Counted from the first letter of the stretch, positions 1-64,000 are shown. The stretch: 64,000 nucleotides of DNA from Bacteroidia bacterium (GCA_043778625.1 JAYWFU010000104.1:3216-67215), one strand, 5' to 3'. The notes: generated by a model from the sequence alone, not told the origin. Made by a program: numbers and translations.

Positions 1-142
1 TATCGTCCGCTTCTTTTTGGCGCTTATAATAGCCCTCGGTGGCGTTGCTTAGTTTTCCTTTTTTGTCAAAATAAATAATGTCTTGTGCAAATGCAGTAGT
101 AGCAATTGCCGCTACTAGTAGTGTAATTAATACCTGTTTCAT
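1..142 (-). CDS. hypothetical secreted protein, N-terminal fragment (gene continues past window start)
   Basis: Minus-strand ATG at 140-142. Translation MKQVLITLLVAAIATTAFAQDIIYFDKKGK... is signal-peptide-like. Absent from ORF track because it is truncated at the window edge. Confidence 0.4.
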   Translation of the reverse strand, partial: MKQVLITLLVAAIATTAFAQDIIYFDKKGKLSNATEGYYKRQKEADD

Positions 143-189
143 GTTGTTGTGTTTGGTTAGTTATTGTGTTGATTTAGTTGTTAATTTTT

Positions 190-756
190 TTAATTGAATG
201 GTAGTTTACCAATAATTGAATAGTTGCTTCCTGTAACAAATGAATATCCTCTTGCGTCACAAATAGTAGCATAATACACTCCATTTAATTTTGTTATGTA
301 TAATTTCCCTTTTGTTTGCAAGTCCATATTACCCAATGATGCATCTTTTAACATTATCGTAGTTTGCTCTTCCGTTAGCGAAAAAGTTGGAGCAACTATC
401 GACAGTTCTGTGTATAAACTAGGCGTTTTTCCACTTACTGTTATCGTGTATGAACCTCCTTCATAATTACCATCTATTGTGTACAAATTATTATTGCTAT
501 CGTAACGCCCTATCCCGTTTATTGTAGTAGTGTAGTTAATTGCACCAATACTTAGTTTGTTACCGGTTACGGTACATGTTGGATTTATTAGTTTGCAGGG
601 TTTACATACTCCACCACAATCCATGGCATCTTCGGTGCTATCTCTAAAACTATTGTGGCAATGGGTAATGTATAATGTTTCTTCGGTTTTGGTGCAGCCC
701 ACCATTACAATTATGGAGAGTAATGCAAATATGTTTTTTTTCATTAGGGTTCTCAA
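190..756 (-). CDS. Cys-motif lipoprotein (HCHN..D.TED..DCGG.CKPC), paralog 1 of a tandem pair
   Basis: 188 aa ORF with signal peptide and lipobox (VGC). Conserved 6-Cys/His motif shared with the adjacent ORF 759-1325. Beta-rich Asn/Thr/Tyr body. Confidence 0.6.
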   Translation of the reverse strand: MRTLMKKNIFALLSIIVMVGCTKTEETLYITHCHNSFRDSTEDAMDCGGVCKPCKLINPTCTVTGNKLSIGAINYTTTINGIGRYDSNNNLYTIDGNYEGGSYTITVSGKTPSLYTELSIVAPTFSLTEEQTTIMLKDASLGNMDLQTKGKLYITKLNGVYYATICDARGYSFVTGSNYSIIGKLPFN

Positions 757-758
757 TT

Positions 759-1325
759 TTATTTAGAAGCAAATTTTCCACTAATGTCATAGTTATAAGT
801 TGATTCGATTTTACCATTACAAATAATAGCGTAATAGGTATCGCCAGTTTTTACCATATATAATTGACCTGAGTTTAAATTCGGCGAAGTACTAGTATAA
901 CTACCATTAATGGATACACGAGCAAAATAAGGATAGCTATTATTTAACGCACCTTGCACAATTGAGTACGCACCATACAAATTAGGTACAGCGTCAGATA
1001 ATGTAATGGTATAATTACCCACTTCGGTAGTACCCGACATTACATATTCGTTATTATTATTTAACTTCCCAGTTCTGTTTGTATGATTAGTCCCTACATA
1101 GGTCTGTTGTGGGCTTACACGTGTAATATTAACTACAACATTACTAAAATTGCAAGTGGGTGTTACAGGAACACAAGGTTTGCAGGCTCCGCCGCAATCG
1201 GTACCATCTTCAGTATCGTCCTTAGTTTTGTTGTGGCAATGTTCAATATCAAGCGGCTTTTCGGTTGTTTTGTTACAACTTAAAACACCTACACAAAATA
1301 TAACTAAAAGTAGTTTCGTTCTCAT
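759..1325 (-). CDS. Cys-motif lipoprotein, paralog 2 of tandem pair
   Basis: 188 aa, signal peptide plus lipobox (LSC). Same HCHNKTKDDTEDGTDCGGACKPC motif and identical length to its neighbour. 2 nt spacing between the two genes. Confidence 0.6.
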   Translation of the reverse strand: MRTKLLLVIFCVGVLSCNKTTEKPLDIEHCHNKTKDDTEDGTDCGGACKPCVPVTPTCNFSNVVVNITRVSPQQTYVGTNHTNRTGKLNNNNEYVMSGTTEVGNYTITLSDAVPNLYGAYSIVQGALNNSYPYFARVSINGSYTSTSPNLNSGQLYMVKTGDTYYAIICNGKIESTYNYDISGKFASK

Positions 1326-1830
1326 TTATTTAATTTTCTGCAATGTTAATCTATTTTTTTCGCATTTTGAACGTTTAATAGGTATTTGTACCTGATTTTT
1401 ATTGTACATAAATCAATTTATTTTTTGGATAATTTGTACTGTAGCTTTCTTAATTTTTACGGTATAATTAATAATTATGTACTTCAATAATTTTTTATTT
1501 TTAGTAGTAGCTAGTTACTTAGTGTAAATTGCGCTTACGCAACGCGACAGTAGCTGTATTAATAATAAATTACTAGCAATATCTTTACCAATTATGAACC
1601 TGCTTTGCCAGTACAAGCGTCAGATAGCCGAGCAGTTTAGGCTAGTGCAAGCTTGTAGCTACAAGTATTCGAAACCTTAATTAAGCTGAATTCAATAGGT
1701 GTTTTGCCTTATCGGGGTTAACTCCACGCAGCACTACTATTTCTTTAATAATAAATTTGCCTCAAATTGTAGCAAACTTTCGCCATCAACTCCTATACAA
1801 CATTGAATAACTACTATAAAAAAATAGTAG

Positions 1831-1900
1831 TTATTCATTCACAGCACAACTGGCACTAGCCTCAACTACACAGTTACCTGACGCTTGCGCCAGCGGGGGG
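1831..1900. repeat. partial copy of MITE-like repeat (3' half with terminal inverted repeat GCTTGCGCCAGCGGGGGG) plus shared sub-repeat TTATTCATTCACAGCACAACTGGCACTAGC
   Basis: Direct sequence match to the 3' halves of repeats at 2668-2884, 35817-35986 and 36909-37079. The sub-repeat also occurs at 35178-35219. Confidence 0.6.
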
Positions 1901-1940
1901 TTACATTTTTTGAACCCTCACAAAATATAACCTACACAAA

Positions 1941-1980
1941 ACAAACAAAAAGCCCTGCAACGCAGGGCTTTATACTTTTT
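1941..1980 (-). terminator. rho-independent terminator (bidirectional hairpin AGCCCTGC-AACG-CAGGGCT)
   Basis: GC hairpin at 1951-1969 flanked by an A-run and a T-run. Downstream of minus-strand gene 2056-2595. Confidence 0.6.
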
Positions 1981-1989
1981 ATACCGTTT

Positions 1990-2022
1990 ATGAATACCAG
2001 CAACATGCTGGCACTAGCCTAA
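1990..2022. repeat. internal fragment of MITE-like repeat (TGAATACCAGCAACATGCTGGCACTAGCCT)
   Basis: Matches the central portion of the repeat copies at 2668-2884, 35817-35986 and 36909-37079. Confidence 0.5.
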
Positions 2023-2055
2023 AGAATTATTAGAACTATTTTAAGTTTTTTACTA

Positions 2056-2595
2056 CTAGTCCAAGTCTGTTCTTTTTGGATACCTAACTAATAAATTACT
2101 ATACTTTATGTCTTCTAAGAAAAATTTTGACGAGTATATTATATCTGTAAATTTATCTCCATCACTATCAGTTACAGAACCTTCTGTAAAATAAACTAAT
2201 TGTTTTTTTTTATAAGCAGACAACAATTCTTTATTATATTTTTCATTATAATACGGAACTATAATATACCTAGTTTTTGAATACACAACTAAATTATCAT
2301 AGACGGCTGAAAGAGTCTTAAAAAGTTCATCGTTAATGAGAGCATTGGTTACTTTAACATCAACAACTCTAACGGGAATAAGTATCCATTTGTGTTTTTC
2401 TAAATTAATTCCTGAATATAATGGGATATAATTTGCAGGCAAAGAGTCTAATACAAAAGGGTTTTCTCTTATATAACAATGAACAAAATGGTTACGTCCG
2501 TTTATACTCGAACACCACTTAAATTTATTTGAATGCACTGATTCCTGACAACTACTAAAAAATAAAGATATAACTACGATTGCTATTTTTCTCAT
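2056..2595 (-). CDS. hypothetical lipoprotein
   Basis: 179 aa. N-terminus MRKIAIVVISLFFSSC is a lipoprotein signal. Flanked by MITE-like repeat copies. Confidence 0.5.
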   Translation of the reverse strand: MRKIAIVVISLFFSSCQESVHSNKFKWCSSINGRNHFVHCYIRENPFVLDSLPANYIPLYSGINLEKHKWILIPVRVVDVKVTNALINDELFKTLSAVYDNLVVYSKTRYIIVPYYNEKYNKELLSAYKKKQLVYFTEGSVTDSDGDKFTDIIYSSKFFLEDIKYSNLLVRYPKRTDLD

Positions 2596-2667
2596 TTCCC
2601 TCCTGGCTTCCGTAATGTTGGTGTACCTACAAATCCATTTTTATTCTCTATTCCTTTATTAAAGCAT

Positions 2668-2884
2668 CCCCCGCTGGCGCGAGCTTGCAGCTCGTGTCCA
2701 CTACCACTGTACCAAACCTTATTTTCTTGTTTACTATCATTAATCATTACAATTAGTTTTTATTTTTTAATGAATACGAGCAACATGCTCGCACTAGCCT
2801 AAACTACACGGTTACCTAACGCTCGCACTAGCGGGGGCACTAGCTACAACTGCTCGGTTACCTAACGCTAGAGCTAGCGGGGGG
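2668..2884. repeat. MITE-like repeat copy A (5' TIR CCCCCGCTGGCGCGAGC, 3' TIR GCTAGAGCTAGCGGGGGG; internal duplication of the 3' end)
   Basis: About 217 bp. Near-identical to copies at 35817-35986 and 36909-37079. Internal inverted repeats CGAGCA..TGCTCG. Exactly fills the gap between gene ends 2595 and 2885. Confidence 0.75.
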
Positions 2885-3328
2885 CTAAGTCAAAAATTCT
2901 TTATCTAGAAACAACCAAATTAATGATACTATAAAAGAAAGAATACTGTGTTTTTTCAAAACTTTATCTCCATTAATATTTTTTATTAGGTTATTAAAAA
3001 TTCTGATATATATTAAAATAGGAATAAAAACAAAAAAACCAATAATTCTGAATGAAAAATAGAATGAAATAAATGAAACTAAATAAATTAAAATAAAAAA
3101 GAAGAGTTTGTATTTTTTTTCAAAAACAATCAATAGAGAATTACAACTATAAATAAAAAATATATGTATCAAATAATTAAAAATTAATTCTATTCCAACA
3201 TAACCCATAGTTATACCACTATCCCAGTTTAACCACTCTATTGTCTTAGGTAAAAAATAAAAAATGTTCAACAATACTATTAAAAAATCTAAAAAATGAA
3301 GATTAATGTAATTTTTTAAATTAATCAT
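2885..3328 (-). CDS. small polytopic membrane protein, putative Rhs-toxin immunity protein
   Basis: Highly hydrophobic 147 aa product if started at ATG 3326-3328 (MINLKNYINLHFLDFLIVLL...). ORF track extends it to 3412, overlapping the upstream Rhs gene. Sits immediately downstream of the Rhs toxin tip. Confidence 0.45.
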   Translation of the reverse strand: MINLKNYINLHFLDFLIVLLNIFYFLPKTIEWLNWDSGITMGYVGIELIFNYLIHIFFIYSCNSLLIVFEKKYKLFFFILIYLVSFISFYFSFRIIGFFVFIPILIYIRIFNNLIKNINGDKVLKKHSILSFIVSLIWLFLDKEFLT

Positions 3329-3332
3329 AGTC

Positions 3333-5456
3333 TTATTTGTTTTTTGGTTTGCCTTTATATATATGTAATTTTTGATCAACAGTTTTAATTGCATTAAATG
3401 CTGCTTTATCATCTACTGTTGCAGCATGTGCTGCTTTCCCTTCCTTTTTCCAATTAATATTTTTAGAATTAGCGTCTTCAACATCTTTTAATTCATACCC
3501 ATTTTGTTTAGCCATTGGCTGAACAAGTCCCATATTATCATTGGCGTAAGTAAACTGTATTCCTCTTTTTTTCAGTTCATCTGTCATTTCAATATCGTTA
3601 GGTTGATGAACGGAAAGAAAAACTAAATTTACGGAAACCTTAACCCCCTTACGTGCAGCAGCATCTATGATACCACCTGCAATACCAACGCCTTCTGCAT
3701 TCCCTTGACTATGCATTACCACCGTCATGATATTATTATTTGTACTGACTTTTATCTCTCCTGAATTAACCATTTCCATACCCGTTTGATAACCTTCTGA
3801 TATTCTAGATTTTGCGGTTGAGCCGTGGGCATGATCGCCTGAAACAAAATGACTCTTATCATCGTTAAAATATCTTTCAATTTCTTTTGTAAAACCTTTA
3901 TTTTTTGAATTCCAATAAGAGTCTCGCAATTTATCTTGAAAATCTTGTTCACGATCGCTTGAACTTCTGTACCCTCCCAACCTATAACCATTTACAAAAA
4001 TAATGTCTTTACCATCAGGATCTATTACATTAACTGGGTTATTTGCGGCATAAGAATACGGACTTATGTCAGGGTATTTACTTGCTTTAGCATCACGTTT
4101 TGGTGTTCTTCCTAATCTTAAATCTAACCATCTATCACCCATATCTATTGTATTACCAACTCCACTTACGTCGTTAATTTTTTCTTGCCCTCCAAAACCG
4201 ATTCTTTCTGCCTCGTTAGGGTTTAGCGGTTGTTGTAGTGTGTTTTTACCGCTTTTGTACAGTGTACGTTCGGTCAGGGGTGCTCCGAATCCGCTATAAT
4301 CTGTAGCACTTAATATATCGGCTTTGTAGCCTGTTATTGCATTATTTGTAATAATTGGTATTTTGCGGTCGGAGACGGTGGTAAGCACATTATTCAAATG
4401 ATTACTTAACTCAAAATGCTTGTTGCCTAGCGTGGTGTAATAATTAAGTGTTGGGGTGGGGCTTATTAATTTTACGGTAGTGTAATCAGCCCCTAGGCGT
4501 GCGCTACCGTATAGGTTGCGCTCGGTAAGGTTAAATGTACCTGCAAGCATATCGTAGTGGTACACGGCCATGGTATTGCCCTGCGCATCGCGGGTATAGT
4601 AGTCGCTACTTAGTAGCTGTGGCACTGCATTAGTTGTGGCACTGGTGTACACGTGCTTAGCTATGCGGTTTCCGCTGGCATCGTAGTCAAACTTCAGGTC
4701 GTTTTTAGTGCTATTCATTGCACGACTAATGTACTTAATTTTTCCGTACACTGTCCATTCAATTTTATCTATTTTTTCTTGGGTATCTTTGGTAAGGTTA
4801 CCAATAGGGTCGTAGCTGTAGTTGTTACTACCATTAACATTGCTTGGGTTAAAATTGCCTTGGTCCTCTATGTCGTCAAGTGGAGTACTAGCCAGCACAA
4901 AATCATTTACATGGTATAATCTATTTTGGGTTTTGCCATTAGTAGTGGTGGCGTTGTTGTAGTTATAAGTTAAATTATCAAATGTAGCTCCGCTACCATC
5001 GTTGCGTACCTGTGTAAGTATGTTACCATTGGCATCGTAGGTAAATGTATTAAAATATTTGGTTGAACCTGCAGTTGTTGGTTGCCAAGCATTAGCTGCT
5101 ATATCCAAATTATCATAGGCCTGCGCTTGCATTAGTCTATTTAGCTGGTCGTATTGGTAGGTAAATGCGTTGGGTAGTACGGCACCTGTGGTAGGGTTGG
5201 TAATGGTGGTAACCATAGCACTAATATTACCATTGAACAAGCTTTGTGCGGCGGCTATTGCACTACCTGTTTTGTTGGCATTAAAGGTGGTAGGCGCTAC
5301 GCTTTTATAATCGCCGTTGTAGTAGTTTAGGCTATAGCCCATGGCATCTTTGGGTATTAGTTTATTGGTTCCTACCGTTCTACCGTCTTTTCCTAGGTCG
5401 TTATTGGGGTTTAGGCTTTCGGAGTTTATGCTAATTACATTTATAAAATAGTCCAA
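3333..5456 (-). CDS. Rhs/YD-repeat protein fragment with C-terminal polymorphic toxin domain (alpha/beta-hydrolase/lipase-like); likely orphan Rhs tip module
   Basis: YD repeats (YDANGNILTQ, YDASGNRIAKHVY, DYYTRDAQGNTMAVYHYD). Rhs core-end motif AANNPVNVIDPDG, followed by a unique ~250 aa tip containing a VVMHSQGN nucleophile-elbow-like motif. Only 707 aa. The first codon is TTG at 5454-5456 (no ATG), with the first in-frame ATG ~38 codons in. Confidence 0.75.
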   Translation of the reverse strand: MDYFINVISINSESLNPNNDLGKDGRTVGTNKLIPKDAMGYSLNYYNGDYKSVAPTTFNANKTGSAIAAAQSLFNGNISAMVTTITNPTTGAVLPNAFTYQYDQLNRLMQAQAYDNLDIAANAWQPTTAGSTKYFNTFTYDANGNILTQVRNDGSGATFDNLTYNYNNATTTNGKTQNRLYHVNDFVLASTPLDDIEDQGNFNPSNVNGSNNYSYDPIGNLTKDTQEKIDKIEWTVYGKIKYISRAMNSTKNDLKFDYDASGNRIAKHVYTSATTNAVPQLLSSDYYTRDAQGNTMAVYHYDMLAGTFNLTERNLYGSARLGADYTTVKLISPTPTLNYYTTLGNKHFELSNHLNNVLTTVSDRKIPIITNNAITGYKADILSATDYSGFGAPLTERTLYKSGKNTLQQPLNPNEAERIGFGGQEKINDVSGVGNTIDMGDRWLDLRLGRTPKRDAKASKYPDISPYSYAANNPVNVIDPDGKDIIFVNGYRLGGYRSSSDREQDFQDKLRDSYWNSKNKGFTKEIERYFNDDKSHFVSGDHAHGSTAKSRISEGYQTGMEMVNSGEIKVSTNNNIMTVVMHSQGNAEGVGIAGGIIDAAARKGVKVSVNLVFLSVHQPNDIEMTDELKKRGIQFTYANDNMGLVQPMAKQNGYELKDVEDANSKNINWKKEGKAAHAATVDDKAAFNAIKTVDQKLHIYKGKPKNK

Positions 5457-5475
5457 TAGTTAAATAGCGTTAAGA

Positions 5476-5560
5476 GCACCCCTCCAACGGCGAAGCCCTC
5501 ACGAAACAAAATAATAAAATAAAACTTGAGTAACAAAGGAGGGGAATTCGTGGCGTGAAT
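5476..5560. repeat. GC-rich hairpin element GCACCCCTCC...AAAGGAGGGGAA with an embedded CCTCACGAAACAA / TTCGTG half-site pair
   Basis: The same GCACCCCTCC and AAAGGAGGGGAA arms recur at 53889-53915. The CACGAAAC/TTCGTG palindrome halves recur at 54254-54280 and 61504-61568. Lies 20-80 nt 5' of the Rhs start. Confidence 0.5.
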
Positions 5561-5692
5561 ATCACATTGGACTATGTAGTATTTGTATTTGCTATTATGG
5601 CTTTTTAAAAGTATTAACTAGTTCAAAATAGTATAAAAACTCGCTCCAATAGTGTTTCTAACACTTGTGTTTTGTTAATAGCGGTTACACTC

Positions 5693-5736
5693 AACAAAAA
5701 AGCGATACTAAATTAATAGTATCGCTTTTATTTTGT
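5693..5736 (-). terminator. rho-independent terminator after rplQ
   Basis: Hairpin AAGCGATACT-AAATTAAT-AGTATCGCTT followed on the minus strand by a U-run. 30 nt downstream of the rplQ stop. Confidence 0.65.
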
Positions 5737-5765
5737 GACGTATATAAATATGTAATTTAAGTAAA

Positions 5766-6551
5766 TTACTCTTTACCTCCGTCTAGTTTTTCTTGTAAAT
5801 CTTTCAATTCAGCCCATTTGCCTTCAGCAGCTAATAAGGCTTGCTGTGCCCAAGTTGCTGGATCGTGCATTTTGTAACGATCGCCTCCTGTTAATAATAC
5901 TTCCTTTGATTTTTCTACTGAAGTTTCAGCTAATTGTTTCCAAGTTGAAATACCTGCAGCTACGTACAGTTCTTCAATTTTAGGGCCAATTCCTTCTACT
6001 ATTTTCAAATCATCTAATTTAACTTTTTTACCAAAAGCTTCGCTTGCGGCTTTAGCATTAAAATCGCCTTCAGCAACTGGTGCTGTACTAGCCATATTTG
6101 CATCAGCAACTTTAGCATCAGCAGGTTTAGGGCTACGACGCGTTGTTTTAGCTTTAGCGGGTTCAGCAGCTAATTTTCCGTTTGAGTAAATTTCGTTGAA
6201 ATCAACTAGTTCAATCATGCACATATCAGCATTATCTCCCATACGATTACCCGTTTTAATTATACGAGTATAACCTCCTGGACGAGTTGCAATTTTAGGT
6301 GCAATATCTCTAAACATAGTTGAAACAATGTCTTTATTTTTAACATAAGCAAAAACAGTACGACGATTATGCGTAGTATCAGTTTTTGATTTTGTTAATA
6401 AAGGTTCAACGTATTTTCTTAATTCTTTAGCCTTAGCTACAGTAGTAAATATTCTTTTGTGTATAACCAGTGAAGAAGCTAAATTAGCCAACAACGCTTT
6501 GCGATGTGCCGATGTTCTTCCTAAATGATTTACTTTTGATCCGTGTCTCAT
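5766..6551 (-). CDS. rplQ: 50S ribosomal protein L17 with ~110 aa C-terminal extension (Ala/Lys-rich linker plus helix-hairpin-helix-like domain)
   Basis: N-terminal 150 aa are canonical L17 ([21 protein letters not shown]...). The extension contains [28 protein letters not shown] (HhH GIGxK signature). Last gene of the alpha operon. Confidence 0.85.
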
Positions 6552-6577
6552 AATATTTTTTTAATAACGAATGATTA

Positions 6578-7573
6578 TTATTCTTTTTCTAACTGATATT
6601 TACCAATGTTCATTCCAAAGTGTAAGCTTTTTGAATGTACAAGGTCTTCTAATTCAGTTAATGATTTCTTACCAAAATTTCTAAATTTGAGTAAGTCATT
6701 TTTGTTAAATGATACTAACTGACCCAAAGTATCAACATCAGCCGCTTTTAAGCAATTTAAAGCACGAACTGATAAATCCATGTCCGACAGTTTAGTTTTT
6801 AACAATTGACGCATGTGTAACGTATGCTCGTCAAATTCTTCTTTAGGAGCTTTATCTTCAGTATCCAGCGATATTTTTTCGTCCGAAAACAACATAAAGT
6901 GATGAATCAATATCTTAGCTGATTCTTTTAAGGCTTCCTTAGGATGCACTGAACCATCAGTAGTTATGTCCATAACTAATTTTTCATAATCCGTTTTTTG
7001 CTCAACACGAAAGTTTTCAATCGTATATTTTACATTTTTAATTGGAGTATAAATAGAGTCAATAGCAATAGCTCCAACAACAGTTCCTGCAGGTAATTTT
7101 TGCTCTTCAGCAGGTACATAACCTCTTCCCTTTTCAATAGTTAGTTCTAACTTCATTTTAACAGATGGATCCATTGTAGCTATCACTAAATCAGGGTTTA
7201 ACACCTGAAAAGCGGTTGCATATTTACCAATATCGCCTGCAGTTAAAAATTCTTTTCCTGAAACATTCACAATTACTCTTTCGTTTTCAGTGCCATCAAT
7301 TTGGCGCTTGAAGCGAACTTGTTTTAAATTTAAAATAATTTCAGTAACGTCTTCAACTACTCCTTTTATTGTCGAAAATTCGTGGTCTACACCTTCAATT
7401 TTAACTGAAGTTATAGCAAAACCTTCTAACGAATTTAATAATATTCTACGTAGTGCATTACCAACAGTAATGCCGTAGCCTGGCTCTAGTGGTCTAAATT
7501 CAAACTTACCATCGGTATCATTTGAATTTATCATAATCACCTTATCGGGCTTTTGAAATGGTACAATACTCAT
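6578..7573 (-). CDS. rpoA: DNA-directed RNA polymerase subunit alpha
   Basis: 331 aa; canonical rpoA sequence and operon position. Confidence 0.95.
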
Positions 7574-7602
7574 TATTTATAGTAGATTAAGTAAATTAAA
7601 AA

Positions 7603-8208
7603 TTAGCGTGAGTACAACTCTACAATAAGTTGTTCTTTAATGTTTTCAGGTATTGAAGCCCTTTCAGGAACTTGAACAAATTTACCTTTCATGCCACTAT
7701 TATCCCACTCTAACCACGACCATTTTGATAATTTTTGGTTGCGTACCGATTCAAAAATCTCTAACGATTTTGAACGCTCACGCACCTCAATAACATCACC
7801 CGTTTGCACTTGATACGATGAAATATTTACAACATTACCATTAACCAAAATATGCTTGTGGCTAACTACTTGCTTTGCAGCATCACGAGTAGGCGTAATT
7901 CCTAAACGATACACTACGTTGTCTAAGCGAGATTCAATTAACTGTAATAAAACCTCACCAGTAACACCATGTGCACGAGTAGCTTTATCAAAAGTTATTT
8001 TAAATTGTTTTTCTAATATACCATAAGTATATTTTGCTTTTTGTTTTTCTTGCAACTGAATTGCGTATTCAGATTGCTTCATACGTTTTTTAGCTAAACC
8101 GTGTATCCCTGGAGGATAGTTTTTCTTTTCAACGTATTTATCAGGACCAAAAATTGGCTCACGAAACTTACGTGCAATTTTTGACTTTGGACCAATATAT
8201 CTTGCCAT
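7603..8208 (-). CDS. rpsD: 30S ribosomal protein S4
   Basis: 201 aa; [15 protein letters not shown]... is canonical S4. Confidence 0.95.
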
Positions 8209-8239
8209 TTCTTTTAAAATTACTTTAATTTAGTTAATA

Positions 8240-8641
8240 CTATACTCTTCTTCTTTTTGGTGGACGACAGCCATTGTGTGGCATAGGCGTAATATCAACT
8301 ATTTCAGTAACTTCAATACCTGCACCTGCGATAGTTCTAATAGCCGATTCACGTCCAGCACCAGGGCCTTTTACGTAAACCTTAACTCTTCTTACACCAT
8401 TATCAAAAGCAACTTTTGAACAGTCAGCAGCAGAAATTTGTGCCGCATAAGGAGTATTCTTTTTGGAACCTCTGAATCCTGATTTACCAGCTGAGCTCCA
8501 CGATATTACATCGCCTGTCATATTGGTAAATGATACTATAATGTTATTAAAAGTTGATGATACATGCGCAAGCCCTGTACTCTCAACTTTTACTACACGT
8601 TTCTTAACTGCCTTAGCAGTACCTTTAGATTGTTTTGCCAT
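8240..8641 (-). CDS. rpsK: 30S ribosomal protein S11
   Basis: 133 aa; S11 signature. Confidence 0.95.
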
Positions 8642-8662
8642 CTAATTTTTAAAACTTAGTTA

Positions 8663-9040
8663 TTACTTAGTTACTTTTTTCTTGTTAGCAACTGTCTTTT
8701 TCTTACCTTTTCTAGTACGAGCATTATTTTTAGTTGTTTGCCCACGTACTGGTAAACCTACACGATGTCTAATTCCTCTGTAGCAACCAATATCCATTAA
8801 TCGCTTAATGTTTAGTTGAACTTCCGAACGCAAAACACCTTCAGTTTTGTAGTTATCTCCTATGATACTACGGATTTGACCTAATTCAGTGTCATTCCAC
8901 TCTGAAACCTTTTTATCAATACTGATACCAGCTTCAGTTAAAATTTTCTTAGATGTACTTAATCCTATTCCGAAGATGTAAGTAAGTCCAATTTCACCTC
9001 TTTTATTCTTAGGTAAATCAATTCCTGCAATCCTTGCCAT
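8663..9040 (-). CDS. rpsM: 30S ribosomal protein S13
   Basis: 125 aa; [10 protein letters not shown]... is canonical S13. Confidence 0.95.
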
Positions 9041-9056
9041 TGTTTTTTAACTTAAA

Positions 9057-9173
9057 TTATTTTTGTCTTTGTTTGAATTTAGGATTCTTTTTATTAATCA
9101 CATAAATTCTTCCTTTACGCTTTACGATTTTACAATCAGCGGTTCTTTTTTTGATTGATGTTCTAACTTTCAT
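9057..9173 (-). CDS. rpmJ: 50S ribosomal protein L36
   Basis: Hand-translated 38 aa [41 protein letters not shown] between rpsM and infA. Too small for the ORF track. Confidence 0.9.
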
Positions 9174-9177
9174 TTTT

Positions 9178-9396
9178 TTATTTGTAACGGTATGAAATTC
9201 TTCCTTTTGTTAAATCGTATGGCGACATTTCTACTTTAACTTTATCGCCTGGTAATATTTTAATATAATTCATTCTCATTTTTCCTGAGATATGAGCTGT
9301 AATAACATGTCCGTTTTCTAATTCAAGACGAAACATTGCGTTAGATAATGCCTCTATAATGGTTCCGTCTTGTTCAATCGAAGCTTGTTTTGCCAT
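9178..9396 (-). CDS. infA: translation initiation factor IF-1
   Basis: 72 aa; S1-like IF-1 sequence. Confidence 0.95.
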
Positions 9397-9399
9397 GTA

Positions 9400-10206
9400 T
9401 TAATTAATTATATAACTATTGTTTAAATTACTATTTTTTATTATTTCAGCCTCTATTATCTTAAAATCAGATAGTACATCTGCCTTCTCCTCTCCTATTG
9501 CAACAGTATGCTCAAAGTGTGCTGACATTTTTAAGTCTTTAGTTTTTACCGTCCAACCATCATTATAAAACTTAACGTGTTGTCCTCCCTCATTTATCAT
9601 TGGTTCTATTGCTATAACCATTCCTTTTTTTAATAATACTCCACTTCCTTTCTTTCCAAAATTTGGGACTTCAGGCTCTTCATGTAATGCCTTTCCAACA
9701 CCATGACCAACTAACTCCCTTACCACTCCAAAACCAAAACTTTCACAATAGGATTGAACTGCATTTGATATATCGCCTACTCTATTACCAACTACTGATT
9801 TTTCAATTGCCAAATATAACGAAGTTTTGGTAACTTCCAATAGTTTTTTACTATTTTCCGAAATATCACCCACTGCAAAGGTAAATGCCGAATCTCCGTA
9901 AAAATTATTACTCAAAATACCACAATCTATTGACAGAATATCGCCATTTTGAACTGGTGTTTCGCTAGGCAAACCATGAACTACCTGGTTATTTGGAGAA
10001 ATACACAATGAACCAGGAAATCCTCTATATCCTTTAAAAGCAGGTACAGCATTATTATCTAAAATAAACTGCTCTGCTATTTTATCTAGCGCTGAATAAA
10101 ATACTCCTTCTTTAATGTGTTTAGCAACTTCAGCTAGCGTTTTTGAAACTAATAACGAACTGTGTCGTAGTAATTCTATTTCCTCGTCAGTTTTTAAATA
10201 AACCAT
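9400..10206 (-). CDS. map: type I methionine aminopeptidase
   Basis: 268 aa; MetAP metal-ligand motifs; conserved position after secY. Confidence 0.9.
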   Translation of the reverse strand: MVYLKTDEEIELLRHSSLLVSKTLAEVAKHIKEGVFYSALDKIAEQFILDNNAVPAFKGYRGFPGSLCISPNNQVVHGLPSETPVQNGDILSIDCGILSNNFYGDSAFTFAVGDISENSKKLLEVTKTSLYLAIEKSVVGNRVGDISNAVQSYCESFGFGVVRELVGHGVGKALHEEPEVPNFGKKGSGVLLKKGMVIAIEPMINEGGQHVKFYNDGWTVKTKDLKMSAHFEHTVAIGEEKADVLSDFKIIEAEIIKNSNLNNSYIIN

Positions 10207-10215
10207 TCAACGAAC

Positions 10216-11559
10216 CTATATTGAAATAGCTTCTTTGTCAGCAGTTCTACCTTGCACTCTTCCCTCTTTCATTAAACCATCATAATGACGAACTAACAGA
10301 TAACTTTCGATTTGTTGTAAAGTATCTAACACAACCCCAACTAAAATCAATAGTGATGTACCTCCATAAAATGCTGCAAATTTACCACTTACACCTGCTA
10401 AAGAAGCAAATGCAGGTAATATAGCGATTAACGCTAAGAATAATGCCCCTGGCAAAGTAATAAACGACATTATCTGATCAATAAAAGTAGCTGTGTCGTC
10501 ACCTGGCTTAACACCTGGAATAAAACCATTATTACGTTTCATATCATCAGCCATGTTTTTAGGATTAATCATTATAGCCGTATAAAAATAAGTGAACGCA
10601 ATAATAAGAGTTGCAAATATTAAATTATGCCAAAAACCTGTATAATCCATCAGTGCTGTCGCAATTGAATTTAATGTTTTAGAATCCGTAACGCCTGAAA
10701 TTGCAGCAGGTAAGAACATAATTGCTTGTGCAAATATTATTGGCATAACTCCTGAAGCATTTACCTTTAATGGTATATACTGACGAGCTCCATTAACATC
10801 ATTTGTTCCAACAACACGTTTAGCAAATTGTACTTGTATCTTACGTACACCTTGTACTAACATTATATTAAGTACAACTACCAAAAATAACGCTACCATC
10901 TCTACTAAAAATAATACTAAACCACCTCCTGTATTTGCACTAATCTTAGTATCAAATTCTGACAAAATAGCTTCAGGAAAACGTGCAATAATACCTACAG
11001 CAATGATTAAAGAAACACCATTACCAATACCTCTATCAGTAATCCGCTCTCCTAACCAAAGTACAAACATAGTACCAGCAACAAGTATGATTATAGTACT
11101 AACCCACCACAATTGAGAATTGGGTTCTAACTTAGCTGCTTCAGGTATTTGGGAAAGAATATAGCCAGGTGCTTGAAATAAAGTTACAACAATCGTTAAA
11201 AAACGAGTGTATTGATTCAATTTTTTTCGCCCGCTTTCACCGTCTTTTTGCAAACGAGCTAATGTGGGTACTGCAATTGTTAAAATTTGAATTACAATTG
11301 AAGCCGAAATATAAGGCATAATACCTAATGCAAAAATTGAGGCACGAGAAAATGCACCTCCAGCAAAAACGTTAATTAAAGCTGTAATTCCTGTTGCATC
11401 TGCTTGTTTTTCACTCAAAATTTGAGCATCAATACCTGGTAAAACAACAAATGATCCTATTCTATAAGCAATAAGCAAAAGAATTGTATATACAATCTTT
11501 TGCTTAAGCTCCTCAATAGACCAAATATTTTTTAATGTTTGAATAAATTTTTTCATCAA
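10216..11559 (-). CDS. secY: preprotein translocase subunit SecY
   Basis: 447 aa; 10 TM; canonical SecY. Confidence 0.95.
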   Translation of the reverse strand: MMKKFIQTLKNIWSIEELKQKIVYTILLLIAYRIGSFVVLPGIDAQILSEKQADATGITALINVFAGGAFSRASIFALGIMPYISASIVIQILTIAVPTLARLQKDGESGRKKLNQYTRFLTIVVTLFQAPGYILSQIPEAAKLEPNSQLWWVSTIIILVAGTMFVLWLGERITDRGIGNGVSLIIAVGIIARFPEAILSEFDTKISANTGGGLVLFLVEMVALFLVVVLNIMLVQGVRKIQVQFAKRVVGTNDVNGARQYIPLKVNASGVMPIIFAQAIMFLPAAISGVTDSKTLNSIATALMDYTGFWHNLIFATLIIAFTYFYTAIMINPKNMADDMKRNNGFIPGVKPGDDTATFIDQIMSFITLPGALFLALIAILPAFASLAGVSGKFAAFYGGTSLLILVGVVLDTLQQIESYLLVRHYDGLMKEGRVQGRTADKEAISI

Positions 11560-11562
11560 AAA

Positions 11563-12009
11563 TTATAGTGTAGTAAATGAACCTCCAACTTTCGTTATTG
11601 CTTCTTGCGCTACTGTTGAAAATTTGTTTAATGTTACGTTTACTTTAGCAGTTAGCTCTCCACGCCCCAAAACTTTAACTAAATCATTCTTAGAAGCTAA
11701 ACCAGCATTTAATAATACCTCTTTAGTAATTTCTGTAATATTTTTAGTTTCTGCTAAGTGTTGTAAAGTATCTAAATTAACAACCTTATACTCAATACGG
11801 TTGATGTTTTTGAAGCCAAACTTAGGTAAGCGACGTTGTAATGGAGTTTGTCCACCCTCAAAACTTCTTTTACTTGAATATCCTGAACGTGATTGAGCAC
11901 CTTTGTGACCTCTAGTAGCCGTTCCACCTCCGCCAGAACCTTGTCCGCGCCCCCTTCTATAGTTGTTTTTTGTAGCTCCTAAAGCGGGTTTTAATGTATT
12001 TAAATTCAT
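11563..12009 (-). CDS. rplO: 50S ribosomal protein L15
   Basis: 148 aa; Gly/Arg-rich N-terminus typical of L15. Confidence 0.95.
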   Translation of the reverse strand: MNLNTLKPALGATKNNYRRGRGQGSGGGGTATRGHKGAQSRSGYSSKRSFEGGQTPLQRRLPKFGFKNINRIEYKVVNLDTLQHLAETKNITEITKEVLLNAGLASKNDLVKVLGRGELTAKVNVTLNKFSTVAQEAITKVGGSFTTL

Positions 12010-12010
12010 T

Positions 12011-12184
12011 TTAGATTACTTTAACTAGATGTTTAACTTTATTAATCATACCCAAAATTTGAGGTGTTGGTGTATGCTCAATAATTTGATTATTCTTTTT
12101 AAATCCTAAAGCTATTAATGTATCTTTTTGACGTTTAGGTCTATCGATACCGCTTTTATATTGCTGAATACGTATAGTGCTCAT
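12011..12184 (-). CDS. rpmD: 50S ribosomal protein L30
   Basis: Hand-translated 57 aa ORF MSTIRIQQYKSGIDRPKRQKDTLIALGFKK... between rplO and rpsE. Absent from ORF track. Confidence 0.9.
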   Translation of the reverse strand: MSTIRIQQYKSGIDRPKRQKDTLIALGFKKNNQIIEHTPTPQILGMINKVKHLVKVI

Positions 12185-12195
12185 ATTGTAAATTA

Positions 12196-12714
12196 TTAAC
12201 CGTTAAATACTTTTTGCATGCTTACACCACGTAAAGTTGCAATTGTGAAAGGATCTCTTAACTGTGATAATGCTTCGATAGTAGCTTTAACCACGTTGTG
12301 AGGATTTGATGATCCCTTAGATTTAGCAAGTACGTCAGTGATACCTACACTTTCTAATACTGCACGCATCGCTCCACCCGCAATTACTCCAGTACCATGG
12401 GCAGCTGGTTTAATAAACACTTGTGCTCCTCCGTATTTAGATAACTGCTCATGAGGTATTGTTCCTTTATAAATTGGAACTTTTACCAAATTTTTTTTAG
12501 CATCCTCAATACCTTTAGCAATAGCATCAGCTACTTCTTTGGACTTTCCTAAACCGTAACCTACCACACCGTTTTCATTTCCTACTACTACAATAGCTGA
12601 AAAACTAAATGTGCGTCCACCTTTAGTAACCTTAGTTACGCGTTGGATTCCAACTAAACGATCTTTTAATTCGATATCAGCTGATTTTACTTTTTTTATA
12701 GTTTCTGTTGACAT
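12196..12714 (-). CDS. rpsE: 30S ribosomal protein S5
   Basis: 172 aa; canonical S5. Confidence 0.95.
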
Positions 12715-12725
12715 ATAAATTACGA

Positions 12726-13070
12726 TTAAAATTCTAAACCATTTTCTCTAGCTGCTTCAGCTAAAGATTTAACTCGACCATGATATAAATAACCATTACG
12801 ATCAAATTTAACTTTTTTTACTCCTAATCCTAATGCTTTTTCAGCAATAAGTTTACCAACAGTTTTTGCTTGGTCTACTTTATTTACTTTTGAATCATCA
12901 GTATATTTAGCACTAATCAAAGTCTTTCCTATAGAATCATCAATTAGTTGAGCGTATATATTTTTATTGCTTCTAAAAACGGTTAAGCGAGGTGTTGCTG
13001 CAGTACCTGCAACAATTTGCTTAGAGCGCATTTTTATTTTAACTCTACGAGTTTCTTTTAAACTAGCCAT
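12726..13070 (-). CDS. rplR: 50S ribosomal protein L18
   Basis: 114 aa; canonical L18. Confidence 0.95.
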
Positions 13071-13094
13071 ATTGTAATTAACTACTTTTAATTA

Positions 13095-13649
13095 TTATTT
13101 ACCTGCTGATTTACCAGCTTTTCTTCTTAGAATTTCACCTTCAAATTTAATACCTTTTCCTTTGTATGGTTCAGGCTTACGTAATGAACGAATTTTCGCA
13201 GCTACTAGCCCTAATAATTCTTTGTCAGCTGACTTTAAAGTAATTTTAGGATTCTGACCACGTTCTGTTTTCGTTTCAAATAAAATTTCTTTTGGCATTT
13301 CAACTAAAACGTTGTGTGAAAAACCTAAAGTTAATTCTAAATTTTGACCAACAGCTGCAGCTCTGTAACCAACACCTACTAATTCTTGAACAACTTGATA
13401 TCCCTCAGAAACACCTTTAACCATGTTAAAAATTAATGAACGATATAAACCATGCAAAGCCTTAGCTTCTTTAGTATCATTTGGACGATTGACTGTTAAA
13501 ATAGCACCGTCGATATTTATTGTAATAATTGAGTTAATAGTTCTTGATAATTCACCTAATTTACCTTTAACAGTAATTTCGTTATCATTAGAAACTTTAA
13601 TATCAACACCTGCTGGAATATTTATTGGGAGTTTACCTATACGTGACAT
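13095..13649 (-). CDS. rplF: 50S ribosomal protein L6
   Basis: Canonical start MSRIGKLPINIP at the internal ATG 13647-13649. The ORF track start at 13694 is an upstream over-extension. Confidence 0.9.
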   Translation of the reverse strand: MSRIGKLPINIPAGVDIKVSNDNEITVKGKLGELSRTINSIITINIDGAILTVNRPNDTKEAKALHGLYRSLIFNMVKGVSEGYQVVQELVGVGYRAAAVGQNLELTLGFSHNVLVEMPKEILFETKTERGQNPKITLKSADKELLGLVAAKIRSLRKPEPYKGKGIKFEGEILRRKAGKSAGK

Positions 13650-13659
13650 TTCGTGCGGA

Positions 13660-14058
13660 TTAAAATATGTAACAAATAACTTCGCCACCAACATTTAGAC
13701 GCTTTGCATCTTTATTGGTCATTACACCTTTAGAGGTAGATAATATAGCTACACCTAAACCATTAAATATTTTTGGTAAATTATCATTACCTACATATTT
13801 ACGTAAACCTGGTGAACTCACACGAATTAATGATTTTATAGCTGGTAACTTGGAAGTTGCATTATATTTTAATGCAATTTTAATATTACCTTGCTTAGCA
13901 TCATCCTCAAATTTAAAATTTGTGATGTAGCCTTGATCAAAAAGAATTTCTGTAATTCTTTTTTTGATGTTTGAAGCTGGAATTTCAACTACACGATGCG
14001 CAGCCATCTGGGCGTTACGAATACGTGTTAAATAATCTGATATTGGATCTGTGTTCAT
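13660..14058 (-). CDS. rpsH: 30S ribosomal protein S8
   Basis: 132 aa; canonical S8. Confidence 0.95.
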   Translation of the reverse strand: MNTDPISDYLTRIRNAQMAAHRVVEIPASNIKKRITEILFDQGYITNFKFEDDAKQGNIKIALKYNATSKLPAIKSLIRVSSPGLRKYVGNDNLPKIFNGLGVAILSTSKGVMTNKDAKRLNVGGEVICYIF

Positions 14059-14127
14059 TTTTTTAAATTATGTTAATGCTAAAACATTGCATTAATTATA
14101 TATTTAATATAATTAATTGTACTTTAA

Positions 14128-14397
14128 TTACCAAGATGATTTTGTTACCCCTGGAATTTTTCCATCAAGCGCTAACTCTCTGAAGAAATTTCTAGACAAT
14201 CCAAACATTCGCATATATCCTCTTGGACGTCCAGATAAACTACATCTATTGCGCATACGCACAGGTGACGAGTTTTTAGGTAACAAACTTAATGCGGCTA
14301 AGTCTCCACTTTCTTTCAAAGCTTTACGCTTAGCTGCATACTTTACTACTAATTTTGCACGCTTTACTTCGCGTGCTTTCATTGATTCTTTTGCCAT
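14128..14397 (-). CDS. rpsN: 30S ribosomal protein S14
   Basis: [16 protein letters not shown]... canonical S14. Start trimmed from the ORF-track position 14406. Confidence 0.9.
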
Positions 14398-14411
14398 TTT
14401 ATGCAAATATA

Positions 14412-14969
14412 TTATTTATTTTGATTTCTGAAAGGTAATCCAAATTCTTTTAATAATGCAAATGCTTCTGCATCGTTTTTGGTTGATGTTACAAATGTAA
14501 TATCCATACCTAAAATTTTATTTATCTTGTCAATATTAATTTCAGGAAAAATGATTTGTTCAGTAATACCTAGGGTATAATTACCTCTTCCATCAAAACC
14601 TTTATCATTAATTCCTTTAAAATCACGAATACGAGGTAATGAAACTGAAATTAATCTATCTAAAAATTCGTACATGTTGTCGCCACGAAGAGTAACCTTT
14701 ACTCCTACTGGTACGCCTTTACGTAATTTAAAATTAGAAATGTCTTTTTTAGCTTTAGTTGAAATTGCTTTTTGACCAGTAATAGTTGAAATTTCATTTA
14801 CAGAAATATCTATTAATTTTTTATCAGCAACTGCTATACCCAAACCTTGACTAACAATAATTTTTTCAATTTTAGGAACTTGCATCGAACTTTTAAAGTC
14901 GAATTTTTTTTGCAAATTACTAGCAATCTCTTGCTTGTATTTATGCTTTAAACGAGGAACGTATGTCAT
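14412..14969 (-). CDS. rplE: 50S ribosomal protein L5
   Basis: 185 aa; canonical L5. Confidence 0.95.
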
Positions 14970-14977
14970 TTTATTAA

Positions 14978-15289
14978 TTATTTGATTATTTCGTTAGACT
15001 TTTTAGTAAAACGAACTATTTTACCATCAACTAATTTCCGTCCTATTTTACTGGCAACACCTTTACTATCTAATAACATTAAATTAGATATATGAATTGG
15101 TGCTTCTTTTTTAATAAGACCTCCCTGAGGGTTTTGAGTTGACGGCTTCAACGCACGACTAACCATGTTTACACCCTCTAGTATAGCTTTATTAGCTTTA
15201 GGATCAATTGAAGTTACTTTAGCAACTTTACCTTTTTCATCTCCTGCGATTACTTTAACTGTATCGCCTTTTTTAATATGTAATTTCAT
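14978..15289 (-). CDS. rplX: 50S ribosomal protein L24
   Basis: 103 aa; KOW motif. Confidence 0.95.
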
Positions 15290-15292
15290 TTT

Positions 15293-15661
15293 TTATAGAA
15301 CTTCTGGTGCTAATGAAACAATTTTCATGAATTGCTTTTCACGCAACTCTCTAGCTACTGGCCCAAAAATACGAGTACCGCGTAATTCTTCAGATGCATT
15401 TAACAATACAACTGCATTATCATCAAAACGAATAAATGAACCATCGGCTCTTTTAATTTCTTTTTTGGTGCGCACTACCACAGCTTTTGAAACTGTACCT
15501 TTTTTAACATTACCTGACGGTATTGCATGTTTTACGGTAACAATAATTTTGTCACCAATACTGGCGTATTGTTTTTTAGTACCTCCTAACACACGGATAC
15601 AAAGTACTTCCTTTGCGCCGCTATTATCAGCTACTATTAAACGAGATTCTTGTTGTATCAT
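15293..15661 (-). CDS. rplN: 50S ribosomal protein L14
   Basis: 122 aa; MIQQESRL... canonical L14. Confidence 0.95.
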
Positions 15662-15665
15662 GACT

Positions 15666-15926
15666 TTATTTTACTTTCTCTATTATTTCTACTAATCTCC
15701 ATCTTTTTGTTTTGCTCATTGGGCGAGTTTCCATAATTTTAACTAAATCACCAATGTTACACTCGTTTTTATCATCATGTGCACAAAAAGTAGTTGTACG
15801 TTTAATAAATTTACCATATTTTGGATGCTTTACTTTACGTTCTACAGCAACAATTATAGATTTCTCCATTTTATTGCTAGCGACTATACCTATTCTTTCT
15901 TTTCTAAGATTGCGTTCTAATTCCAT
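15666..15926 (-). CDS. rpsQ: 30S ribosomal protein S17
   Basis: 86 aa; canonical S17. Confidence 0.9.
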
Positions 15927-15929
15927 ATC

Positions 15930-16121
15930 TTACTTATTTTTACGAGCGTTAATCTCTGTTAAAATTTTTGCAACAGTTTTTCTGCTTTTTCTTATCACCA
16001 TTGGATTTTCAAGTGGTGAAAGTGAATGATTAAACTTCATTGAATTTAATCCTGACTTCATTTCAACAAGGGTTTTTGTTAACTCTTGTTCTGATAGCGC
16101 TTTTATATCTTTCGTTTTCAT
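15930..16121 (-). CDS. rpmC: 50S ribosomal protein L29
   Basis: 63 aa; operon position between rplP and rpsQ. Confidence 0.9.
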   Translation of the reverse strand: MKTKDIKALSEQELTKTLVEMKSGLNSMKFNHSLSPLENPMVIRKSRKTVAKILTEINARKNK

Positions 16122-16128
16122 ATCACTG

Positions 16129-16554
16129 TTATGCTTCAGATGAATAATCTCTTCTAACTAAAAACTGAGTTGCAATTGGAAGTTTTTGGGCGGCTAAACG
16201 AAGAGCCTCTTTAGCTACTTCAATAGGAACACCATCTGCTTCAAATATAATTGCTCCTGGCTTACAAACTGCTACCCAATATTCGGGAGCACCTTTACCT
16301 TTACCCATACGTACCTCTGCAGGCTTACTTGTAATTGGTTTATCAGGAAATAAACGTAGCCAAATTTGACCTTCACGTTTCATAAAACGAGTAACTGCTA
16401 CACGAGCAGCTTCAAGTTGACGGCTAGTAAGCCATGTGCCTTCTAAGGCTTTAATTCCGAAAGAACCAAAAGCTAGTTGTGCACCACGATTGGCAACACC
16501 TTTTTGCTTCATTTTATGTTGCTTACGGAATTTTGTTTTTTTAGGTTGTAACAT
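16129..16554 (-). CDS. rplP: 50S ribosomal protein L16
   Basis: 141 aa; canonical L16. Confidence 0.95.
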
Positions 16555-16564
16555 CTTTTAGCTA

Positions 16565-17317
16565 TTACTGAGTTTTTCTTTTCGACTTATTGAATTTTCC
16601 TGGAGTACCTTGTCCTTCACGTTTTGGAGCTGATGAAGCACCTTCATTTTGCTTAAATGAATATGCGCCTAAGTTAGGTGACAAATCACGTTTTCCATAA
16701 ACTTCACCTTTGCAAATCCAAACTTTTAAACCTATACGTCCGAATGAAGTATGCGCTTCAGCAGCTGCATAATCAATATCAGCACGTAAGGTATGTAATG
16801 GGGTTCTACCATCTTTTAGTTGTTCAGCACGTGCCATTTCTGCACCACCTAAGCGACCTGAAATTACAACTTTAATACCTTCAGCTCCCATGCGCATTGC
16901 TGATGAGATAGACATTTTAATTGCTCTACGGTAAGAAATCCTACCTTCAATTTGACGGGCAATTGAATCAGCAACTATTTTAGCATCTAATTCAGGGCGT
17001 TTAATTTCAAATATATTTATTTGAACATCCTTAGCGGTTATCTTTTTTAACTCCTCTTTTAATTTGTCCACTTCTTTACCTCCTTTTCCTATAATAATAC
17101 CAGGACGAGAAGTATGCACAGTAACAGTGATTAACTTTAATGTACGTTCAATAACTATTTTAGAAATACTACCTTTTGATAAACGTGCATTAAGATATCC
17201 TCTGATTTTAAAATCTTCAGCGATTTTGTCTGCGTAGTTTTTACCACCAAACCAATTTGAATCCCAACCACGTATAATTCCTAGACGGAACCCTATTGGA
17301 TTAACTTTTTGTCCCAT
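16565..17317 (-). CDS. rpsC: 30S ribosomal protein S3
   Basis: 250 aa; KH domain; C-terminal extension typical of Bacteroidetes S3. Confidence 0.95.
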
Positions 17318-17324
17318 TTCTTAA

Positions 17325-17717
17325 TTATTTTTGTCCTAAAATTACTGTTACATGATTTGAACGTTTTCTTACTCTGTAACCTCTACCTTGAGGTGCAGTT
17401 CTTAAACGTTTCAACATTGAAGCGCTATCTACAAAGATAGTACTTATGAAAAGATTTGCGTCCTCAAGACGTGCTCCTTCATTTTTTTGAAGATAATTGG
17501 CAACCGCAGATTTTACTAGTTTCTCTAAACGAACACTAGCCTCTTTACTTGAGAATTTTAATAATGCTAAAGCTTCACTTACCCCTTTACCACGTACCAT
17601 GTCAGCAACTAAGCGCATTTTACGGGGTGATGTAGGGCAATTATTTAACTTAGCAATATATTGACTCTTTCTAGCTTCTTTACGAGCTTCAGCTGCATTA
17701 TGTTTTCTAACACTCAT
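17325..17717 (-). CDS. rplV: 50S ribosomal protein L22
   Basis: 130 aa; canonical L22. Confidence 0.95.
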
Positions 17718-17731
17718 TTTATTGTCCTATA

Positions 17732-18004
17732 TTATTTTTTATTTTTATTTCCTGCATGTCCACGGAATGTACGTGTTGGAGAAAACTCTCCTAACTTATG
17801 ACCTACCATATTTTCCGTAACATATACAGGTATAAATTTATTACCATTATGCACAGCAAACGTGTGCCCTACAAAGTCCGGCGAAATTGTTGAGCGACGT
17901 GCCCAAGTTTTAATTACCGTTTTTTTTGATCCTTCATTCATTTTGTCAACTTTCATTTCAAGTTTAACATCAATGAATGGTCCTTTTTTTAACGAACGAG
18001 CCAT
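17732..18004 (-). CDS. rpsS: 30S ribosomal protein S19
   Basis: 90 aa; canonical S19. Confidence 0.95.
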
Positions 18005-18011
18005 CTGTTAT

Positions 18012-18836
18012 CTATTTTTTTCTACGTTGAACAATATAATCATTAGAATATTTTTTAGGTGCTCTAGTTTTGTAACCTTTAGAAGGTATTCCATTACGAG
18101 AACGTGGATGTCCTCCTGAAGCACGACCTTCACCACCGCCCATAGGGTGATCAACAGGATTCATCACTACAGGACGAGTACGTGGACGTACACCTTTCCA
18201 ACGTGAGCGACCTGCTTTACCACTTACTTCAAGACTATGGTCAGGATTTGAAACTGAACCTATAGTAGCTACACAAGTTGATAAAATCATACGAGTTTCA
18301 CTTGAAGGTAATTTGATAATTGCATATTTTCCGTCACGAGCAGCAAGAGTTGCAGATGAACCAGCGCTTCTAACTATTTTACCACCTTGTCCAGGTTTTA
18401 ATTCTACGTTATGTATTGTAGATCCTAGAGGTATTATTGATAAAGGAAGTGTATTGCCAACTTCTGGTGCAACATTTGCACCAGCTTCAATAGTTTGTCC
18501 TACCTTTAAACCGTGTGGAGCAAGTATATAACGTTTATCTCCATTTACGAAGAATACTAATGCAATACGAGCAGAACGATTAGGATCGTACTCTATTGTT
18601 TTAACTGTACCTTTTACTCCTTGATTTTCACGTTTGAAATCAATAATACGATATCTTTGTTTATGACCACCACCGATGTAGCGCATAGTCATTTTACCTG
18701 TATTGTTACGTCCTCCTGATTTAGACTGTTTGTCTAATAATGATTTTTCAGGTCTAGCAGCTGTTACTTCATCAAAAGTATTTGCTACTTTGAAACGTAA
18801 ACTAGGCGTTAAGGGTCTTAATTTTTTTAGTCCCAT
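18012..18836 (-). CDS. rplB: 50S ribosomal protein L2
   Basis: 274 aa; canonical L2. Confidence 0.95.
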
Positions 18837-18841
18837 TTCTA

Positions 18842-19135
18842 TTAAATATTACTGTAAAAATCTATTGTTTCACCTTTCTTTAAGGTTACTATTGCTTTTC
18901 TGCATCTTTTAGCTATACCACTAGCTATTCCTGAACGAGTATATCTTGATTTAAACTTACCACCATAGTTTTGAGTATTAACTGAATCAACAGTTACACC
19001 GTAAGTTTTCTCAATCGTTTTTTTAATTTCTACTTTGTTAGCTTTTTGAGATACAATAAAACCATATTGGTTCAATGTAGTAGCTAGTTTAGTAAACTTT
19101 TCAGTTACAATTGGTTTTAAAATAATTCCTTCCAT
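18842..19135 (-). CDS. rplW: 50S ribosomal protein L23
   Basis: 97 aa; canonical L23. Confidence 0.95.
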
Positions 19136-19136
19136 T

Positions 19137-19763
19137 TTAGTTCAGCATTTTTTCGATGTTAGCAATAGCTCCTTCAACTAATACAAGTTTTTTAGCATTT
19201 AAAATGTCATAAGTATTTAATTGACTTACAGCCATAACTTGCACTCTTTGTATGTTGCGAGACGACAAATATACATTTTTATTTATATCATCAAATATAA
19301 ATAATGTTTTTTGTGCAGAAAGATTCAAATTATCTATGATCGATATAAATTCTTTTGTTTTTGGCTTATCAAAAGTAAATGACTCAACTAAAGTAATGTT
19401 ATTTTCTTTTGCTTTATAACTTAAAGCAGACTTACGAGCAAGATCTTTTACTTTCTTGTTTAATTTGAAAGTATAGTTACGAGGACGAGGACCGAAAGCT
19501 CTACCACCGCCTACAAATAGAGGTGATTTTTTTGAACCCGCACGTGCTCCTCCTGTTCCTTTTTGACGTTTTAACTTTTTGGTAGTTGCTGATATTTCAG
19601 CGCGTTCTTTAGATTTATGTGTACCTTGACGTTGATTAGCTAGATATAATTTTACATCTAAATAGATTGCGTGATCAACTGGTTCAACACCAAATACTGA
19701 TTCAGGTAATGTAACTGACTTTGCAGTTTCTTTTCCTTTTGTGTTATGTACTTTTAATTCCAT
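19137..19763 (-). CDS. rplD: 50S ribosomal protein L4
   Basis: Canonical start MELKVHNTKGKE at the internal ATG. The ORF track start at 19799 overlaps rplC. Confidence 0.9.
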   Translation of the reverse strand: MELKVHNTKGKETAKSVTLPESVFGVEPVDHAIYLDVKLYLANQRQGTHKSKERAEISATTKKLKRQKGTGGARAGSKKSPLFVGGGRAFGPRPRNYTFKLNKKVKDLARKSALSYKAKENNITLVESFTFDKPKTKEFISIIDNLNLSAQKTLFIFDDINKNVYLSSRNIQRVQVMAVSQLNTYDILNAKKLVLVEGAIANIEKMLN

Positions 19764-19770
19764 CTCTCTA

Positions 19771-20391
19771 TTATTTTTCAACTTTAATAAAAGAACCATT
19801 AAATCCTGGGATACTTCCTTTGATAATCAAAAGGTTTTTGTCAGTAATAATTTTAACCACTTCTAAGTTGGTTGCTTTTACTGTTGCATTACCTGTTTGA
19901 CCAGCCATACGCATACCTTTAAATACACGTGAAGGCCAAGATGACGCTCCTAATGAACCTGGTGCACGTTGACGGTCATGCTGACCGTGTGTGCTCCCTC
20001 CTACTCCTGAGAATCCGTGACGTTTTACAACACCTTGGAAACCCTTACCTTTAGACGTACCTGTAACATCGATATAATCTCCTTCTTCAAATATAGAAAC
20101 ATTAATTTCTTGACCTAGAGATATTGATTGAAGTTCAAATTTTTTGAATTCTTGAACTTTACGCATATTTTTAGTTCCAGCTTTTTTAAAGTGCCCTTGT
20201 AGAGCGCCAGTAGTATGCTTATCTTTTTTTTCTTGATAGCCTAATTGTAAGGCTGAATAACCATCTTTTTCGATAGTTTTTATTTGTGTAACAAAGCAAG
20301 GACCTACTTCCAATACAGTGCAAGGAATTAATTTTCCTTTTGCATCGTAAGCACTAGTCATGCCTATTTTTTTACCTATTAAACCTGCCAT
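19771..20391 (-). CDS. rplC: 50S ribosomal protein L3
   Basis: 206 aa; canonical L3. Confidence 0.95.
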
Positions 20392-20422
20392 AATTTCTAT
20401 ATGAGATTTTAATTGTTAACTA

Positions 20423-20728
20423 CTAAACCTTAATTTCTACTTCTACACCGCTTGGTAACTCTAATTTCATTAAAGCATCTACTGTTTTAGTAGTAGAGCT
20501 ATAAATGTCAAGTAAGCGCTTGTATGAACACAATTGGAATTGTTCACGTGCTTTCTTGTTTACGTGTGGTGAACGTAATACAGTGAAAATCTTTTTGTTT
20601 GTAGGAAGTGGAATTGGTCCACTAACAACTGCTCCAGTAGCTTTTACAGTTTTAACAATTTTCTCTGCCGATTTGTCGACTAGATTGTAGTCGTACGATT
20701 TTAATTTAATTCTAATTTTTTGACTCAT
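20423..20728 (-). CDS. rpsJ: 30S ribosomal protein S10
   Basis: 101 aa; canonical S10. Confidence 0.95.
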
Positions 20729-20745
20729 TTCACAGAATGATTTAA

Positions 20746-22860
20746 TTAAACTTTCTCAGTTTTTCCTTTTGATTTTGCGATTACATCATCAGCGACGTTA
20801 CGGGGAGCCTCAGCATAGTGTGAGAATTCCATTGAAGATGTAGCTCTACCAGAGGTAATTGTACGTAATGTTGTTACATAACCAAACATTTCAGATAATG
20901 GAACCTTAGCTTTAACCACTTGGTTATTACCTTTAGAATCCATACCATCCAATTGACCACGGCGTTTATTTAAATCGCCTACAACATCACCCATATTTTG
21001 ATCTGGGGTTACTACTTCAATTTTCATTATTGGCTCTAACAACACCGGATTGGCTTTCGGCAAAGCTTCGCGGAATGCTGTTTTTGCAGCTATTTCGAAT
21101 GATAGTGAATCTGAATCGACAGCATGATAAGATCCATCAATAAGGACAATTTTTAAAGAGTCCATAGGATAGCCAGCTAATACACCATTAACCATGGCAG
21201 CTTTAAATCCTTTTTCTACTGAAGGAATAAATTCTCGAGGAATATTACCACCCTTTACTTCGTTAACAAATTGTAATGGACTTTTTTCAATGTCCCAATC
21301 TTTGTCAACTGGTGATACGGTAAACTGAATATCAGCAAACTTACCGCGACCACCTGATTGTTTTTTGTATACTTCACGGTGGTTTAATGTACCGTTAATA
21401 CTTTCTTTGTAAGATACTTGAGGTGCACCTTGATTGATTTCTACCTTAAACTCACGACGTAAACGGTCAACAATGATCTCTAAGTGAAGTTCACCCATAC
21501 CACTAATGATTGTTTGTCCTGAATCTTCATCCGTTTTAACACGGAATGTAGGATCTTCCTCAGCTAATTTACCTAAAGCCATTCCTAATCTATCTAAGTC
21601 AGCTTGAGTTTTAGGCTCAATAGCTACTCCAATAACTGGTTCAGGAAAGTTCATTGCTTCCAATACTATTGGATTACCTTCATGGCATAAAGTATCACCA
21701 GTTTTGATGTCTTTAAATCCAACCGCTGCTCCAATATCACCTGCTTCAATAAATTCAATTGAATTTTGTTTGTTAGCATGCATTTGGAATATACGTGAAA
21801 TACGCTCTTTGTTTCCTGTGCGTGAATTTAATATATAAGAACCAGCATCTAAACGTCCTGAGTAAACACGGAAGAAGCATAAACGACCTACAAATGGATC
21901 AGTTGCTATTTTAAATGCTAATGCAGTAAATGGCTCTTTGACATCTGGCTTGCGTATAATTTCAGCTTCAGTATCAGGGTGAGTACCTATTATACTTTCT
22001 TTATCAAGTGGGCTAGGCATTAATTCCATTACTAAATCCAACATTGTTTGTACACCTTTATTTTTAAAAGATGAACCACATACCATTGGCACAATTTTGT
22101 TAGCAATACAAGCTTTACGCAATGCAGCTAAAACTTCAGCTTCAGTAATTGAATCAGGATTATCAAAGAACTTCTCCATAATTTGATCATCAAATTCGGA
22201 AACTGCCTCTAACATTTTTTCTCTCCACTCAGTAGCTTCTTCCAACATATCAGCGGGAATTGGCACTACTTCGTAAGTCATACCTTTATCAGTTTCGTTC
22301 CAAACCATTCCACGGAAGTTGATTAAATCAACTACTCCTTTAAATGTTTCTTCGGCACCGATTGGTAATTGTAACGGTATAGCATTACCTCCTAAAACTT
22401 CGCGTACATCTTTAACAACTGATAAAAAATCAGCTCCAGAACGATCCATTTTATTGACGAAACCTATACGAGATACACCGTAATTATCAGCTAAGCGCCA
22501 GTTAGTTTCTGATTGAGGCTCAACACCATCAACGGCAGAAAATAAGAACACTAAGCCATCTAATACACGTAATGAACGATTTACCTCAACAGTAAAATCT
22601 ACGTGACCTGGTGTATCAATAATATTAATTTTATATTTGTTATTGCGATAATCCCAAAAACAAGTTGTAGCTGCAGAAGTAATTGTTATTCCACGCTCTT
22701 GCTCTTGAACCATCCAATCCATAGTAGCTGCACCATCATGTACCTCTCCTATTTTATGGTTAACTCCTGTGTAGTATAAAATACGCTCAGTAGTTGTAGT
22801 TTTACCCGCATCGATATGCGCTGCAATACCTATGTTTCTAGTATATAATAAATCTGACAT
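20746..22860 (-). CDS. fusA: elongation factor G
   Basis: 704 aa; GTPase motifs [17 protein letters not shown]. Confidence 0.97.
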
Positions 22861-22884
22861 TGTTTATCTTTTTTTTATATTAAA

Positions 22885-23352
22885 TTAGAAACGGAAATGA
22901 GAGAATGCTTTGTTAGCCTCTGCCATACGATGTGTATCTTCTTTCTTTTTGTAAGCTGCTCCCTCTTCTTTTGAAGCAGCTACAATTTCGTTAGCCAATT
23001 TAGCTGACATTGATTTATCGTTACGACGGCGTGAAAAAGTTATTAACCACTTCATACCTAATGCTAACTTACGATCAGGGCGAACCTCTATTGGGATTTG
23101 AAAGTTAGCTCCACCTACACGGCGGCTTTTTACTTCAACTGAAGGAGATACGTTTTCGATTGCTTTTTTAAACACATCTAAACCATTCAACTCCGTTTTT
23201 TTAGCTGCTATATCAACTGCATCATAAAACACTTTGTAAGCGGTAGATTTTTTACCTCCGTACATTAAGTTGTTTACAAACTTTGCAACCATTACATCAT
23301 TAAACTTTGGATCAGGCAATACAAGGCGTTTTTTCGCTTTTGCTTTTCTCAT
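22885..23352 (-). CDS. rpsG: 30S ribosomal protein S7
   Basis: 155 aa; canonical S7. Confidence 0.95.
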
Positions 23353-23385
23353 AATTATATACTTTTATTAATTGTAGTGTTACGA

Positions 23386-23793
23386 TTATTTCTTTTTCTT
23401 AGCTGGAGCTGCAGCAGCACCCGCTTTAGGTTTTTTAGTTCCGTATTTAGAACGACGTTGATTACGTCCATCAACTCCCGAAGTATCCAAAGCACCACGT
23501 ACTACGTGATACTTAACACCTGGTAAGTCTTTAACACGACCTCCACGAACAAGTACAATTGAGTGTTCTTGTAAATTATGCCCTTCTCCTGGTATGTAAG
23601 CAGACACTACTGTACTGTTTGTTAAACGTACACGAGCTACTTTACGCATTGCAGAATTAGGTTTTTTTGGAGTTGTAGTGTACACACGTACACATACACC
23701 TCTGCGTTGCGGGCATGCATTTAATGCAGCGGCCTTTTTTCTGTAAGTTTTGTCGGTTCTACCCGTTCTTACTAGTTGCGAAATTGTAGGCAT
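23386..23793 (-). CDS. rpsL: 30S ribosomal protein S12
   Basis: 135 aa; canonical S12 (MPTISQLVR...). First gene of the superoperon. Confidence 0.95.
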
Positions 23794-23880
23794 TTCTTAA
23801 TTTTAGATTGTTTGTTGTTATCTCTATTCTGTATAATCATGCAAAAGTAATATTCTTATTGGAATAACAATACTCTGCTA

Positions 23881-23888
23881 CAAATTTA
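23881..23888 (-). promoter_or_regulatory. candidate Bacteroidetes-type -7 promoter box (TAAATTTG = TAnnTTTG) upstream of rpsL
   Basis: Minus-strand TAAATTTG ~90 nt upstream of the rpsL start, inside a 350 bp AT-rich leader. No clear -33 TTG found. Confidence 0.3.
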
Positions 23889-24149
23889 TTAGCTTTTTAA
23901 AGTCTATTGTTAATAACTTTTGAATTATTTCGGCGACAGTTTTACTCTCCGCTTTGGTTAGCGTTATTGTTTATGGTTTCATTTTTATTCGTTGAGTAAC
24001 TTTATAACCTTGTAGAGGTTGATGCATTATTTTTTAATTTAATTAAAATATGCTACAATTGTGTTATAAGTTCGCTAGAGATAAATTAATGTTTTTTTTT
24101 GCAGTACCGATTTATGTTTATTACCAAGTAATGCTCTTGTTGTTTTTAT

Positions 24150-24989
24150 CTAAACGGTTACTGCTTTTAGTGATAAGTCTAAACTTTTTACGCTATGGGT
24201 GATCCCACCTACTGATATGTAATTAACCCCTGTGCGTGCGTAGGCATTAATAGTTGCTTCGGTTATGCCTCCACTTACTTCTGTAACAAACCTATTATTT
24301 ATTAGTAATAATGCTTGGCTAACATCCTCCACACTAAAGTTGTCTAACATTATGCGTTGCACGTTGCCTGTGGCTAGCACTTGTTGTACTTCGGCTATGT
24401 TGCGAGTTTCTATTTCTATTGGTAACTGTAAGTTATTATCCAGTAGGTATTTATTAGTTTTTACTATGGCTTGGGCTATTCCGCCAGCATAATCAACATG
24501 GTTGTCTTTAAGCATTATCATATCATACAACCCAAAACGGTGGTTATGCCCCCCTCCTATTAGCACCGCTTGTTTTTCGAGCATACGCATGTTGGGGGTA
24601 GTTTTGCGGGTATCAAGTAATTTACAATTTGTATCTTTTATTAATTGTACAAAATAGTTAGTGCGAGTAGCTATGCCACTCATGCGTTGCATTATATTAA
24701 GCACTAAGCGTTCGGCTTTGAGTATGCTTTGCGCGCTACCTTGCACATAAAAAGCTACATCGCCATATTTTACAATAGCCCCATCGTTTAACAATATTTC
24801 TAGTTGCAATTTATCGTCCACCAACTTAAATACTTGTAATGCTATATCAACTCCGGCTAGTATGCCATTATCTTTTACTAAAAGTTTGGCTTTATTGGTG
24901 GTGTCATTAGGCACGCAAGCGAGTGATGAATGGTCGCCTGTGCCTACATCTTCAAGTAATGCTTCAGTTAAAAATTCTGTTACTGTCAT
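24150..24989 (-). CDS. nadC: nicotinate-nucleotide (quinolinate) phosphoribosyltransferase
   Basis: 279 aa; typical NadC length and TIM-barrel motifs. Confidence 0.85.
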   Translation of the reverse strand: MTVTEFLTEALLEDVGTGDHSSLACVPNDTTNKAKLLVKDNGILAGVDIALQVFKLVDDKLQLEILLNDGAIVKYGDVAFYVQGSAQSILKAERLVLNIMQRMSGIATRTNYFVQLIKDTNCKLLDTRKTTPNMRMLEKQAVLIGGGHNHRFGLYDMIMLKDNHVDYAGGIAQAIVKTNKYLLDNNLQLPIEIETRNIAEVQQVLATGNVQRIMLDNFSVEDVSQALLLINNRFVTEVSGGITEATINAYARTGVNYISVGGITHSVKSLDLSLKAVTV

Positions 24990-25002
24990 AGTAAATTATA
25001 TA

Positions 25003-26319
25003 TTATTGTTGTGCTTGCTGCAATGTATGTTCAAATACTTGTCGCCAATTTTTCCAAATAGCATTTTCGCTTAATGTTTCGTTGTGCCAAAGGCTTATAA
25101 ACGTACCATTAACGGCTTTAGTTTCTTGTATGAGTTGGGTTATCACTTTTTGAGCTTCGACAATTGGTAGTTTTTGATACAAATGCAGTGTTGCGTCCAT
25201 AACCTGAAACGGATGAATACATAGTTTTGTTTCGGACTCCAAATCTAAATCATAAAACAAAAATGGTGTACAAGTACCCGCTCTAAACCCCGTTTGCTGG
25301 GCAAAACCCATTGAATAATCATTTTGAATATCCACCTGCAATAGTTTGCGGTAGGTTTCGGGAAATTGTAGTTTTAAAAAATGTTGGCGGCTCATGGTTA
25401 AATCGCGATGAGTTACTTTTTCGAGCGATTGTTTTTCGCGTAACAGATAGCGTTCGGCTGTATTGCTTGCATACGAGGGGTGTAAGCCTATTTGCGACAC
25501 ATCGGCAATGGATTTAATGAGCGATTGAAACGATTTGTTTTTAATGGATAAATTGGTATCGTACTTGCTGTATTGCCCCACCAAAAAAAAGAAAATAACT
25601 TTGGTACTATATTTTTGATGTTGCGTATGAATGTAATTGTAAGTATTGTAAGGATCGTTGGTAAGTTTGGCAAACACTTTAAAACGCTCAGTAAGTTGCT
25701 TTAAATCAAGCCGTACAATATTACGTACAAGCGAAAGTGCGCTACGTATTAGGCCCTTGTGTAAGTAAGCGTAGGCATTGTCAATATCAATGGTAGAAAT
25801 GTATTGATAGCTTCGTTTTTTGATTACTAACGTGGGAAATGCTGTGGTTAATACACTTTGTAATTGGAGTATCCATCTATCTACCACAGCTAATTGCAAA
25901 AAATTATGTTGATAAGCTAATGTGTTTTGTGGGTGAAATCTATCGTGATTATCTCTAATGGTAGGTAAATACTCCTCATACCTACTTATCATATAAAATA
26001 CTGCCGAAAATATATCATAAGGTAACGCCGCATTAACTGAAGTGCTAAAAAATACAGGTGTTTGCAGGTGCTGAAATACCTTAATAGACTGCTCATTAAT
26101 TCCAGTTTCTTTGAGTAATCCGTTAGGGAACACTATTATTTCGTTAGTAACGGTTGATGGTGTACGCGAATAATTGAGTTTGGCTATTACCGAGGAGGAT
26201 TCGTTATAGTCGTTGATGTTGGTGGTAGTAGTATATTGAATGCCTAAAAAATCGTTAAAAATAAAATTTAATGTATACCGCAATCGGTTAGTACTGTATG
26301 GAGTGTATATTAATAACAT
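25003..26319 (-). CDS. conserved hypothetical protein, possibly polysaccharide deacetylase family
   Basis: 438 aa; N-terminus MLLIYTPYSTNRLRYTLNFIF resembles a Bacteroidetes family usually annotated polysaccharide deacetylase-like; recognised from memory only. Confidence 0.4.
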   Translation of the reverse strand: MLLIYTPYSTNRLRYTLNFIFNDFLGIQYTTTTNINDYNESSSVIAKLNYSRTPSTVTNEIIVFPNGLLKETGINEQSIKVFQHLQTPVFFSTSVNAALPYDIFSAVFYMISRYEEYLPTIRDNHDRFHPQNTLAYQHNFLQLAVVDRWILQLQSVLTTAFPTLVIKKRSYQYISTIDIDNAYAYLHKGLIRSALSLVRNIVRLDLKQLTERFKVFAKLTNDPYNTYNYIHTQHQKYSTKVIFFFLVGQYSKYDTNLSIKNKSFQSLIKSIADVSQIGLHPSYASNTAERYLLREKQSLEKVTHRDLTMSRQHFLKLQFPETYRKLLQVDIQNDYSMGFAQQTGFRAGTCTPFLFYDLDLESETKLCIHPFQVMDATLHLYQKLPIVEAQKVITQLIQETKAVNGTFISLWHNETLSENAIWKNWRQVFEHTLQQAQQ

Positions 26320-26414
26320 TGCGTTATAGATTATTATAATTCAAAAACAAAAATAGCTAATATTATTTTTACGGAGATGTATTTTGTCAATTTTTAAAAC
26401 AGTTTTTTTTTAAT

Positions 26415-26450
26415 AAAAAAAGCCCTAACAATTATGTTAGGGCTTTTTTT
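26415..26450 (-). terminator. rho-independent terminator (bidirectional)
   Basis: Hairpin AGCCCTAACA-ATTATG-TTAGGGCT flanked by A6 and T7 runs. Downstream of minus-strand gene 26477-27475. Confidence 0.7.
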
Positions 26451-26476
26451 GTTTAGGAATTAAATTATACTACTAA

Positions 26477-27475
26477 TTACTTAGCTACCGTAAAACGTAC
26501 TGGTGTAGTGTTTCCTACGCGTACTATGTAATTACCATTAGCTAAGTTAGCTATGTTAATGGTATGATTTGTAGCACTTACTTGCTCAGTTAATACTACT
26601 GCGCCTAGAGTATTGTAGACGTTAACTACTGCTCCAGCTTCAACATTACCTAAAGTAATAAAGCTAGTGGCGGGATTAGGGTATAAAGTACTTGTAGTTG
26701 TAGTTGTAGTTACACTTTTAACTCCAACTGTACCATTTTCGACTACTAAAAACTCATCTAAAGCTAAACCATTCATATCATTAGCGTTATGATTTACAAA
26801 TAAATAAGTTATTGCATTGTTAAATGTAGCTGGAATAACCACTGATTTTTTGTACCATTTTTTAAAATTAGAAGTGGTATCACCTTTCGTTGAGTTAGCT
26901 GCAGTAGTATCATTATCCATAATAGTTTTTAATGTAACGCGAGTTGATGCGGCATAATTGTTAGCAGAATCAGGTTTAACATTGCTAGCATATACTACAT
27001 AACCATCACGGAAATCTTTATCAAAATAAGTATGTTTCCAGCTGAATGTAGCACCATTAACGGGCATTTTTAATGCTCCAAAACCTAAATAGTTGTTAGC
27101 TGCTGCTGGACTTGCGTAGTAAGAACTAGCTAGAGCAAATACATTAGTATCGCCAGGAGCTCGTACTACTTGAAAAAAGCCAAAACCAGGCGTACTTTTA
27201 ATTGATCCTGCATTCATAGCCGCTTTGTTAACAGTACCTACAACTAAGCCAAAACCAGGTTGAACTGCCGTAGGCGATATCTTTGGTGATTTTTCAATAT
27301 TATAGAAAAATACAGTATCACCAACTGCTGCTGTGCGTGCTGCCAATAAATTGTTTGATATTAACGAAGCTTCTTTTGCTAAGTTAACTGTTGTTGAAGT
27401 AGTACGTGCATTTTGTGCGTTTGCTACTGTTGCAAGTGCTAGTAAGCTTGCTGCCATTGTGTAAATTTTTTTCAT
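26477..27475 (-). CDS. secreted protein with T9SS C-terminal sorting domain
   Basis: Signal peptide. C-terminal LYPNPATSFITL...GNYIVRV CTD motif typical of Por/T9SS cargo. Confidence 0.7.
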   Translation of the reverse strand: MKKIYTMAASLLALATVANAQNARTTSTTVNLAKEASLISNNLLAARTAAVGDTVFFYNIEKSPKISPTAVQPGFGLVVGTVNKAAMNAGSIKSTPGFGFFQVVRAPGDTNVFALASSYYASPAAANNYLGFGALKMPVNGATFSWKHTYFDKDFRDGYVVYASNVKPDSANNYAASTRVTLKTIMDNDTTAANSTKGDTTSNFKKWYKKSVVIPATFNNAITYLFVNHNANDMNGLALDEFLVVENGTVGVKSVTTTTTTSTLYPNPATSFITLGNVEAGAVVNVYNTLGAVVLTEQVSATNHTINIANLANGNYIVRVGNTTPVRFTVAK

Positions 27476-27550
27476 TTTTTTGTTTTTGGTTTTAATTGAT
27501 TGTTGATTAATTGTTATTTGGCTATTTTTAAAATTACTTTAATTTTTATA

Positions 27551-27580
27551 GAAAAGCCCTAACATGATGATAGGGCTTTA
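27551..27580 (-). terminator. putative terminator hairpin
   Basis: AGCCCTA-ACATGATGA-TAGGGCT hairpin downstream of gene 27602-29275. Weak U-tract. Confidence 0.45.
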
Positions 27581-27601
27581 ATAATATAAGTTAATTGAAA
27601 A

Positions 27602-29275
27602 TTATTGTATTGTAATTTTTTTAGTGATAATTTCGTTAGCAGTGGCAACTTTTACTAAATATGAACCTCTAACAAATATAGACAAATCTACTGTATTAAT
27701 TCCTTTAATTACATTAGTAGTAGTATATATTTTTTCGCCTACTAAGTTATATACTTCAATTGAAGCCGCTGTGTTAACTGTATTAACTGTAAATAAGCCA
27801 TTATTAGGGTTAGGATAAATAACAAAAGTAGCTCTTGTATTTTCCTTAACATCTACTAAGCCCAATTTCATTATTTTGATATCATCAACACGTACATTAA
27901 CTCCTACCGTAGCAGAGTTAGTACCTTTACCTCCAATAGCAAAATAACGAGTTTCAGTAGCTGTAGCTACATAATCAACCGAATCTTTAATCCAAGTGCT
28001 TGCAGGAGTAATTGCTGAGTATGCTTTTAAAACGGTAGTCATTGCTGCAGCTGTGTTAGTTGTACCAGTTAATATAGCTGACTGCCCTACTGAGTTACTA
28101 CGTTTCCAGTAAGATACACGGTAAGTTTCGCCTGCTGTTACATCAACGCATGGGGTTATTGCCACAGCTTGGTAAGTACCCACTGGGAATCCTGCTCCAG
28201 TATTACCTATTGTATAAAATAGTGCTTGAGCACCTGCATGAAAAGTTAATGTAGATGGACCAAAACCAACATTTAAAGGACTAGATGCTACTACTGCACG
28301 CGTTAAACTTGCGTAGTCATAAGCTGACTCTATACCATTAGTATACACTGTTGATGTTAATGCTACAGGTATTGAATTAGTAAATGCTAATTTAGCAGTA
28401 TCGTTACTCATATCAATATCGCTAGTGTCAGATACATAAGCAAGGATGCTATAAACGTTTTGCGCTGAAAAATTAAATGGTACTAAACAGAATACAAAAG
28501 AAGAATCACCTGGCGCAATTGGACCTAGTAAACCTACTGATGTTGATGAAACAACAGTTCCATTTACACTAAATGTAAGTTGGCTTGTACTATCAGCTAC
28601 ATTACCTAAATTTTTAACCAATGCAAATAAAGTATCTTGACCATAATTACACACGCTTAGTGCTGTTAAATGTAACGGTTGTACAAATTTCACATCTAAA
28701 TTTTTAAGTATAGCTCCTACTGGATAAATTACAAAAGAGCCATTTACATTAGCATGAGCTGTAAATCCATCTCCTTGTGCAAAGAATGTAGTAGATTTAT
28801 TACCTGTAATACTTGGTGCAATAGTTACATTAACTGTAAAGCCAATTCCTGTTGAAGAAAAAATACCCCCATATTGATCTGTACCCGTTTTACCCCAAGA
28901 GATAACCTGACCAGCTACACCATTAAATTTTTCTTTTCCGCCTCCTGCATCTTGTGTATTAGGAAAACTATCTGAAGGAGTTACGCTATTTGGAGTAATT
29001 CCTGCTGGAAAAGTTATTGCTAATGAATCTACATATTCTAAATCTGTATTTAAAGTAGTATACGTAAAATTTAAATTCATTGTAGTACCTGCAGTATACT
29101 GCGTATTACAAACTATAGTAGCTGATGCTGCTTGAGTTGAATTAGTACCTCCAATTAATCTTTCGGCACTAATTACAGTTCTTGTTTTTAATGGATTTGC
29201 AATTTTAAAAGTTGTTTGTGCATTTACCATCAAACTAACTAAGGCTACGCCTACTGTTAAGTAAATTTTTTTCAT
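27602..29275 (-). CDS. secreted protein with T9SS C-terminal sorting domain
   Basis: 557 aa; signal peptide; C-terminal VIYPNPNNGLFTV...GSYLVKVATANEIITKKITIQ. Confidence 0.7.
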   Translation of the reverse strand: MKKIYLTVGVALVSLMVNAQTTFKIANPLKTRTVISAERLIGGTNSTQAASATIVCNTQYTAGTTMNLNFTYTTLNTDLEYVDSLAITFPAGITPNSVTPSDSFPNTQDAGGGKEKFNGVAGQVISWGKTGTDQYGGIFSSTGIGFTVNVTIAPSITGNKSTTFFAQGDGFTAHANVNGSFVIYPVGAILKNLDVKFVQPLHLTALSVCNYGQDTLFALVKNLGNVADSTSQLTFSVNGTVVSSTSVGLLGPIAPGDSSFVFCLVPFNFSAQNVYSILAYVSDTSDIDMSNDTAKLAFTNSIPVALTSTVYTNGIESAYDYASLTRAVVASSPLNVGFGPSTLTFHAGAQALFYTIGNTGAGFPVGTYQAVAITPCVDVTAGETYRVSYWKRSNSVGQSAILTGTTNTAAAMTTVLKAYSAITPASTWIKDSVDYVATATETRYFAIGGKGTNSATVGVNVRVDDIKIMKLGLVDVKENTRATFVIYPNPNNGLFTVNTVNTAASIEVYNLVGEKIYTTTNVIKGINTVDLSIFVRGSYLVKVATANEIITKKITIQ

Positions 29276-29311
29276 TTCTGTTTGTGATTTGTTATTAATT
29301 GTTTATTTACT

Positions 29312-30481
29312 CTAGTTTTTAATTACTTTTTTAGTTATAATTTCATTGTCTTTTACAATAGTTACAACATACATACCTTTAGCAAGGTCAGCTATATTAA
29401 TAGTGTTAGTGTAAGTATTAATAGTTTTAACCACTTGCCCTAATGTGTTAGTAATGGTTATACCAGCATTATTAGCTCCTGTAATAGTAAGTAAGTCATT
29501 GGCTGGGTTAGGGTAAACTACTACTGCATTAACATTGTTAGTAACTATGGATGTTGGATTGTTTGCTTCACGAAATAAAATATCATCAAAGAAAACAATA
29601 TCTTGCTGTGTAGCATTGTGGTGTATTGCCACATAAACATCAGTACCACGGTATGCGGTTAAATTAATTGAACGAGAATACATTTTAGCTTTATCAAACG
29701 TAAATGTATAAGGCGTTGCAGGTGTAACTACTGGCTCGGCTAATTCGTCAGTACTGTCAGCGTAGGCTTTTAATATAACCGATGACATTAAAGTAGATTG
29801 TTTAAATCCATTAAAATTATTAGCCACAACATAAGCACTATCATTTAATGTATTGAGCTGCAAACCATTATAATTATTATATTTAGTAGGGAATGAGTAA
29901 TTATTTTTAGCATCTAACTTGCTTGCTTCAACCATGCGTATTTCAAAACCATCACGGCGTACATTATTGGTAAATCCAAACAAAAACTTACAGGTCATAG
30001 CACTTGCAGGCACCGTTATAGGCCCTACTAACATCCAGTTATCTGCTGTTTGACTTGTTACACCTGGAGGATAATTAGATGATGCGGCTAACACTGTATT
30101 ATTATTGTCGTTTGTATTAACAAGTGTATTAAACGAATTAGCTAAACCTAAACTTACCGCATATTGCGTTTGCGCATTGTTATAGCTTTGATAAAAATAG
30201 TGTATCTTTTTAACGTTAGGTATTTTAACGCTGTCTTTTACAATAGTAATAATAGTATCTCCAGTAGCTCCTGAGGCAATTTTAGCGGCTTTGTAGGTAG
30301 CCGTAATTTTAATCATTGTATCGGCACCTGTATACATAGCGTATGCTGTAGGTTTGGTAGGTTGCTTAAAACCAGGGAATTGCAAATAAGCAATAGTATC
30401 ATTAGTTGCTACTGCTTGTGGGCTTTGCCCTTGTGCCGCTATTGAAAGTGTAGATAAAGCAAAAAGTAAAATTTTGTTCAT
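29312..30481 (-). CDS. secreted protein with T9SS C-terminal sorting domain
   Basis: 389 aa; signal peptide; C-terminal VVYPNPANDLLTI...GMYVVTIVKDNEIITKKVIKN. Confidence 0.7.
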   Translation of the reverse strand: MNKILLFALSTLSIAAQGQSPQAVATNDTIAYLQFPGFKQPTKPTAYAMYTGADTMIKITATYKAAKIASGATGDTIITIVKDSVKIPNVKKIHYFYQSYNNAQTQYAVSLGLANSFNTLVNTNDNNNTVLAASSNYPPGVTSQTADNWMLVGPITVPASAMTCKFLFGFTNNVRRDGFEIRMVEASKLDAKNNYSFPTKYNNYNGLQLNTLNDSAYVVANNFNGFKQSTLMSSVILKAYADSTDELAEPVVTPATPYTFTFDKAKMYSRSINLTAYRGTDVYVAIHHNATQQDIVFFDDILFREANNPTSIVTNNVNAVVVYPNPANDLLTITGANNAGITITNTLGQVVKTINTYTNTINIADLAKGMYVVTIVKDNEIITKKVIKN

Positions 30482-30637
30482 AATTGTAAATTTAATGTTA
30501 ACGTATTAATTTGAATAATGTTTACTAATAATTTGTTTCAAATATACAAAATAGATACACCTAAAAAAATATTTTAATAAAAAAAACTGACCACTTATTA
30601 ACTTTTTTAGCACAAACTTAGCTTGCCGCACTAATTT

Positions 30638-31804
30638 TTAGTGCGCAGTTAATGTATTAAACTTAGCAATGTACTGTTTTACAAGCGTTGCCCAGTTAAA
30701 TTGTTGCTGCGTTATAAGTATGCTATTATTTTGTTTTTGAAGCAATGTTTCTCCACTAGTAATGAGTGCTTGTAACAGTGTTTGACTTATAGTAGCTACA
30801 TTACAATTAGGCATTAACCAACCGTTGGTGGTACTCACCATAGCATTTACAGCGCCTACATTAGTGGCTATTATGGCATTGCCACTTGCCATGGCTTCGA
30901 GTATAACATTGGGCATACCCTCGGCGTAACTAGGACAAATTAATACGTCGGTAGTGCACAAAAGTTGTTGTAACTGCGAGGCTTGGCTAATGCTACCGTG
31001 ATATATACAATTGCTAAATTTTAAATGTAGCGAAGTGGGTATTGGCCCTACGAAATGAAACTCGCAATTTAATAGTTCGTTTTGCTGTAATTGTTGTATT
31101 GCTTGGTGTAGTTCCTCAATACCCTTGCGGCGTTCGTAGCGGCCAACAAATATTATTTTACGCACCCCATTTACTTGGGTGCGAGGTGGGCTTATCCAAT
31201 CCAAATCAATACCTGTGGGTATGTTAGTAATGTTAGCTAATTTAACCCCTCGCTGTTGTATAATAGTAGTAATATTACCTCCGTAAGATACTACTGCAGT
31301 GGCTTTGCGTAGGTTGTACTTTACTGCAGGACGGAGTAAGTACTGTTTTAGTTTTTCAGTAAATGATGCTGCCCGTTGCCACATTTCTAGCCCATGAAAC
31401 TTAACTACAACGGGTAATATTACGCCCAAGCGTTTTTTATGGGCTAATAAATACCATGCACTAAATCCCTTAGCAAACACTAGGCTTTCGGTAGTTTTGT
31501 GTTGAATAAAATACTCCGTTAATAATTTAGAATATTGGTACGAATAGTACAAGTAATGCCCTATAAACTTTTTTCCTGTAGGGAATTGAAAACAATTAAA
31601 TGTAATAAAGGCTAACTCTTCGGTAGTAAAATAATGGTTATAATTTAATGATTGTTGTTGCTCATCATTCAACACATGATACAGCGTAACTCTTACCTTA
31701 TTTTGTGCTAAGTGTTTAATTAAATTGTACGAATGTTTTTGCATTCCGCCCATTACGTAGGGGTATATACCATCCGTAAAAAAAGCGATGTGTAACGGTT
31801 GCAT
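30638..31804 (-). CDS. glycosyltransferase family 4 (GT1-fold)
   Basis: 388 aa; EGMPNVILEAMASGNAIIATNVG is the E-x7-E GT4 signature. Confidence 0.75.
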   Translation of the reverse strand: MQPLHIAFFTDGIYPYVMGGMQKHSYNLIKHLAQNKVRVTLYHVLNDEQQQSLNYNHYFTTEELAFITFNCFQFPTGKKFIGHYLYYSYQYSKLLTEYFIQHKTTESLVFAKGFSAWYLLAHKKRLGVILPVVVKFHGLEMWQRAASFTEKLKQYLLRPAVKYNLRKATAVVSYGGNITTIIQQRGVKLANITNIPTGIDLDWISPPRTQVNGVRKIIFVGRYERRKGIEELHQAIQQLQQNELLNCEFHFVGPIPTSLHLKFSNCIYHGSISQASQLQQLLCTTDVLICPSYAEGMPNVILEAMASGNAIIATNVGAVNAMVSTTNGWLMPNCNVATISQTLLQALITSGETLLQKQNNSILITQQQFNWATLVKQYIAKFNTLTAH

Positions 31805-32910
31805 TAGGCTAGTAAGGTTTTGTAATTAGCAATAACAACAGCACTATTTTTACTGTAGTACTTTAGTGCAAATTGCCTATTAGCAGTGCGCTGTGCCTGT
31901 GTTGGCTTTGTTAAAACTATTGGTGTAATAATCTCATCCACTACTACTCCTAAATTATTAGTAAGCACTTGCGCCGAACAATCGCCAATGTTATTGGAAA
32001 TTATTACTTGCAACCCGCACGTCAAGTATTCACCAAACTTAACGGGCGAAGCTACTGTGTTAGTAGTGCTTTTCTCACGAAACAATAGGCCATAATCAGC
32101 TTGTTGTAATAATAGTGGTACTTGGTTGTGTGCTACTTTTTGTTGTGTAACCCGAGTGCCAAATTGTTGTTGCAATTGTATAATTACGGAATGTGCATCG
32201 CTCAAAAAAATGATGCTTGCCGTTGGATTATTAACTAGTATGTTAATGAGCAGTTGCTGTACCAAATTTACCGATTGCCAACCCGCCAACGACCCTGCAT
32301 ACACTAGCTGTATAGTATTGGTGGTGAGTGGTGTAATTTCAGTTTTCAAAAACAAAGTATCAACCGTGCAAGGTATTACTACATGAGTAGTAGCGTTGTA
32401 ACCATAAGTAGTTTGCCAACAATTAACCAGCGCATTACTAACTGATAGGCGGTAATTCGCTTTTGTTATAGCGGTTTGCTCTAGCCTTGTAATATCTTGC
32501 AAATTAATGCTACCGTTGCCTACGCTGTACTCCGCTACTTCGGCAGCTATAGCGCCACGGCCATCGTACACTACTTTTATTTTCTTGAGTAACAACTGTA
32601 CTAGCAATGCTATGTTAGTAGCGTAAACACTACGCGCCACAATAGTTTTGGGGTTGTAATAAAGTGTTATTAATAACAATGTGAGCATATTAAGTTTCCA
32701 TAACTTAACCGTTGGAAACATAGGTGCAACTACAGCTTCGGGCAATAGTTGATATATAGTGTGTTTAGTACTAAAGTAATTACGCACCGATACAAACGCC
32801 ACAAGCTTTGTGGGAGTAGCCAATTGGGTATTCCAACAATTTACTACGTCTATTACCTGCGAATTGTAAATTCCGCTAGGCGCATCGTTAAAGGTTACAT
32901 ACAGTACCAC
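31804..32910 (-). CDS. putative glycosyltransferase
   Basis: 368 aa; FGEYLTCGLQVIISNNIGD resembles the GT4 C-terminal motif. In a polysaccharide gene cluster. Confidence 0.4.
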   Translation of the reverse strand: MVLYVTFNDAPSGIYNSQVIDVVNCWNTQLATPTKLVAFVSVRNYFSTKHTIYQLLPEAVVAPMFPTVKLWKLNMLTLLLITLYYNPKTIVARSVYATNIALLVQLLLKKIKVVYDGRGAIAAEVAEYSVGNGSINLQDITRLEQTAITKANYRLSVSNALVNCWQTTYGYNATTHVVIPCTVDTLFLKTEITPLTTNTIQLVYAGSLAGWQSVNLVQQLLINILVNNPTASIIFLSDAHSVIIQLQQQFGTRVTQQKVAHNQVPLLLQQADYGLLFREKSTTNTVASPVKFGEYLTCGLQVIISNNIGDCSAQVLTNNLGVVVDEIITPIVLTKPTQAQRTANRQFALKYYSKNSAVVIANYKTLLA

Positions 32911-32923
32911 TTAATTTTTGTAG

Positions 32924-34009
32924 TTATAGTTTACTCCACACTTCTACAATACGTTGTGTAGCCTTGCCATCCCAAAGGGGTGGTACTGTGCCCGTTTTGT
33001 AAGTGCCTGCCGTTATTTGATTAATGTATAACTTTACGTTGCTGGCATTGCACAAAGTGTTAGTGCCTAAGATGCATGTAACAGGGCGCTCCGTATTATC
33101 ACGTAGGGTAAGGCATGGTACTTTGTTAAAGGTGGTTTCCTCCTGCACTCCGCCACTATCAGTTACTACAAATGCACTGTGTTTAATTAATTTTTGAAAC
33201 GCAAAATAATCCAACGGGTCAGTAAACAATAGATTCTTAATAGCTGTTAGCTCCTGCAATAAACCAAATTTTTGTAAGTTATTGTGCGTGCGCGGATGTA
33301 TAGGAAACACTACTTGATGCGTAGTGGCAATGTGTTGTATTAAATCAACTATTACTGCTAAACCTTGTGCAGTATCTACGTTTGACGGGCGATGCATCGT
33401 CATCAAACAATAGGTATTAGGCATTATGTTTTTATCAGTAAGTATGGTAGCGGCATCAATTTGGGATTTAAAAGCTACCAAAGTATCAATCATTGTATTA
33501 CCTACAAAATGTAAACTTTCAGGATCTTTTTTATCGTTTAATAAGTTGGTGGTAGCTATTTCCTCCGTAGTAAAAAAACACGTAGCAAGAGCATCGGTTA
33601 CAATGCGGTTGTGCTCTTCGGGCATTGTGTTATCAAAACTACGTAGGCCGCTTTCGAGATGCATGAGTGGTATTTCCATTTTATTAGCTACCAAAGCGCC
33701 CGCAAGGGTAGAGTTTACATCGCCCACCACCATTAAATAATTGGGCTTGCCTATGGTATTAATTAATGTTTCGAGCGAAGAGAGTATAGCTGCCATTTGC
33801 TGTAATGGCGAAGCTTGAGGTATGTTTAATAAATAATCAGGCTGGAGATTAAATTGGTCAAAAAAAACATCAGCCATTGCTGCGCCTGCGTGCTGGCCTG
33901 TATGTATTAGTTGTACTTTTAAGTTGGGGTACTTAGCTACTTCGGTTTTAAATTGTGTTACTTTAATAAAGTTGGGGCGAGTGCCTATGAGTATGTATAC
34001 TTTAATCAT
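32924..34009 (-). CDS. wecB: UDP-N-acetylglucosamine 2-epimerase (non-hydrolysing)
   Basis: 361 aa; MIKVYILIGTRPNFIKV... and HLESGLRSFD motifs are canonical. Confidence 0.85.
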   Translation of the reverse strand: MIKVYILIGTRPNFIKVTQFKTEVAKYPNLKVQLIHTGQHAGAAMADVFFDQFNLQPDYLLNIPQASPLQQMAAILSSLETLINTIGKPNYLMVVGDVNSTLAGALVANKMEIPLMHLESGLRSFDNTMPEEHNRIVTDALATCFFTTEEIATTNLLNDKKDPESLHFVGNTMIDTLVAFKSQIDAATILTDKNIMPNTYCLMTMHRPSNVDTAQGLAVIVDLIQHIATTHQVVFPIHPRTHNNLQKFGLLQELTAIKNLLFTDPLDYFAFQKLIKHSAFVVTDSGGVQEETTFNKVPCLTLRDNTERPVTCILGTNTLCNASNVKLYINQITAGTYKTGTVPPLWDGKATQRIVEVWSKL

Positions 34010-35084
34010 TAATTTCAGAAATTTTTCTAAAATTAGTATTTATTGTGTAATTGCTACTTACGTGTTTTAAAAACAAATTAAGTATAGTTAAATTATGCTT
34101 ATTTACCATTTTGGAATGCGATATAAATTGCATATAATTATTATTTTTAATAAACTTACAATAACATTTTAAATTAAACATGGTGAGGAGTTCCACACTT
34201 ACCATTTCGTAATTATTAGTAACTAGTTTAGTGTTATTATGGGGTGTTTTGGCTGCCTGCCCATCACCCCAAGTGGTATAGCCTAGTTTCCATAATAGTT
34301 TATTAACTAACTTACTTTTAAAATTAAACCACTTACTATTAGGGCGTTGCCAAGCACTTATACTCAGTTCAACAAAAGCTCCATTTTTATTTATTGCAGT
34401 AATATCATCTTCAAACCTGTAGATGTGTTGCTCCACTACTGTACTATAGTCGTAGTAAAAATCTTCGTTTAAATTAACGTGCTTATTCAAGCAACTAAAG
34501 TCGTATTTGATGTTGTTACGCTTAAATGTTTCAACTAAAAATTCAAATGGTTGTATGCTCCAACCTCCGGCTCGGTAGCAATCAAATTGAGCTATAGGCG
34601 CAGCTAATATTGTACTTAATAAGGCTTGACTTTGTTGCACAAGGGTGTTAACTGTATTTATATTAAGTGTGTGCAAGCGGTAATTAGTATAGTTAGTTAA
34701 TTGCCAAGTGTTAGTGTTTTCGCTGTAAGTAGCCTTATTCCAGTGTGGATGTAAGTGTATATGTATTTCCCAGCCATTGCGATGCAAAAATTGTAATTGT
34801 GCACAAATACTCTCGTAATCGTACTGGGCGTTAGCGTTATTAATTGTTTGTAATCGTAATAAATAGGTGGTATCAACAAACAAAATGCCCTTGCAACCAT
34901 AGTTTTCTAAAACTGTAAATAGCGCATTGGTAGGTTCTATAAGGCATTTAGCTACTGAACCACTGTCGTGCCCAAGATACAGTTCATAGTCAAAAGTAAA
35001 GAGTAAATGTTTGCTGTTAGATTTCAAAGCTAAATTATTGATACATATAATATCCAAGCGTAAAATTAATTTTTTGTGGCACAC
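34002..35084 (-). CDS. hypothetical protein in polysaccharide cluster (possibly deacetylase-like)
   Basis: 360 aa; FTFDYELYLGHDSGS is faintly NodB-like. Weak evidence. Confidence 0.3.
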   Translation of the reverse strand: MCHKKLILRLDIICINNLALKSNSKHLLFTFDYELYLGHDSGSVAKCLIEPTNALFTVLENYGCKGILFVDTTYLLRLQTINNANAQYDYESICAQLQFLHRNGWEIHIHLHPHWNKATYSENTNTWQLTNYTNYRLHTLNINTVNTLVQQSQALLSTILAAPIAQFDCYRAGGWSIQPFEFLVETFKRNNIKYDFSCLNKHVNLNEDFYYDYSTVVEQHIYRFEDDITAINKNGAFVELSISAWQRPNSKWFNFKSKLVNKLLWKLGYTTWGDGQAAKTPHNNTKLVTNNYEMVSVELLTMFNLKCYCKFIKNNNYMQFISHSKMVNKHNLTILNLFLKHVSSNYTINTNFRKISEIND

Positions 35085-35177
35085 GTAACAATAAATTAAT
35101 TGCCCTTACGATTAGTTGCTTTATTTAACAGATAAAATGTTAAATTAACTGATGAGTTTATCATTAAATAAGCACTA

Positions 35178-35219
35178 TAGTTATTCATTCACAGCACAAC
35201 TAGGACTAGCAGGGGGAAT
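35178..35219. repeat. sub-repeat AGTTATTCATTCACAGCACAACTAGGACTAGCAGGGGG (MITE-family fragment)
   Basis: Matches 1824-1860 nearly exactly. Ends in a degenerate TIR. Confidence 0.5.
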
Positions 35220-35727
35220 TAAAAATTTCATTCGAATTTAAAGTGTGTTTATACAAAAGATTGTCGTAATCAGCCATATTCCATTCTTTAAATTTGTAAA
35301 ATGCTTTTAAAGCATTTTCGTATCTTATAGGAGAAATTATGGTTTGATAACTTAGCCGTGCAAATTCGTTAGCAGTAGCCTCTCGTAATATTTTCCCTTT
35401 ATAATCTGTTATACTCATATCATTGGGAGATATGCCTAATTTATGGTAAGGTAAAACTATTTGACTTATATTTTCAATAAGATTTCCTATGACAGACCAA
35501 CTATTATGATATAATTTTGCATCTAGTGAATAACCTAAAAATAAAATGGGAGATGAAGAGATGTTAGCTAAATCAACAACATGTTTTAAATCCTGTCTAT
35601 AATCAAAAACAACCATAATAAAACAATCTTTTGTAATGGGAAAGTTCACTATCTGACCAAACCCTACTTGATTATTCGATAAAGGAATAGTAAATATATC
35701 TCCTACGTTTAATTTAAATTTTGCCAT
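35206..35727 (-). CDS. hypothetical protein (cassette gene between MITE-like repeats; possible immunity protein)
   Basis: 173 aa; no signal peptide. Bounded by repeat fragments. Confidence 0.45.
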   Translation of the reverse strand: MAKFKLNVGDIFTIPLSNNQVGFGQIVNFPITKDCFIMVVFDYRQDLKHVVDLANISSSPILFLGYSLDAKLYHNSWSVIGNLIENISQIVLPYHKLGISPNDMSITDYKGKILREATANEFARLSYQTIISPIRYENALKAFYKFKEWNMADYDNLLYKHTLNSNEIFNSPC

Positions 35728-35816
35728 TATTATTATCTCTTTTTTGCATTTCGCTTATTTGATAGTTTTCCATCAGGATTTTTTTTGTTTTTCACTCCCT
35801 CTTCTAAGTCAATATG

Positions 35817-35986
35817 CCCCTGCTGGCGCGAGCATGTTGCTCGTGTCCGCTACCATTGTACCAAACTTTATTTTCTTATTTACTATCATTAATTATTACA
35901 ATTAGTTTTTATTTTTTAATGAATACCAGCAACATGCTCGCACTAGCTTATACTACACGCTTACCTAACGCTAGAGCTAGCGGGGG
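35817..35986. repeat. MITE-like repeat copy B
   Basis: 170 bp, CCCCTGCTGGCGCGAGC...GCTAGAGCTAGCGGGGG. About 90 percent identical to copies A and C. Confidence 0.75.
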
Positions 35987-35994
35987 TAGCATGG

Positions 35995-36888
35995 CTAATA
36001 TTTTTCAAGATACTTTTTCCAATTATTTGGATAATCCTCTTTTATTTTTTTAAGTACAAATTCTGGTACCGGAGCATCTCGATAATCAACACCTTTATTT
36101 TTTAAAAAATCTACAACCGCCATCTTTTCTAAATACTTTTTAGAATGTAAAGGTTGTAAATCCTCCCTTAAAAGTCCAACTATATATATCTTTTCTCCTC
36201 CTTCATAAAAGTTAGCTCTGTCAAAAATCATTAACGAATAATCAGCTCCTTTTTGAAGAAGATACAAAACAACGTCGTAATGCTTAAAAAGCAAAGCTTC
36301 GGCAAGAGGAAAAGCATTAAACTCATTTTTATAATTTATATTAGCTCCAACTTCCACAAGCATTTTTACTTTTTTTATAGGAGATTGTGTTTCGGAGACA
36401 TCACTAATCGCCAATAATAAAGGGGTTTGCCTTGTTGAATTACCAACTCTTCTTTCCCCCGTTTCTTCATCGTTTGGATTACCTTTATAAGCCAGCATTA
36501 ATTGTAAAAAAGATGCGTTTTCATTTTTAAAATCTGTAATACCTGCAGAATAAATAATAGCAGATCTACCGTCATAATTACTATGTTTGTTTGGATCTGC
36601 TCCTAATTCTAACAACACTTTACATTCATTGTACTGTTTGTTTTGTACCGCTAACATTAATAATGTTTGCCCAAATATTACCTCTTGACAATTTACATCT
36701 ACCTTATCTTCAATAATTATTTTTTTAATTTTACCCGTGTCTTCATTCTCTACTGCTTTAGCTAAATCCCATACTTGAGTTCCTTGAAACAACCTATAAT
36801 CATTACCTCTTAAGGTAGATTTGTCTATGTCTTCACATGCGGAAAATAATAATGTTAACAATAGCAAAAGAATTGTTTTTTTATCCAT
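35995..36888 (-). CDS. ankyrin-repeat lipoprotein (possible polymorphic-toxin immunity protein)
   Basis: Lipoprotein signal MDKKTILLLLLTLLFSAC from ATG at 36886-36888; the ORF track start at 36903 is a TTG. Several ANK repeats follow (LLMLAVQNKQYNECKVLLELGADPN...). Confidence 0.65.
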   Translation of the reverse strand: MDKKTILLLLLTLLFSACEDIDKSTLRGNDYRLFQGTQVWDLAKAVENEDTGKIKKIIIEDKVDVNCQEVIFGQTLLMLAVQNKQYNECKVLLELGADPNKHSNYDGRSAIIYSAGITDFKNENASFLQLMLAYKGNPNDEETGERRVGNSTRQTPLLLAISDVSETQSPIKKVKMLVEVGANINYKNEFNAFPLAEALLFKHYDVVLYLLQKGADYSLMIFDRANFYEGGEKIYIVGLLREDLQPLHSKKYLEKMAVVDFLKNKGVDYRDAPVPEFVLKKIKEDYPNNWKKYLEKY

Positions 36889-36908
36889 ACGTATTTTTAC
36901 CAATTTGA

Positions 36909-37079
36909 CCCCCCGCTGGCGCGAGCATTTTGCTCGTGTCCGCTACCATTGTACCTAACCTTAATTTTCTTGTTTACTATCATTAATCATTACAATTAGT
37001 TTTTATTTTTTAATGAATACGAGCAACATGCTGGCACTAGCCTCAACTGCACGCCTACCTAACGCTAGAGCTAGCGGGG
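36909..37079. repeat. MITE-like repeat copy C
   Basis: 171 bp. Both TIRs intact. Abuts the gene start at 36888/36903 and the gene stop at 37083. Confidence 0.75.
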
Positions 37080-37082
37080 AAA

Positions 37083-37547
37083 TTATTCTGGAAAAAAAAC
37101 ATATTGCGGTTCCAACACGTATTTATCATTTAATTTTTTAATCAGATTTTCTACAATCATAATTTCACTAATATAATTGTTTTTTTCAAAATTAAAACTA
37201 TAAAAAACATCATCAAAATTAAAACCCCAACTTATAATTGATTTACCGTGACAAATATTTACTTTTCGCCATCCTGCCTCATCTGCTATTCCACTCACAC
37301 CTGTAAATATCAAAAAAAAACCAGAACATTCTGTACTTTTTTTTAATTCATCAAAATATAAAAAAGTCTCTGGGAAATGTTCATTAATTAAATTTTTTTC
37401 ATCAATAACACATTCTAGATAAGCAATGTTTGAAAAATCAATTGCGTCTATTTGAATCAAATTATCAATTAATTTTAATTTTAATTTTAATTTATTCATT
37501 GTACTATTTTTGATAAAAAGGAAAAATTGAGCTTTTTGAATTATCAA
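37083..37547 (-). CDS. hypothetical protein (cassette gene; possible immunity protein)
   Basis: 154 aa. Alternative start MNKLKL at 37499. Flanked by repeat copies C and D. Confidence 0.45.
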   Translation of the reverse strand: MIIQKAQFFLFIKNSTMNKLKLKLKLIDNLIQIDAIDFSNIAYLECVIDEKNLINEHFPETFLYFDELKKSTECSGFFLIFTGVSGIADEAGWRKVNICHGKSIISWGFNFDDVFYSFNFEKNNYISEIMIVENLIKKLNDKYVLEPQYVFFPE

Positions 37548-37669
37548 TATGATTTATAAATACTTTTACCTGGCTTGTAGGAGTATTTGGGGTACTAATA
37601 TTAAAACCTGCGTTATAAGAATATTTTGTAGCATATTTAATTCCATTCAAATCATAAAAATGTTGTTGG

Positions 37670-37734
37670 CCCCCCGCTGGCGCGAGCATTTTGCTCGTGT
37701 CCGCTACCATTGTACCTAACCTTAATTTTCTTGT
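37670..37734. repeat. MITE-like repeat copy D (5' 65 bp only, truncated)
   Basis: CCCCCCGCTGGCGCGAGCATTTTGCTCGTGTCCGCTACCATTGTACCTAACCTTAATTTTCTTGTT is identical to the 5' end of copy C, then diverges. Confidence 0.65.
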
Positions 37735-37899
37735 TATAATTATTCATTAACCTTACTCTTTTCATAAATAACTTCAACTGCTAGCTTAGCCTAAATTATA
37801 CCGCTACCTAAATAATATCTCTTGGTGTTTTAATACTTATGATAAGTATAAATATTAGCATAAAAACATTTAGTAAATATAGTACTAACAACATAAAAA

Positions 37900-37942
37900 A
37901 TAAAAACAGAATAGTCAAATAATATTTGACTATTCTGTTTTT
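37900..37942 (-). terminator. rho-independent terminator downstream of tRNA-Arg
   Basis: Hairpin ACAGAATAGTCAAAT-AAT-ATTTGACTATTCTGT followed by a T-run on both strands. Confidence 0.65.
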
Positions 37943-37943
37943 G

Positions 37944-38016
37944 TGGTCGCGCAGGGATTCGAACCCCGAACCTTCTCATCCGTAGTGAGATGCTATATCC
38001 ATTAAGCCACGCAACC
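37944..38016 (-). tRNA. tRNA-Arg (anticodon ACG)
   Basis: Hand-folded cloverleaf: acceptor GGTTGCG/CGCGACC, anticodon stem TCTCA/TGAGA with loop CTACGGA, T-arm CGGGG-TTCGAAT-CCCTG. CCA not encoded. Confidence 0.8.
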
Positions 38017-38139
38017 GTTATTATTAATTGTGGTACAAATATATTTTAAATTTATTTATATCCAAATAAAAAAAAAATAATTTATTTACCTCTTTATTAT
38101 CGTTTTTTTTAGTCTGTACTGTTGTATTATTTTTAGGTA

Positions 38140-39612
38140 CTACAAACTTATTAGCTTATCGTATAACATAGCCACAGCAAGCGAATCAGCGGTACAATAG
38201 CTTACCAAAGTTTCTTGCATTTCTACAATTTTAAACATATCGTTTTCGGTTTGCAAGTCTTCGTACATGCTTAATGCCTCTGCTCCTGTTTGTATATTAC
38301 ATAACGTATAAGGGTTAGGCATCAGCAATACTTCGGCTAAGTTTTTGAGTTTTAACGACCCTTGCATTTTTTTGTGGTAGTACCAACGGTTGTCAAATAT
38401 CGTTTTCATATCAACCATTTTATTTTTAATGTCCATAATTTGAGTAGCATATTGCGGAAACGCCGTTTTACACCAATTAAGTACATTGTGCTCTAGCCCA
38501 GTATCGTACACTACCAAAGTATTAAACGGGGTGGTATGTAGTATTAAATGCTGTACAAAAGCCAACGTAGGGTCAGCTCCTGTGGGGGCTATGTAAGCAG
38601 TGTGCAATAACTCAGCTTTGTTAGATTGCTTATGGTGCATACTATACAAAAATGGCAATTGCTGATACGCTTTATGCCCTGTAAATAATGGCACTGCAGG
38701 CATTGTTACTTCAAAATCAATAAATGCTAATGGGTAATTAAACGTACTTATAAAACGTTTAATTTCAGTAGTATTTACATGTAGTTTGTTTTCGGTAGTA
38801 GCTTCTATTTGTATTTTTTGGTTGGGGGTTAATGTTGGTTCGTTAGCCAAGTCGCGCATGTGCAATTTACCACGATTATAGTATTCTACCTTGTTGGCCA
38901 ACGACATCTCGCTTATTTCAAATATACTATCGGTGGGTAAATGTTTCCAGCAAGTTCCTTTAAAATCGCAGGTATACGGGGCATAGCAGTGCGTACCAAT
39001 ATCTACCGTAGGTATTGCAGTACTATTAACTACGGCAGTAAGTGTGGTAATGTTTTGGGCAATGGTATCCCATTTTTCAAGGGCTTCCATTTTCACACTT
39101 TGTTTTTTAAACAAGCTATGCAAGTCTACTTTTTTATCCATAACATACGCAGGGTTCATAGTTACTAAAAAAATATCATGCAATTCGGGCAAACAATTTT
39201 TTATTATATAAAACTGCAAGGCTGCGTCGTTAATATAAGTTGGGGTTATTTTGAGAGAACTTTTAACTTCGTAAGCGTACCATTTGCCATTGTCGTAGTT
39301 TAAAATATCAATCATTACCAGTGTACCATTGTATTTAAAGGTGGCTTCGTACAAGGTAGTAATACCAGCGGCTATGGCTAATTGGGTTTGCTGTTCGGCA
39401 GCGGCATAATCGTATTTTTTTACCACAATTTCTTTCCCTTTGGGGAATAATTGTTGGGCAAGTTCGCCCACCTTATGCCCACGGTTAAATAAAGCACGTT
39501 GCTCCATTGATATTTTATCGCGCCATTCGGGGTGATGTTTGTTTAAAAATAATGCTTTAGTGCATTGTAAACCCTTAATGTAGGTAGATTTACTAAGTAT
39601 ATGCTTTGCCAA
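38140..39612 (-). CDS. DUF2779-like protein (predicted PD-(D/E)XK/Cas4-like nuclease superfamily)
   Basis: 490 aa; N-terminus MAKHILSKSTYIKGLQCTKALFLNKH matches the LSKS..G.QC.K.L.L signature of DUF2779; recalled from memory. Confidence 0.5.
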   Translation of the reverse strand: MAKHILSKSTYIKGLQCTKALFLNKHHPEWRDKISMEQRALFNRGHKVGELAQQLFPKGKEIVVKKYDYAAAEQQTQLAIAAGITTLYEATFKYNGTLVMIDILNYDNGKWYAYEVKSSLKITPTYINDAALQFYIIKNCLPELHDIFLVTMNPAYVMDKKVDLHSLFKKQSVKMEALEKWDTIAQNITTLTAVVNSTAIPTVDIGTHCYAPYTCDFKGTCWKHLPTDSIFEISEMSLANKVEYYNRGKLHMRDLANEPTLTPNQKIQIEATTENKLHVNTTEIKRFISTFNYPLAFIDFEVTMPAVPLFTGHKAYQQLPFLYSMHHKQSNKAELLHTAYIAPTGADPTLAFVQHLILHTTPFNTLVVYDTGLEHNVLNWCKTAFPQYATQIMDIKNKMVDMKTIFDNRWYYHKKMQGSLKLKNLAEVLLMPNPYTLCNIQTGAEALSMYEDLQTENDMFKIVEMQETLVSYCTADSLAVAMLYDKLISL

Positions 39613-39784
39613 TGTAATGCGTAAGTGTTTTTATATTTTGATAAAGATAGTTATATAGCATTAACCACATAATTAAATTAATAACCAGTTATGTGCTATA
39701 ATTTCACGTTCGTTAATTTAATAGCTAATAAACCATAATTTATAGCTATATTTATTGTAGTTAAATTATAAAACCCTAGAAATC

Positions 39785-40048
39785 ATGAAAACAATAGCTC
39801 AAAAAACAAGTAATGTACTACTTACATTAACGGTGTTATTAACTAGTGGTGGTGCTTATGCACAAGTAGTGGCGGTTAAAGATTCTATAAAAGTTAATGC
39901 AACCACCTCTACCTTATTTGAACAAATTAAAAAAATGGCCGAAAAAGGCGGAGACGATAACATGCAAACAATGCTTATTATTGGCTGTGTAGTACTGTTT
40001 TTAGGAAGCGCTATGTATTTTAGCTTTAGAGAAGCTGAGGGTAATTAA
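39785..40048 (+). CDS. small secreted/membrane-anchored hypothetical protein
   Basis: 87 aa; N-terminal signal peptide and C-terminal TM segment. Confidence 0.45.
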   Translation: MKTIAQKTSNVLLTLTVLLTSGGAYAQVVAVKDSIKVNATTSTLFEQIKKMAEKGGDDNMQTMLIIGCVVLFLGSAMYFSFREAEGN

Positions 40049-40055
40049 AAAAAAC

Positions 40056-40457
40056 AAGCAGGTGTATAAGCCGGATTCTGTGCCGTGCAACTTTCGTTGC
40101 ACGGCGCTTATCATTTATCTCGGCAAGTAATCACTTACTTGCTCTAGCAATCTACCCTCTTTGATGCACTTATTGCCCTAAAGCCTTAGTACCAACGAAA
40201 AGCTACGTTTTCTCAAAGTATATTTGATCTTGCTACGCTTAAGGTTTATCAACTAATGTATTACTACACTAGCTCGGGAGCTCTTACCTCTCGTTTTCAC
40301 CCTTACCCAAGGCATTGCTGCTTGTGGGCGGTTTATTTTCTGCGACACTATCTGTATACGTTTTGCAACGCACCCCAGTTATTACCTGGTAAGCTGCTTT
40401 GTTGTAGTCCGGACTTTCCTCTATGTATTACTACGTAGCGATAAGCTCACCTGCTAT
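40056..40457 (-). ncRNA. rnpB: RNase P RNA (bacterial type A)
   Basis: Minus strand carries the P4 halves GAGGAAAGTCCGGACTAC (5') and ACAGAATCCGGCTTATA (3'). P1 pairs AGCAGGTG with CACCTGCT. About 400 nt. Confidence 0.85.
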
Positions 40458-40751
40458 TTTTTTTAAATTATGTGTGGTTTTCAATGAACAATTATTTCTG
40501 TTAAAAGTAGTATATTATCTACTTCCTTTTTAAACTTTTTTTCCAAACTAGCTATTTTAAAATACTTCCAACATATATTATGTTTAAAATCTTTGTTTCA
40601 ATTTATGCCTTTTTTAAAATAGTGTACAACTACAACAACCATTTGGCTCAAAAAAAACAATACCTACATTTTGCATTTTAAACTTTAAATATGTACGTTT
40701 ATCAAATATAAAAAATAACAACTCATTAATTAATTTATACTATATTATACA

Positions 40752-41159
40752 ATGGCATTATTTAATAGTAAAACAGAAACTACCGAAGCCCCTAAAATAA
40801 ATTTAGTGGGTGCGGGCACTACCATTACTGGTAATATTAACTGTGCGGGCGATATTCGTATTGATGGTGCATTAATAGGAAATATTACCTCAACAGGCAA
40901 AATAATTATAGGTGTATCAGGTAAAATTGAAGGCGATATTGTGTGCCTTAATGCTGATTTATTTGGTACTATAGCAGGTAATATTAAAGTAAATGAACTA
41001 CTAACACTTAAAGCTAGTAGCACGCTAAAAGGCGATATTGACACCAATAAACTATCTATTGAACCTGGCGCTAACTTTACAGGTAAATGTACTATGGGCG
41101 CAGTAGTTAAAGAAATTAAAAACAACGCTAAGCCTTACAATGCCGAAAAAACAGCCTAG
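40752..41159 (+). CDS. bactofilin family polymer-forming cytoskeletal protein
   Basis: 135 aa; repetitive beta-helix pattern G.I.G.I.G (GNINCAGDIRIDGALIGNITSTGKIIIGVSGKIEGDI). Confidence 0.7.
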   Translation: MALFNSKTETTEAPKINLVGAGTTITGNINCAGDIRIDGALIGNITSTGKIIIGVSGKIEGDIVCLNADLFGTIAGNIKVNELLTLKASSTLKGDIDTNKLSIEPGANFTGKCTMGAVVKEIKNNAKPYNAEKTA

Positions 41160-41358
41160 CACTACTAATGAACTAGCCAAATATTCAGGCATAGCATTTA
41201 AAATGATGGCAGTAATAGTAGCATTTGTAGTTGCTGGCAAGTGGTGCGATGCTTATTTTAATTGCAAACCATGGTGTACTATTTCGTTTTCAATACTATC
41301 AGTGTTTATAGCATTGTACGCTGCGTTACATGAGTTTATAACAGATACTAAGAAATGA
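41140..41358 (+). CDS. AtpZ/AtpI-like small membrane protein
   Basis: 72 aa; two TM helices; typical partner of bactofilin upstream of atp operons in Bacteroidetes. Confidence 0.5.
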   Translation: MPKKQPSTTNELAKYSGIAFKMMAVIVAFVVAGKWCDAYFNCKPWCTISFSILSVFIALYAALHEFITDTKK

Positions 41359-41768
41359 AAAACGTAGTCTTCAAAAATTTAAGTGTATTCATAGTTATTG
41401 AACTGTTGCTTGTAACAGGTTTTATTATTCTTAACAACTCGTATTTCAAAACCAATCACCCTAGTGTATATAATCCTGCACAGGCATTAATGTTGGTGTT
41501 TTTTGTAGGTATGTGCACACTTATACATGGTGTATTATTGTACTTAAATTCCCAAAGTCCACGCCAATTTATACCTTATTTTATGGGCAGCATGGGCTTA
41601 AAACTATTTGCTACACTAGGATTTATGATACTGTACGTACTATTGCACAAAGCGCAGGCAAAATCGTTTTTAATAAATTGCACCATTAGTTATTTTACTT
41701 TTACAATGGCACACGTAGCATTAATACTTATTGCAGTAAATAATAAGCCCGCAACAATAGGTAAATAA
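41355..41768 (+). CDS. hypothetical polytopic membrane protein
   Basis: 137 aa; 4 predicted TM segments; translationally coupled to the preceding ORF. Confidence 0.45.
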   Translation: MKNVVFKNLSVFIVIELLLVTGFIILNNSYFKTNHPSVYNPAQALMLVFFVGMCTLIHGVLLYLNSQSPRQFIPYFMGSMGLKLFATLGFMILYVLLHKAQAKSFLINCTISYFTFTMAHVALILIAVNNKPATIGK

Positions 41769-41849
41769 TTTAGCCCTTAATACTTGGTAGTTGTTGTTAA
41801 ATAACTATTTTTATAAAAAATCAATTTCAACACAATAATTAATAGCATC

Positions 41850-43757
41850 ATGAACAAAAAAAATCTATTCCTATTCCTATTTTTACTCACAGTTAGCGTA
41901 GTTGCAAATGCTCAATCAAAGATACTAACTAAAGCTGACACTGCTTTTTTTAGCTATAAAGAGTATAACACAGCGTTAGATGGGTACCAAAAATTTTTGA
42001 AAAAAGAACCTAATAGTTCCGAAAAAAAACGTGTACACTACCAAATAGCTGAATGCTACCGTAACGAAAATAAATTTAGAGATGCTGAAAAATGGTATGA
42101 AATAGCAATGGAAGAAGGCTACGACGAACCCTTATTATTAGCTAATTATGGCGAAATGATGATATTGAGTGGTAACTACTTTGGAGCGCGCGAAGCATTT
42201 AAAAAATTTTTAAAAACAAATCCAACACACGAAAAAGCTAACTTACGTTTAAAGTCGTGCGATTTTGCATTAGTTAATCAAAATTATGTGTCCAGTTTTT
42301 CAATTTTAAATCAAGGCGAAATTAATACTCCTGCAAGCGAATATGGGTGCGAAATAATGGCTAACGACAAAATGATTTTTGCAAGCACACGTGCCAACGG
42401 TACCACTGAGCGCTTTGATAATTACACAGGACAAGGGTTTAGCGATTTTTACGAAGCAGCACCAAGTGGAGAGTACAATTGGAAAAACGCTAAAAAATTA
42501 AAAGGTCCAGTAAACACTGATTTCAATGATGGTACAATGACCTACGACCCAACACATAAAGTAGGATATTTTACACAATGTAACGGTACTAACGGCAAAA
42601 AAGAAAACTGTAATGTGTTTCTAGCCACCTTAATTACCAAGGATAACGTGTGGTCAACCCCTCAAATATTAAGTGTAAATAATCCTGATTATAGTATTAA
42701 ACACCCTAGTATAAGCCGCGATGGTAAAACCTTATACTTTGCTAGCGATATGCCAGGAGGTAAAGGTGGTGCTGATATTTGGAAAATAAATAGCCTAGGT
42801 AACAACGTATGGAGCGACCCTATTAACTTAGGTAATAACATAAACACATCGGGTAACGAAATGTTTCCTTTTATAGCAGGTGACTCCGCATTATATTTTT
42901 CGAGCGATGGCTACATAGGTTATGGCGGATTAGACTTATATAAAGCAAAAATTGTAGGCAAAGAATTCCAAAAACCTGTAAATATGTATCCGCCGTTTAA
43001 CTCAAGTGCTGATGATTTTGGAATTGTATTTAGTACCAAACCCGACCGCCAAGGATTATTTTGTAGTAATAGAATTGATGGTTTGGGAGATGATGATATT
43101 TATTCGTTCTTCTTAACCCCTGTTGAAATAGCTGCAAGTGGTAAAGTAGTGGATCAAAAAACAGGCAAACCACTCACTAAAACTAAACTAACACTAACAG
43201 CAGCCGATGGTACTGTAATGGAAACTATGCCCGAGAGCGATGGTACTTATACTTTTAAAGGATTAAAAAAAGACATGATGTACACCATTACCGCAAGTGG
43301 CGATGGCTATTTTAACGACAAAAAAATATTTGAAACCGAAAACGATAAGCGTAGTAAAACATATAATAAAAAATCAAATTATGATTTGGATTTTTCGTTG
43401 TTACGCTTGAGCAAAGAAGAAATTGCAATAAACAATATTTACTACGCACTTAACAGTGCCGATTTAACTGATAGTTCAAAAGCATCGTTAGACCGATTAG
43501 TTACCATATTGAAAGAAACACCTAATGTACGTGTAAGTTTAAATGCACATACCGATGCACAAGGCGATGATGGATATAACATGACATTAAGCCAAAAAAG
43601 AGCGCAAAGTGTAGTTAATTACTTAGTGGCACATGGCATACCAGCCAATAGATTGGAAGCAATAGGGCATGGCGAAACTCAATTAGTGGTTAAAAACGCT
43701 AGTGATGACTTTGAACATCAATTGAACCGAAGAACAATGCTTAAAGTAATTAAGTAA
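41850..43757 (+). CDS. porE: PorE-like T9SS component: TPR + TolB-like beta-propeller + carboxypeptidase-regulatory-like domain + OmpA C-terminal domain
   Basis: 635 aa; signal peptide; TPR region; WD40/TolB-like repeats; a CRD-like segment (VDQKTGKPLTKTKLTLTAADGTVMETMPESDGTYTF); canonical OmpA_C motif (NAHTDAQGDDGYNMTLSQKRAQSV). Confidence 0.65.
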   Translation: MNKKNLFLFLFLLTVSVVANAQSKILTKADTAFFSYKEYNTALDGYQKFLKKEPNSSEKKRVHYQIAECYRNENKFRDAEKWYEIAMEEGYDEPLLLANYGEMMILSGNYFGAREAFKKFLKTNPTHEKANLRLKSCDFALVNQNYVSSFSILNQGEINTPASEYGCEIMANDKMIFASTRANGTTERFDNYTGQGFSDFYEAAPSGEYNWKNAKKLKGPVNTDFNDGTMTYDPTHKVGYFTQCNGTNGKKENCNVFLATLITKDNVWSTPQILSVNNPDYSIKHPSISRDGKTLYFASDMPGGKGGADIWKINSLGNNVWSDPINLGNNINTSGNEMFPFIAGDSALYFSSDGYIGYGGLDLYKAKIVGKEFQKPVNMYPPFNSSADDFGIVFSTKPDRQGLFCSNRIDGLGDDDIYSFFLTPVEIAASGKVVDQKTGKPLTKTKLTLTAADGTVMETMPESDGTYTFKGLKKDMMYTITASGDGYFNDKKIFETENDKRSKTYNKKSNYDLDFSLLRLSKEEIAINNIYYALNSADLTDSSKASLDRLVTILKETPNVRVSLNAHTDAQGDDGYNMTLSQKRAQSVVNYLVAHGIPANRLEAIGHGETQLVVKNASDDFEHQLNRRTMLKVIK

Positions 43758-43765
43758 CGCAATTT

Positions 43766-44551
43766 ATGCCGTTAACTAATTGCAAATTTACCACTGAAGT
43801 AATTAACGAATTAACACTGTTAGCGTTAAAAATTACTCACACAATTACTGAACATTATACCAGCATCAGCGTTAGCCATAAGCTAACGCTGATGCTGTTT
43901 TCGTACCAACAGTTACGCAACCCATATAATACAACCACTACGGAATTAACTAATACACTATGTATCTACGAAGACCAATGGCATACCCATAAAGCAGTGT
44001 TGTTAAGCCGTATACAATCATTATTAGGTAATAATGAAATAATGTATGCACGCCACTGTAAAATCGTTAAAATTAATAGCGTAGATGCTATTAATTTTTT
44101 AAATAAAAATCATTTACTAGGCGGGGTTAGTACTGCGGTGTATTACGCATTGGTACATCAAAATCAACTTGTGGCAGTAGCCGCATTTAGCCATGGGCGT
44201 GCCATGCGTCGCTTGCCTAATAATAAGTTAGGGTACGAGTTGGTAGCTTACGCATCAATAATTGATGTAAATGTAGTGGGAGGATTAAGTAGATTAATAG
44301 CGCAATTTATTACGGATTATTCTCCTGGCGATATTATGACTTATGCTGACGCCACGTTTACTAATAGCGCAAATAATGTTTTTTTGAAACTTGGTTTTAC
44401 CTTTCATAGCCAAAGCCCAGCACTTACTTTTATTATTACTACTAATACGCACAGCCGTATTAAAGCTAAAAGTAATATCTATAATTTAGCTGCGCATGAA
44501 TTAGTTTATACCAACAATGGTAACGCTAAATTTGTACTTAATACACTATAA
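43766..44551 (+). CDS. hypothetical protein (possibly GNAT-like)
   Basis: 261 aa; no strong motifs recognised. Confidence 0.35.
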   Translation: MPLTNCKFTTEVINELTLLALKITHTITEHYTSISVSHKLTLMLFSYQQLRNPYNTTTTELTNTLCIYEDQWHTHKAVLLSRIQSLLGNNEIMYARHCKIVKINSVDAINFLNKNHLLGGVSTAVYYALVHQNQLVAVAAFSHGRAMRRLPNNKLGYELVAYASIIDVNVVGGLSRLIAQFITDYSPGDIMTYADATFTNSANNVFLKLGFTFHSQSPALTFIITTNTHSRIKAKSNIYNLAAHELVYTNNGNAKFVLNTL

Positions 44552-44563
44552 GTAGTTACAAAA

Positions 44564-45112
44564 TTACGGCGTAGCATTAACTATTTCCAGTAATTTCAAT
44601 ATCGTTTTCCAGTTACGGGTAGTGGCGCTAGTTTTTAGTTTGGCTTCTAAATAATTATTACTCAACTTAGTAGTACCATAACCACTAGGGCAGTGTAAAT
44701 ACACGGTAGTGTTATTAATAATATAAGCATCTGCGCCATAATTACCTGCACTTAATAGTGTTAATTTATCAATAGTGGGTGAAGTGTTAAGCAATGTTAC
44801 GTGCAGTGTTTCAATAGAGTGGTTGTTGTTAATTACATACGTATTATTGTGAGCAATATCGTATAAATTAGTAGCCGTAATAACAGTTACAGGCACGTCA
44901 AAGTGGTACTGCGTCTTTATAGCGTTGGAAATTAATTCAGCAATTTTTTGTGTATTGGTTTCAGTGCTTTTAAACACAACATTTCCACTTTGAATATAGG
45001 TGGTAACGTTTGTAAATTGTAGAGTTTCGTACAACGCTTTTAAATCAAGCATTTTAATGCTTTTTTGTCCACTTACGTTTATGCCTCGTAATAATGATAA
45101 GTAGGTGTACAT
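44564..45112 (-). CDS. DUF1697 family protein
   Basis: 182 aa; N-terminal LSLLRGINVSGQKSIKM matches the LLRGINVGG hallmark of DUF1697. Confidence 0.6.
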   Translation of the reverse strand: MYTYLSLLRGINVSGQKSIKMLDLKALYETLQFTNVTTYIQSGNVVFKSTETNTQKIAELISNAIKTQYHFDVPVTVITATNLYDIAHNNTYVINNNHSIETLHVTLLNTSPTIDKLTLLSAGNYGADAYIINNTTVYLHCPSGYGTTKLSNNYLEAKLKTSATTRNWKTILKLLEIVNATP

Positions 45113-45161
45113 TAATTAAATATAGTTAATTTTAATAGGAGTATTGCTTTTTTGCTAATTA

Positions 45162-46808
45162 CTATTTTTGCACTACCATTTTTTTAATAATTATAGTTCC
45201 GTCTTGAGTAGTAATTTTAATACAATACAATCCGTTACTTAATTCGCTAGTAGTAATATCATAAGTTGTAGCCCACGTAGTACATTCGTTTATAACTGTG
45301 CCCGTAGGGCTATAAAGTGTTAGTGTTGTAGCGCCCGCCAATGCTGATAAATTTAACGTGCAATTATTAGTTGCAGGGTTAGGGTACAAGGCAATGTCTT
45401 TAGCGGTTAATTTACCCGTAGCGGTTACACAATTATTAATGGTAATAGTGCTACTAGTAGGTACACTACTACCCGTAGCATTACTTGCCGTAAGTGTTAT
45501 TGTATAAGTGCCTGGGGTATTGTAAGTAAATACAGGGTTGGCAACAGTACTAAAATCAGGCGCTGCACCATTAGCAATCCAACTCCAAGTACTTGGGCTG
45601 TTACTAGAACTATCGTTGAATGTAATAGGTTGAGTTTCGCATTTATTTGTAGTAGTGTCAGTATAACTTGCTATGGGAGGGATATTGGTTACCCCCGTGT
45701 TTTTAGTATACCATATTGGCGATGTCCAAATTACATTGCCATCAGTTTGTGTTATGCGTAAGTAGTAATAATTAGTACTGTTATTAGCTACCACAGGCGT
45801 GTAGTTAAGTATAGCCGTAGTTACTGTTTTAACAATAGTTGGAGTAATACCACTACCCGGTACACCACTGTACACTTCTATTTTGGACACATTATCGCCC
45901 GCATCAGCATCAGTAATAGTAGCGCTTAATGTAGGGTTAGTAGCTTGCTCAATTATGCTACCCATAACTTGATTATTAATAGTGTAGTCAACTTTTGTAT
46001 TCCAATCGTCAGAAGCATAAAAACGCATTTTACGCATTGCCTCCAGTAATGCAGGCTGTGTAAGCTCGGTAGCCATAATTACTAACCTCCCTGCCTGCGA
46101 CCGCCCAAACACTGAGTTGTGGGTGTCGTGGTCGAGGCCTGCACCCAAATGATAGCCTTGCGCCAAAGCAGCATGATAGCGTATGGCGTAGGTTGATGTA
46201 CTATTATCAGTATAAGTAGTGTTGGTTGAAAAAGCTGGGCCACTACGCAATGCCCCACCTATTACACAACTATCAGCAAGGGAGGTATAGGTAGTAAAAA
46301 AATTACTATAATCGCTTGCTTGTGGGTGTGCCAAGTAAGCAAAAGCACCTGGTTTTTTAGTTATTGTTTTCCATAAATTAATGTAATCGTTTTGCGCCAC
46401 AAACACATCGTAGTTGTTAGGAATCCAACTTATTAAAGAATCGTAACCATATATTAGCACGTGCCCTCCGTTAGATATAACGCCAAACTCCATACCGTAT
46501 AACGCCACAAAAGCTCCGTTAGTTGTGGCCGCTTGTGCATCATTCCAACCTTTATGGTAGTTAGCAGGTGTCATTTGTACCGAGGTGTAATGGTTATGCT
46601 CCGAAACACCATAAAAATCAATATGCTGTGATGCTTTAGCATACACAAATGCTTGATAAGGAGTAGTCATAAGTGATGTAGCACTATCCTTATTACCATC
46701 GGAATAAGACGTGTGTGCATGTATATTGCCGTAATAATAATTATAGCTTTGACCATTAACTAATGTTGCACTACACAATATTAATAATGCAAGGAATACA
46801 TATTTCAT
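45162..46808 (-). CDS. secreted PHP-domain (metal-dependent phosphoesterase-like) protein with PKD domain and T9SS C-terminal sorting domain
   Basis: 548 aa; signal peptide; GNIHAHTSYSDG PHP motif; PKD-like FTYNTPGTYTITLTASN; T9SS CTD LYPNPATNNCTLNL...GLYCIKITT. Confidence 0.6.
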   Translation of the reverse strand: MKYVFLALLILCSATLVNGQSYNYYYGNIHAHTSYSDGNKDSATSLMTTPYQAFVYAKASQHIDFYGVSEHNHYTSVQMTPANYHKGWNDAQAATTNGAFVALYGMEFGVISNGGHVLIYGYDSLISWIPNNYDVFVAQNDYINLWKTITKKPGAFAYLAHPQASDYSNFFTTYTSLADSCVIGGALRSGPAFSTNTTYTDNSTSTYAIRYHAALAQGYHLGAGLDHDTHNSVFGRSQAGRLVIMATELTQPALLEAMRKMRFYASDDWNTKVDYTINNQVMGSIIEQATNPTLSATITDADAGDNVSKIEVYSGVPGSGITPTIVKTVTTAILNYTPVVANNSTNYYYLRITQTDGNVIWTSPIWYTKNTGVTNIPPIASYTDTTTNKCETQPITFNDSSSNSPSTWSWIANGAAPDFSTVANPVFTYNTPGTYTITLTASNATGSSVPTSSTITINNCVTATGKLTAKDIALYPNPATNNCTLNLSALAGATTLTLYSPTGTVINECTTWATTYDITTSELSNGLYCIKITTQDGTIIIKKMVVQK

Positions 46809-46897
46809 TATTGAAATTTAATAATTTAATTGAACTTATTTTATTGCAAAATAAAATAAGTATTCTAAAGAAATTTAGTGTATTAAAATACTAAATA

Positions 46898-48034
46898 TTA
46901 TTCTGTTACACATTTTAGTACTTGTGTTGCCAAGCCTTGTTGCAACTGTGCAATATATAATCCTTTGGGTAAATGACTAAGGTTAATAGTTTGATTAGTG
47001 TTATTAATTAATTCGTTAATAACCGTTTTGCCTGCCCCGTCTATCACTACTAATGTGGTAGCAACGGTAGTTGTTTTGTTTATAATTAATTGATGTGAAG
47101 TGTTGCTATAATACATGGTTACCCCATCAATTTTAGTTAAACTAGGCAAGGCATTTGTTGGATTAAGTTTTTGATATTCCACCGTAGTAAGCAACCCAAG
47201 TGTTGTGGGGTTGGTGGAGTTATAGGTAACTTTTAGTACAGGTTCTTTTTTGCCTGCTACTATCCACTTGTATTCTGTAATGTATTGTGTAAATATAATA
47301 CCTGGCAATGCCCCAGCAATGCCCGATTTTAGTTTTAACGAATCGTTTAGCACGCTATACGATTTTACACGCAAGCAGTTAAACGTACCTAGCGGAGTAG
47401 TTACCATGCCCCAGCCATCTACTTGGTTGTAGCGGTGTCGTTTCTCTTCTACAAAAGCTACATTGGGTACATCAATTTTCCAGGTACTGTAACAGCTATC
47501 TACATTACCATAATTTAATGGGAATTTAAACCACACGTCCATATCGTATTGTGGGTCGAGTGCTACTGAAAGTGGTAACCCATTAACCATTGCGCCAAAA
47601 CCTGTTTGCGCATACAAGCGCTCAGGGTTAGGATTGATGATAGGTATTACGGGCTTATTAGGGTTTTTGTAAAAACCATATACCTTAGTTATTTGTATGG
47701 GCGATAGCGCGGGCAACGGAATATCATCAATTTTAATGGCTACATCCGAACTATTTTTGGTTATTTGATTATTAAAATATAATTGATAGGCTATGGGTGC
47801 CGAGGTTACACTTACAAAAGTATCTAAGCGCGTAGTGGTTGAATTTAACTGCGAAAAATCCCACATAAAATCAGCTCCTGTAAGCGTAGCGTCAACACCG
47901 TTTAGGTTAGTGGTAATGCCCATATACACCGTGTCTTGTGCCTTGGGCATATCAGTACGTTTTATGGTTATTTGCGCAAGGCCTAGCTGTGCAGTAAGCA
48001 TTAATAGTGCGGTAGTTATTGGTTTACTGTTCAT
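46898..48034 (-). CDS. secreted protein with T9SS C-terminal sorting domain
   Basis: 378 aa; signal peptide; C-terminal HLPKGLYIAQLQQ CTD-like. Confidence 0.55.
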   Translation of the reverse strand: MNSKPITTALLMLTAQLGLAQITIKRTDMPKAQDTVYMGITTNLNGVDATLTGADFMWDFSQLNSTTTRLDTFVSVTSAPIAYQLYFNNQITKNSSDVAIKIDDIPLPALSPIQITKVYGFYKNPNKPVIPIINPNPERLYAQTGFGAMVNGLPLSVALDPQYDMDVWFKFPLNYGNVDSCYSTWKIDVPNVAFVEEKRHRYNQVDGWGMVTTPLGTFNCLRVKSYSVLNDSLKLKSGIAGALPGIIFTQYITEYKWIVAGKKEPVLKVTYNSTNPTTLGLLTTVEYQKLNPTNALPSLTKIDGVTMYYSNTSHQLIINKTTTVATTLVVIDGAGKTVINELINNTNQTINLSHLPKGLYIAQLQQGLATQVLKCVTE

Positions 48035-48120
48035 AATTTAAGTTAATTAATAATTTACAATGAATGGTTAATACTGTTTACTTACTGAATAAGCGTCTTA
48101 CACGAGTTTTGTTTATTTAA

Positions 48121-48300
48121 AATAGGTGTCTTTTAACAATTATTTTTTTTTCTAACACTTCAATACGTTTAAGTAATTGTTCAATTAGCAATTGTTGTTG
48201 TTCGTTTTTTAATTTTTCGGTTTAATGTTGTGCATTAAGTTCTTTTATTGCTTCAATTAATATGGGAGTAAATTTGCTATCATCTACGTTTTGTAGTATT
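48121..48300 (-). pseudogene. decayed 3' remnant of a second tail-fiber/peptidase-S74 gene
   Basis: 48215-48300 is ~80 percent identical to 49745-49830, the 3' end of the 1430 aa gene. It encodes VDDSKFTPILIEAIKEL, then frameshifts into a coiled-coil LKNEQQQLLIEQLLKRIEVLEKK. Confidence 0.55.
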
Positions 48301-48304
48301 GGTA

Positions 48305-48826
48305 TTAATACGCACGAATGGTACTTGCGTTTACTTCCATTAAGTCGCCTTTTTGCTTGAGCACAGCTATACCTAGGTCTAGGGCTTCTTGCTCCAATTC
48401 GGCATAAAAACTAAAACTAGCTAAGCCACAGTATATGGTATAGTCAGCATAATCAGGATTAAGTGCTCTAAAATTTGGTACTTTACTTTCCACCAGCTTT
48501 ATAAGGTCGTTTTTGTGCGCTTTGTATTTACATTCGATAAGTGCTATGCTATTACCGTTGTACATTACCACATCAAATTCGTCCTGTAGGCGTTTGGTAC
48601 GTTGTTTTACGTTACGGTCCACATAATCGTAACTAATGCCCGCAAACAATTTAGACGTTTCAAGAGCGTTATAAAAATAATATTCGGCAAAGTCACCGTT
48701 GTTATGCCCTACATTTGATAATTCCCTGCTTGTGCGCTCTACTTGTGCTTCAGTTTGGGCAAAACGCAAAGCGTTTTGGGCTATAAGTTCTGCTAATGAT
48801 TGCTCTATTCTATCTATACGTTCCAT
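48305..48826 (-). CDS. PD-(D/E)XK-like nuclease-fold protein with N-terminal coiled coil (paralog 2)
   Basis: 173 aa; motif DEFDVVMYNGNSIALIECKYK (D..E.K). C-terminal ~60 aa nearly identical to 48959-49528. Confidence 0.5.
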   Translation of the reverse strand: MERIDRIEQSLAELIAQNALRFAQTEAQVERTSRELSNVGHNNGDFAEYYFYNALETSKLFAGISYDYVDRNVKQRTKRLQDEFDVVMYNGNSIALIECKYKAHKNDLIKLVESKVPNFRALNPDYADYTIYCGLASFSFYAELEQEALDLGIAVLKQKGDLMEVNASTIRAY

Positions 48827-48871
48827 GTGTAGTATATTTTTAATTTTAACACAAATATAATTATATTTTAT

Positions 48872-48907
48872 ACAACAAAGGCTACCTATCAGGTAGCCTT
48901 TGTTTGT
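48872..48907 (-). terminator. long conserved hairpin (ACAACAAAGGCTACCT-ATC-AGGTAGCCTTTGTTTGT) between the paralogs: terminator/attenuator-like
   Basis: 16 bp stem. A near-identical element at 49626-49661 precedes paralog 1. No strong U-run. Confidence 0.45.
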
Positions 48908-48958
48908 TATGTTTTAGCACAATGCACTAAGAAATTTATTCATTAAGATGGAGCTTAA

Positions 48959-49528
48959 CTAATACGCACGTATTGTACTTGCGTTTACTTCCATTAGGTC
49001 GCCTTTTTGCTTAAGTACTGCTACACCTAGGTCTAATGCTTGCTGTTCTAATTCAGAGTAAAAACTAAAGCTCGCTAAGCCACAGTATATAGTGTAGTTA
49101 GCGTAGTCGGTGTTGAGCTCTCTAAAATTACTTACCTTTTTTTCTACTAATTTCTTCAAGTCCTTTTCATGCGCTTTGTACTTGCATTCTATTAAGGCTA
49201 TGCTGTTGCCGTTGTACATTACTAAGTCAAATTCGTCTTCTAATCGGTGGCGTTTAATGTGTATGTTTTTGCTAATTGTGTCGTACTTAATTCCTGCAAA
49301 TACCATAGTTTCGCTAAGCGAATTATAAAAATAATCCTCCGCATAATCGCCATTATTGTGCCCTATGTTAGATAGTAAAGCTTCCGTTTTAGCAAAACGC
49401 TCGTCGCCTTTGGCAAACAATGCTTTGGTTTCGGCAAAGCCTCTTTGTGTTTGGGCTTGGGCTTTTTGATTTTCGGCTTGCATTAGGAGTATGCTTGCCA
49501 CTAGGTCTTTAAGTTCTTGGTCGGTCAT
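48959..49528 (-). CDS. PD-(D/E)XK-like nuclease-fold protein with N-terminal coiled coil (paralog 1)
   Basis: 189 aa; DEFDLVMYNGNSIALIECKYK; same C-terminus as paralog 2. Confidence 0.5.
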   Translation of the reverse strand: MTDQELKDLVASILLMQAENQKAQAQTQRGFAETKALFAKGDERFAKTEALLSNIGHNNGDYAEDYFYNSLSETMVFAGIKYDTISKNIHIKRHRLEDEFDLVMYNGNSIALIECKYKAHEKDLKKLVEKKVSNFRELNTDYANYTIYCGLASFSFYSELEQQALDLGVAVLKQKGDLMEVNASTIRAY

Positions 49529-49625
49529 GGGGATAGATTGGGTTTTAGATATTAGACACTAAATTTTAGACGTTAGATATATAGATGGTAGGTTTTTGTA
49601 AGTACAACAAATGTAGTTATTTTAT

Positions 49626-49661
49626 ACAACAAAGGCTACCTGTCAGGTAGCCTTTGTTTGT
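49626..49661 (-). terminator. long conserved hairpin downstream of the tail-fiber-like gene
   Basis: ACAACAAAGGCTACC-TGTC-AGGTAGCCTTTGTTTG; duplicated at 48872-48907. Confidence 0.45.
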
Positions 49662-49686
49662 TATGTTTTAGCACAAGTCGTTATTT

Positions 49687-52600
49687 TTACTTACGTTTTA
49701 AGGCTTCTATTTCTTTGCGTAGTTCTTCAATAGCTTTTTTATCAGTATCGCGCTCAGCTTTTAGCTCTTTTATTGCTTCAATAAGTATTGGAGTAAATTT
49801 GCTATAATCTACACCTTTGTAGCCATCGGCACTAGTGTTAATTAGTTGTGGGTACACTGCCTCTACCTCTTGGGCTATTACGCCTACTTGTGTGCCTTGG
49901 CCAAAGCCTTTGTCTTTGTACTCGGCTTTCATATCGTAGGTTACGCCACGTAGCTTTAGCACATTGGTTAGTGCACCTTGCAAGGTAGTAACGTTTTGCT
50001 TATAACGAGCATCACTTGGGGTAATAGTACCACTGGCTAGTATGTTGCCTATTACGTGGAGTTTTTGGGTAGGAGCATTAGTACCCATACCTATGTTACC
50101 ATTATCATAGCGAATAGCCAAACTATTAAGTGCAAGAGTTGATTCCATAACTAATACTTGATTTACTACATTACCTAGCGGGTTGTATTGAGATATTCTA
50201 AAATCTAAATCATCAGCTGCATTATCTTTAAAATCAATATAAGCTTTAGTAAAAGGTGTAGATAACTGATTACGGAATATCTCCAATTGTCCATCAGTAG
50301 ATATAATGGCTGAGCTTAGCCCATTACTATTTTCTGTAAGTACAGAACCATCTACCAAGTGGAGCTTTTGTGTGGGTGAAGCTGTACCAATACCTACGTT
50401 GCCAGTAGGTTGTATTACTATTGCGTGCGATGAGTTAGTTCTATTACCAATAGCGAAACTACCGTTAGCACTAAATCCTCCATAGGTACCTACAGATTCC
50501 AATACCCACTGTTGTCCACCTCCCCCTGTATTTTCTAATACAAAATCAACACTACCTGCTGGTGCCGCATCCTTAATATATAACTTAGCGCTTGGCGCAG
50601 TAGTACCAATACCTATGTTACCCGATGGGGCTTGCAATGTCAAAGCTACATTTGGAAACGGTAAGGTAGAGTTCCAAAAATGTAAATCTTTAGTGCCAGC
50701 GTTACTGTACATTTGCCAAGTATTGTTGTTTAAGCCTGCTGTTACGTTTTTAGCTAATGTTAAGCCAAAGTTATTTTCGGCAGTTTGTGTTATGTTTATT
50801 CGGTCGTCGGAGTTTACTAGCACGCTTAGTTTATTAGGGGGGGTTAATGTACCTATACCTACCGTGTGAGCAGCTGTTAGCACCATGGTTGTATTGTTAA
50901 TTAAGTCGTTAGTATTATTTTGTTGGCTTACTGCTCCACCTGTTATGGGGAAATTAGCTATGCCCAACGACCCACTCGAATGCTGATATATGGCACTACC
51001 TGCGTTAGATGACCCACCATCATGATCGCTTACAAACTTATTTAAAGTGGAGTTGTAATAGGTATTAAACCCTAAAAAGCCTCTGTAATTATAAAGGGCA
51101 TAAGCCCCTGTGCCTGCCGCTAAATCTCCTAACGAGTGTAAAAATATCTTGCTAGGCTCAAACGTTCCGCCCACCATAAGGGTAGCATCATTTGTAGCGT
51201 CGGTAGATACGTGTAGTTTAGCACTAGGCGCAGTTGTACCAATACCTACATTAACTTTATTAGCGGCAGTACCGCCTAATATTAAGCTATTACTTGCACC
51301 TACTTTGGCATTGTAGCCTATGGCGGTAGCGTTGGTAAATATGCTATCAGTGGCATCGGCAAGCGCACCCAAAAAGGTGTTGTTGCCCGTAGTGCTTACA
51401 AAAGCACCTGAGTTGTAACCTATGCTTGTATTGTAGTTACCAGTGGTATTGTTATACAAGGCTGATAAACCCAATGCAGTGTTGTAGCTGCCTACAGTAT
51501 TACGGCGTAGGTTAGTGTGGCCTAGCCCCACGTTTTCGTTACCTGTAGTGTTGTTAGCTAAGGCTTGGTCGCCCAATGCTACGTTTAGCGTGCCTGTAGT
51601 GTTTTGCTTTAATGCAGCTGCCCCTACAGCAGTGTTTGCGCTGGCTAAGCTATTAGTTAATGCTAAAGCTCCGATGGCTACGTTGCCTGCACCAGTGGTA
51701 TTAAGCTGCAAAGTACCCGTACCCACTGCTGTGTTAGTAGTGCCTGTGGTATTTTGTGCAAGCGAAGCGTAACCGTAAGCGGTGTTTTGTGTACCTGTGG
51801 TGGCTGGGTTTAATGCACTTACGCCAAAAGCAGTGTTTTGTAATGCGTTGTTAATTAATCCGCTCTGTAAGCCATTACGCTTAAACACTACATCTTGGTT
51901 GTCAGTTGTGCCCATAAAGTTGATAGCCGAGTTAGTACCACTATTGCCTGTAAGCCCCCAAAACAAACCGTTAGTTGGGGTGCTGGCGGTAGAAGCTGGT
52001 ATTACATCGCCATTGGCATCGGTACTTAGTACGCTTGCATTAGGTAAGTTGGTTAGGCGCAAACCACTGTTGCCTGTTGTGCCGTGGGTAATTTCTAACT
52101 TATTGTTGGGAGCATTTTGCCCAATGCCTACATTACCATTATTTAATATTGTTAGGCGAGATAAGTTGGGTGTAATATCATATATTGCTAAACCATTTAC
52201 ATCAGTTTGTATTCTAAATAAATCGCCAGCGGTAACACTCATATCAATAACTGTGTTTGTTGTATTGAATAGGTTTATACCATCGCCATTTATATCTAAT
52301 TTCCGTATAGGGGTAGTTGTACCTATACCTACGTTGCCATTGCTTTCAATGCGCATTTTTTCAGTAGCCAAAATAACTCCATTGTTGGTAGTTAAAAATT
52401 TTAAATTAGAACCTGCCTGTGTTGCGCTATGGTTTTCGGAAGTTTCACTTGTGATACCTGTTAACGAATTAGAAGTATTAAACGCTGTACCCAAATAACT
52501 TGCAAATGAAAGATAGCCCAAGCCGTCGCCTAACTGAAGAGGCGTTGGTGTGCTTAATGTGCCTCGTGCACCTTGCATGCCAAGCACACCGCCATAGGCA

Positions 52601-53979
52601 GGGGTTGTACTCATGTAATTAGTGTGGTATATACCTCTGTTATAGCCTTGGTCAACTACTTCTAATGTACCTGTTGGTGTAAACGGAGTACCTATGGCAA
52701 CAGCACCAGTAGTAAAAATACGCATGTTTTCAACTCCGTTGGTTTTAAGTACAAAATCTTGCGCATCGGTTGTACCAATAAAATTAGTGCCTGCTACTGT
52801 GCCTGCATTGCCCTTGAGTAGCCATGCTTGGGCTTTAATACTATCAGTTATGGTAGTGTTGGTTACGTTGGGTGGTGTTGTCCAAGTTGGGGCTACACCT
52901 GCGCCTGCGCTAGTAAGCACTTGCCCAGTAGTGCCAGCAAGGGTGTTAGGCATTAGTGCACCTGTAAAGCGTAGGTTACCCGTTACATCCAACGGTTGGC
53001 TGGGCAATGCTTGGTTAATACCTACGTAACCAGTACCACTTAGTATGGTTATTTTTTCGGCACTGTTGGCCACTATGTGCAAGTCGCGCGCATTAAGTGT
53101 ACCTAGTTTGTTAGTGGCACTGGCATTATTACCCTTGAGCAACCACGCTTGTGCGGCTATACTATCGGTAATAGTTTGTAGTATGTTTTGCCCGCCAATG
53201 TACAGGCTATCCATGTTGCTAACTCCTCCGTTAAATGTATTAGCAGTAATGCTATTGGTGGTTATTGTGTTGCTTTTTAGGGTATCAATTTGCCCGTTTT
53301 TAATGTAGGCATAGTTGGTGGTGCTACTATCTACTTTTAATATATTAATGTTAGCGTTGTTAATTATTGCTATATTGGTTATGCTGGTGTCTACGGTTAA
53401 TATATTAATTACGGCGTTATTAATGTTGGTATAATTAAATAGGGCAGTATCACCCTTGAGTATATTAATTATGGTGGTGCTGTTGCTATTCAAATATTTT
53501 TTAATGGCTTTGTTAAGCAAGGCGGTATCAATACTCTTGTCGCATAGATTTTTCCACGCCGTGCCGTTATAAAAATGGTAGCACGCGCTGTCGGTGTTAT
53601 ATATTAATAAGGCAGCTTCGGTGGTAGTGGTGGCTATGGCTAACATTGCGGGGGTGTTCATGCGTGGTGCCATAAAACCTTTGTCAGTTGCTTTTAGTTC
53701 CAATATAGCTTTGCTATTGGGGGTGGTGGTACCTATGCCTACGTTGTTTTGGGCTTGGGTGGTTACAAATGAACACGCAACAATTAGTAGGGTTAGATAA
53801 TAGTATTTAGATGTTAGACAGTACAGGCTAGATTTTATGCTGTTAGCTACTAGGCTTATGTGGCGGGTGATACCACCCCGCCCTGCGGGCACCCCTCCTA
53901 AAAAAGGAGGGGAACAGCATGGTGTGAGTGTGTTAGTTTGAGTGACTTGATTTGCGATGGTGAGTAATAGTGTTTTCAT
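49687..53979 (-). CDS. giant tail-fiber-like surface protein with VGIGTT..P..KL repeats, Hep_Hag/YadA-head-like NTA.G..AL..NTTG repeats and C-terminal peptidase S74 (endosialidase intramolecular chaperone) domain
   Basis: 1430 aa. Repeats such as NVGIGTTTPNSKAILEL, NIGIGTTAPSAKLYI. C-terminus SDARYKQNVTTLQGALTNVLKLRGVTYDM...GVIAQEVEAVYPQLI...ILIEAIKELKAE is a typical S74 chaperone domain. The annotated N-terminal 60 aa translate a GC-rich hairpin element, so the true start is uncertain. Confidence 0.7.
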   Translation of the reverse strand: MKTLLLTIANQVTQTNTLTPCCSPPFLGGVPAGRGGITRHISLVANSIKSSLYCLTSKYYYLTLLIVACSFVTTQAQNNVGIGTTTPNSKAILELKATDKGFMAPRMNTPAMLAIATTTTEAALLIYNTDSACYHFYNGTAWKNLCDKSIDTALLNKAIKKYLNSNSTTIINILKGDTALFNYTNINNAVINILTVDTSITNIAIINNANINILKVDSSTTNYAYIKNGQIDTLKSNTITTNSITANTFNGGVSNMDSLYIGGQNILQTITDSIAAQAWLLKGNNASATNKLGTLNARDLHIVANSAEKITILSGTGYVGINQALPSQPLDVTGNLRFTGALMPNTLAGTTGQVLTSAGAGVAPTWTTPPNVTNTTITDSIKAQAWLLKGNAGTVAGTNFIGTTDAQDFVLKTNGVENMRIFTTGAVAIGTPFTPTGTLEVVDQGYNRGIYHTNYMSTTPAYGGVLGMQGARGTLSTPTPLQLGDGLGYLSFASYLGTAFNTSNSLTGITSETSENHSATQAGSNLKFLTTNNGVILATEKMRIESNGNVGIGTTTPIRKLDINGDGINLFNTTNTVIDMSVTAGDLFRIQTDVNGLAIYDITPNLSRLTILNNGNVGIGQNAPNNKLEITHGTTGNSGLRLTNLPNASVLSTDANGDVIPASTASTPTNGLFWGLTGNSGTNSAINFMGTTDNQDVVFKRNGLQSGLINNALQNTAFGVSALNPATTGTQNTAYGYASLAQNTTGTTNTAVGTGTLQLNTTGAGNVAIGALALTNSLASANTAVGAAALKQNTTGTLNVALGDQALANNTTGNENVGLGHTNLRRNTVGSYNTALGLSALYNNTTGNYNTSIGYNSGAFVSTTGNNTFLGALADATDSIFTNATAIGYNAKVGASNSLILGGTAANKVNVGIGTTAPSAKLHVSTDATNDATLMVGGTFEPSKIFLHSLGDLAAGTGAYALYNYRGFLGFNTYYNSTLNKFVSDHDGGSSNAGSAIYQHSSGSLGIANFPITGGAVSQQNNTNDLINNTTMVLTAAHTVGIGTLTPPNKLSVLVNSDDRINITQTAENNFGLTLAKNVTAGLNNNTWQMYSNAGTKDLHFWNSTLPFPNVALTLQAPSGNIGIGTTAPSAKLYIKDAAPAGSVDFVLENTGGGGQQWVLESVGTYGGFSANGSFAIGNRTNSSHAIVIQPTGNVGIGTASPTQKLHLVDGSVLTENSNGLSSAIISTDGQLEIFRNQLSTPFTKAYIDFKDNAADDLDFRISQYNPLGNVVNQVLVMESTLALNSLAIRYDNGNIGMGTNAPTQKLHVIGNILASGTITPSDARYKQNVTTLQGALTNVLKLRGVTYDMKAEYKDKGFGQGTQVGVIAQEVEAVYPQLINTSADGYKGVDYSKFTPILIEAIKELKAERDTDKKAIEELRKEIEALKRK
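53861..53915. repeat. GC-rich hairpin element (GGCGGGTG-ATAC-CACCCCGCC; GCACCCCTCC-TAAAAA-AGGAGGGGAA) inside the annotated 5' end of the tail-fiber-like gene
   Basis: Shares the GCACCCCTCC and AAAGGAGGGGAA arms with the element at 5476-5560. GC content sharply above local background. Confidence 0.55.
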
Positions 53980-54253
53980 GATTATTTTGTTGTTTATTGA
54001 GTGAGTTATTAAATTATTTAGTGTGGTGTGTGTTTTGTTGTATTAATGTGTACGATATTTACTTAAACTGGCATTAATTTACGCTTAATTGATATTTATT
54101 AATTACGTTTTTAATTTGTTATTGCTAAGTAAAGCATAAATAAATATACGACCAAATCTATTTAGAATTCGCTGGGATTTAGTTAAAATTCGTTGTGTAA
54201 GTATTAGTGCTACTATTAGTTTGAATTAGATTAGTGATGTTATAAGGTATGTT

Positions 54254-54280
54254 CTTGTTTCGTGAGGACACGAACCAAGG
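54254..54280. promoter_or_regulatory. palindromic motif CTTGTTTCGTG-AGGA-CACGAACCAAGG (candidate operator or REP-like element)
   Basis: 11 bp imperfect inverted repeat ~275 nt upstream of the tail-fiber-like gene. Related copies at 61504-61568 and 5496-5559. Confidence 0.45.
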
Positions 54281-54347
54281 CGTATATAATTCGTGCTCTC
54301 ACTAACTAATGTGTAATAGTACTATACGAATCAATATTTAATAGTAA

Positions 54348-54575
54348 TTATACCTCTTTTTCTAGTTTAGTTAGGCGTTTGTCCATACTTACTATATAGG
54401 CTACAATACAAGTAAATACGATAACTAGGCAGGTTACTACAACGTATATTTTGCCGTTGCTACGCATTACGTTGGCCATTTCAGGTTGTTGTTGGTCAGG
54501 GCATTGTGCCGCTTGCTGTGCGGTTACGTATAGACTGGTGAGGGTGGTAAGGAGTAAAATAAGTACTTTTTTCAT
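54348..54575 (-). CDS. small membrane-anchored protein (CcmD-like?)
   Basis: 75 aa; signal/TM at N-terminus and a second TM. Adjacent to the CcmC-like gene. Confidence 0.35.
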   Translation of the reverse strand: MKKVLILLLTTLTSLYVTAQQAAQCPDQQQPEMANVMRSNGKIYVVVTCLVIVFTCIVAYIVSMDKRLTKLEKEV

Positions 54576-54625
54576 GCTGATGTTTATACGTTAGTTAATG
54601 GTAAATACTGTGTTAGTTGTGTGGG

Positions 54626-55294
54626 TTACGCGTCTTTACTCGCTATTAAATTAGCCGTACGCACACGTAGTTGTACTAGCCATGCCGCTATTAATATCCA
54701 ACCAATAATAGCAGGGTAAAACACTAGGCGCATATTGTTATCGAGGTCGTACTTGCCAAAGCCAGGGTTGCCACCATTGCCAGGGTGTAAGCTGTCTGTT
54801 AAACGTGGGCGTACCCAAATAAACACCACCAACATTACAAAACAAAATATGTTATACACGGCTGCTATACGTGCCCGTTTTTGATAATCGTCAATACTAT
54901 TACGCAATACAAAATAAGCTAGGTAAAACAGCATGGAAGCCGCTACTCCGTTAAGTTTGGCGTCGTCAGTCCACCAAGCACCCCATGTGTAGCGTGCCCA
55001 CAACGAGCCTGTAAGTATGCCACACGTGCCTAATAGCATAGCTACGTGTGCAGTGTGAGTGGCGCGTAAGTCGTGGTGTAGGCTGGTATTACTACCCAAT
55101 TGTTTAATGCTATAATATACTGATGCCATTAGCAAGCCCATCATGGCAAACCACATAGTTACATGAAAATATAGGTTACGTATAGTTTCGTGTAGTATGG
55201 GCTGCGCAGGCACTGCGCCTAACATTCCTGCTATTATGGAGTAGCACACCAGTAGTATGCCCAGCCATTTCCACCAATTAATGTTTAGTATCAT
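54626..55294 (-). CDS. CcmC-like heme exporter / cytochrome c assembly membrane protein
   Basis: 222 aa polytopic; Trp-rich motif ARYTWGAWWTDDAKLNG resembles the WWD domain of CcmC/CcsA. Confidence 0.5.
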   Translation of the reverse strand: MILNINWWKWLGILLVCYSIIAGMLGAVPAQPILHETIRNLYFHVTMWFAMMGLLMASVYYSIKQLGSNTSLHHDLRATHTAHVAMLLGTCGILTGSLWARYTWGAWWTDDAKLNGVAASMLFYLAYFVLRNSIDDYQKRARIAAVYNIFCFVMLVVFIWVRPRLTDSLHPGNGGNPGFGKYDLDNNMRLVFYPAIIGWILIAAWLVQLRVRTANLIASKDA

Positions 55295-55314
55295 ATTAGT
55301 TCAGTTATAAATTA

Positions 55315-57177
55315 TTAGTTTTTGGTAAATCGGTTATAATAGCTTTGCTCTCTTACGTTTTTAGTGTCTTTAATTTTTAAGTAATTTTTTATGCTGTTTT
55401 CGCCCAGTTGTGTTTTGTACTTTATGGTGGTACGTTTATTATCACGAATAATGTCTAGCGCCACTTCATCGCCAAGTTTTACGTCTTGCTTTGCTAACAC
55501 TTTATCAGCTAAGGCCTCCACTATAATATCGCCTTTTTTTAACCCAACAAAATCATTAGCACCTACACTTTTTACTAGGTATAGGCCGCCTTGCTGTGCC
55601 ATGTATTTATACTTTACATCGTTGCCTAGTACTGGGTGTTTGGCACCCGCTATTTTAATTTCGGGTTTATACTCTACACCAATGCTAGCAAATGATGCCT
55701 CGTAAGGTAACGCCTGCGAACCGTTAATATAGTTGTTAAAAAATTGTTTTAAATTAGGGTGTACCTGCGCCACAAATTCATCAATAAATGTAGCTTCGTC
55801 AAACGATTGATTAGGTCCATATTTTTTGCTTAACGTAAGTACTACATCACGCAATGTTTTTTTGCCTTGGGTTAAGTTTATAATTTCAATATCAAGCAAC
55901 ATACCCAGCACAGCACCACGCTGATATACTTGGTCGTATTGTTTTTTGTAGGGTTCTACCAATACGTTTTCGCTCATTTGTGTAAATGTCATTGTGGTAG
56001 GGAACTCGTCACCTTCTAGCATTTTGGCTTTCATGCGTGTAAAGTACTTTTCGGGAGTAGTTAGTTCTCCTTTCATTTGTATGATGCCTGCAAAATATTC
56101 GGTAATGCCTTCGTACAACCACAAATGCTTGCTCATTACGGGGTTACTGTAATTAAAATTACCTATATACTGGCTATGTAAGTTCAGCGGCGTTACTATG
56201 TGTAAGAACTCGTGTATGCACACATCTTTCATTTGTTTAATATACTCTTCGTGTCCAAAATCAGGCATAAAATATAACGATGATGTAGGATGTTCTAAGG
56301 CTCCAAAGCCTTGTCCTTTGAGGTTTTTCATGGCTTTAAGTTTTTTAAACAAACCACCTTTGCCCTCTAGCACTTCTTTGTACTCGCTAAAATCTTTTAC
56401 GTACACCAAAAAATTATAATTTTTAACAGGCAATTCGCCCAAAAATTTTTCGGCCGCTATTATCGATTCTTTTACTTCGGTTAATATTTTTTGTGCGCCA
56501 CCTTTTGCCCCAGTTTCGTTTATCACACCAATGGTTATTACTGTTTTACCCACCAAAAATTGTGCAGTATCGGGTGTGCACACTATTATGGGGCAATCCA
56601 TTAACTGATGATAGTCGCGGGCTTTATACATAATTTCGCCAGCGGCGGTGGTAGTGCCCTCTAACGAGGTTATGCCTATCATATTAATTGGAGTTGATAG
56701 GTTAATGATACACGAATTTTTTTCCATTCCCTCAAAAAAACCAAAGAACCCAGCATTGTTTAGTACGTAGTTTTTGTTAGCATCGATGTTAGTACCTGCG
56801 GGCTCAAATATTTTATTTTTTTTAATGCCCGAATCCCAACTATCGTTTACGTCGTACGTAATTTTACTTACTGCTTTAGCATTAGTTATTAGGTACGAAT
56901 TTATGTTTTGTTTTTTTATTTTTAACTTATTCCCTTGGCTATCAAAAGCTTGTACGTGTTGTATGTACGTGCCATAATTAAGGGTAGCATAAGTGCCAGG
57001 CACAGTAGCCGGGAAGTTAAATAGTATGGTTTCGGTGTCGATACTTGGGCAATTAAGTGTTACCGTTATTTTATCATTAACTACATTACGCAAATTTAAC
57101 GAGTAGTTGTAAGTGTTGTTTGCGTAAGCTCCTAAACTTATACAAAGTGTAATTATAGCTATGCTAATTTTTTTCAT
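55315..57177 (-). CDS. peptidase M61 family (glycyl aminopeptidase-like) with C-terminal PDZ domain
   Basis: 620 aa; signal peptide; HEFLH zinc motif; C-terminal PDZ (GLYLVKSVGANDFVGLKKGDIIVEA). Confidence 0.7.
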   Translation of the reverse strand: MKKISIAIITLCISLGAYANNTYNYSLNLRNVVNDKITVTLNCPSIDTETILFNFPATVPGTYATLNYGTYIQHVQAFDSQGNKLKIKKQNINSYLITNAKAVSKITYDVNDSWDSGIKKNKIFEPAGTNIDANKNYVLNNAGFFGFFEGMEKNSCIINLSTPINMIGITSLEGTTTAAGEIMYKARDYHQLMDCPIIVCTPDTAQFLVGKTVITIGVINETGAKGGAQKILTEVKESIIAAEKFLGELPVKNYNFLVYVKDFSEYKEVLEGKGGLFKKLKAMKNLKGQGFGALEHPTSSLYFMPDFGHEEYIKQMKDVCIHEFLHIVTPLNLHSQYIGNFNYSNPVMSKHLWLYEGITEYFAGIIQMKGELTTPEKYFTRMKAKMLEGDEFPTTMTFTQMSENVLVEPYKKQYDQVYQRGAVLGMLLDIEIINLTQGKKTLRDVVLTLSKKYGPNQSFDEATFIDEFVAQVHPNLKQFFNNYINGSQALPYEASFASIGVEYKPEIKIAGAKHPVLGNDVKYKYMAQQGGLYLVKSVGANDFVGLKKGDIIVEALADKVLAKQDVKLGDEVALDIIRDNKRTTIKYKTQLGENSIKNYLKIKDTKNVREQSYYNRFTKN

Positions 57178-57251
57178 TCGATAGTGTTTTTAATTAGATT
57201 TTAAGAATATAAAACTATTCAATTTTATTGAACCTACCCAAGTACCTTACA

Positions 57252-57296
57252 CAAAAAAAGTGCTAATAACTTAATAAGTTATCAGCACTTTTTTAG
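57252..57296 (-). terminator. rho-independent terminator (bidirectional)
   Basis: AGTGCTAATAACTT-AAT-AAGTTATCAGCACT hairpin flanked by A7 and T6. Confidence 0.65.
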
Positions 57297-57320
57297 AGGC
57301 TTAATTTTTTATTGCAGGAT

Positions 57321-60008
57321 TTAGTTACAAGTAATACGTGTAAACTGATGTTTCTCAAACTTATCTTTGTTTTCAATAAAATCGTGGTTATACTCGGGGC
57401 CACCCACTATGTTTTCTATTTTGTTAAACTTAATTGCTTTAGCTTTTACACCACGTGCTATTAATGCTTTAATAACAGCTACTTTGGCTTCGTTAGCACG
57501 TTTTAGTGCCAGCAAGTCGTTTGTTTTAAATGTTTTGGTAGGCACATTTGATGCTGACGAAAGTATATTTAACGTAATAGATTTATCTAATTTAATACAA
57601 GGTAATAAGGCATCAACAAAATCGTTAAATTCTTTGTCCTTTTGTGCTATATTATTTTTGTTGTACTTAAAGTATATTTCGTAGTTGGCGGTTTTATCAG
57701 CACAATTACCCACACCTGTAGTTGGTGTTTCGGTGCTTGCCACAGGCAAGTTAATTACTTTTTTGCCTGTACCTATCGTAATATATACTTTGGCTTCGTT
57801 AGATACTAATCCTTTAGCATCTTTTACGGTGTATATAAATTCATCTTCGCCTGAGTAATCTAAATTTGGCGAATATTTAATGCTACCAGTTTTAACATCA
57901 ACTTCAACATCGCCATTAGCTGGTGCTTTCACAACAGTTACTGTAGCTACATCAATAGTGCTCGCTTTAACCTTATCATTAGCTAGTATATTAATGTCAA
58001 TTGCTTTATTGATAGGCGTTTTAATTTTATCATCAATAGCTAAAATACTGTTTACAAATATAATGACTGTAGCATCGTTAGACGTTAATTTATCGCTATT
58101 TTTAAAGTTATACTTAAACGAATCTTTACCTGTAAAACCCTTGTTAGGAGTGTATTTTACTACATTAGTTTTAGGGTTTAGTTCCACCTTGCCATTAGCA
58201 GGGGCGGTTACAAATTCAACACTTTGTAATTTACCTTTCTTAATTTCGTCGTTGCTTGTTGGGTTTAACTCAATTGCAGTTTCGGGCGATGTGCTATACA
58301 CATCGTCTATTGCTAACAAATCTTTAGTTGCATTTTTGCTCTTAGGGTGCATAGGGTCAGGTTGTGTTAAATCAATTTCTTGATCAATTTCGCGGTATGA
58401 TGATTTTTTAGGCACCATAACCGTATCCGAATACGTACCATATTTACCCAAGTTGTAAGTTATGCGGTAATCTTTACCTGGAGGCATTATTATCAAAAAC
58501 TTACCTGTTTTGGTATTTACACGAGTTTCTACTTCAATAGGGTCGCCACTGTTAGCATCCGCTAAATCGATAACTGTTTTACCTAAAATATCGTTGTCTT
58601 CGCCTGGTTTAATAACACCTTTTAGTATGGTAACGTTAGCTAGATCTCTATCTACTAGGTTTAGCACATAAATATCTTTTTCGCCAAACATCTTATCAGT
58701 AGAGTTAGTGGCTACTTCCTTAGCGCTTGAGTAGTAGGCTCTACGACCATCAGCTGATACTACAAAAAACACGTCGTCGTCAGTAGAGTTAATAGGGTAA
58801 CCAATGTTTGATGGGGCAGTAAACGTTCCGTCCTCTTGTATTTCAGTTAAAAATATATCAAACCCTCCCATACTTTTGTGTCCTTTTGAAGCAAAATATA
58901 CGTGTGTTCCGTCAGGGTGAAGGAATATACCATCTTCGTCGTACTCAGTATTAATTGTTGGCCCTACGTTTGTTGCCAAGCTCCATTCGCCGTTAGGTAA
59001 TTTAGTACAACGGTATATATCACGTCCGCCTAATCCGCCGGGTCTGTCGCTTACAAAATATAAAGTTTGCCCATTAGCCGTAAGCGCGCAATGTGTTTCC
59101 CAATATTTTGAATTAATGTTTGACCCTAATTTTTGCGGTACACTCCACACATCGCCATTAAGTTCAGAGGTGTATACATCGCCATCTTTAGCACTTTGCC
59201 CACGATAAATAAATAATTGTTGTCCGTCGGCTGATAGGTTTACTACAGCATCATGGTTGGCTGTATTTACGTTACTACCAATAGGTTCAGCTTGCGACCA
59301 CACGCCATCTTCCGACTGATGCGACACGTAAATATCTTCATAAAAACGACCGTCATCTTCCTGTGCAGGGTGCTCAGGGTTTTCTCGGCGTGAAGTAAAT
59401 GTTAATGTTGATTCATCCGCCGAAATTGTTGGTGAAAAATCGCTGGCTGATGAATTTATTTTTTCGCCTAAATTTTGCACCACAATATTAACAGGAAACT
59501 GCATTAGCTCCTTAGCATTGTTACACATTTCAATTTGGCGGTCAATTTCCTTATATTCTTCTTTTTTGTTTACCTTAACACTCGCACGATAGTTAGTATA
59601 GGTTTGTATTGCCTCGTCCACACGACCATCTAGGTGGTAAGCCATGGCTAAGTATTTTAATACTGAGGTAGGCGCTTTTTTCTCTGAAGCATCAAATTCT
59701 TCATAATTCTCTGACATATTTTTACTCGCTACCTCTAACAAAGGGATAGATTTTAAACGCTCGCCTGATGATTTTAAATAACAATACCCTAACTTATAAT
59801 TTACGTTAGCATTACTATTATCAGCAGCATATAATTCTAACCATTTTTTAAGTGCGGCATCATAATTATCATACACCATATCGTAATCAGCCTCGCTAAA
59901 TTTCTTTTTAAATTCGTTGCTCGAAAGTTGCCCATACGAACTTGCAAAGCTTAGTATAGTTATGCAAGATAGTAGTAATAGGCGTACTGCTGTTTTTTTA
60001 GTAGTCAT
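57321..60008 (-). CDS. TPR + TolB-like beta-propeller + Ig/cadherin-like repeats protein with degenerate OmpA-like C-terminus (PorE paralog-like)
   Basis: 895 aa; signal peptide; TPR segment; propeller repeats (DGRFYEDIYVS..., DGQTLYFVSDRPGGLGGRDIY); beta-sandwich repeats; C-terminal NDLLALKRANEA resembles the OmpA N..LS..RA motif. Confidence 0.55.
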   Translation of the reverse strand: MTTKKTAVRLLLLSCITILSFASSYGQLSSNEFKKKFSEADYDMVYDNYDAALKKWLELYAADNSNANVNYKLGYCYLKSSGERLKSIPLLEVASKNMSENYEEFDASEKKAPTSVLKYLAMAYHLDGRVDEAIQTYTNYRASVKVNKKEEYKEIDRQIEMCNNAKELMQFPVNIVVQNLGEKINSSASDFSPTISADESTLTFTSRRENPEHPAQEDDGRFYEDIYVSHQSEDGVWSQAEPIGSNVNTANHDAVVNLSADGQQLFIYRGQSAKDGDVYTSELNGDVWSVPQKLGSNINSKYWETHCALTANGQTLYFVSDRPGGLGGRDIYRCTKLPNGEWSLATNVGPTINTEYDEDGIFLHPDGTHVYFASKGHKSMGGFDIFLTEIQEDGTFTAPSNIGYPINSTDDDVFFVVSADGRRAYYSSAKEVATNSTDKMFGEKDIYVLNLVDRDLANVTILKGVIKPGEDNDILGKTVIDLADANSGDPIEVETRVNTKTGKFLIIMPPGKDYRITYNLGKYGTYSDTVMVPKKSSYREIDQEIDLTQPDPMHPKSKNATKDLLAIDDVYSTSPETAIELNPTSNDEIKKGKLQSVEFVTAPANGKVELNPKTNVVKYTPNKGFTGKDSFKYNFKNSDKLTSNDATVIIFVNSILAIDDKIKTPINKAIDINILANDKVKASTIDVATVTVVKAPANGDVEVDVKTGSIKYSPNLDYSGEDEFIYTVKDAKGLVSNEAKVYITIGTGKKVINLPVASTETPTTGVGNCADKTANYEIYFKYNKNNIAQKDKEFNDFVDALLPCIKLDKSITLNILSSASNVPTKTFKTNDLLALKRANEAKVAVIKALIARGVKAKAIKFNKIENIVGGPEYNHDFIENKDKFEKHQFTRITCN

Positions 60009-60052
60009 TGTTGGTATTTGTTAAGTATAATGTAGTATTTTATTGTTTTTAT

Positions 60053-61363
60053 TTAAAAAGGACGATTTACATCAAACTGCTCCAAATAATCGGCAATTTT
60101 ACGTAAGAAACTTCCACCTAACGAACCATCAACCACACGATGATCATAGGATAATGAAAGAAACATTATTTGACGTACTGCTATCACATCGCCAAACTCG
60201 GTTTCCATTACTGCTGGTTTTTTGCGTATTGCACCCGTGGCTAATATAGCTACCTGTGGCTGATTAATAATCGGCGTACCCATTACGTTGCCAAAGTTAC
60301 CTACGTTGCTTATAGTAAATGTTCCGCCCTGTATTTCATCGGGCTGTAATTTATTGGCACGTGCACGTGCTGCAAAATCGTTAACGGCTTTGGTTAAACC
60401 TAGTAAGTTTTTTTGGTCGGCATTTTTTATAACTGGTACAATTAAGTTACCTGTTGGTAATGCCGCTGCCATACCTATGTTAATGTCGTTATGCTTAATA
60501 ATTCGGTTGCCATCTACTGATATATTTATCATAGGATAGTCTTTAATGGCGCGAGCTACCGCCTCTACAAATAATGGAGTAAATGTTATTTTTTCTTTCT
60601 CGCGTTTCTCAAATTCTTTTTTGTTTTTCTCTCTCCAGTTTACCATGTTGGTAACATCACATTCAACAAACGAAGTTACGTGTGGCGATGTTTGTTTGCT
60701 CATTATCATGTGGTCGGCAATTAGCTTGCGCATACGATCCATTTCAATAATTTCGTCGTTAGCACCTATCCACACATTTGATTTTGTTGGCGCAGCTTTA
60801 ACTTCAGCTATTGTGGCTGTAGTAATTGCTGGTGCAGCGTTATTATTGGCTACTGTGGCAGGTTGTGCGCCACGTTGTGGTATGTAGCCTAACACGTCAT
60901 TTTTGGTTACACGTCCGTTAGCCCCAGAGCCTTTAATAGTTTCGAGTTCTTGTAATGATAGTCCTTCGGCTTTAGCTATGTTTTTAACCAATGGCGAATA
61001 AAATTTATTGCTGTCGGCGTAATTGTTTTGTTCAGTAGTAGGGGTAACAACAGCTAGCTCAGGCGTTGTTGCCGCAACGGTTGTAGTAGTTGCAACTGGC
61101 GTGGCAGTAGTAGTTGGGACATCACCATCGCCAATTATGGCAATAACTTTACCCACTTGTACAACATCTCCCTCGTTAAATAATTTTTTAATAAGCTTGC
61201 CTGCAAACGGTGAGGGTACTTCGGTATCCACTTTATCAGTGGCTATTTCTAACACTGTTTCGTCAGTGTTAATAGTATCTCCTTCGTTTTTACTCCATTT
61301 AATAATGGTAGCTTCTGCAACGCTTTCGCCCATTTTGGGCATTATAAGTTCATGTTGAGCCAT
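60053..61363 (-). CDS. 2-oxoacid dehydrogenase E2 component (dihydrolipoamide acyltransferase)
   Basis: 436 aa; N-terminal lipoyl domain (IMPKMGESVAEATI..ATDKV); Ala/Thr/Pro linker; catalytic DHRVVDG motif. Confidence 0.85.
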   Translation of the reverse strand: MAQHELIMPKMGESVAEATIIKWSKNEGDTINTDETVLEIATDKVDTEVPSPFAGKLIKKLFNEGDVVQVGKVIAIIGDGDVPTTTATPVATTTTVAATTPELAVVTPTTEQNNYADSNKFYSPLVKNIAKAEGLSLQELETIKGSGANGRVTKNDVLGYIPQRGAQPATVANNNAAPAITTATIAEVKAAPTKSNVWIGANDEIIEMDRMRKLIADHMIMSKQTSPHVTSFVECDVTNMVNWREKNKKEFEKREKEKITFTPLFVEAVARAIKDYPMINISVDGNRIIKHNDINIGMAAALPTGNLIVPVIKNADQKNLLGLTKAVNDFAARARANKLQPDEIQGGTFTISNVGNFGNVMGTPIINQPQVAILATGAIRKKPAVMETEFGDVIAVRQIMFLSLSYDHRVVDGSLGGSFLRKIADYLEQFDVNRPF

Positions 61364-61503
61364 AATCTTTAATTATATTATTTTACTCACAAAAGTAATG
61401 TAATTATTGATATTGCAAAGTGTATAAAATTTGGGGTTTATTGCGCTAAAATTAAGGTATTAAAACATCGTTTTTAGTAGTTAAAAATTACTTTGTCCGC
61501 TGG

Positions 61504-61568
61504 CCTTGTTTCGTGTCCCCACGAAACAATTGAATACTGTTTTGTTTCATGAAGACACGAACCAAGGC
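61504..61568. promoter_or_regulatory. tandem palindromic motifs CCTTGTTTCGTG-TCCC-CACGAAACAA and GTTTCATG-AAGA-CACGAACCAAGGC upstream of the E2 gene
   Basis: Same GTTTCGTG/CACGAAAC family as 54254-54280. 140-200 nt upstream of the minus-strand gene start at 61363. Confidence 0.45.
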
Positions 61569-61601
61569 AGTAAAAATTAATGTTTGGTGTGCTAATAGTT
61601 G

Positions 61602-63041
61602 CTAATACTTAACGCATACGTTTTTAGGTTCGGTAAAAAAGTCAAATGCCTCAAAACCTCCCTCACGCCCTACCCCACTTTGTTTTACACCCCCAAATGG
61701 GGTGCGTAAGTCGCGTACCATCCAGCAATTAATCCATACAATACCTGCGTGTAAGTTACTGGCTATGCGGTGTGCGGTGGTTATGTTTTGTGTCCATACG
61801 GTAGCTGCCAAACCATATTTGGTGCTATTGGCTTTGTGTAGTGCATCAGCCTCATCATCAAACGGCTCAAGGGTAACTACTGGGCCAAATATTTCTTCTT
61901 GATTAACACGGCAAGTATGCGTAAGCCCCTCTATTACAGTAGGTTCAAGGTAATAGCCGTTGGCATATTCGCCAGCTAACAACACCCTATTGCCGCCTGT
62001 AAGTACCGTTCCGCCTTCGGTTTTAGCTAGTTCAATATATGATAGTATTTTATGTAAATGCCCCTCGCTTACTACAGCGCCGAGGTTTACGGCTTCGGTG
62101 GGTATGCCTACTTTTAGTTTGTTAACCTCAGCTACAAACAGTTCTTTAAATTTTTGATAACTGTTTTTTTGCACGTAAATTCGGCTACCGCAAAGGCATA
62201 TTTGTCCTTGGTTGGCAAATGAGGAGTGTACGCTAGTTTTAACGGCTTGTGCCATATCGCAATCGTCAAATATGATGTTGGGATTTTTGCCTCCTAATTC
62301 CAATGATAATTTTTTAAACATAGGTGCTGCTTTAGCGGCAATGTGTTTACCGGTGGCTGTACCGCCCGTAAACGATATTGCGTGCACGGCTTCGTGGCCC
62401 ACAATGGCATCGCCTACCGTATGCCCAAGCCCGTGTACAATATTTAATACGCCTGGTGGCAACCCTGCTTCAATGGCTAATTCGCTTAATAAATAAGCCG
62501 TCATAGGGGTTATTTCCGACGGCTTGGCTACCACACAATTGCCTGATGCTAAGGCAGGCGCTATTTTCCAAGTAAATAAATACAACGGTAAATTCCACGG
62601 ACTAATACACCCAACAACACCAATAGGCTGGCGCAAGGTATAGTTAATATAACCTTCCTCCATACTATGGCTATGTGCTGCGTAATGCAAAATACCCGTA
62701 GCATAAAAATTAAAATTAGCTGCGGCCCTTGGTATATCTACCGTTGATGCTAACTTTAAGGGTTTGCCGTTATCAGTACTTTCGGCTAATGCAAGCCTTG
62801 GCAAATTAAGTTCAATTAACGCCGCCAGTTTTAGTAATATTTTGCTGCGTTGTTCTTTAGGTGTGCTACTCCAGCCTTCAAATGCTTGGTGCGCTGCCGT
62901 TACGGCTAGTTCCACATCATTAGCATTGCTATTGGGTATTTGGCTATATACCTTGCCTGTGGCGGGATTGTAGCCATCAATATAGGTTTGGGTGCTGGGT
63001 TCAACTAACTGCCCATTAATATAGTTTTTTAAATAAATCAT
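61602..63041 (-). CDS. NAD(P)-dependent aldehyde dehydrogenase family protein
   Basis: 479 aa; ALDH motifs FTGGTATGKHI, ELGGKNP, catalytic Cys in ICLCGSR. Confidence 0.85.
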   Translation of the reverse strand: MIYLKNYINGQLVEPSTQTYIDGYNPATGKVYSQIPNSNANDVELAVTAAHQAFEGWSSTPKEQRSKILLKLAALIELNLPRLALAESTDNGKPLKLASTVDIPRAAANFNFYATGILHYAAHSHSMEEGYINYTLRQPIGVVGCISPWNLPLYLFTWKIAPALASGNCVVAKPSEITPMTAYLLSELAIEAGLPPGVLNIVHGLGHTVGDAIVGHEAVHAISFTGGTATGKHIAAKAAPMFKKLSLELGGKNPNIIFDDCDMAQAVKTSVHSSFANQGQICLCGSRIYVQKNSYQKFKELFVAEVNKLKVGIPTEAVNLGAVVSEGHLHKILSYIELAKTEGGTVLTGGNRVLLAGEYANGYYLEPTVIEGLTHTCRVNQEEIFGPVVTLEPFDDEADALHKANSTKYGLAATVWTQNITTAHRIASNLHAGIVWINCWMVRDLRTPFGGVKQSGVGREGGFEAFDFFTEPKNVCVKY

Positions 63042-63062
63042 AGTGTTTTTTTGGTTGAAAAA

Positions 63063-63689
63063 TTATAATTGAGTAATAATAAATTGCACCACAAAACCTA
63101 GTGCAAGCCCAGCATATACTTGTGCAGGCGTGTGTACACGTAGTACTAAGCGTGCGCTTGCAATAGTACCACACAATAAAAATGCTATGCTTAAATACAA
63201 AGGTATATACAACCCCATACGCAAACTTAGTCCTACTAGTAAGCCTGTAAAACCACCAATACCAATACTATGGGCACTTATTTTCCAAAATAAATTAATA
63301 ACCATGGCGCATAACAAGGTAACCGTGGCGCCTAATAACACATAATATAGTAGTGATGGCAGATGAAACTTGTGTAGTAAATAATAATTAAACGAGTAGG
63401 CGGTAGCCGTTACTAAATAAGGTATGCGGCGTTCGTTATAATTGGTAATATCCATGTTACTAATTACATTAAATTGGATCATAAAACCAATAATAGCTCC
63501 AGGCACAGCGCAGGTAATAAAAAAAACGAATGCTAAAATAATAGCTTGCGATTGCACAGGTAATGCTCCCGTAATGTATGTACCCAAACCAAACAATGCA
63601 GCTATGCTATAAAAAGCCATGAGCAAGGGGTGAAACACATACGAAATTATAGTAGCTAGTTTTTGCATAATTATTAAAATTGTACTCAC
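63063..63689 (-). CDS. polytopic membrane protein (possibly PAP2-like)
   Basis: 208 aa; ~6 TM segments; KISAHSIG is weakly PAP2-like. Confidence 0.4.
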   Translation of the reverse strand: MSTILIIMQKLATIISYVFHPLLMAFYSIAALFGLGTYITGALPVQSQAIILAFVFFITCAVPGAIIGFMIQFNVISNMDITNYNERRIPYLVTATAYSFNYYLLHKFHLPSLLYYVLLGATVTLLCAMVINLFWKISAHSIGIGGFTGLLVGLSLRMGLYIPLYLSIAFLLCGTIASARLVLRVHTPAQVYAGLALGFVVQFIITQL

Positions 63690-63837
63690 AAAATTAGACG
63701 TTGATATAGCGCAAAAATAGGAATAAAGTTAAGTTATTAGTACTTAAACTTAATTTGCATACAATGGCTAATTCAATTATATTTGTGAGTAATTAAACAA
63801 CACATTTTATCATCATTTTAATATACTTAAAAACACA

Positions 63838-64000
63838 ATGGCAGAAGTAGTAAGAATGCCCAAATTAAGCGATACCATGACAGATGGAGTAGTAGCTAAA
63901 TGGCACAAAAAAGTGGGCGACACAGTGAAATCAGGCGAATTATTAGCTGATATTGAAACCGACAAAGCCACTATGGAATTTGAATCGTTTCAGGACGGTG
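63838..64000 (+). CDS. lipoyl-domain protein, N-terminal part of a dihydrolipoamide acyltransferase (E2) (continues past window end)
   Basis: ATG at 63838. MAEVVRMPKLSDTMTDGVVAKWHKKVGDTVKSGELLADIETDKATMEFESF is a canonical lipoyl domain. Truncated by the window, so absent from the ORF track. Confidence 0.7.
   Translation, partial: MAEVVRMPKLSDTMTDGVVAKWHKKVGDTVKSGELLADIETDKATMEFESFQDG

Follow-up and report, generated by a model that had tools for sequence, protein, structure and literature searches.

A host-encoded fibre gene with a Peptidase S74 domain in a Bacteroidota bacterium and its likeness to the mosaic adhesive trimer fibres of Bdellovibrio

Closest described fibres and the Bacteroidota locus

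The mosaic adhesive trimer (MAT) fibres of Bdellovibrio bacteriovorus include a subgroup, exemplified by Bd3182, with an S74 domain (PMC10769870). MAT structures have been deposited as PDB entries 8OJN/8ONB/8ONC, 8OND, 8OML/8ON4 and 8OL4/8ONF (Caulton et al. 2024, PMC10769870). The fibres share a conserved β-rich N-terminal domain of ~130 aa, a capping-loop consensus V-G-G/N-pi-x-x-P-x-x-x-L and an SDxxxK motif, and autocleavage of Bd3182 at S782 has been proven (PMC10769870). These prey-binding Bdellovibrio fibres are the only studied relatives of the fibre family considered here (PMC10769870). Our comparison set also included the phage S74 fibres K1F endosialidase (3GW6), GA-1 neck appendage (3GUD), T5 pb1 and S16 long tail fibre (6F45), together with the MyRF ICA (7DC3) and the YadA/BadA adhesins.

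The window, the whole stretch of 64,000 nucleotides that was analysed, contains at 49687–53979 a gene initially annotated as encoding a stand-alone, tail-fibre-like protein of 1430 aa. An ATG opens an ORF of 1430 codons plus stop on the minus strand with exactly these bounds, and an identical protein in public databases (P0001) carries precomputed PF26696 and PF13884 annotations. The gene is intact and lies in the chromosome of a member of Bacteroidota. A regular-expression search placed a candidate Bacteroidota −7 promoter box, TAGATTTG (TAnnTTTG), at 54153–54160 (minus strand), 181 nt upstream of the ATG, but in the window this motif turns up on each strand roughly every kb and is therefore weak evidence for a promoter. 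The neighbouring genes encode two T9SS-sorted proteins (sorting domains were found in 45162–46808 and 46898–48034), two small nuclease-like ORFs, a CcsA-like protein, an M61 peptidase, a PD40/Big_9 protein, a 2-oxoacid dehydrogenase E2 and an aldehyde dehydrogenase, in agreement with the initial description of T9SS cargo and housekeeping genes. That description had also held the surroundings to be free of phage genes, and a scan of the 20 ORFs at 34002–63689 (−15/+10 kb) found no capsid, terminase, integrase or tail gene.

Modules of the encoded protein

The first 76 residues (53752–53979, minus strand) form an extended leader with a signal peptide, an architecture kept in paralogue-like loci. 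The hydrophobic core YYYLTLLIVACSFV is followed by a predicted cleavage site, TQA|Q77, placed by eye and by the Bacteroidota Q-rule. Paralogues keep an equivalent junction (..AEAQAQ|NNVGIG), and Gln77 is the probable first residue of the mature protein. The leader is unusually long, and its extended form is conserved in the closest paralogues; in most homologues the signal peptide lies directly before the N-module, which has a median start at residue 29 among the 120 best hits. Folding analysis revealed a GC-rich double hairpin within the leader (53862–53919, minus strand; CCCCTCC-loop-GGAGGGG, then GGCGGGG..CCCGCC), which occurs once in the window and matches no Rfam family. It is read in frame as CSPPFLGGVPAGRGGITRH and aligns as an insertion relative to the paralogue leaders, with similar inserts in the leaders of homologues L010, P0006 and P0014. 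The start codon is uncertain because of this in-frame insert.

The N-module corresponds to Pfam PF26696 (PTL_trimer), aa 75–160 (53500–53757, minus strand). The assignment combines the precomputed hit on the identical database protein with a local HMM of the segment, by correlation with which the position was mapped; the local HMM tracks the precomputed PF26696 annotation (85/89 versus 2/31). The AF2 model of the module has a pLDDT of 81, and its fold matches are weak and consist entirely of trimerisation units. A search of 50,697 phage genomes gave no match to the module at E ≤ 0.01, and metagenomes contain 68,835 cluster representatives. The module can also lie internally and in several copies, one protein having as many as 17 stretches of it. 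This makes it a generic building block of trimers and at most a candidate anchor to the cell surface.

It is followed by an Asn/Ile/Thr-rich stalk, aa 160–262 (53194–53502, minus strand), with an autocorrelation peak at a lag of 20 residues; of 120 homologues, 31 have this module. The motif map of the shaft, aa 263–706 (51862–53193, minus strand), shows three WxLxGN..F/LxGT starts together with capping loops. Shaft residues 440–570 (52270–52662) are homologous to the Bd1334/Bd2439 fibre structures of Bdellovibrio, as revealed by phmmer searches against PDB (8OML, E 1.1e-14; 8ON4, 2.4e-12; 8OL4, 2.6e-8), in which 8OND was also matched (E 3.5e-5); the sequence matches of the protein comprise five MAT crystal structures in all. 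The VGIGTT-P-KL units of the initial annotation are real, with ten VGIGTxxPxxKL capping loops at aa 79, 319, 550, 617, 911, 1040, 1111, 1122, 1195 and 1296.

Ten 17-residue NTAxG repeats form a β-roll-like block at aa 707–876 (51352–51861, minus strand), identified by its periodicity. The NTAxGxxAL repeats had been described as Hep_Hag/YadA-like; the repeats themselves stand, but Pfam YadA_head and Hep_Hag gave no match to them even at E ≤ 1. The profile search proposed at the outset, against phage tail-fibre repeat families, was positive: the block significantly matched PHROG families of tail spikes and tail fibres (phrog_4636, a tail spike, at E 4.7e-38), and its phage homologues are 38–53% identical. 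The distal β-helical tip, aa 906–1321 (50017–51264, minus strand), was delimited by motifs and contains five or six capping loops. The Bd3182 tip (8OJN) matches aa 1171–1312 by sequence (E 0.0037), and fold matches in the tip region were obtained with 8ONC, 8OJN and 8OND (E about 1e-4); the AF2 monomer model of the tip is of low confidence (pLDDT below 60).

The Peptidase S74 intramolecular chaperone occupies aa 1322–1430 (49690–50016, minus strand) according to Pfam, AF2 and Foldseek. PF13884 matched aa 1322–1379 (E 2.3e-15; 57 bits, cutoff 22; profile positions 1–56 of 58), and the C-terminal strings quoted for a canonical S74 domain are present. The SDARYK sequence provides the SDxxxK dyad, Ser1322 (codon 50014–50016) and Lys1327 (codon 49999–50001). 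A loss of these catalytic residues, which the initial annotation gave as grounds for refutation, is not observed. The S, D and K are invariant across 26 aligned homologues, the motif is kept in all 58 full-length S74 hits of the family, and the two dyad residues fall on the catalytic positions of MyRF in the alignment. The AF2 model (aa 1324–1430, pLDDT 89–97) has the MyRF ICA 7DC3 as its best Foldseek match (E 9e-7), followed by the Bd2133/Bd3182 fibre tips, with weaker, non-significant matches to K1F 3GW6 and GA-1 3GUD (E 0.01–0.05). The S74 fold sits after a β-helix, which itself matches the β-helix tips of Bd3182 and Bd2133. S74 was the sole match in the Pfam search of the protein at E ≤ 1. 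The protein has no T9SS C-terminal sorting domain (Por_Secre_tail / CHU_C), and thus does not belong to the T9SS cargo, nor does it have an autotransporter barrel or a lipoprotein export signal.

The terminator scan revealed a perfect palindrome with 15-bp arms, a likely terminator, at 49628–49658 (minus strand), 29 nt past the stop codon. It belongs to a 59-nt element repeated at 48864–48922 (repeats D3, I1 and I2). In this flank, a duplicated nuclease-gene cassette is inserted into the S74 end, with a decayed S74 3′ remnant left behind. The insertion appears, from the sequence, to have replaced the final ~24 residues of the S74 domain. The replacement could in principle affect function; the helix is nonetheless modelled confidently.

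Relationships of the fibre and competing explanations

The fibre resembles the MAT fibres in that both are chromosomal rather than phage-borne, carry a signal peptide and are about 1000 aa or more in length. Both have β-helical modules with VGxGxxxPxxxL capping loops and a C-terminal S74 domain with SDxxxK, features known here from sequence and models, and both belong to multigene families with a conserved base, in which some members have other tips instead of S74. The protein is linked to the Bd1334, Bd2133 and Bd3182 structures by matches in sequence, with E down to 1e-14, and in fold, with E about 1e-4. However, the host is a member of Bacteroidota without evidence of predation, the N-module is a PTL_trimer of ~85 aa that may or may not be related to the ~130-aa MAT domain, and the extended leader (~60–76 aa), the 17-residue β-roll block and the stalk with a 20-residue period are distinctive. 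Some relatives, in certain lineages, are also paired with T9SS-sorted proteins. We consider it likely that the protein is a Sec-exported, homotrimeric, autocleaving fibre of the same kind as the S74 subgroup of the MAT fibres, with adhesion or recognition as its most likely role.

An exported or envelope fibre with another role, such as a matrix or biofilm fibre released from the cell, a structural component of the periplasm, or a bacteriocin or lectin in fibre form, is unlikely. The signal peptide guarantees only export to the periplasm, an outer-membrane anchoring or sorting signal was not found in the protein, the N-module is not restricted to N-termini and the T9SS-sorted partners of some lineages might be the true surface component. 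However, the MAT fibres, the only relatives studied experimentally, are surface-located adhesins (PMC10769870), and a conserved base with a diversified tip is the signature of receptor-binding proteins.

It is quite unlikely that the gene is stand-alone in position only and that a contractile injection system (CIS), tailocin or phage-like particle encoded at an unlinked site uses its product in trans. The repeat block and the tip, the two distal modules, have homologues in genuine phage tail fibres, 25–53% identical, from phages of Synechococcus, Pelagibacter, Roseobacter and Thermus, and the protein shares with phage fibres an S74 Ser-Lys dyad behind a trimeric β-helix (the trimer being predicted here). 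However, phage tail-fibre homologues exist only for the repeat block and for the stretch made up of tip and S74, coverage of the fibre protein by any phage protein stays at or below 37%, and the gene lies outside a phage genome. A protein with a Sec signal peptide could not be assembled onto a tail in the cytoplasm, and the N-terminus, where fibres dock on baseplates, is not a tail or baseplate adaptor but the module without a match in phage genomes; a cytoplasmic tail-docking N-terminus was rejected on these two grounds. The wider context had been proposed as a place to look for CIS genes, and none lies within −15/+10 kb of the fibre gene. Two related Bacteroidia MAGs contain no fewer than 13 and 19 loci, often in tandem (arrays of up to five genes) and in scattered housekeeping contexts, and such numbers of paralogues per genome (13–19) do not fit a single particle. 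Six further homologue loci also lie among housekeeping genes; phage genes were absent around five of them, the exception being L085, where a phage-like cluster ~1 kb away gave weak hits to Baseplate_J_C, DUF6046 and TMP_3, which speaks for use in trans.

A decayed prophage, of which the fibre gene would be the last structural gene left, is very unlikely. The PHROG tail-fibre hits, the rearranged 3′ flank with its S74 remnant and the GC content of the gene (0.40–0.455, versus ~0.35 in the surroundings) would favour such an origin, but the raised GC is accounted for by the Gly/Ala/Thr-rich composition of the protein, and the 4.3-kb ORF is intact and encodes both a signal peptide and an N-module of non-phage type. 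The locus showed no integrase, no att site next to a tRNA and no further phage debris; the sole tRNA (37943–38016) is 11.7 kb from the fibre gene. The same architecture also recurs hundreds of times in bacterial chromosomes. Classification as a virion tail fibre or tailspike was likewise rejected, with no structural gene module in the ORFs scanned.

A host-encoded chromosomal fibre, not a stranded prophage piece, is thus supported by the signal peptide, with its Bacteroidota-typical Gln at +1 and needless for a virion protein, the phage-absent N-module, the paralogues and the housekeeping loci. The initial annotation had proposed a domesticated, host-encoded fibre: the host-encoded part is borne out by the signal peptide, the N-module and the paralogues, but for the phage-to-host direction the data show only a shared pool of modules.

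The long, repeat-rich, presumably trimeric organisation, the Asn/Thr/Gly/Ala-rich β-roll-like block, the long leader and a plausible function as a surface adhesin, by analogy, recall YadA/BadA. However, in trimeric autotransporter adhesins (type Vc; TAA) the C-terminus is the membrane anchor, whereas the C-terminal domain would here be discarded, giving the fibre the opposite polarity. Type Vc membership, the JGI annotation of several homologues, is refuted by the absence of the defining C-terminal YadA_anchor barrel and is the least probable explanation, scarcely credible despite the YadA-head-like NTAxG repeats, a leader that recalls the ESPR of large autotransporters and a weak YadA_head hit in homologue P0082, since YadA_anchor, YadA_head, Hep_Hag and ESPR, and thus the Pfam head and stalk, were unmatched even at E ≤ 1 and a cleaved C-terminal S74 chaperone is a topology opposite to that of TAA.

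Proposed assembly and role

For the preferred Sec-exported fibre, the 76-residue leader and signal peptide would direct the chain to the Sec translocon and then be removed, leaving Gln77. The S74 chaperone would trimerise first and then template the folding of the intertwined β-helical tip and shaft, an order that we infer from the established S74 biology of K1F endosialidase, T5 pb1, MyRF and Bd3182. The Ser1322/Lys1327 dyad, the residues of which are present, would cut the chain before Ser1322, releasing a 12-kDa chaperone and a mature fibre of aa 77–1321 (129 kDa per chain), of which the tip would form the C-terminal end. With the MyRF ICA, in which the cleavage dyad and the preceding capping-loop motif align with those of the fibre, only this trimerise-and-cleave module is shared, MyRF being a membrane-bound transcription factor. 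The mature fibre would be a mosaic of the PTL_trimer N-module, the stalk, the shaft, the β-roll block and the β-helix tip, with VGxGxxxPxxKL capping loops punctuating the shaft modules; among paralogues these modules are exchanged, some having other tips in place of S74.

Among the 120 best hits, 49 have both the N-module and S74, 38 the N-module only and 19 S74 only. The family is very large and already catalogued: Pfam and NCBI list the PTL_trimer plus Peptidase_S74 architecture, under the name 'tail fiber domain-containing protein'. Nor is this kind of fibre new, since the MAT fibres are a published precedent (PMC10769870). By analogy with them, the fibre would project from the cell surface with its N-module proximal and its newly exposed tip distal, where it would serve as an adhesin or recognition fibre, and a role as a surface adhesin is probable.

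The S74 domain and the modules of the shaft

The fibre gene (49687..53979, minus strand) begins with an ATG and encodes 1430 aa, exactly as given in the initial annotation, which had described a tail-fibre-like protein with an S74 chaperone domain. Peptidase_S74 was the sole Pfam family matched (aa 1322–1379, E = 2.3e-15; score 57 bits, cutoff 22), in agreement with that description, and a scan against NCBIfam returned no family. The SDARYK motif places the Ser-Lys dyad at Ser1322 and Lys1327 in the motif map. The Ser, Asp and Lys residues of SDxxxK were invariant in the S74 alignment (26 homologues), and among the 120 best homologues every full-length S74 domain (58 of 58) retained the motif. 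Fourteen PHROGs families matched the protein, nearly all of the tail-fibre or tail-spike type, in two zones (aa ~680–900 and the C-terminus).

The VGIGTT-P-KL units noticed initially correspond to ten VGxGxxxPxxKL-type loops (aa 79, 319, 550, 617, 911, 1040, 1111, 1122, 1195 and 1296). These are the capping loop of the mosaic adhesive trimer (MAT) fibres of Bdellovibrio, the consensus of which, V-G-G/N-pi-x-x-P-x-x-x-L, is also present in MyRF (PMC10769870). The motif map contains three module starts of the type WxLxGN..F/LxGT, and the stalk (aa 160–262) is rich in Asn, Ile and Thr, with a 20-residue period. The NTAxG repeats were present as ten copies with a clean 17-residue period (aa 707–876); the Hep_Hag/YadA label attached to them describes a likeness only, no such Pfam match being obtained even at E≤1. 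The GC content of the gene (0.40–0.455 in the window at 50001–53000) is above that of the surrounding genome (about 0.30–0.39). This excess is probably compositional, since Thr, Gly and Ala account for 33% of the residues, and does not require recent transfer.

A phmmer search of PDB sequences matched aa 440–568 to 8OML, 8ON4 and 8OL4 (E values of 1e-14 to 3e-8), which carry the PDB name 'cell wall surface anchor family protein', and to 8OND (bd2133), aa 1171–1312 to 8OJN, aa 1291–1385 to the MyRF ICA domain (7DC3) and aa 1320–1421 to a phage long-tail-fibre chaperone (6F45). The matched Bdellovibrio entries are MAT fibres (Caulton et al. 2024, PMC10769870); a search with the 125-aa segment of 8OML for full-length Bd1334, one of these fibres, found no match. 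In an AF2 monomer model of aa 1160–1430, built with 26 homologues, the S74 part was confident (pLDDT 89–97) and the tip part poor, as would be expected when an intertwined trimer is modelled as a single chain. The best PDB structural match of this model was MyRF ICA (E = 9e-7), followed by the fibre tips of Bd2133 and Bd3182 (E about 1e-4); fold matches to the intramolecular chaperones of K1F and GA-1 were weaker and not significant (E = 0.01–0.05).

Bdellovibrio has 21 chromosomal MAT paralogues, which all have a signal peptide and share a conserved N-terminal domain; 13 of them end in an S74 domain with SDxxxK and eight in other tips; self-cleavage of Bd3182 at Ser782 has been proven and surface localisation reported (PMC10769870). 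The window fibre has MAT-type shaft and tip modules and capping loops, as in Bdellovibrio.

The leader and the N-terminal module

The 76 residues before Gln77, the probable first residue of the mature protein, first seemed non-coding because of a GC-rich double hairpin (CCCCTCC-loop-GGAGGGG and GGCGGGG..CCCGCC; 53862–53919, minus strand) in a genome of ~35% GC. The hairpin is unique in the window and is translated in frame as part of the leader; a search of the 5' region against Rfam assigned it to no family. Many paralogues among the closest loci (L004, L006–L009, L012 and L015) have a conserved extended leader of 55–70 aa from the ATG, with the pattern ..CKTRL..YTPNQ.LQ..IQRTA, a hydrophobic core and then AEAQAQ/NN. 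The leader and signal peptide of the window gene (53752–53979, minus strand) are conserved in these paralogue loci: SSLYCLTSKYYY aligns with PSLYCFTKYIV of L007, and the hairpin appears as a 19-residue in-frame insertion in the alignment with paralogue leaders. We therefore accept the ATG at 53979 as the probable start codon; an alternative GTG at codon 30 falls inside the hairpin. Signal-peptide cleavage is predicted after TQA. In functional terms the extended leader recalls the ESPR of large autotransporters, with no Pfam ESPR match.

A role of the hairpin as a conserved regulatory element was rejected, because none of the other 116 upstream regions contains the exact motif. Comparable inserts (PLSGGVSAGRGGF, PLRWRGARSAGRF and PLLGGARGGF) occur in the leaders of locus L010 and of the homologous proteins P0006 and P0014. 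A sporadic insert is the better reading of the hairpin, possibly a small mobile palindromic element that leader-coding DNA tolerates.

The homologues have in common ..AQAQ/NNVGIGTTTPNSKAILEL.A.DKG.L.PR.., directly after the signal peptide (slash, cleavage). A local HMM of aa 75–160 (the N-module), run on the 120 best hits, detected this module in 87 proteins, in 81 of them at the N-terminus (median start residue 29). Its presence tracked the precomputed matches to Pfam PF26696, named PTL_trimer, almost perfectly (85/89 versus 2/31). The AF2 model of the module (pLDDT 81) had no significant neighbour among PDB structures, and a profile of the module gave only noise against PDB sequences. Each of the weak top fold matches was to a trimerisation unit (collagen XV/XVIII NC1, CBA120 tailspike N-domains, HylP and Mtd). 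Among 1.84 billion cluster representatives, the profile matched 68,835 (49,110 at E≤1e-10). In some proteins the module is internal, with up to 17 copies; among the giant proteins in the P0121–P0269 set, one of 4319 aa has 17 stretches and one of 4687 aa has 14. This makes the N-module a general trimer building block, not confined to an N-terminal base role and unproven as an anchor.

A tblastn search with the N-module against 50,697 phage genomes yielded nothing at E≤0.01. The whole protein matched 520 records among the phage genomes searched, solely through aa ~690–914 and ~1020–1430, at 25–53% identity and never over more than 37% of its length. Judged by sequence, the fibre is thus a chimera: its export signal and base are bacterial, and its shaft and tip come from a module pool shared with phage tail fibres.

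Paralogues, neighbours and flanking DNA

We obtained 761 homologues of the full protein at E≤1e-5 among 8,000 candidates scored. All those with a taxon in the source name were from Bacteroidota, and they went under the names 'tail fiber domain-containing protein', 'hypothetical' or, incorrectly, 'trimeric autotransporter adhesin'. The N-module was accompanied by S74 in 49 of the 120 best hits and occurred without it in 38, and 19 had S74 only; the split between S74 and non-S74 proteins is that of the MATs. Two N-module peptides searched against species-representative genomes gave at least 464 confirmed loci. Of the 80 listed, 79 carried a Bacteroidota label (Bacteroidia, Chitinophagales, Flavobacteriales/Crocinitomicaceae) and one the label Candidatus Competibacteraceae. 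The best identity among the matches listed was 81%, and the source genome is therefore absent from this collection. Single MAGs contain at least 13 (LF-bin-500) and at least 19 (SF1_2_14) paralogue loci, and N-module genes occur in tandem arrays of three to five.

A domain scan of 20 ORFs (34002–63689) bore out the absence of phage context, with no capsid, terminase, portal, tail, baseplate or integrase gene, and the sole tRNA lies 11.7 kb from the fibre gene. The neighbours had been described as T9SS cargo and housekeeping genes. The scan identified two T9SS-sorted proteins (45162–46808 and 46898–48034), a 2-oxoacid dehydrogenase E2, an aldehyde dehydrogenase, two small nuclease-like proteins, ankyrin, Imm26, DUF2779 and DUF1697 proteins, an OmpA/TPR/PD40 protein, a bactofilin, a CcsA-like protein, an M61 peptidase and a PD40/Big_9 protein. 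The Imm26-family immunity gene adjoins the ankyrin-repeat gene (35206–36903); the pair may be a remnant of a polymorphic-toxin/immunity locus, although the 20 ORFs scanned included no identified toxin gene. Six homologue loci with called genes also sit among housekeeping genes. Only one of the seven contexts examined, L085, had phage-type neighbours, a cluster with weak Baseplate_J_C, DUF6046 and TMP_3 tape-measure matches (L085 15987–25040), about 1 kb from the S74 homologue P0082 and on the opposite strand.

The fibre gene has a perfect palindrome with 15-bp arms 29 nt past its stop codon and a weak candidate TAnnTTTG box 181 nt upstream of its ATG, and therefore looks like its own transcription unit. 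Reading downstream on the minus strand from this stop codon (48130–49690), a 59-nt palindrome element (49618–49676) comes first, followed by nuclease-like gene A (49528..48959), a second copy of the element, 98% identical to the first (48864–48922), nuclease-like gene B (48826..48305), with 79% DNA identity to A, and a decayed S74 3' end (~48150–48290) that translates as VDDSKFTPILIEAIKELNAQH, a stop codon and TEKLKNEQQQLLIEQLLKRIEVLEKK, ending in LLKRIEVLEKK. The products of A and B are tandem paralogues (71% aa identity). Their matches to CARF-nuclease effectors (Card1/Csx1/CARF_PDDEXK) cover the PD-(D/E)XK nuclease part alone, and they lack the CARF sensor domain; no homologues were found in 86 related loci. 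The remnant and the 3' end of the fibre gene share a 94-nt direct repeat, and the tail of the remnant is nearer the family consensus than the current tail of the fibre. A duplicated cassette, consisting of the 59-nt element and a gene for a nuclease-like protein of ~180 aa, was therefore probably inserted into the last S74 helix, giving a new in-frame coiled-coil ending.

Export, function and alternative readings

No T9SS sorting domain, autotransporter barrel or acidic lipoprotein export signal was detected in the fibre protein by Pfam scan or in its sequence. In some lineages, a fibre gene and a gene for a T9SS-sorted protein form a tight pair. L084 has two such pairs (12652–13878 and 21974–22652), in which a Por_Secre_tail gene lies immediately downstream and the stop and start codons overlap; a similar pair occurs in L085 (15083–15814). 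In 16 of 83 loci (e.g. L016, L018, L026 and L081), the gene directly upstream, in the same orientation, belongs to a neighbour family of ~450–650 aa; the family's member in L003 has a faint CHU_C match and adjoins PorP_SprF. Such pairing may be a clue to how the fibres reach or attach to the surface. It was not found at the window locus, and the T9SS neighbours there were rejected as the partners seen in L084 and L085, being unrelated and similar only in the sorting domain.

From established S74 biology and Bd3182, the C-terminal domain would trimerise and chaperone the fibre, and cleavage before Ser1322 would then release 12.2 kDa and leave a chain of 129 kDa. By analogy with the MATs, the fibre is probably displayed on the surface with its tip distal, as an adhesin or in recognition; that it is instead secreted or periplasmic and not an adhesin seems unlikely to us. 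That an unlinked tailocin or eCIS uses the fibre in trans is rather improbable in view of the signal peptide, the non-phage N-terminus and the number of paralogues. A prophage remnant is very improbable and fails on defining features, and a trimeric autotransporter adhesin, even less probable, fails likewise, as does T9SS cargo. The signal-peptide-like leader, the N-module absent from phages and the chromosomal paralogues uphold the original proposal of a host-encoded, non-prophage fibre. On the evidence of sequence and structure comparisons, this fibre combines an S74 domain with an intact dyad, MAT-type modules and capping loops with such a leader and a non-phage N-module, within a chromosomal paralogous mosaic family.

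The kind is already known, from the MAT fibres and from the catalogued Pfam architecture PTL_trimer + Peptidase_S74, and the window gene is therefore a new, uncharacterised example. That Bdellovibrio recognises prey via host-encoded, self-cleaving phage-like fibres was shown only in 2024 (PMC10769870). The available part of the supplements to that paper makes no mention of Bacteroidota relatives, and our literature searches found no study of the S74/PTL_trimer fibres of this phylum. In the window, the MAT building plan appears at an ordinary chromosomal locus of Bacteroidota, in a family of tens of thousands of sequence clusters, with up to dozens of copies per genome and apparently no studied Bacteroidota representative. 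For annotation, 'tail fiber' or S74 matches with a signal peptide and PTL_trimer should not count as prophage evidence. If these fibres are surface-displayed, environmental Bacteroidota would possess a large, unexplored repertoire of adhesins or recognition proteins, and a clear secretion question would arise, because the fibres have no T9SS or type V signal. We tentatively suggest, as a doubtful but possible extension, that PTL_trimer fibres are a major uncharacterised class of Bacteroidota surface fibres with a dedicated extended leader and possibly T9SS-partnered export, that dozens of tip-swapped paralogues per genome may recognise other cells or surfaces, and that small mobile cassettes of a hairpin and a PD-(D/E)XK nuclease gene, landing in the conserved S74 3' end, may contribute to their rearrangement. 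If true, this would be a non-predatory counterpart to the prey-recognition repertoire of Bdellovibrio.
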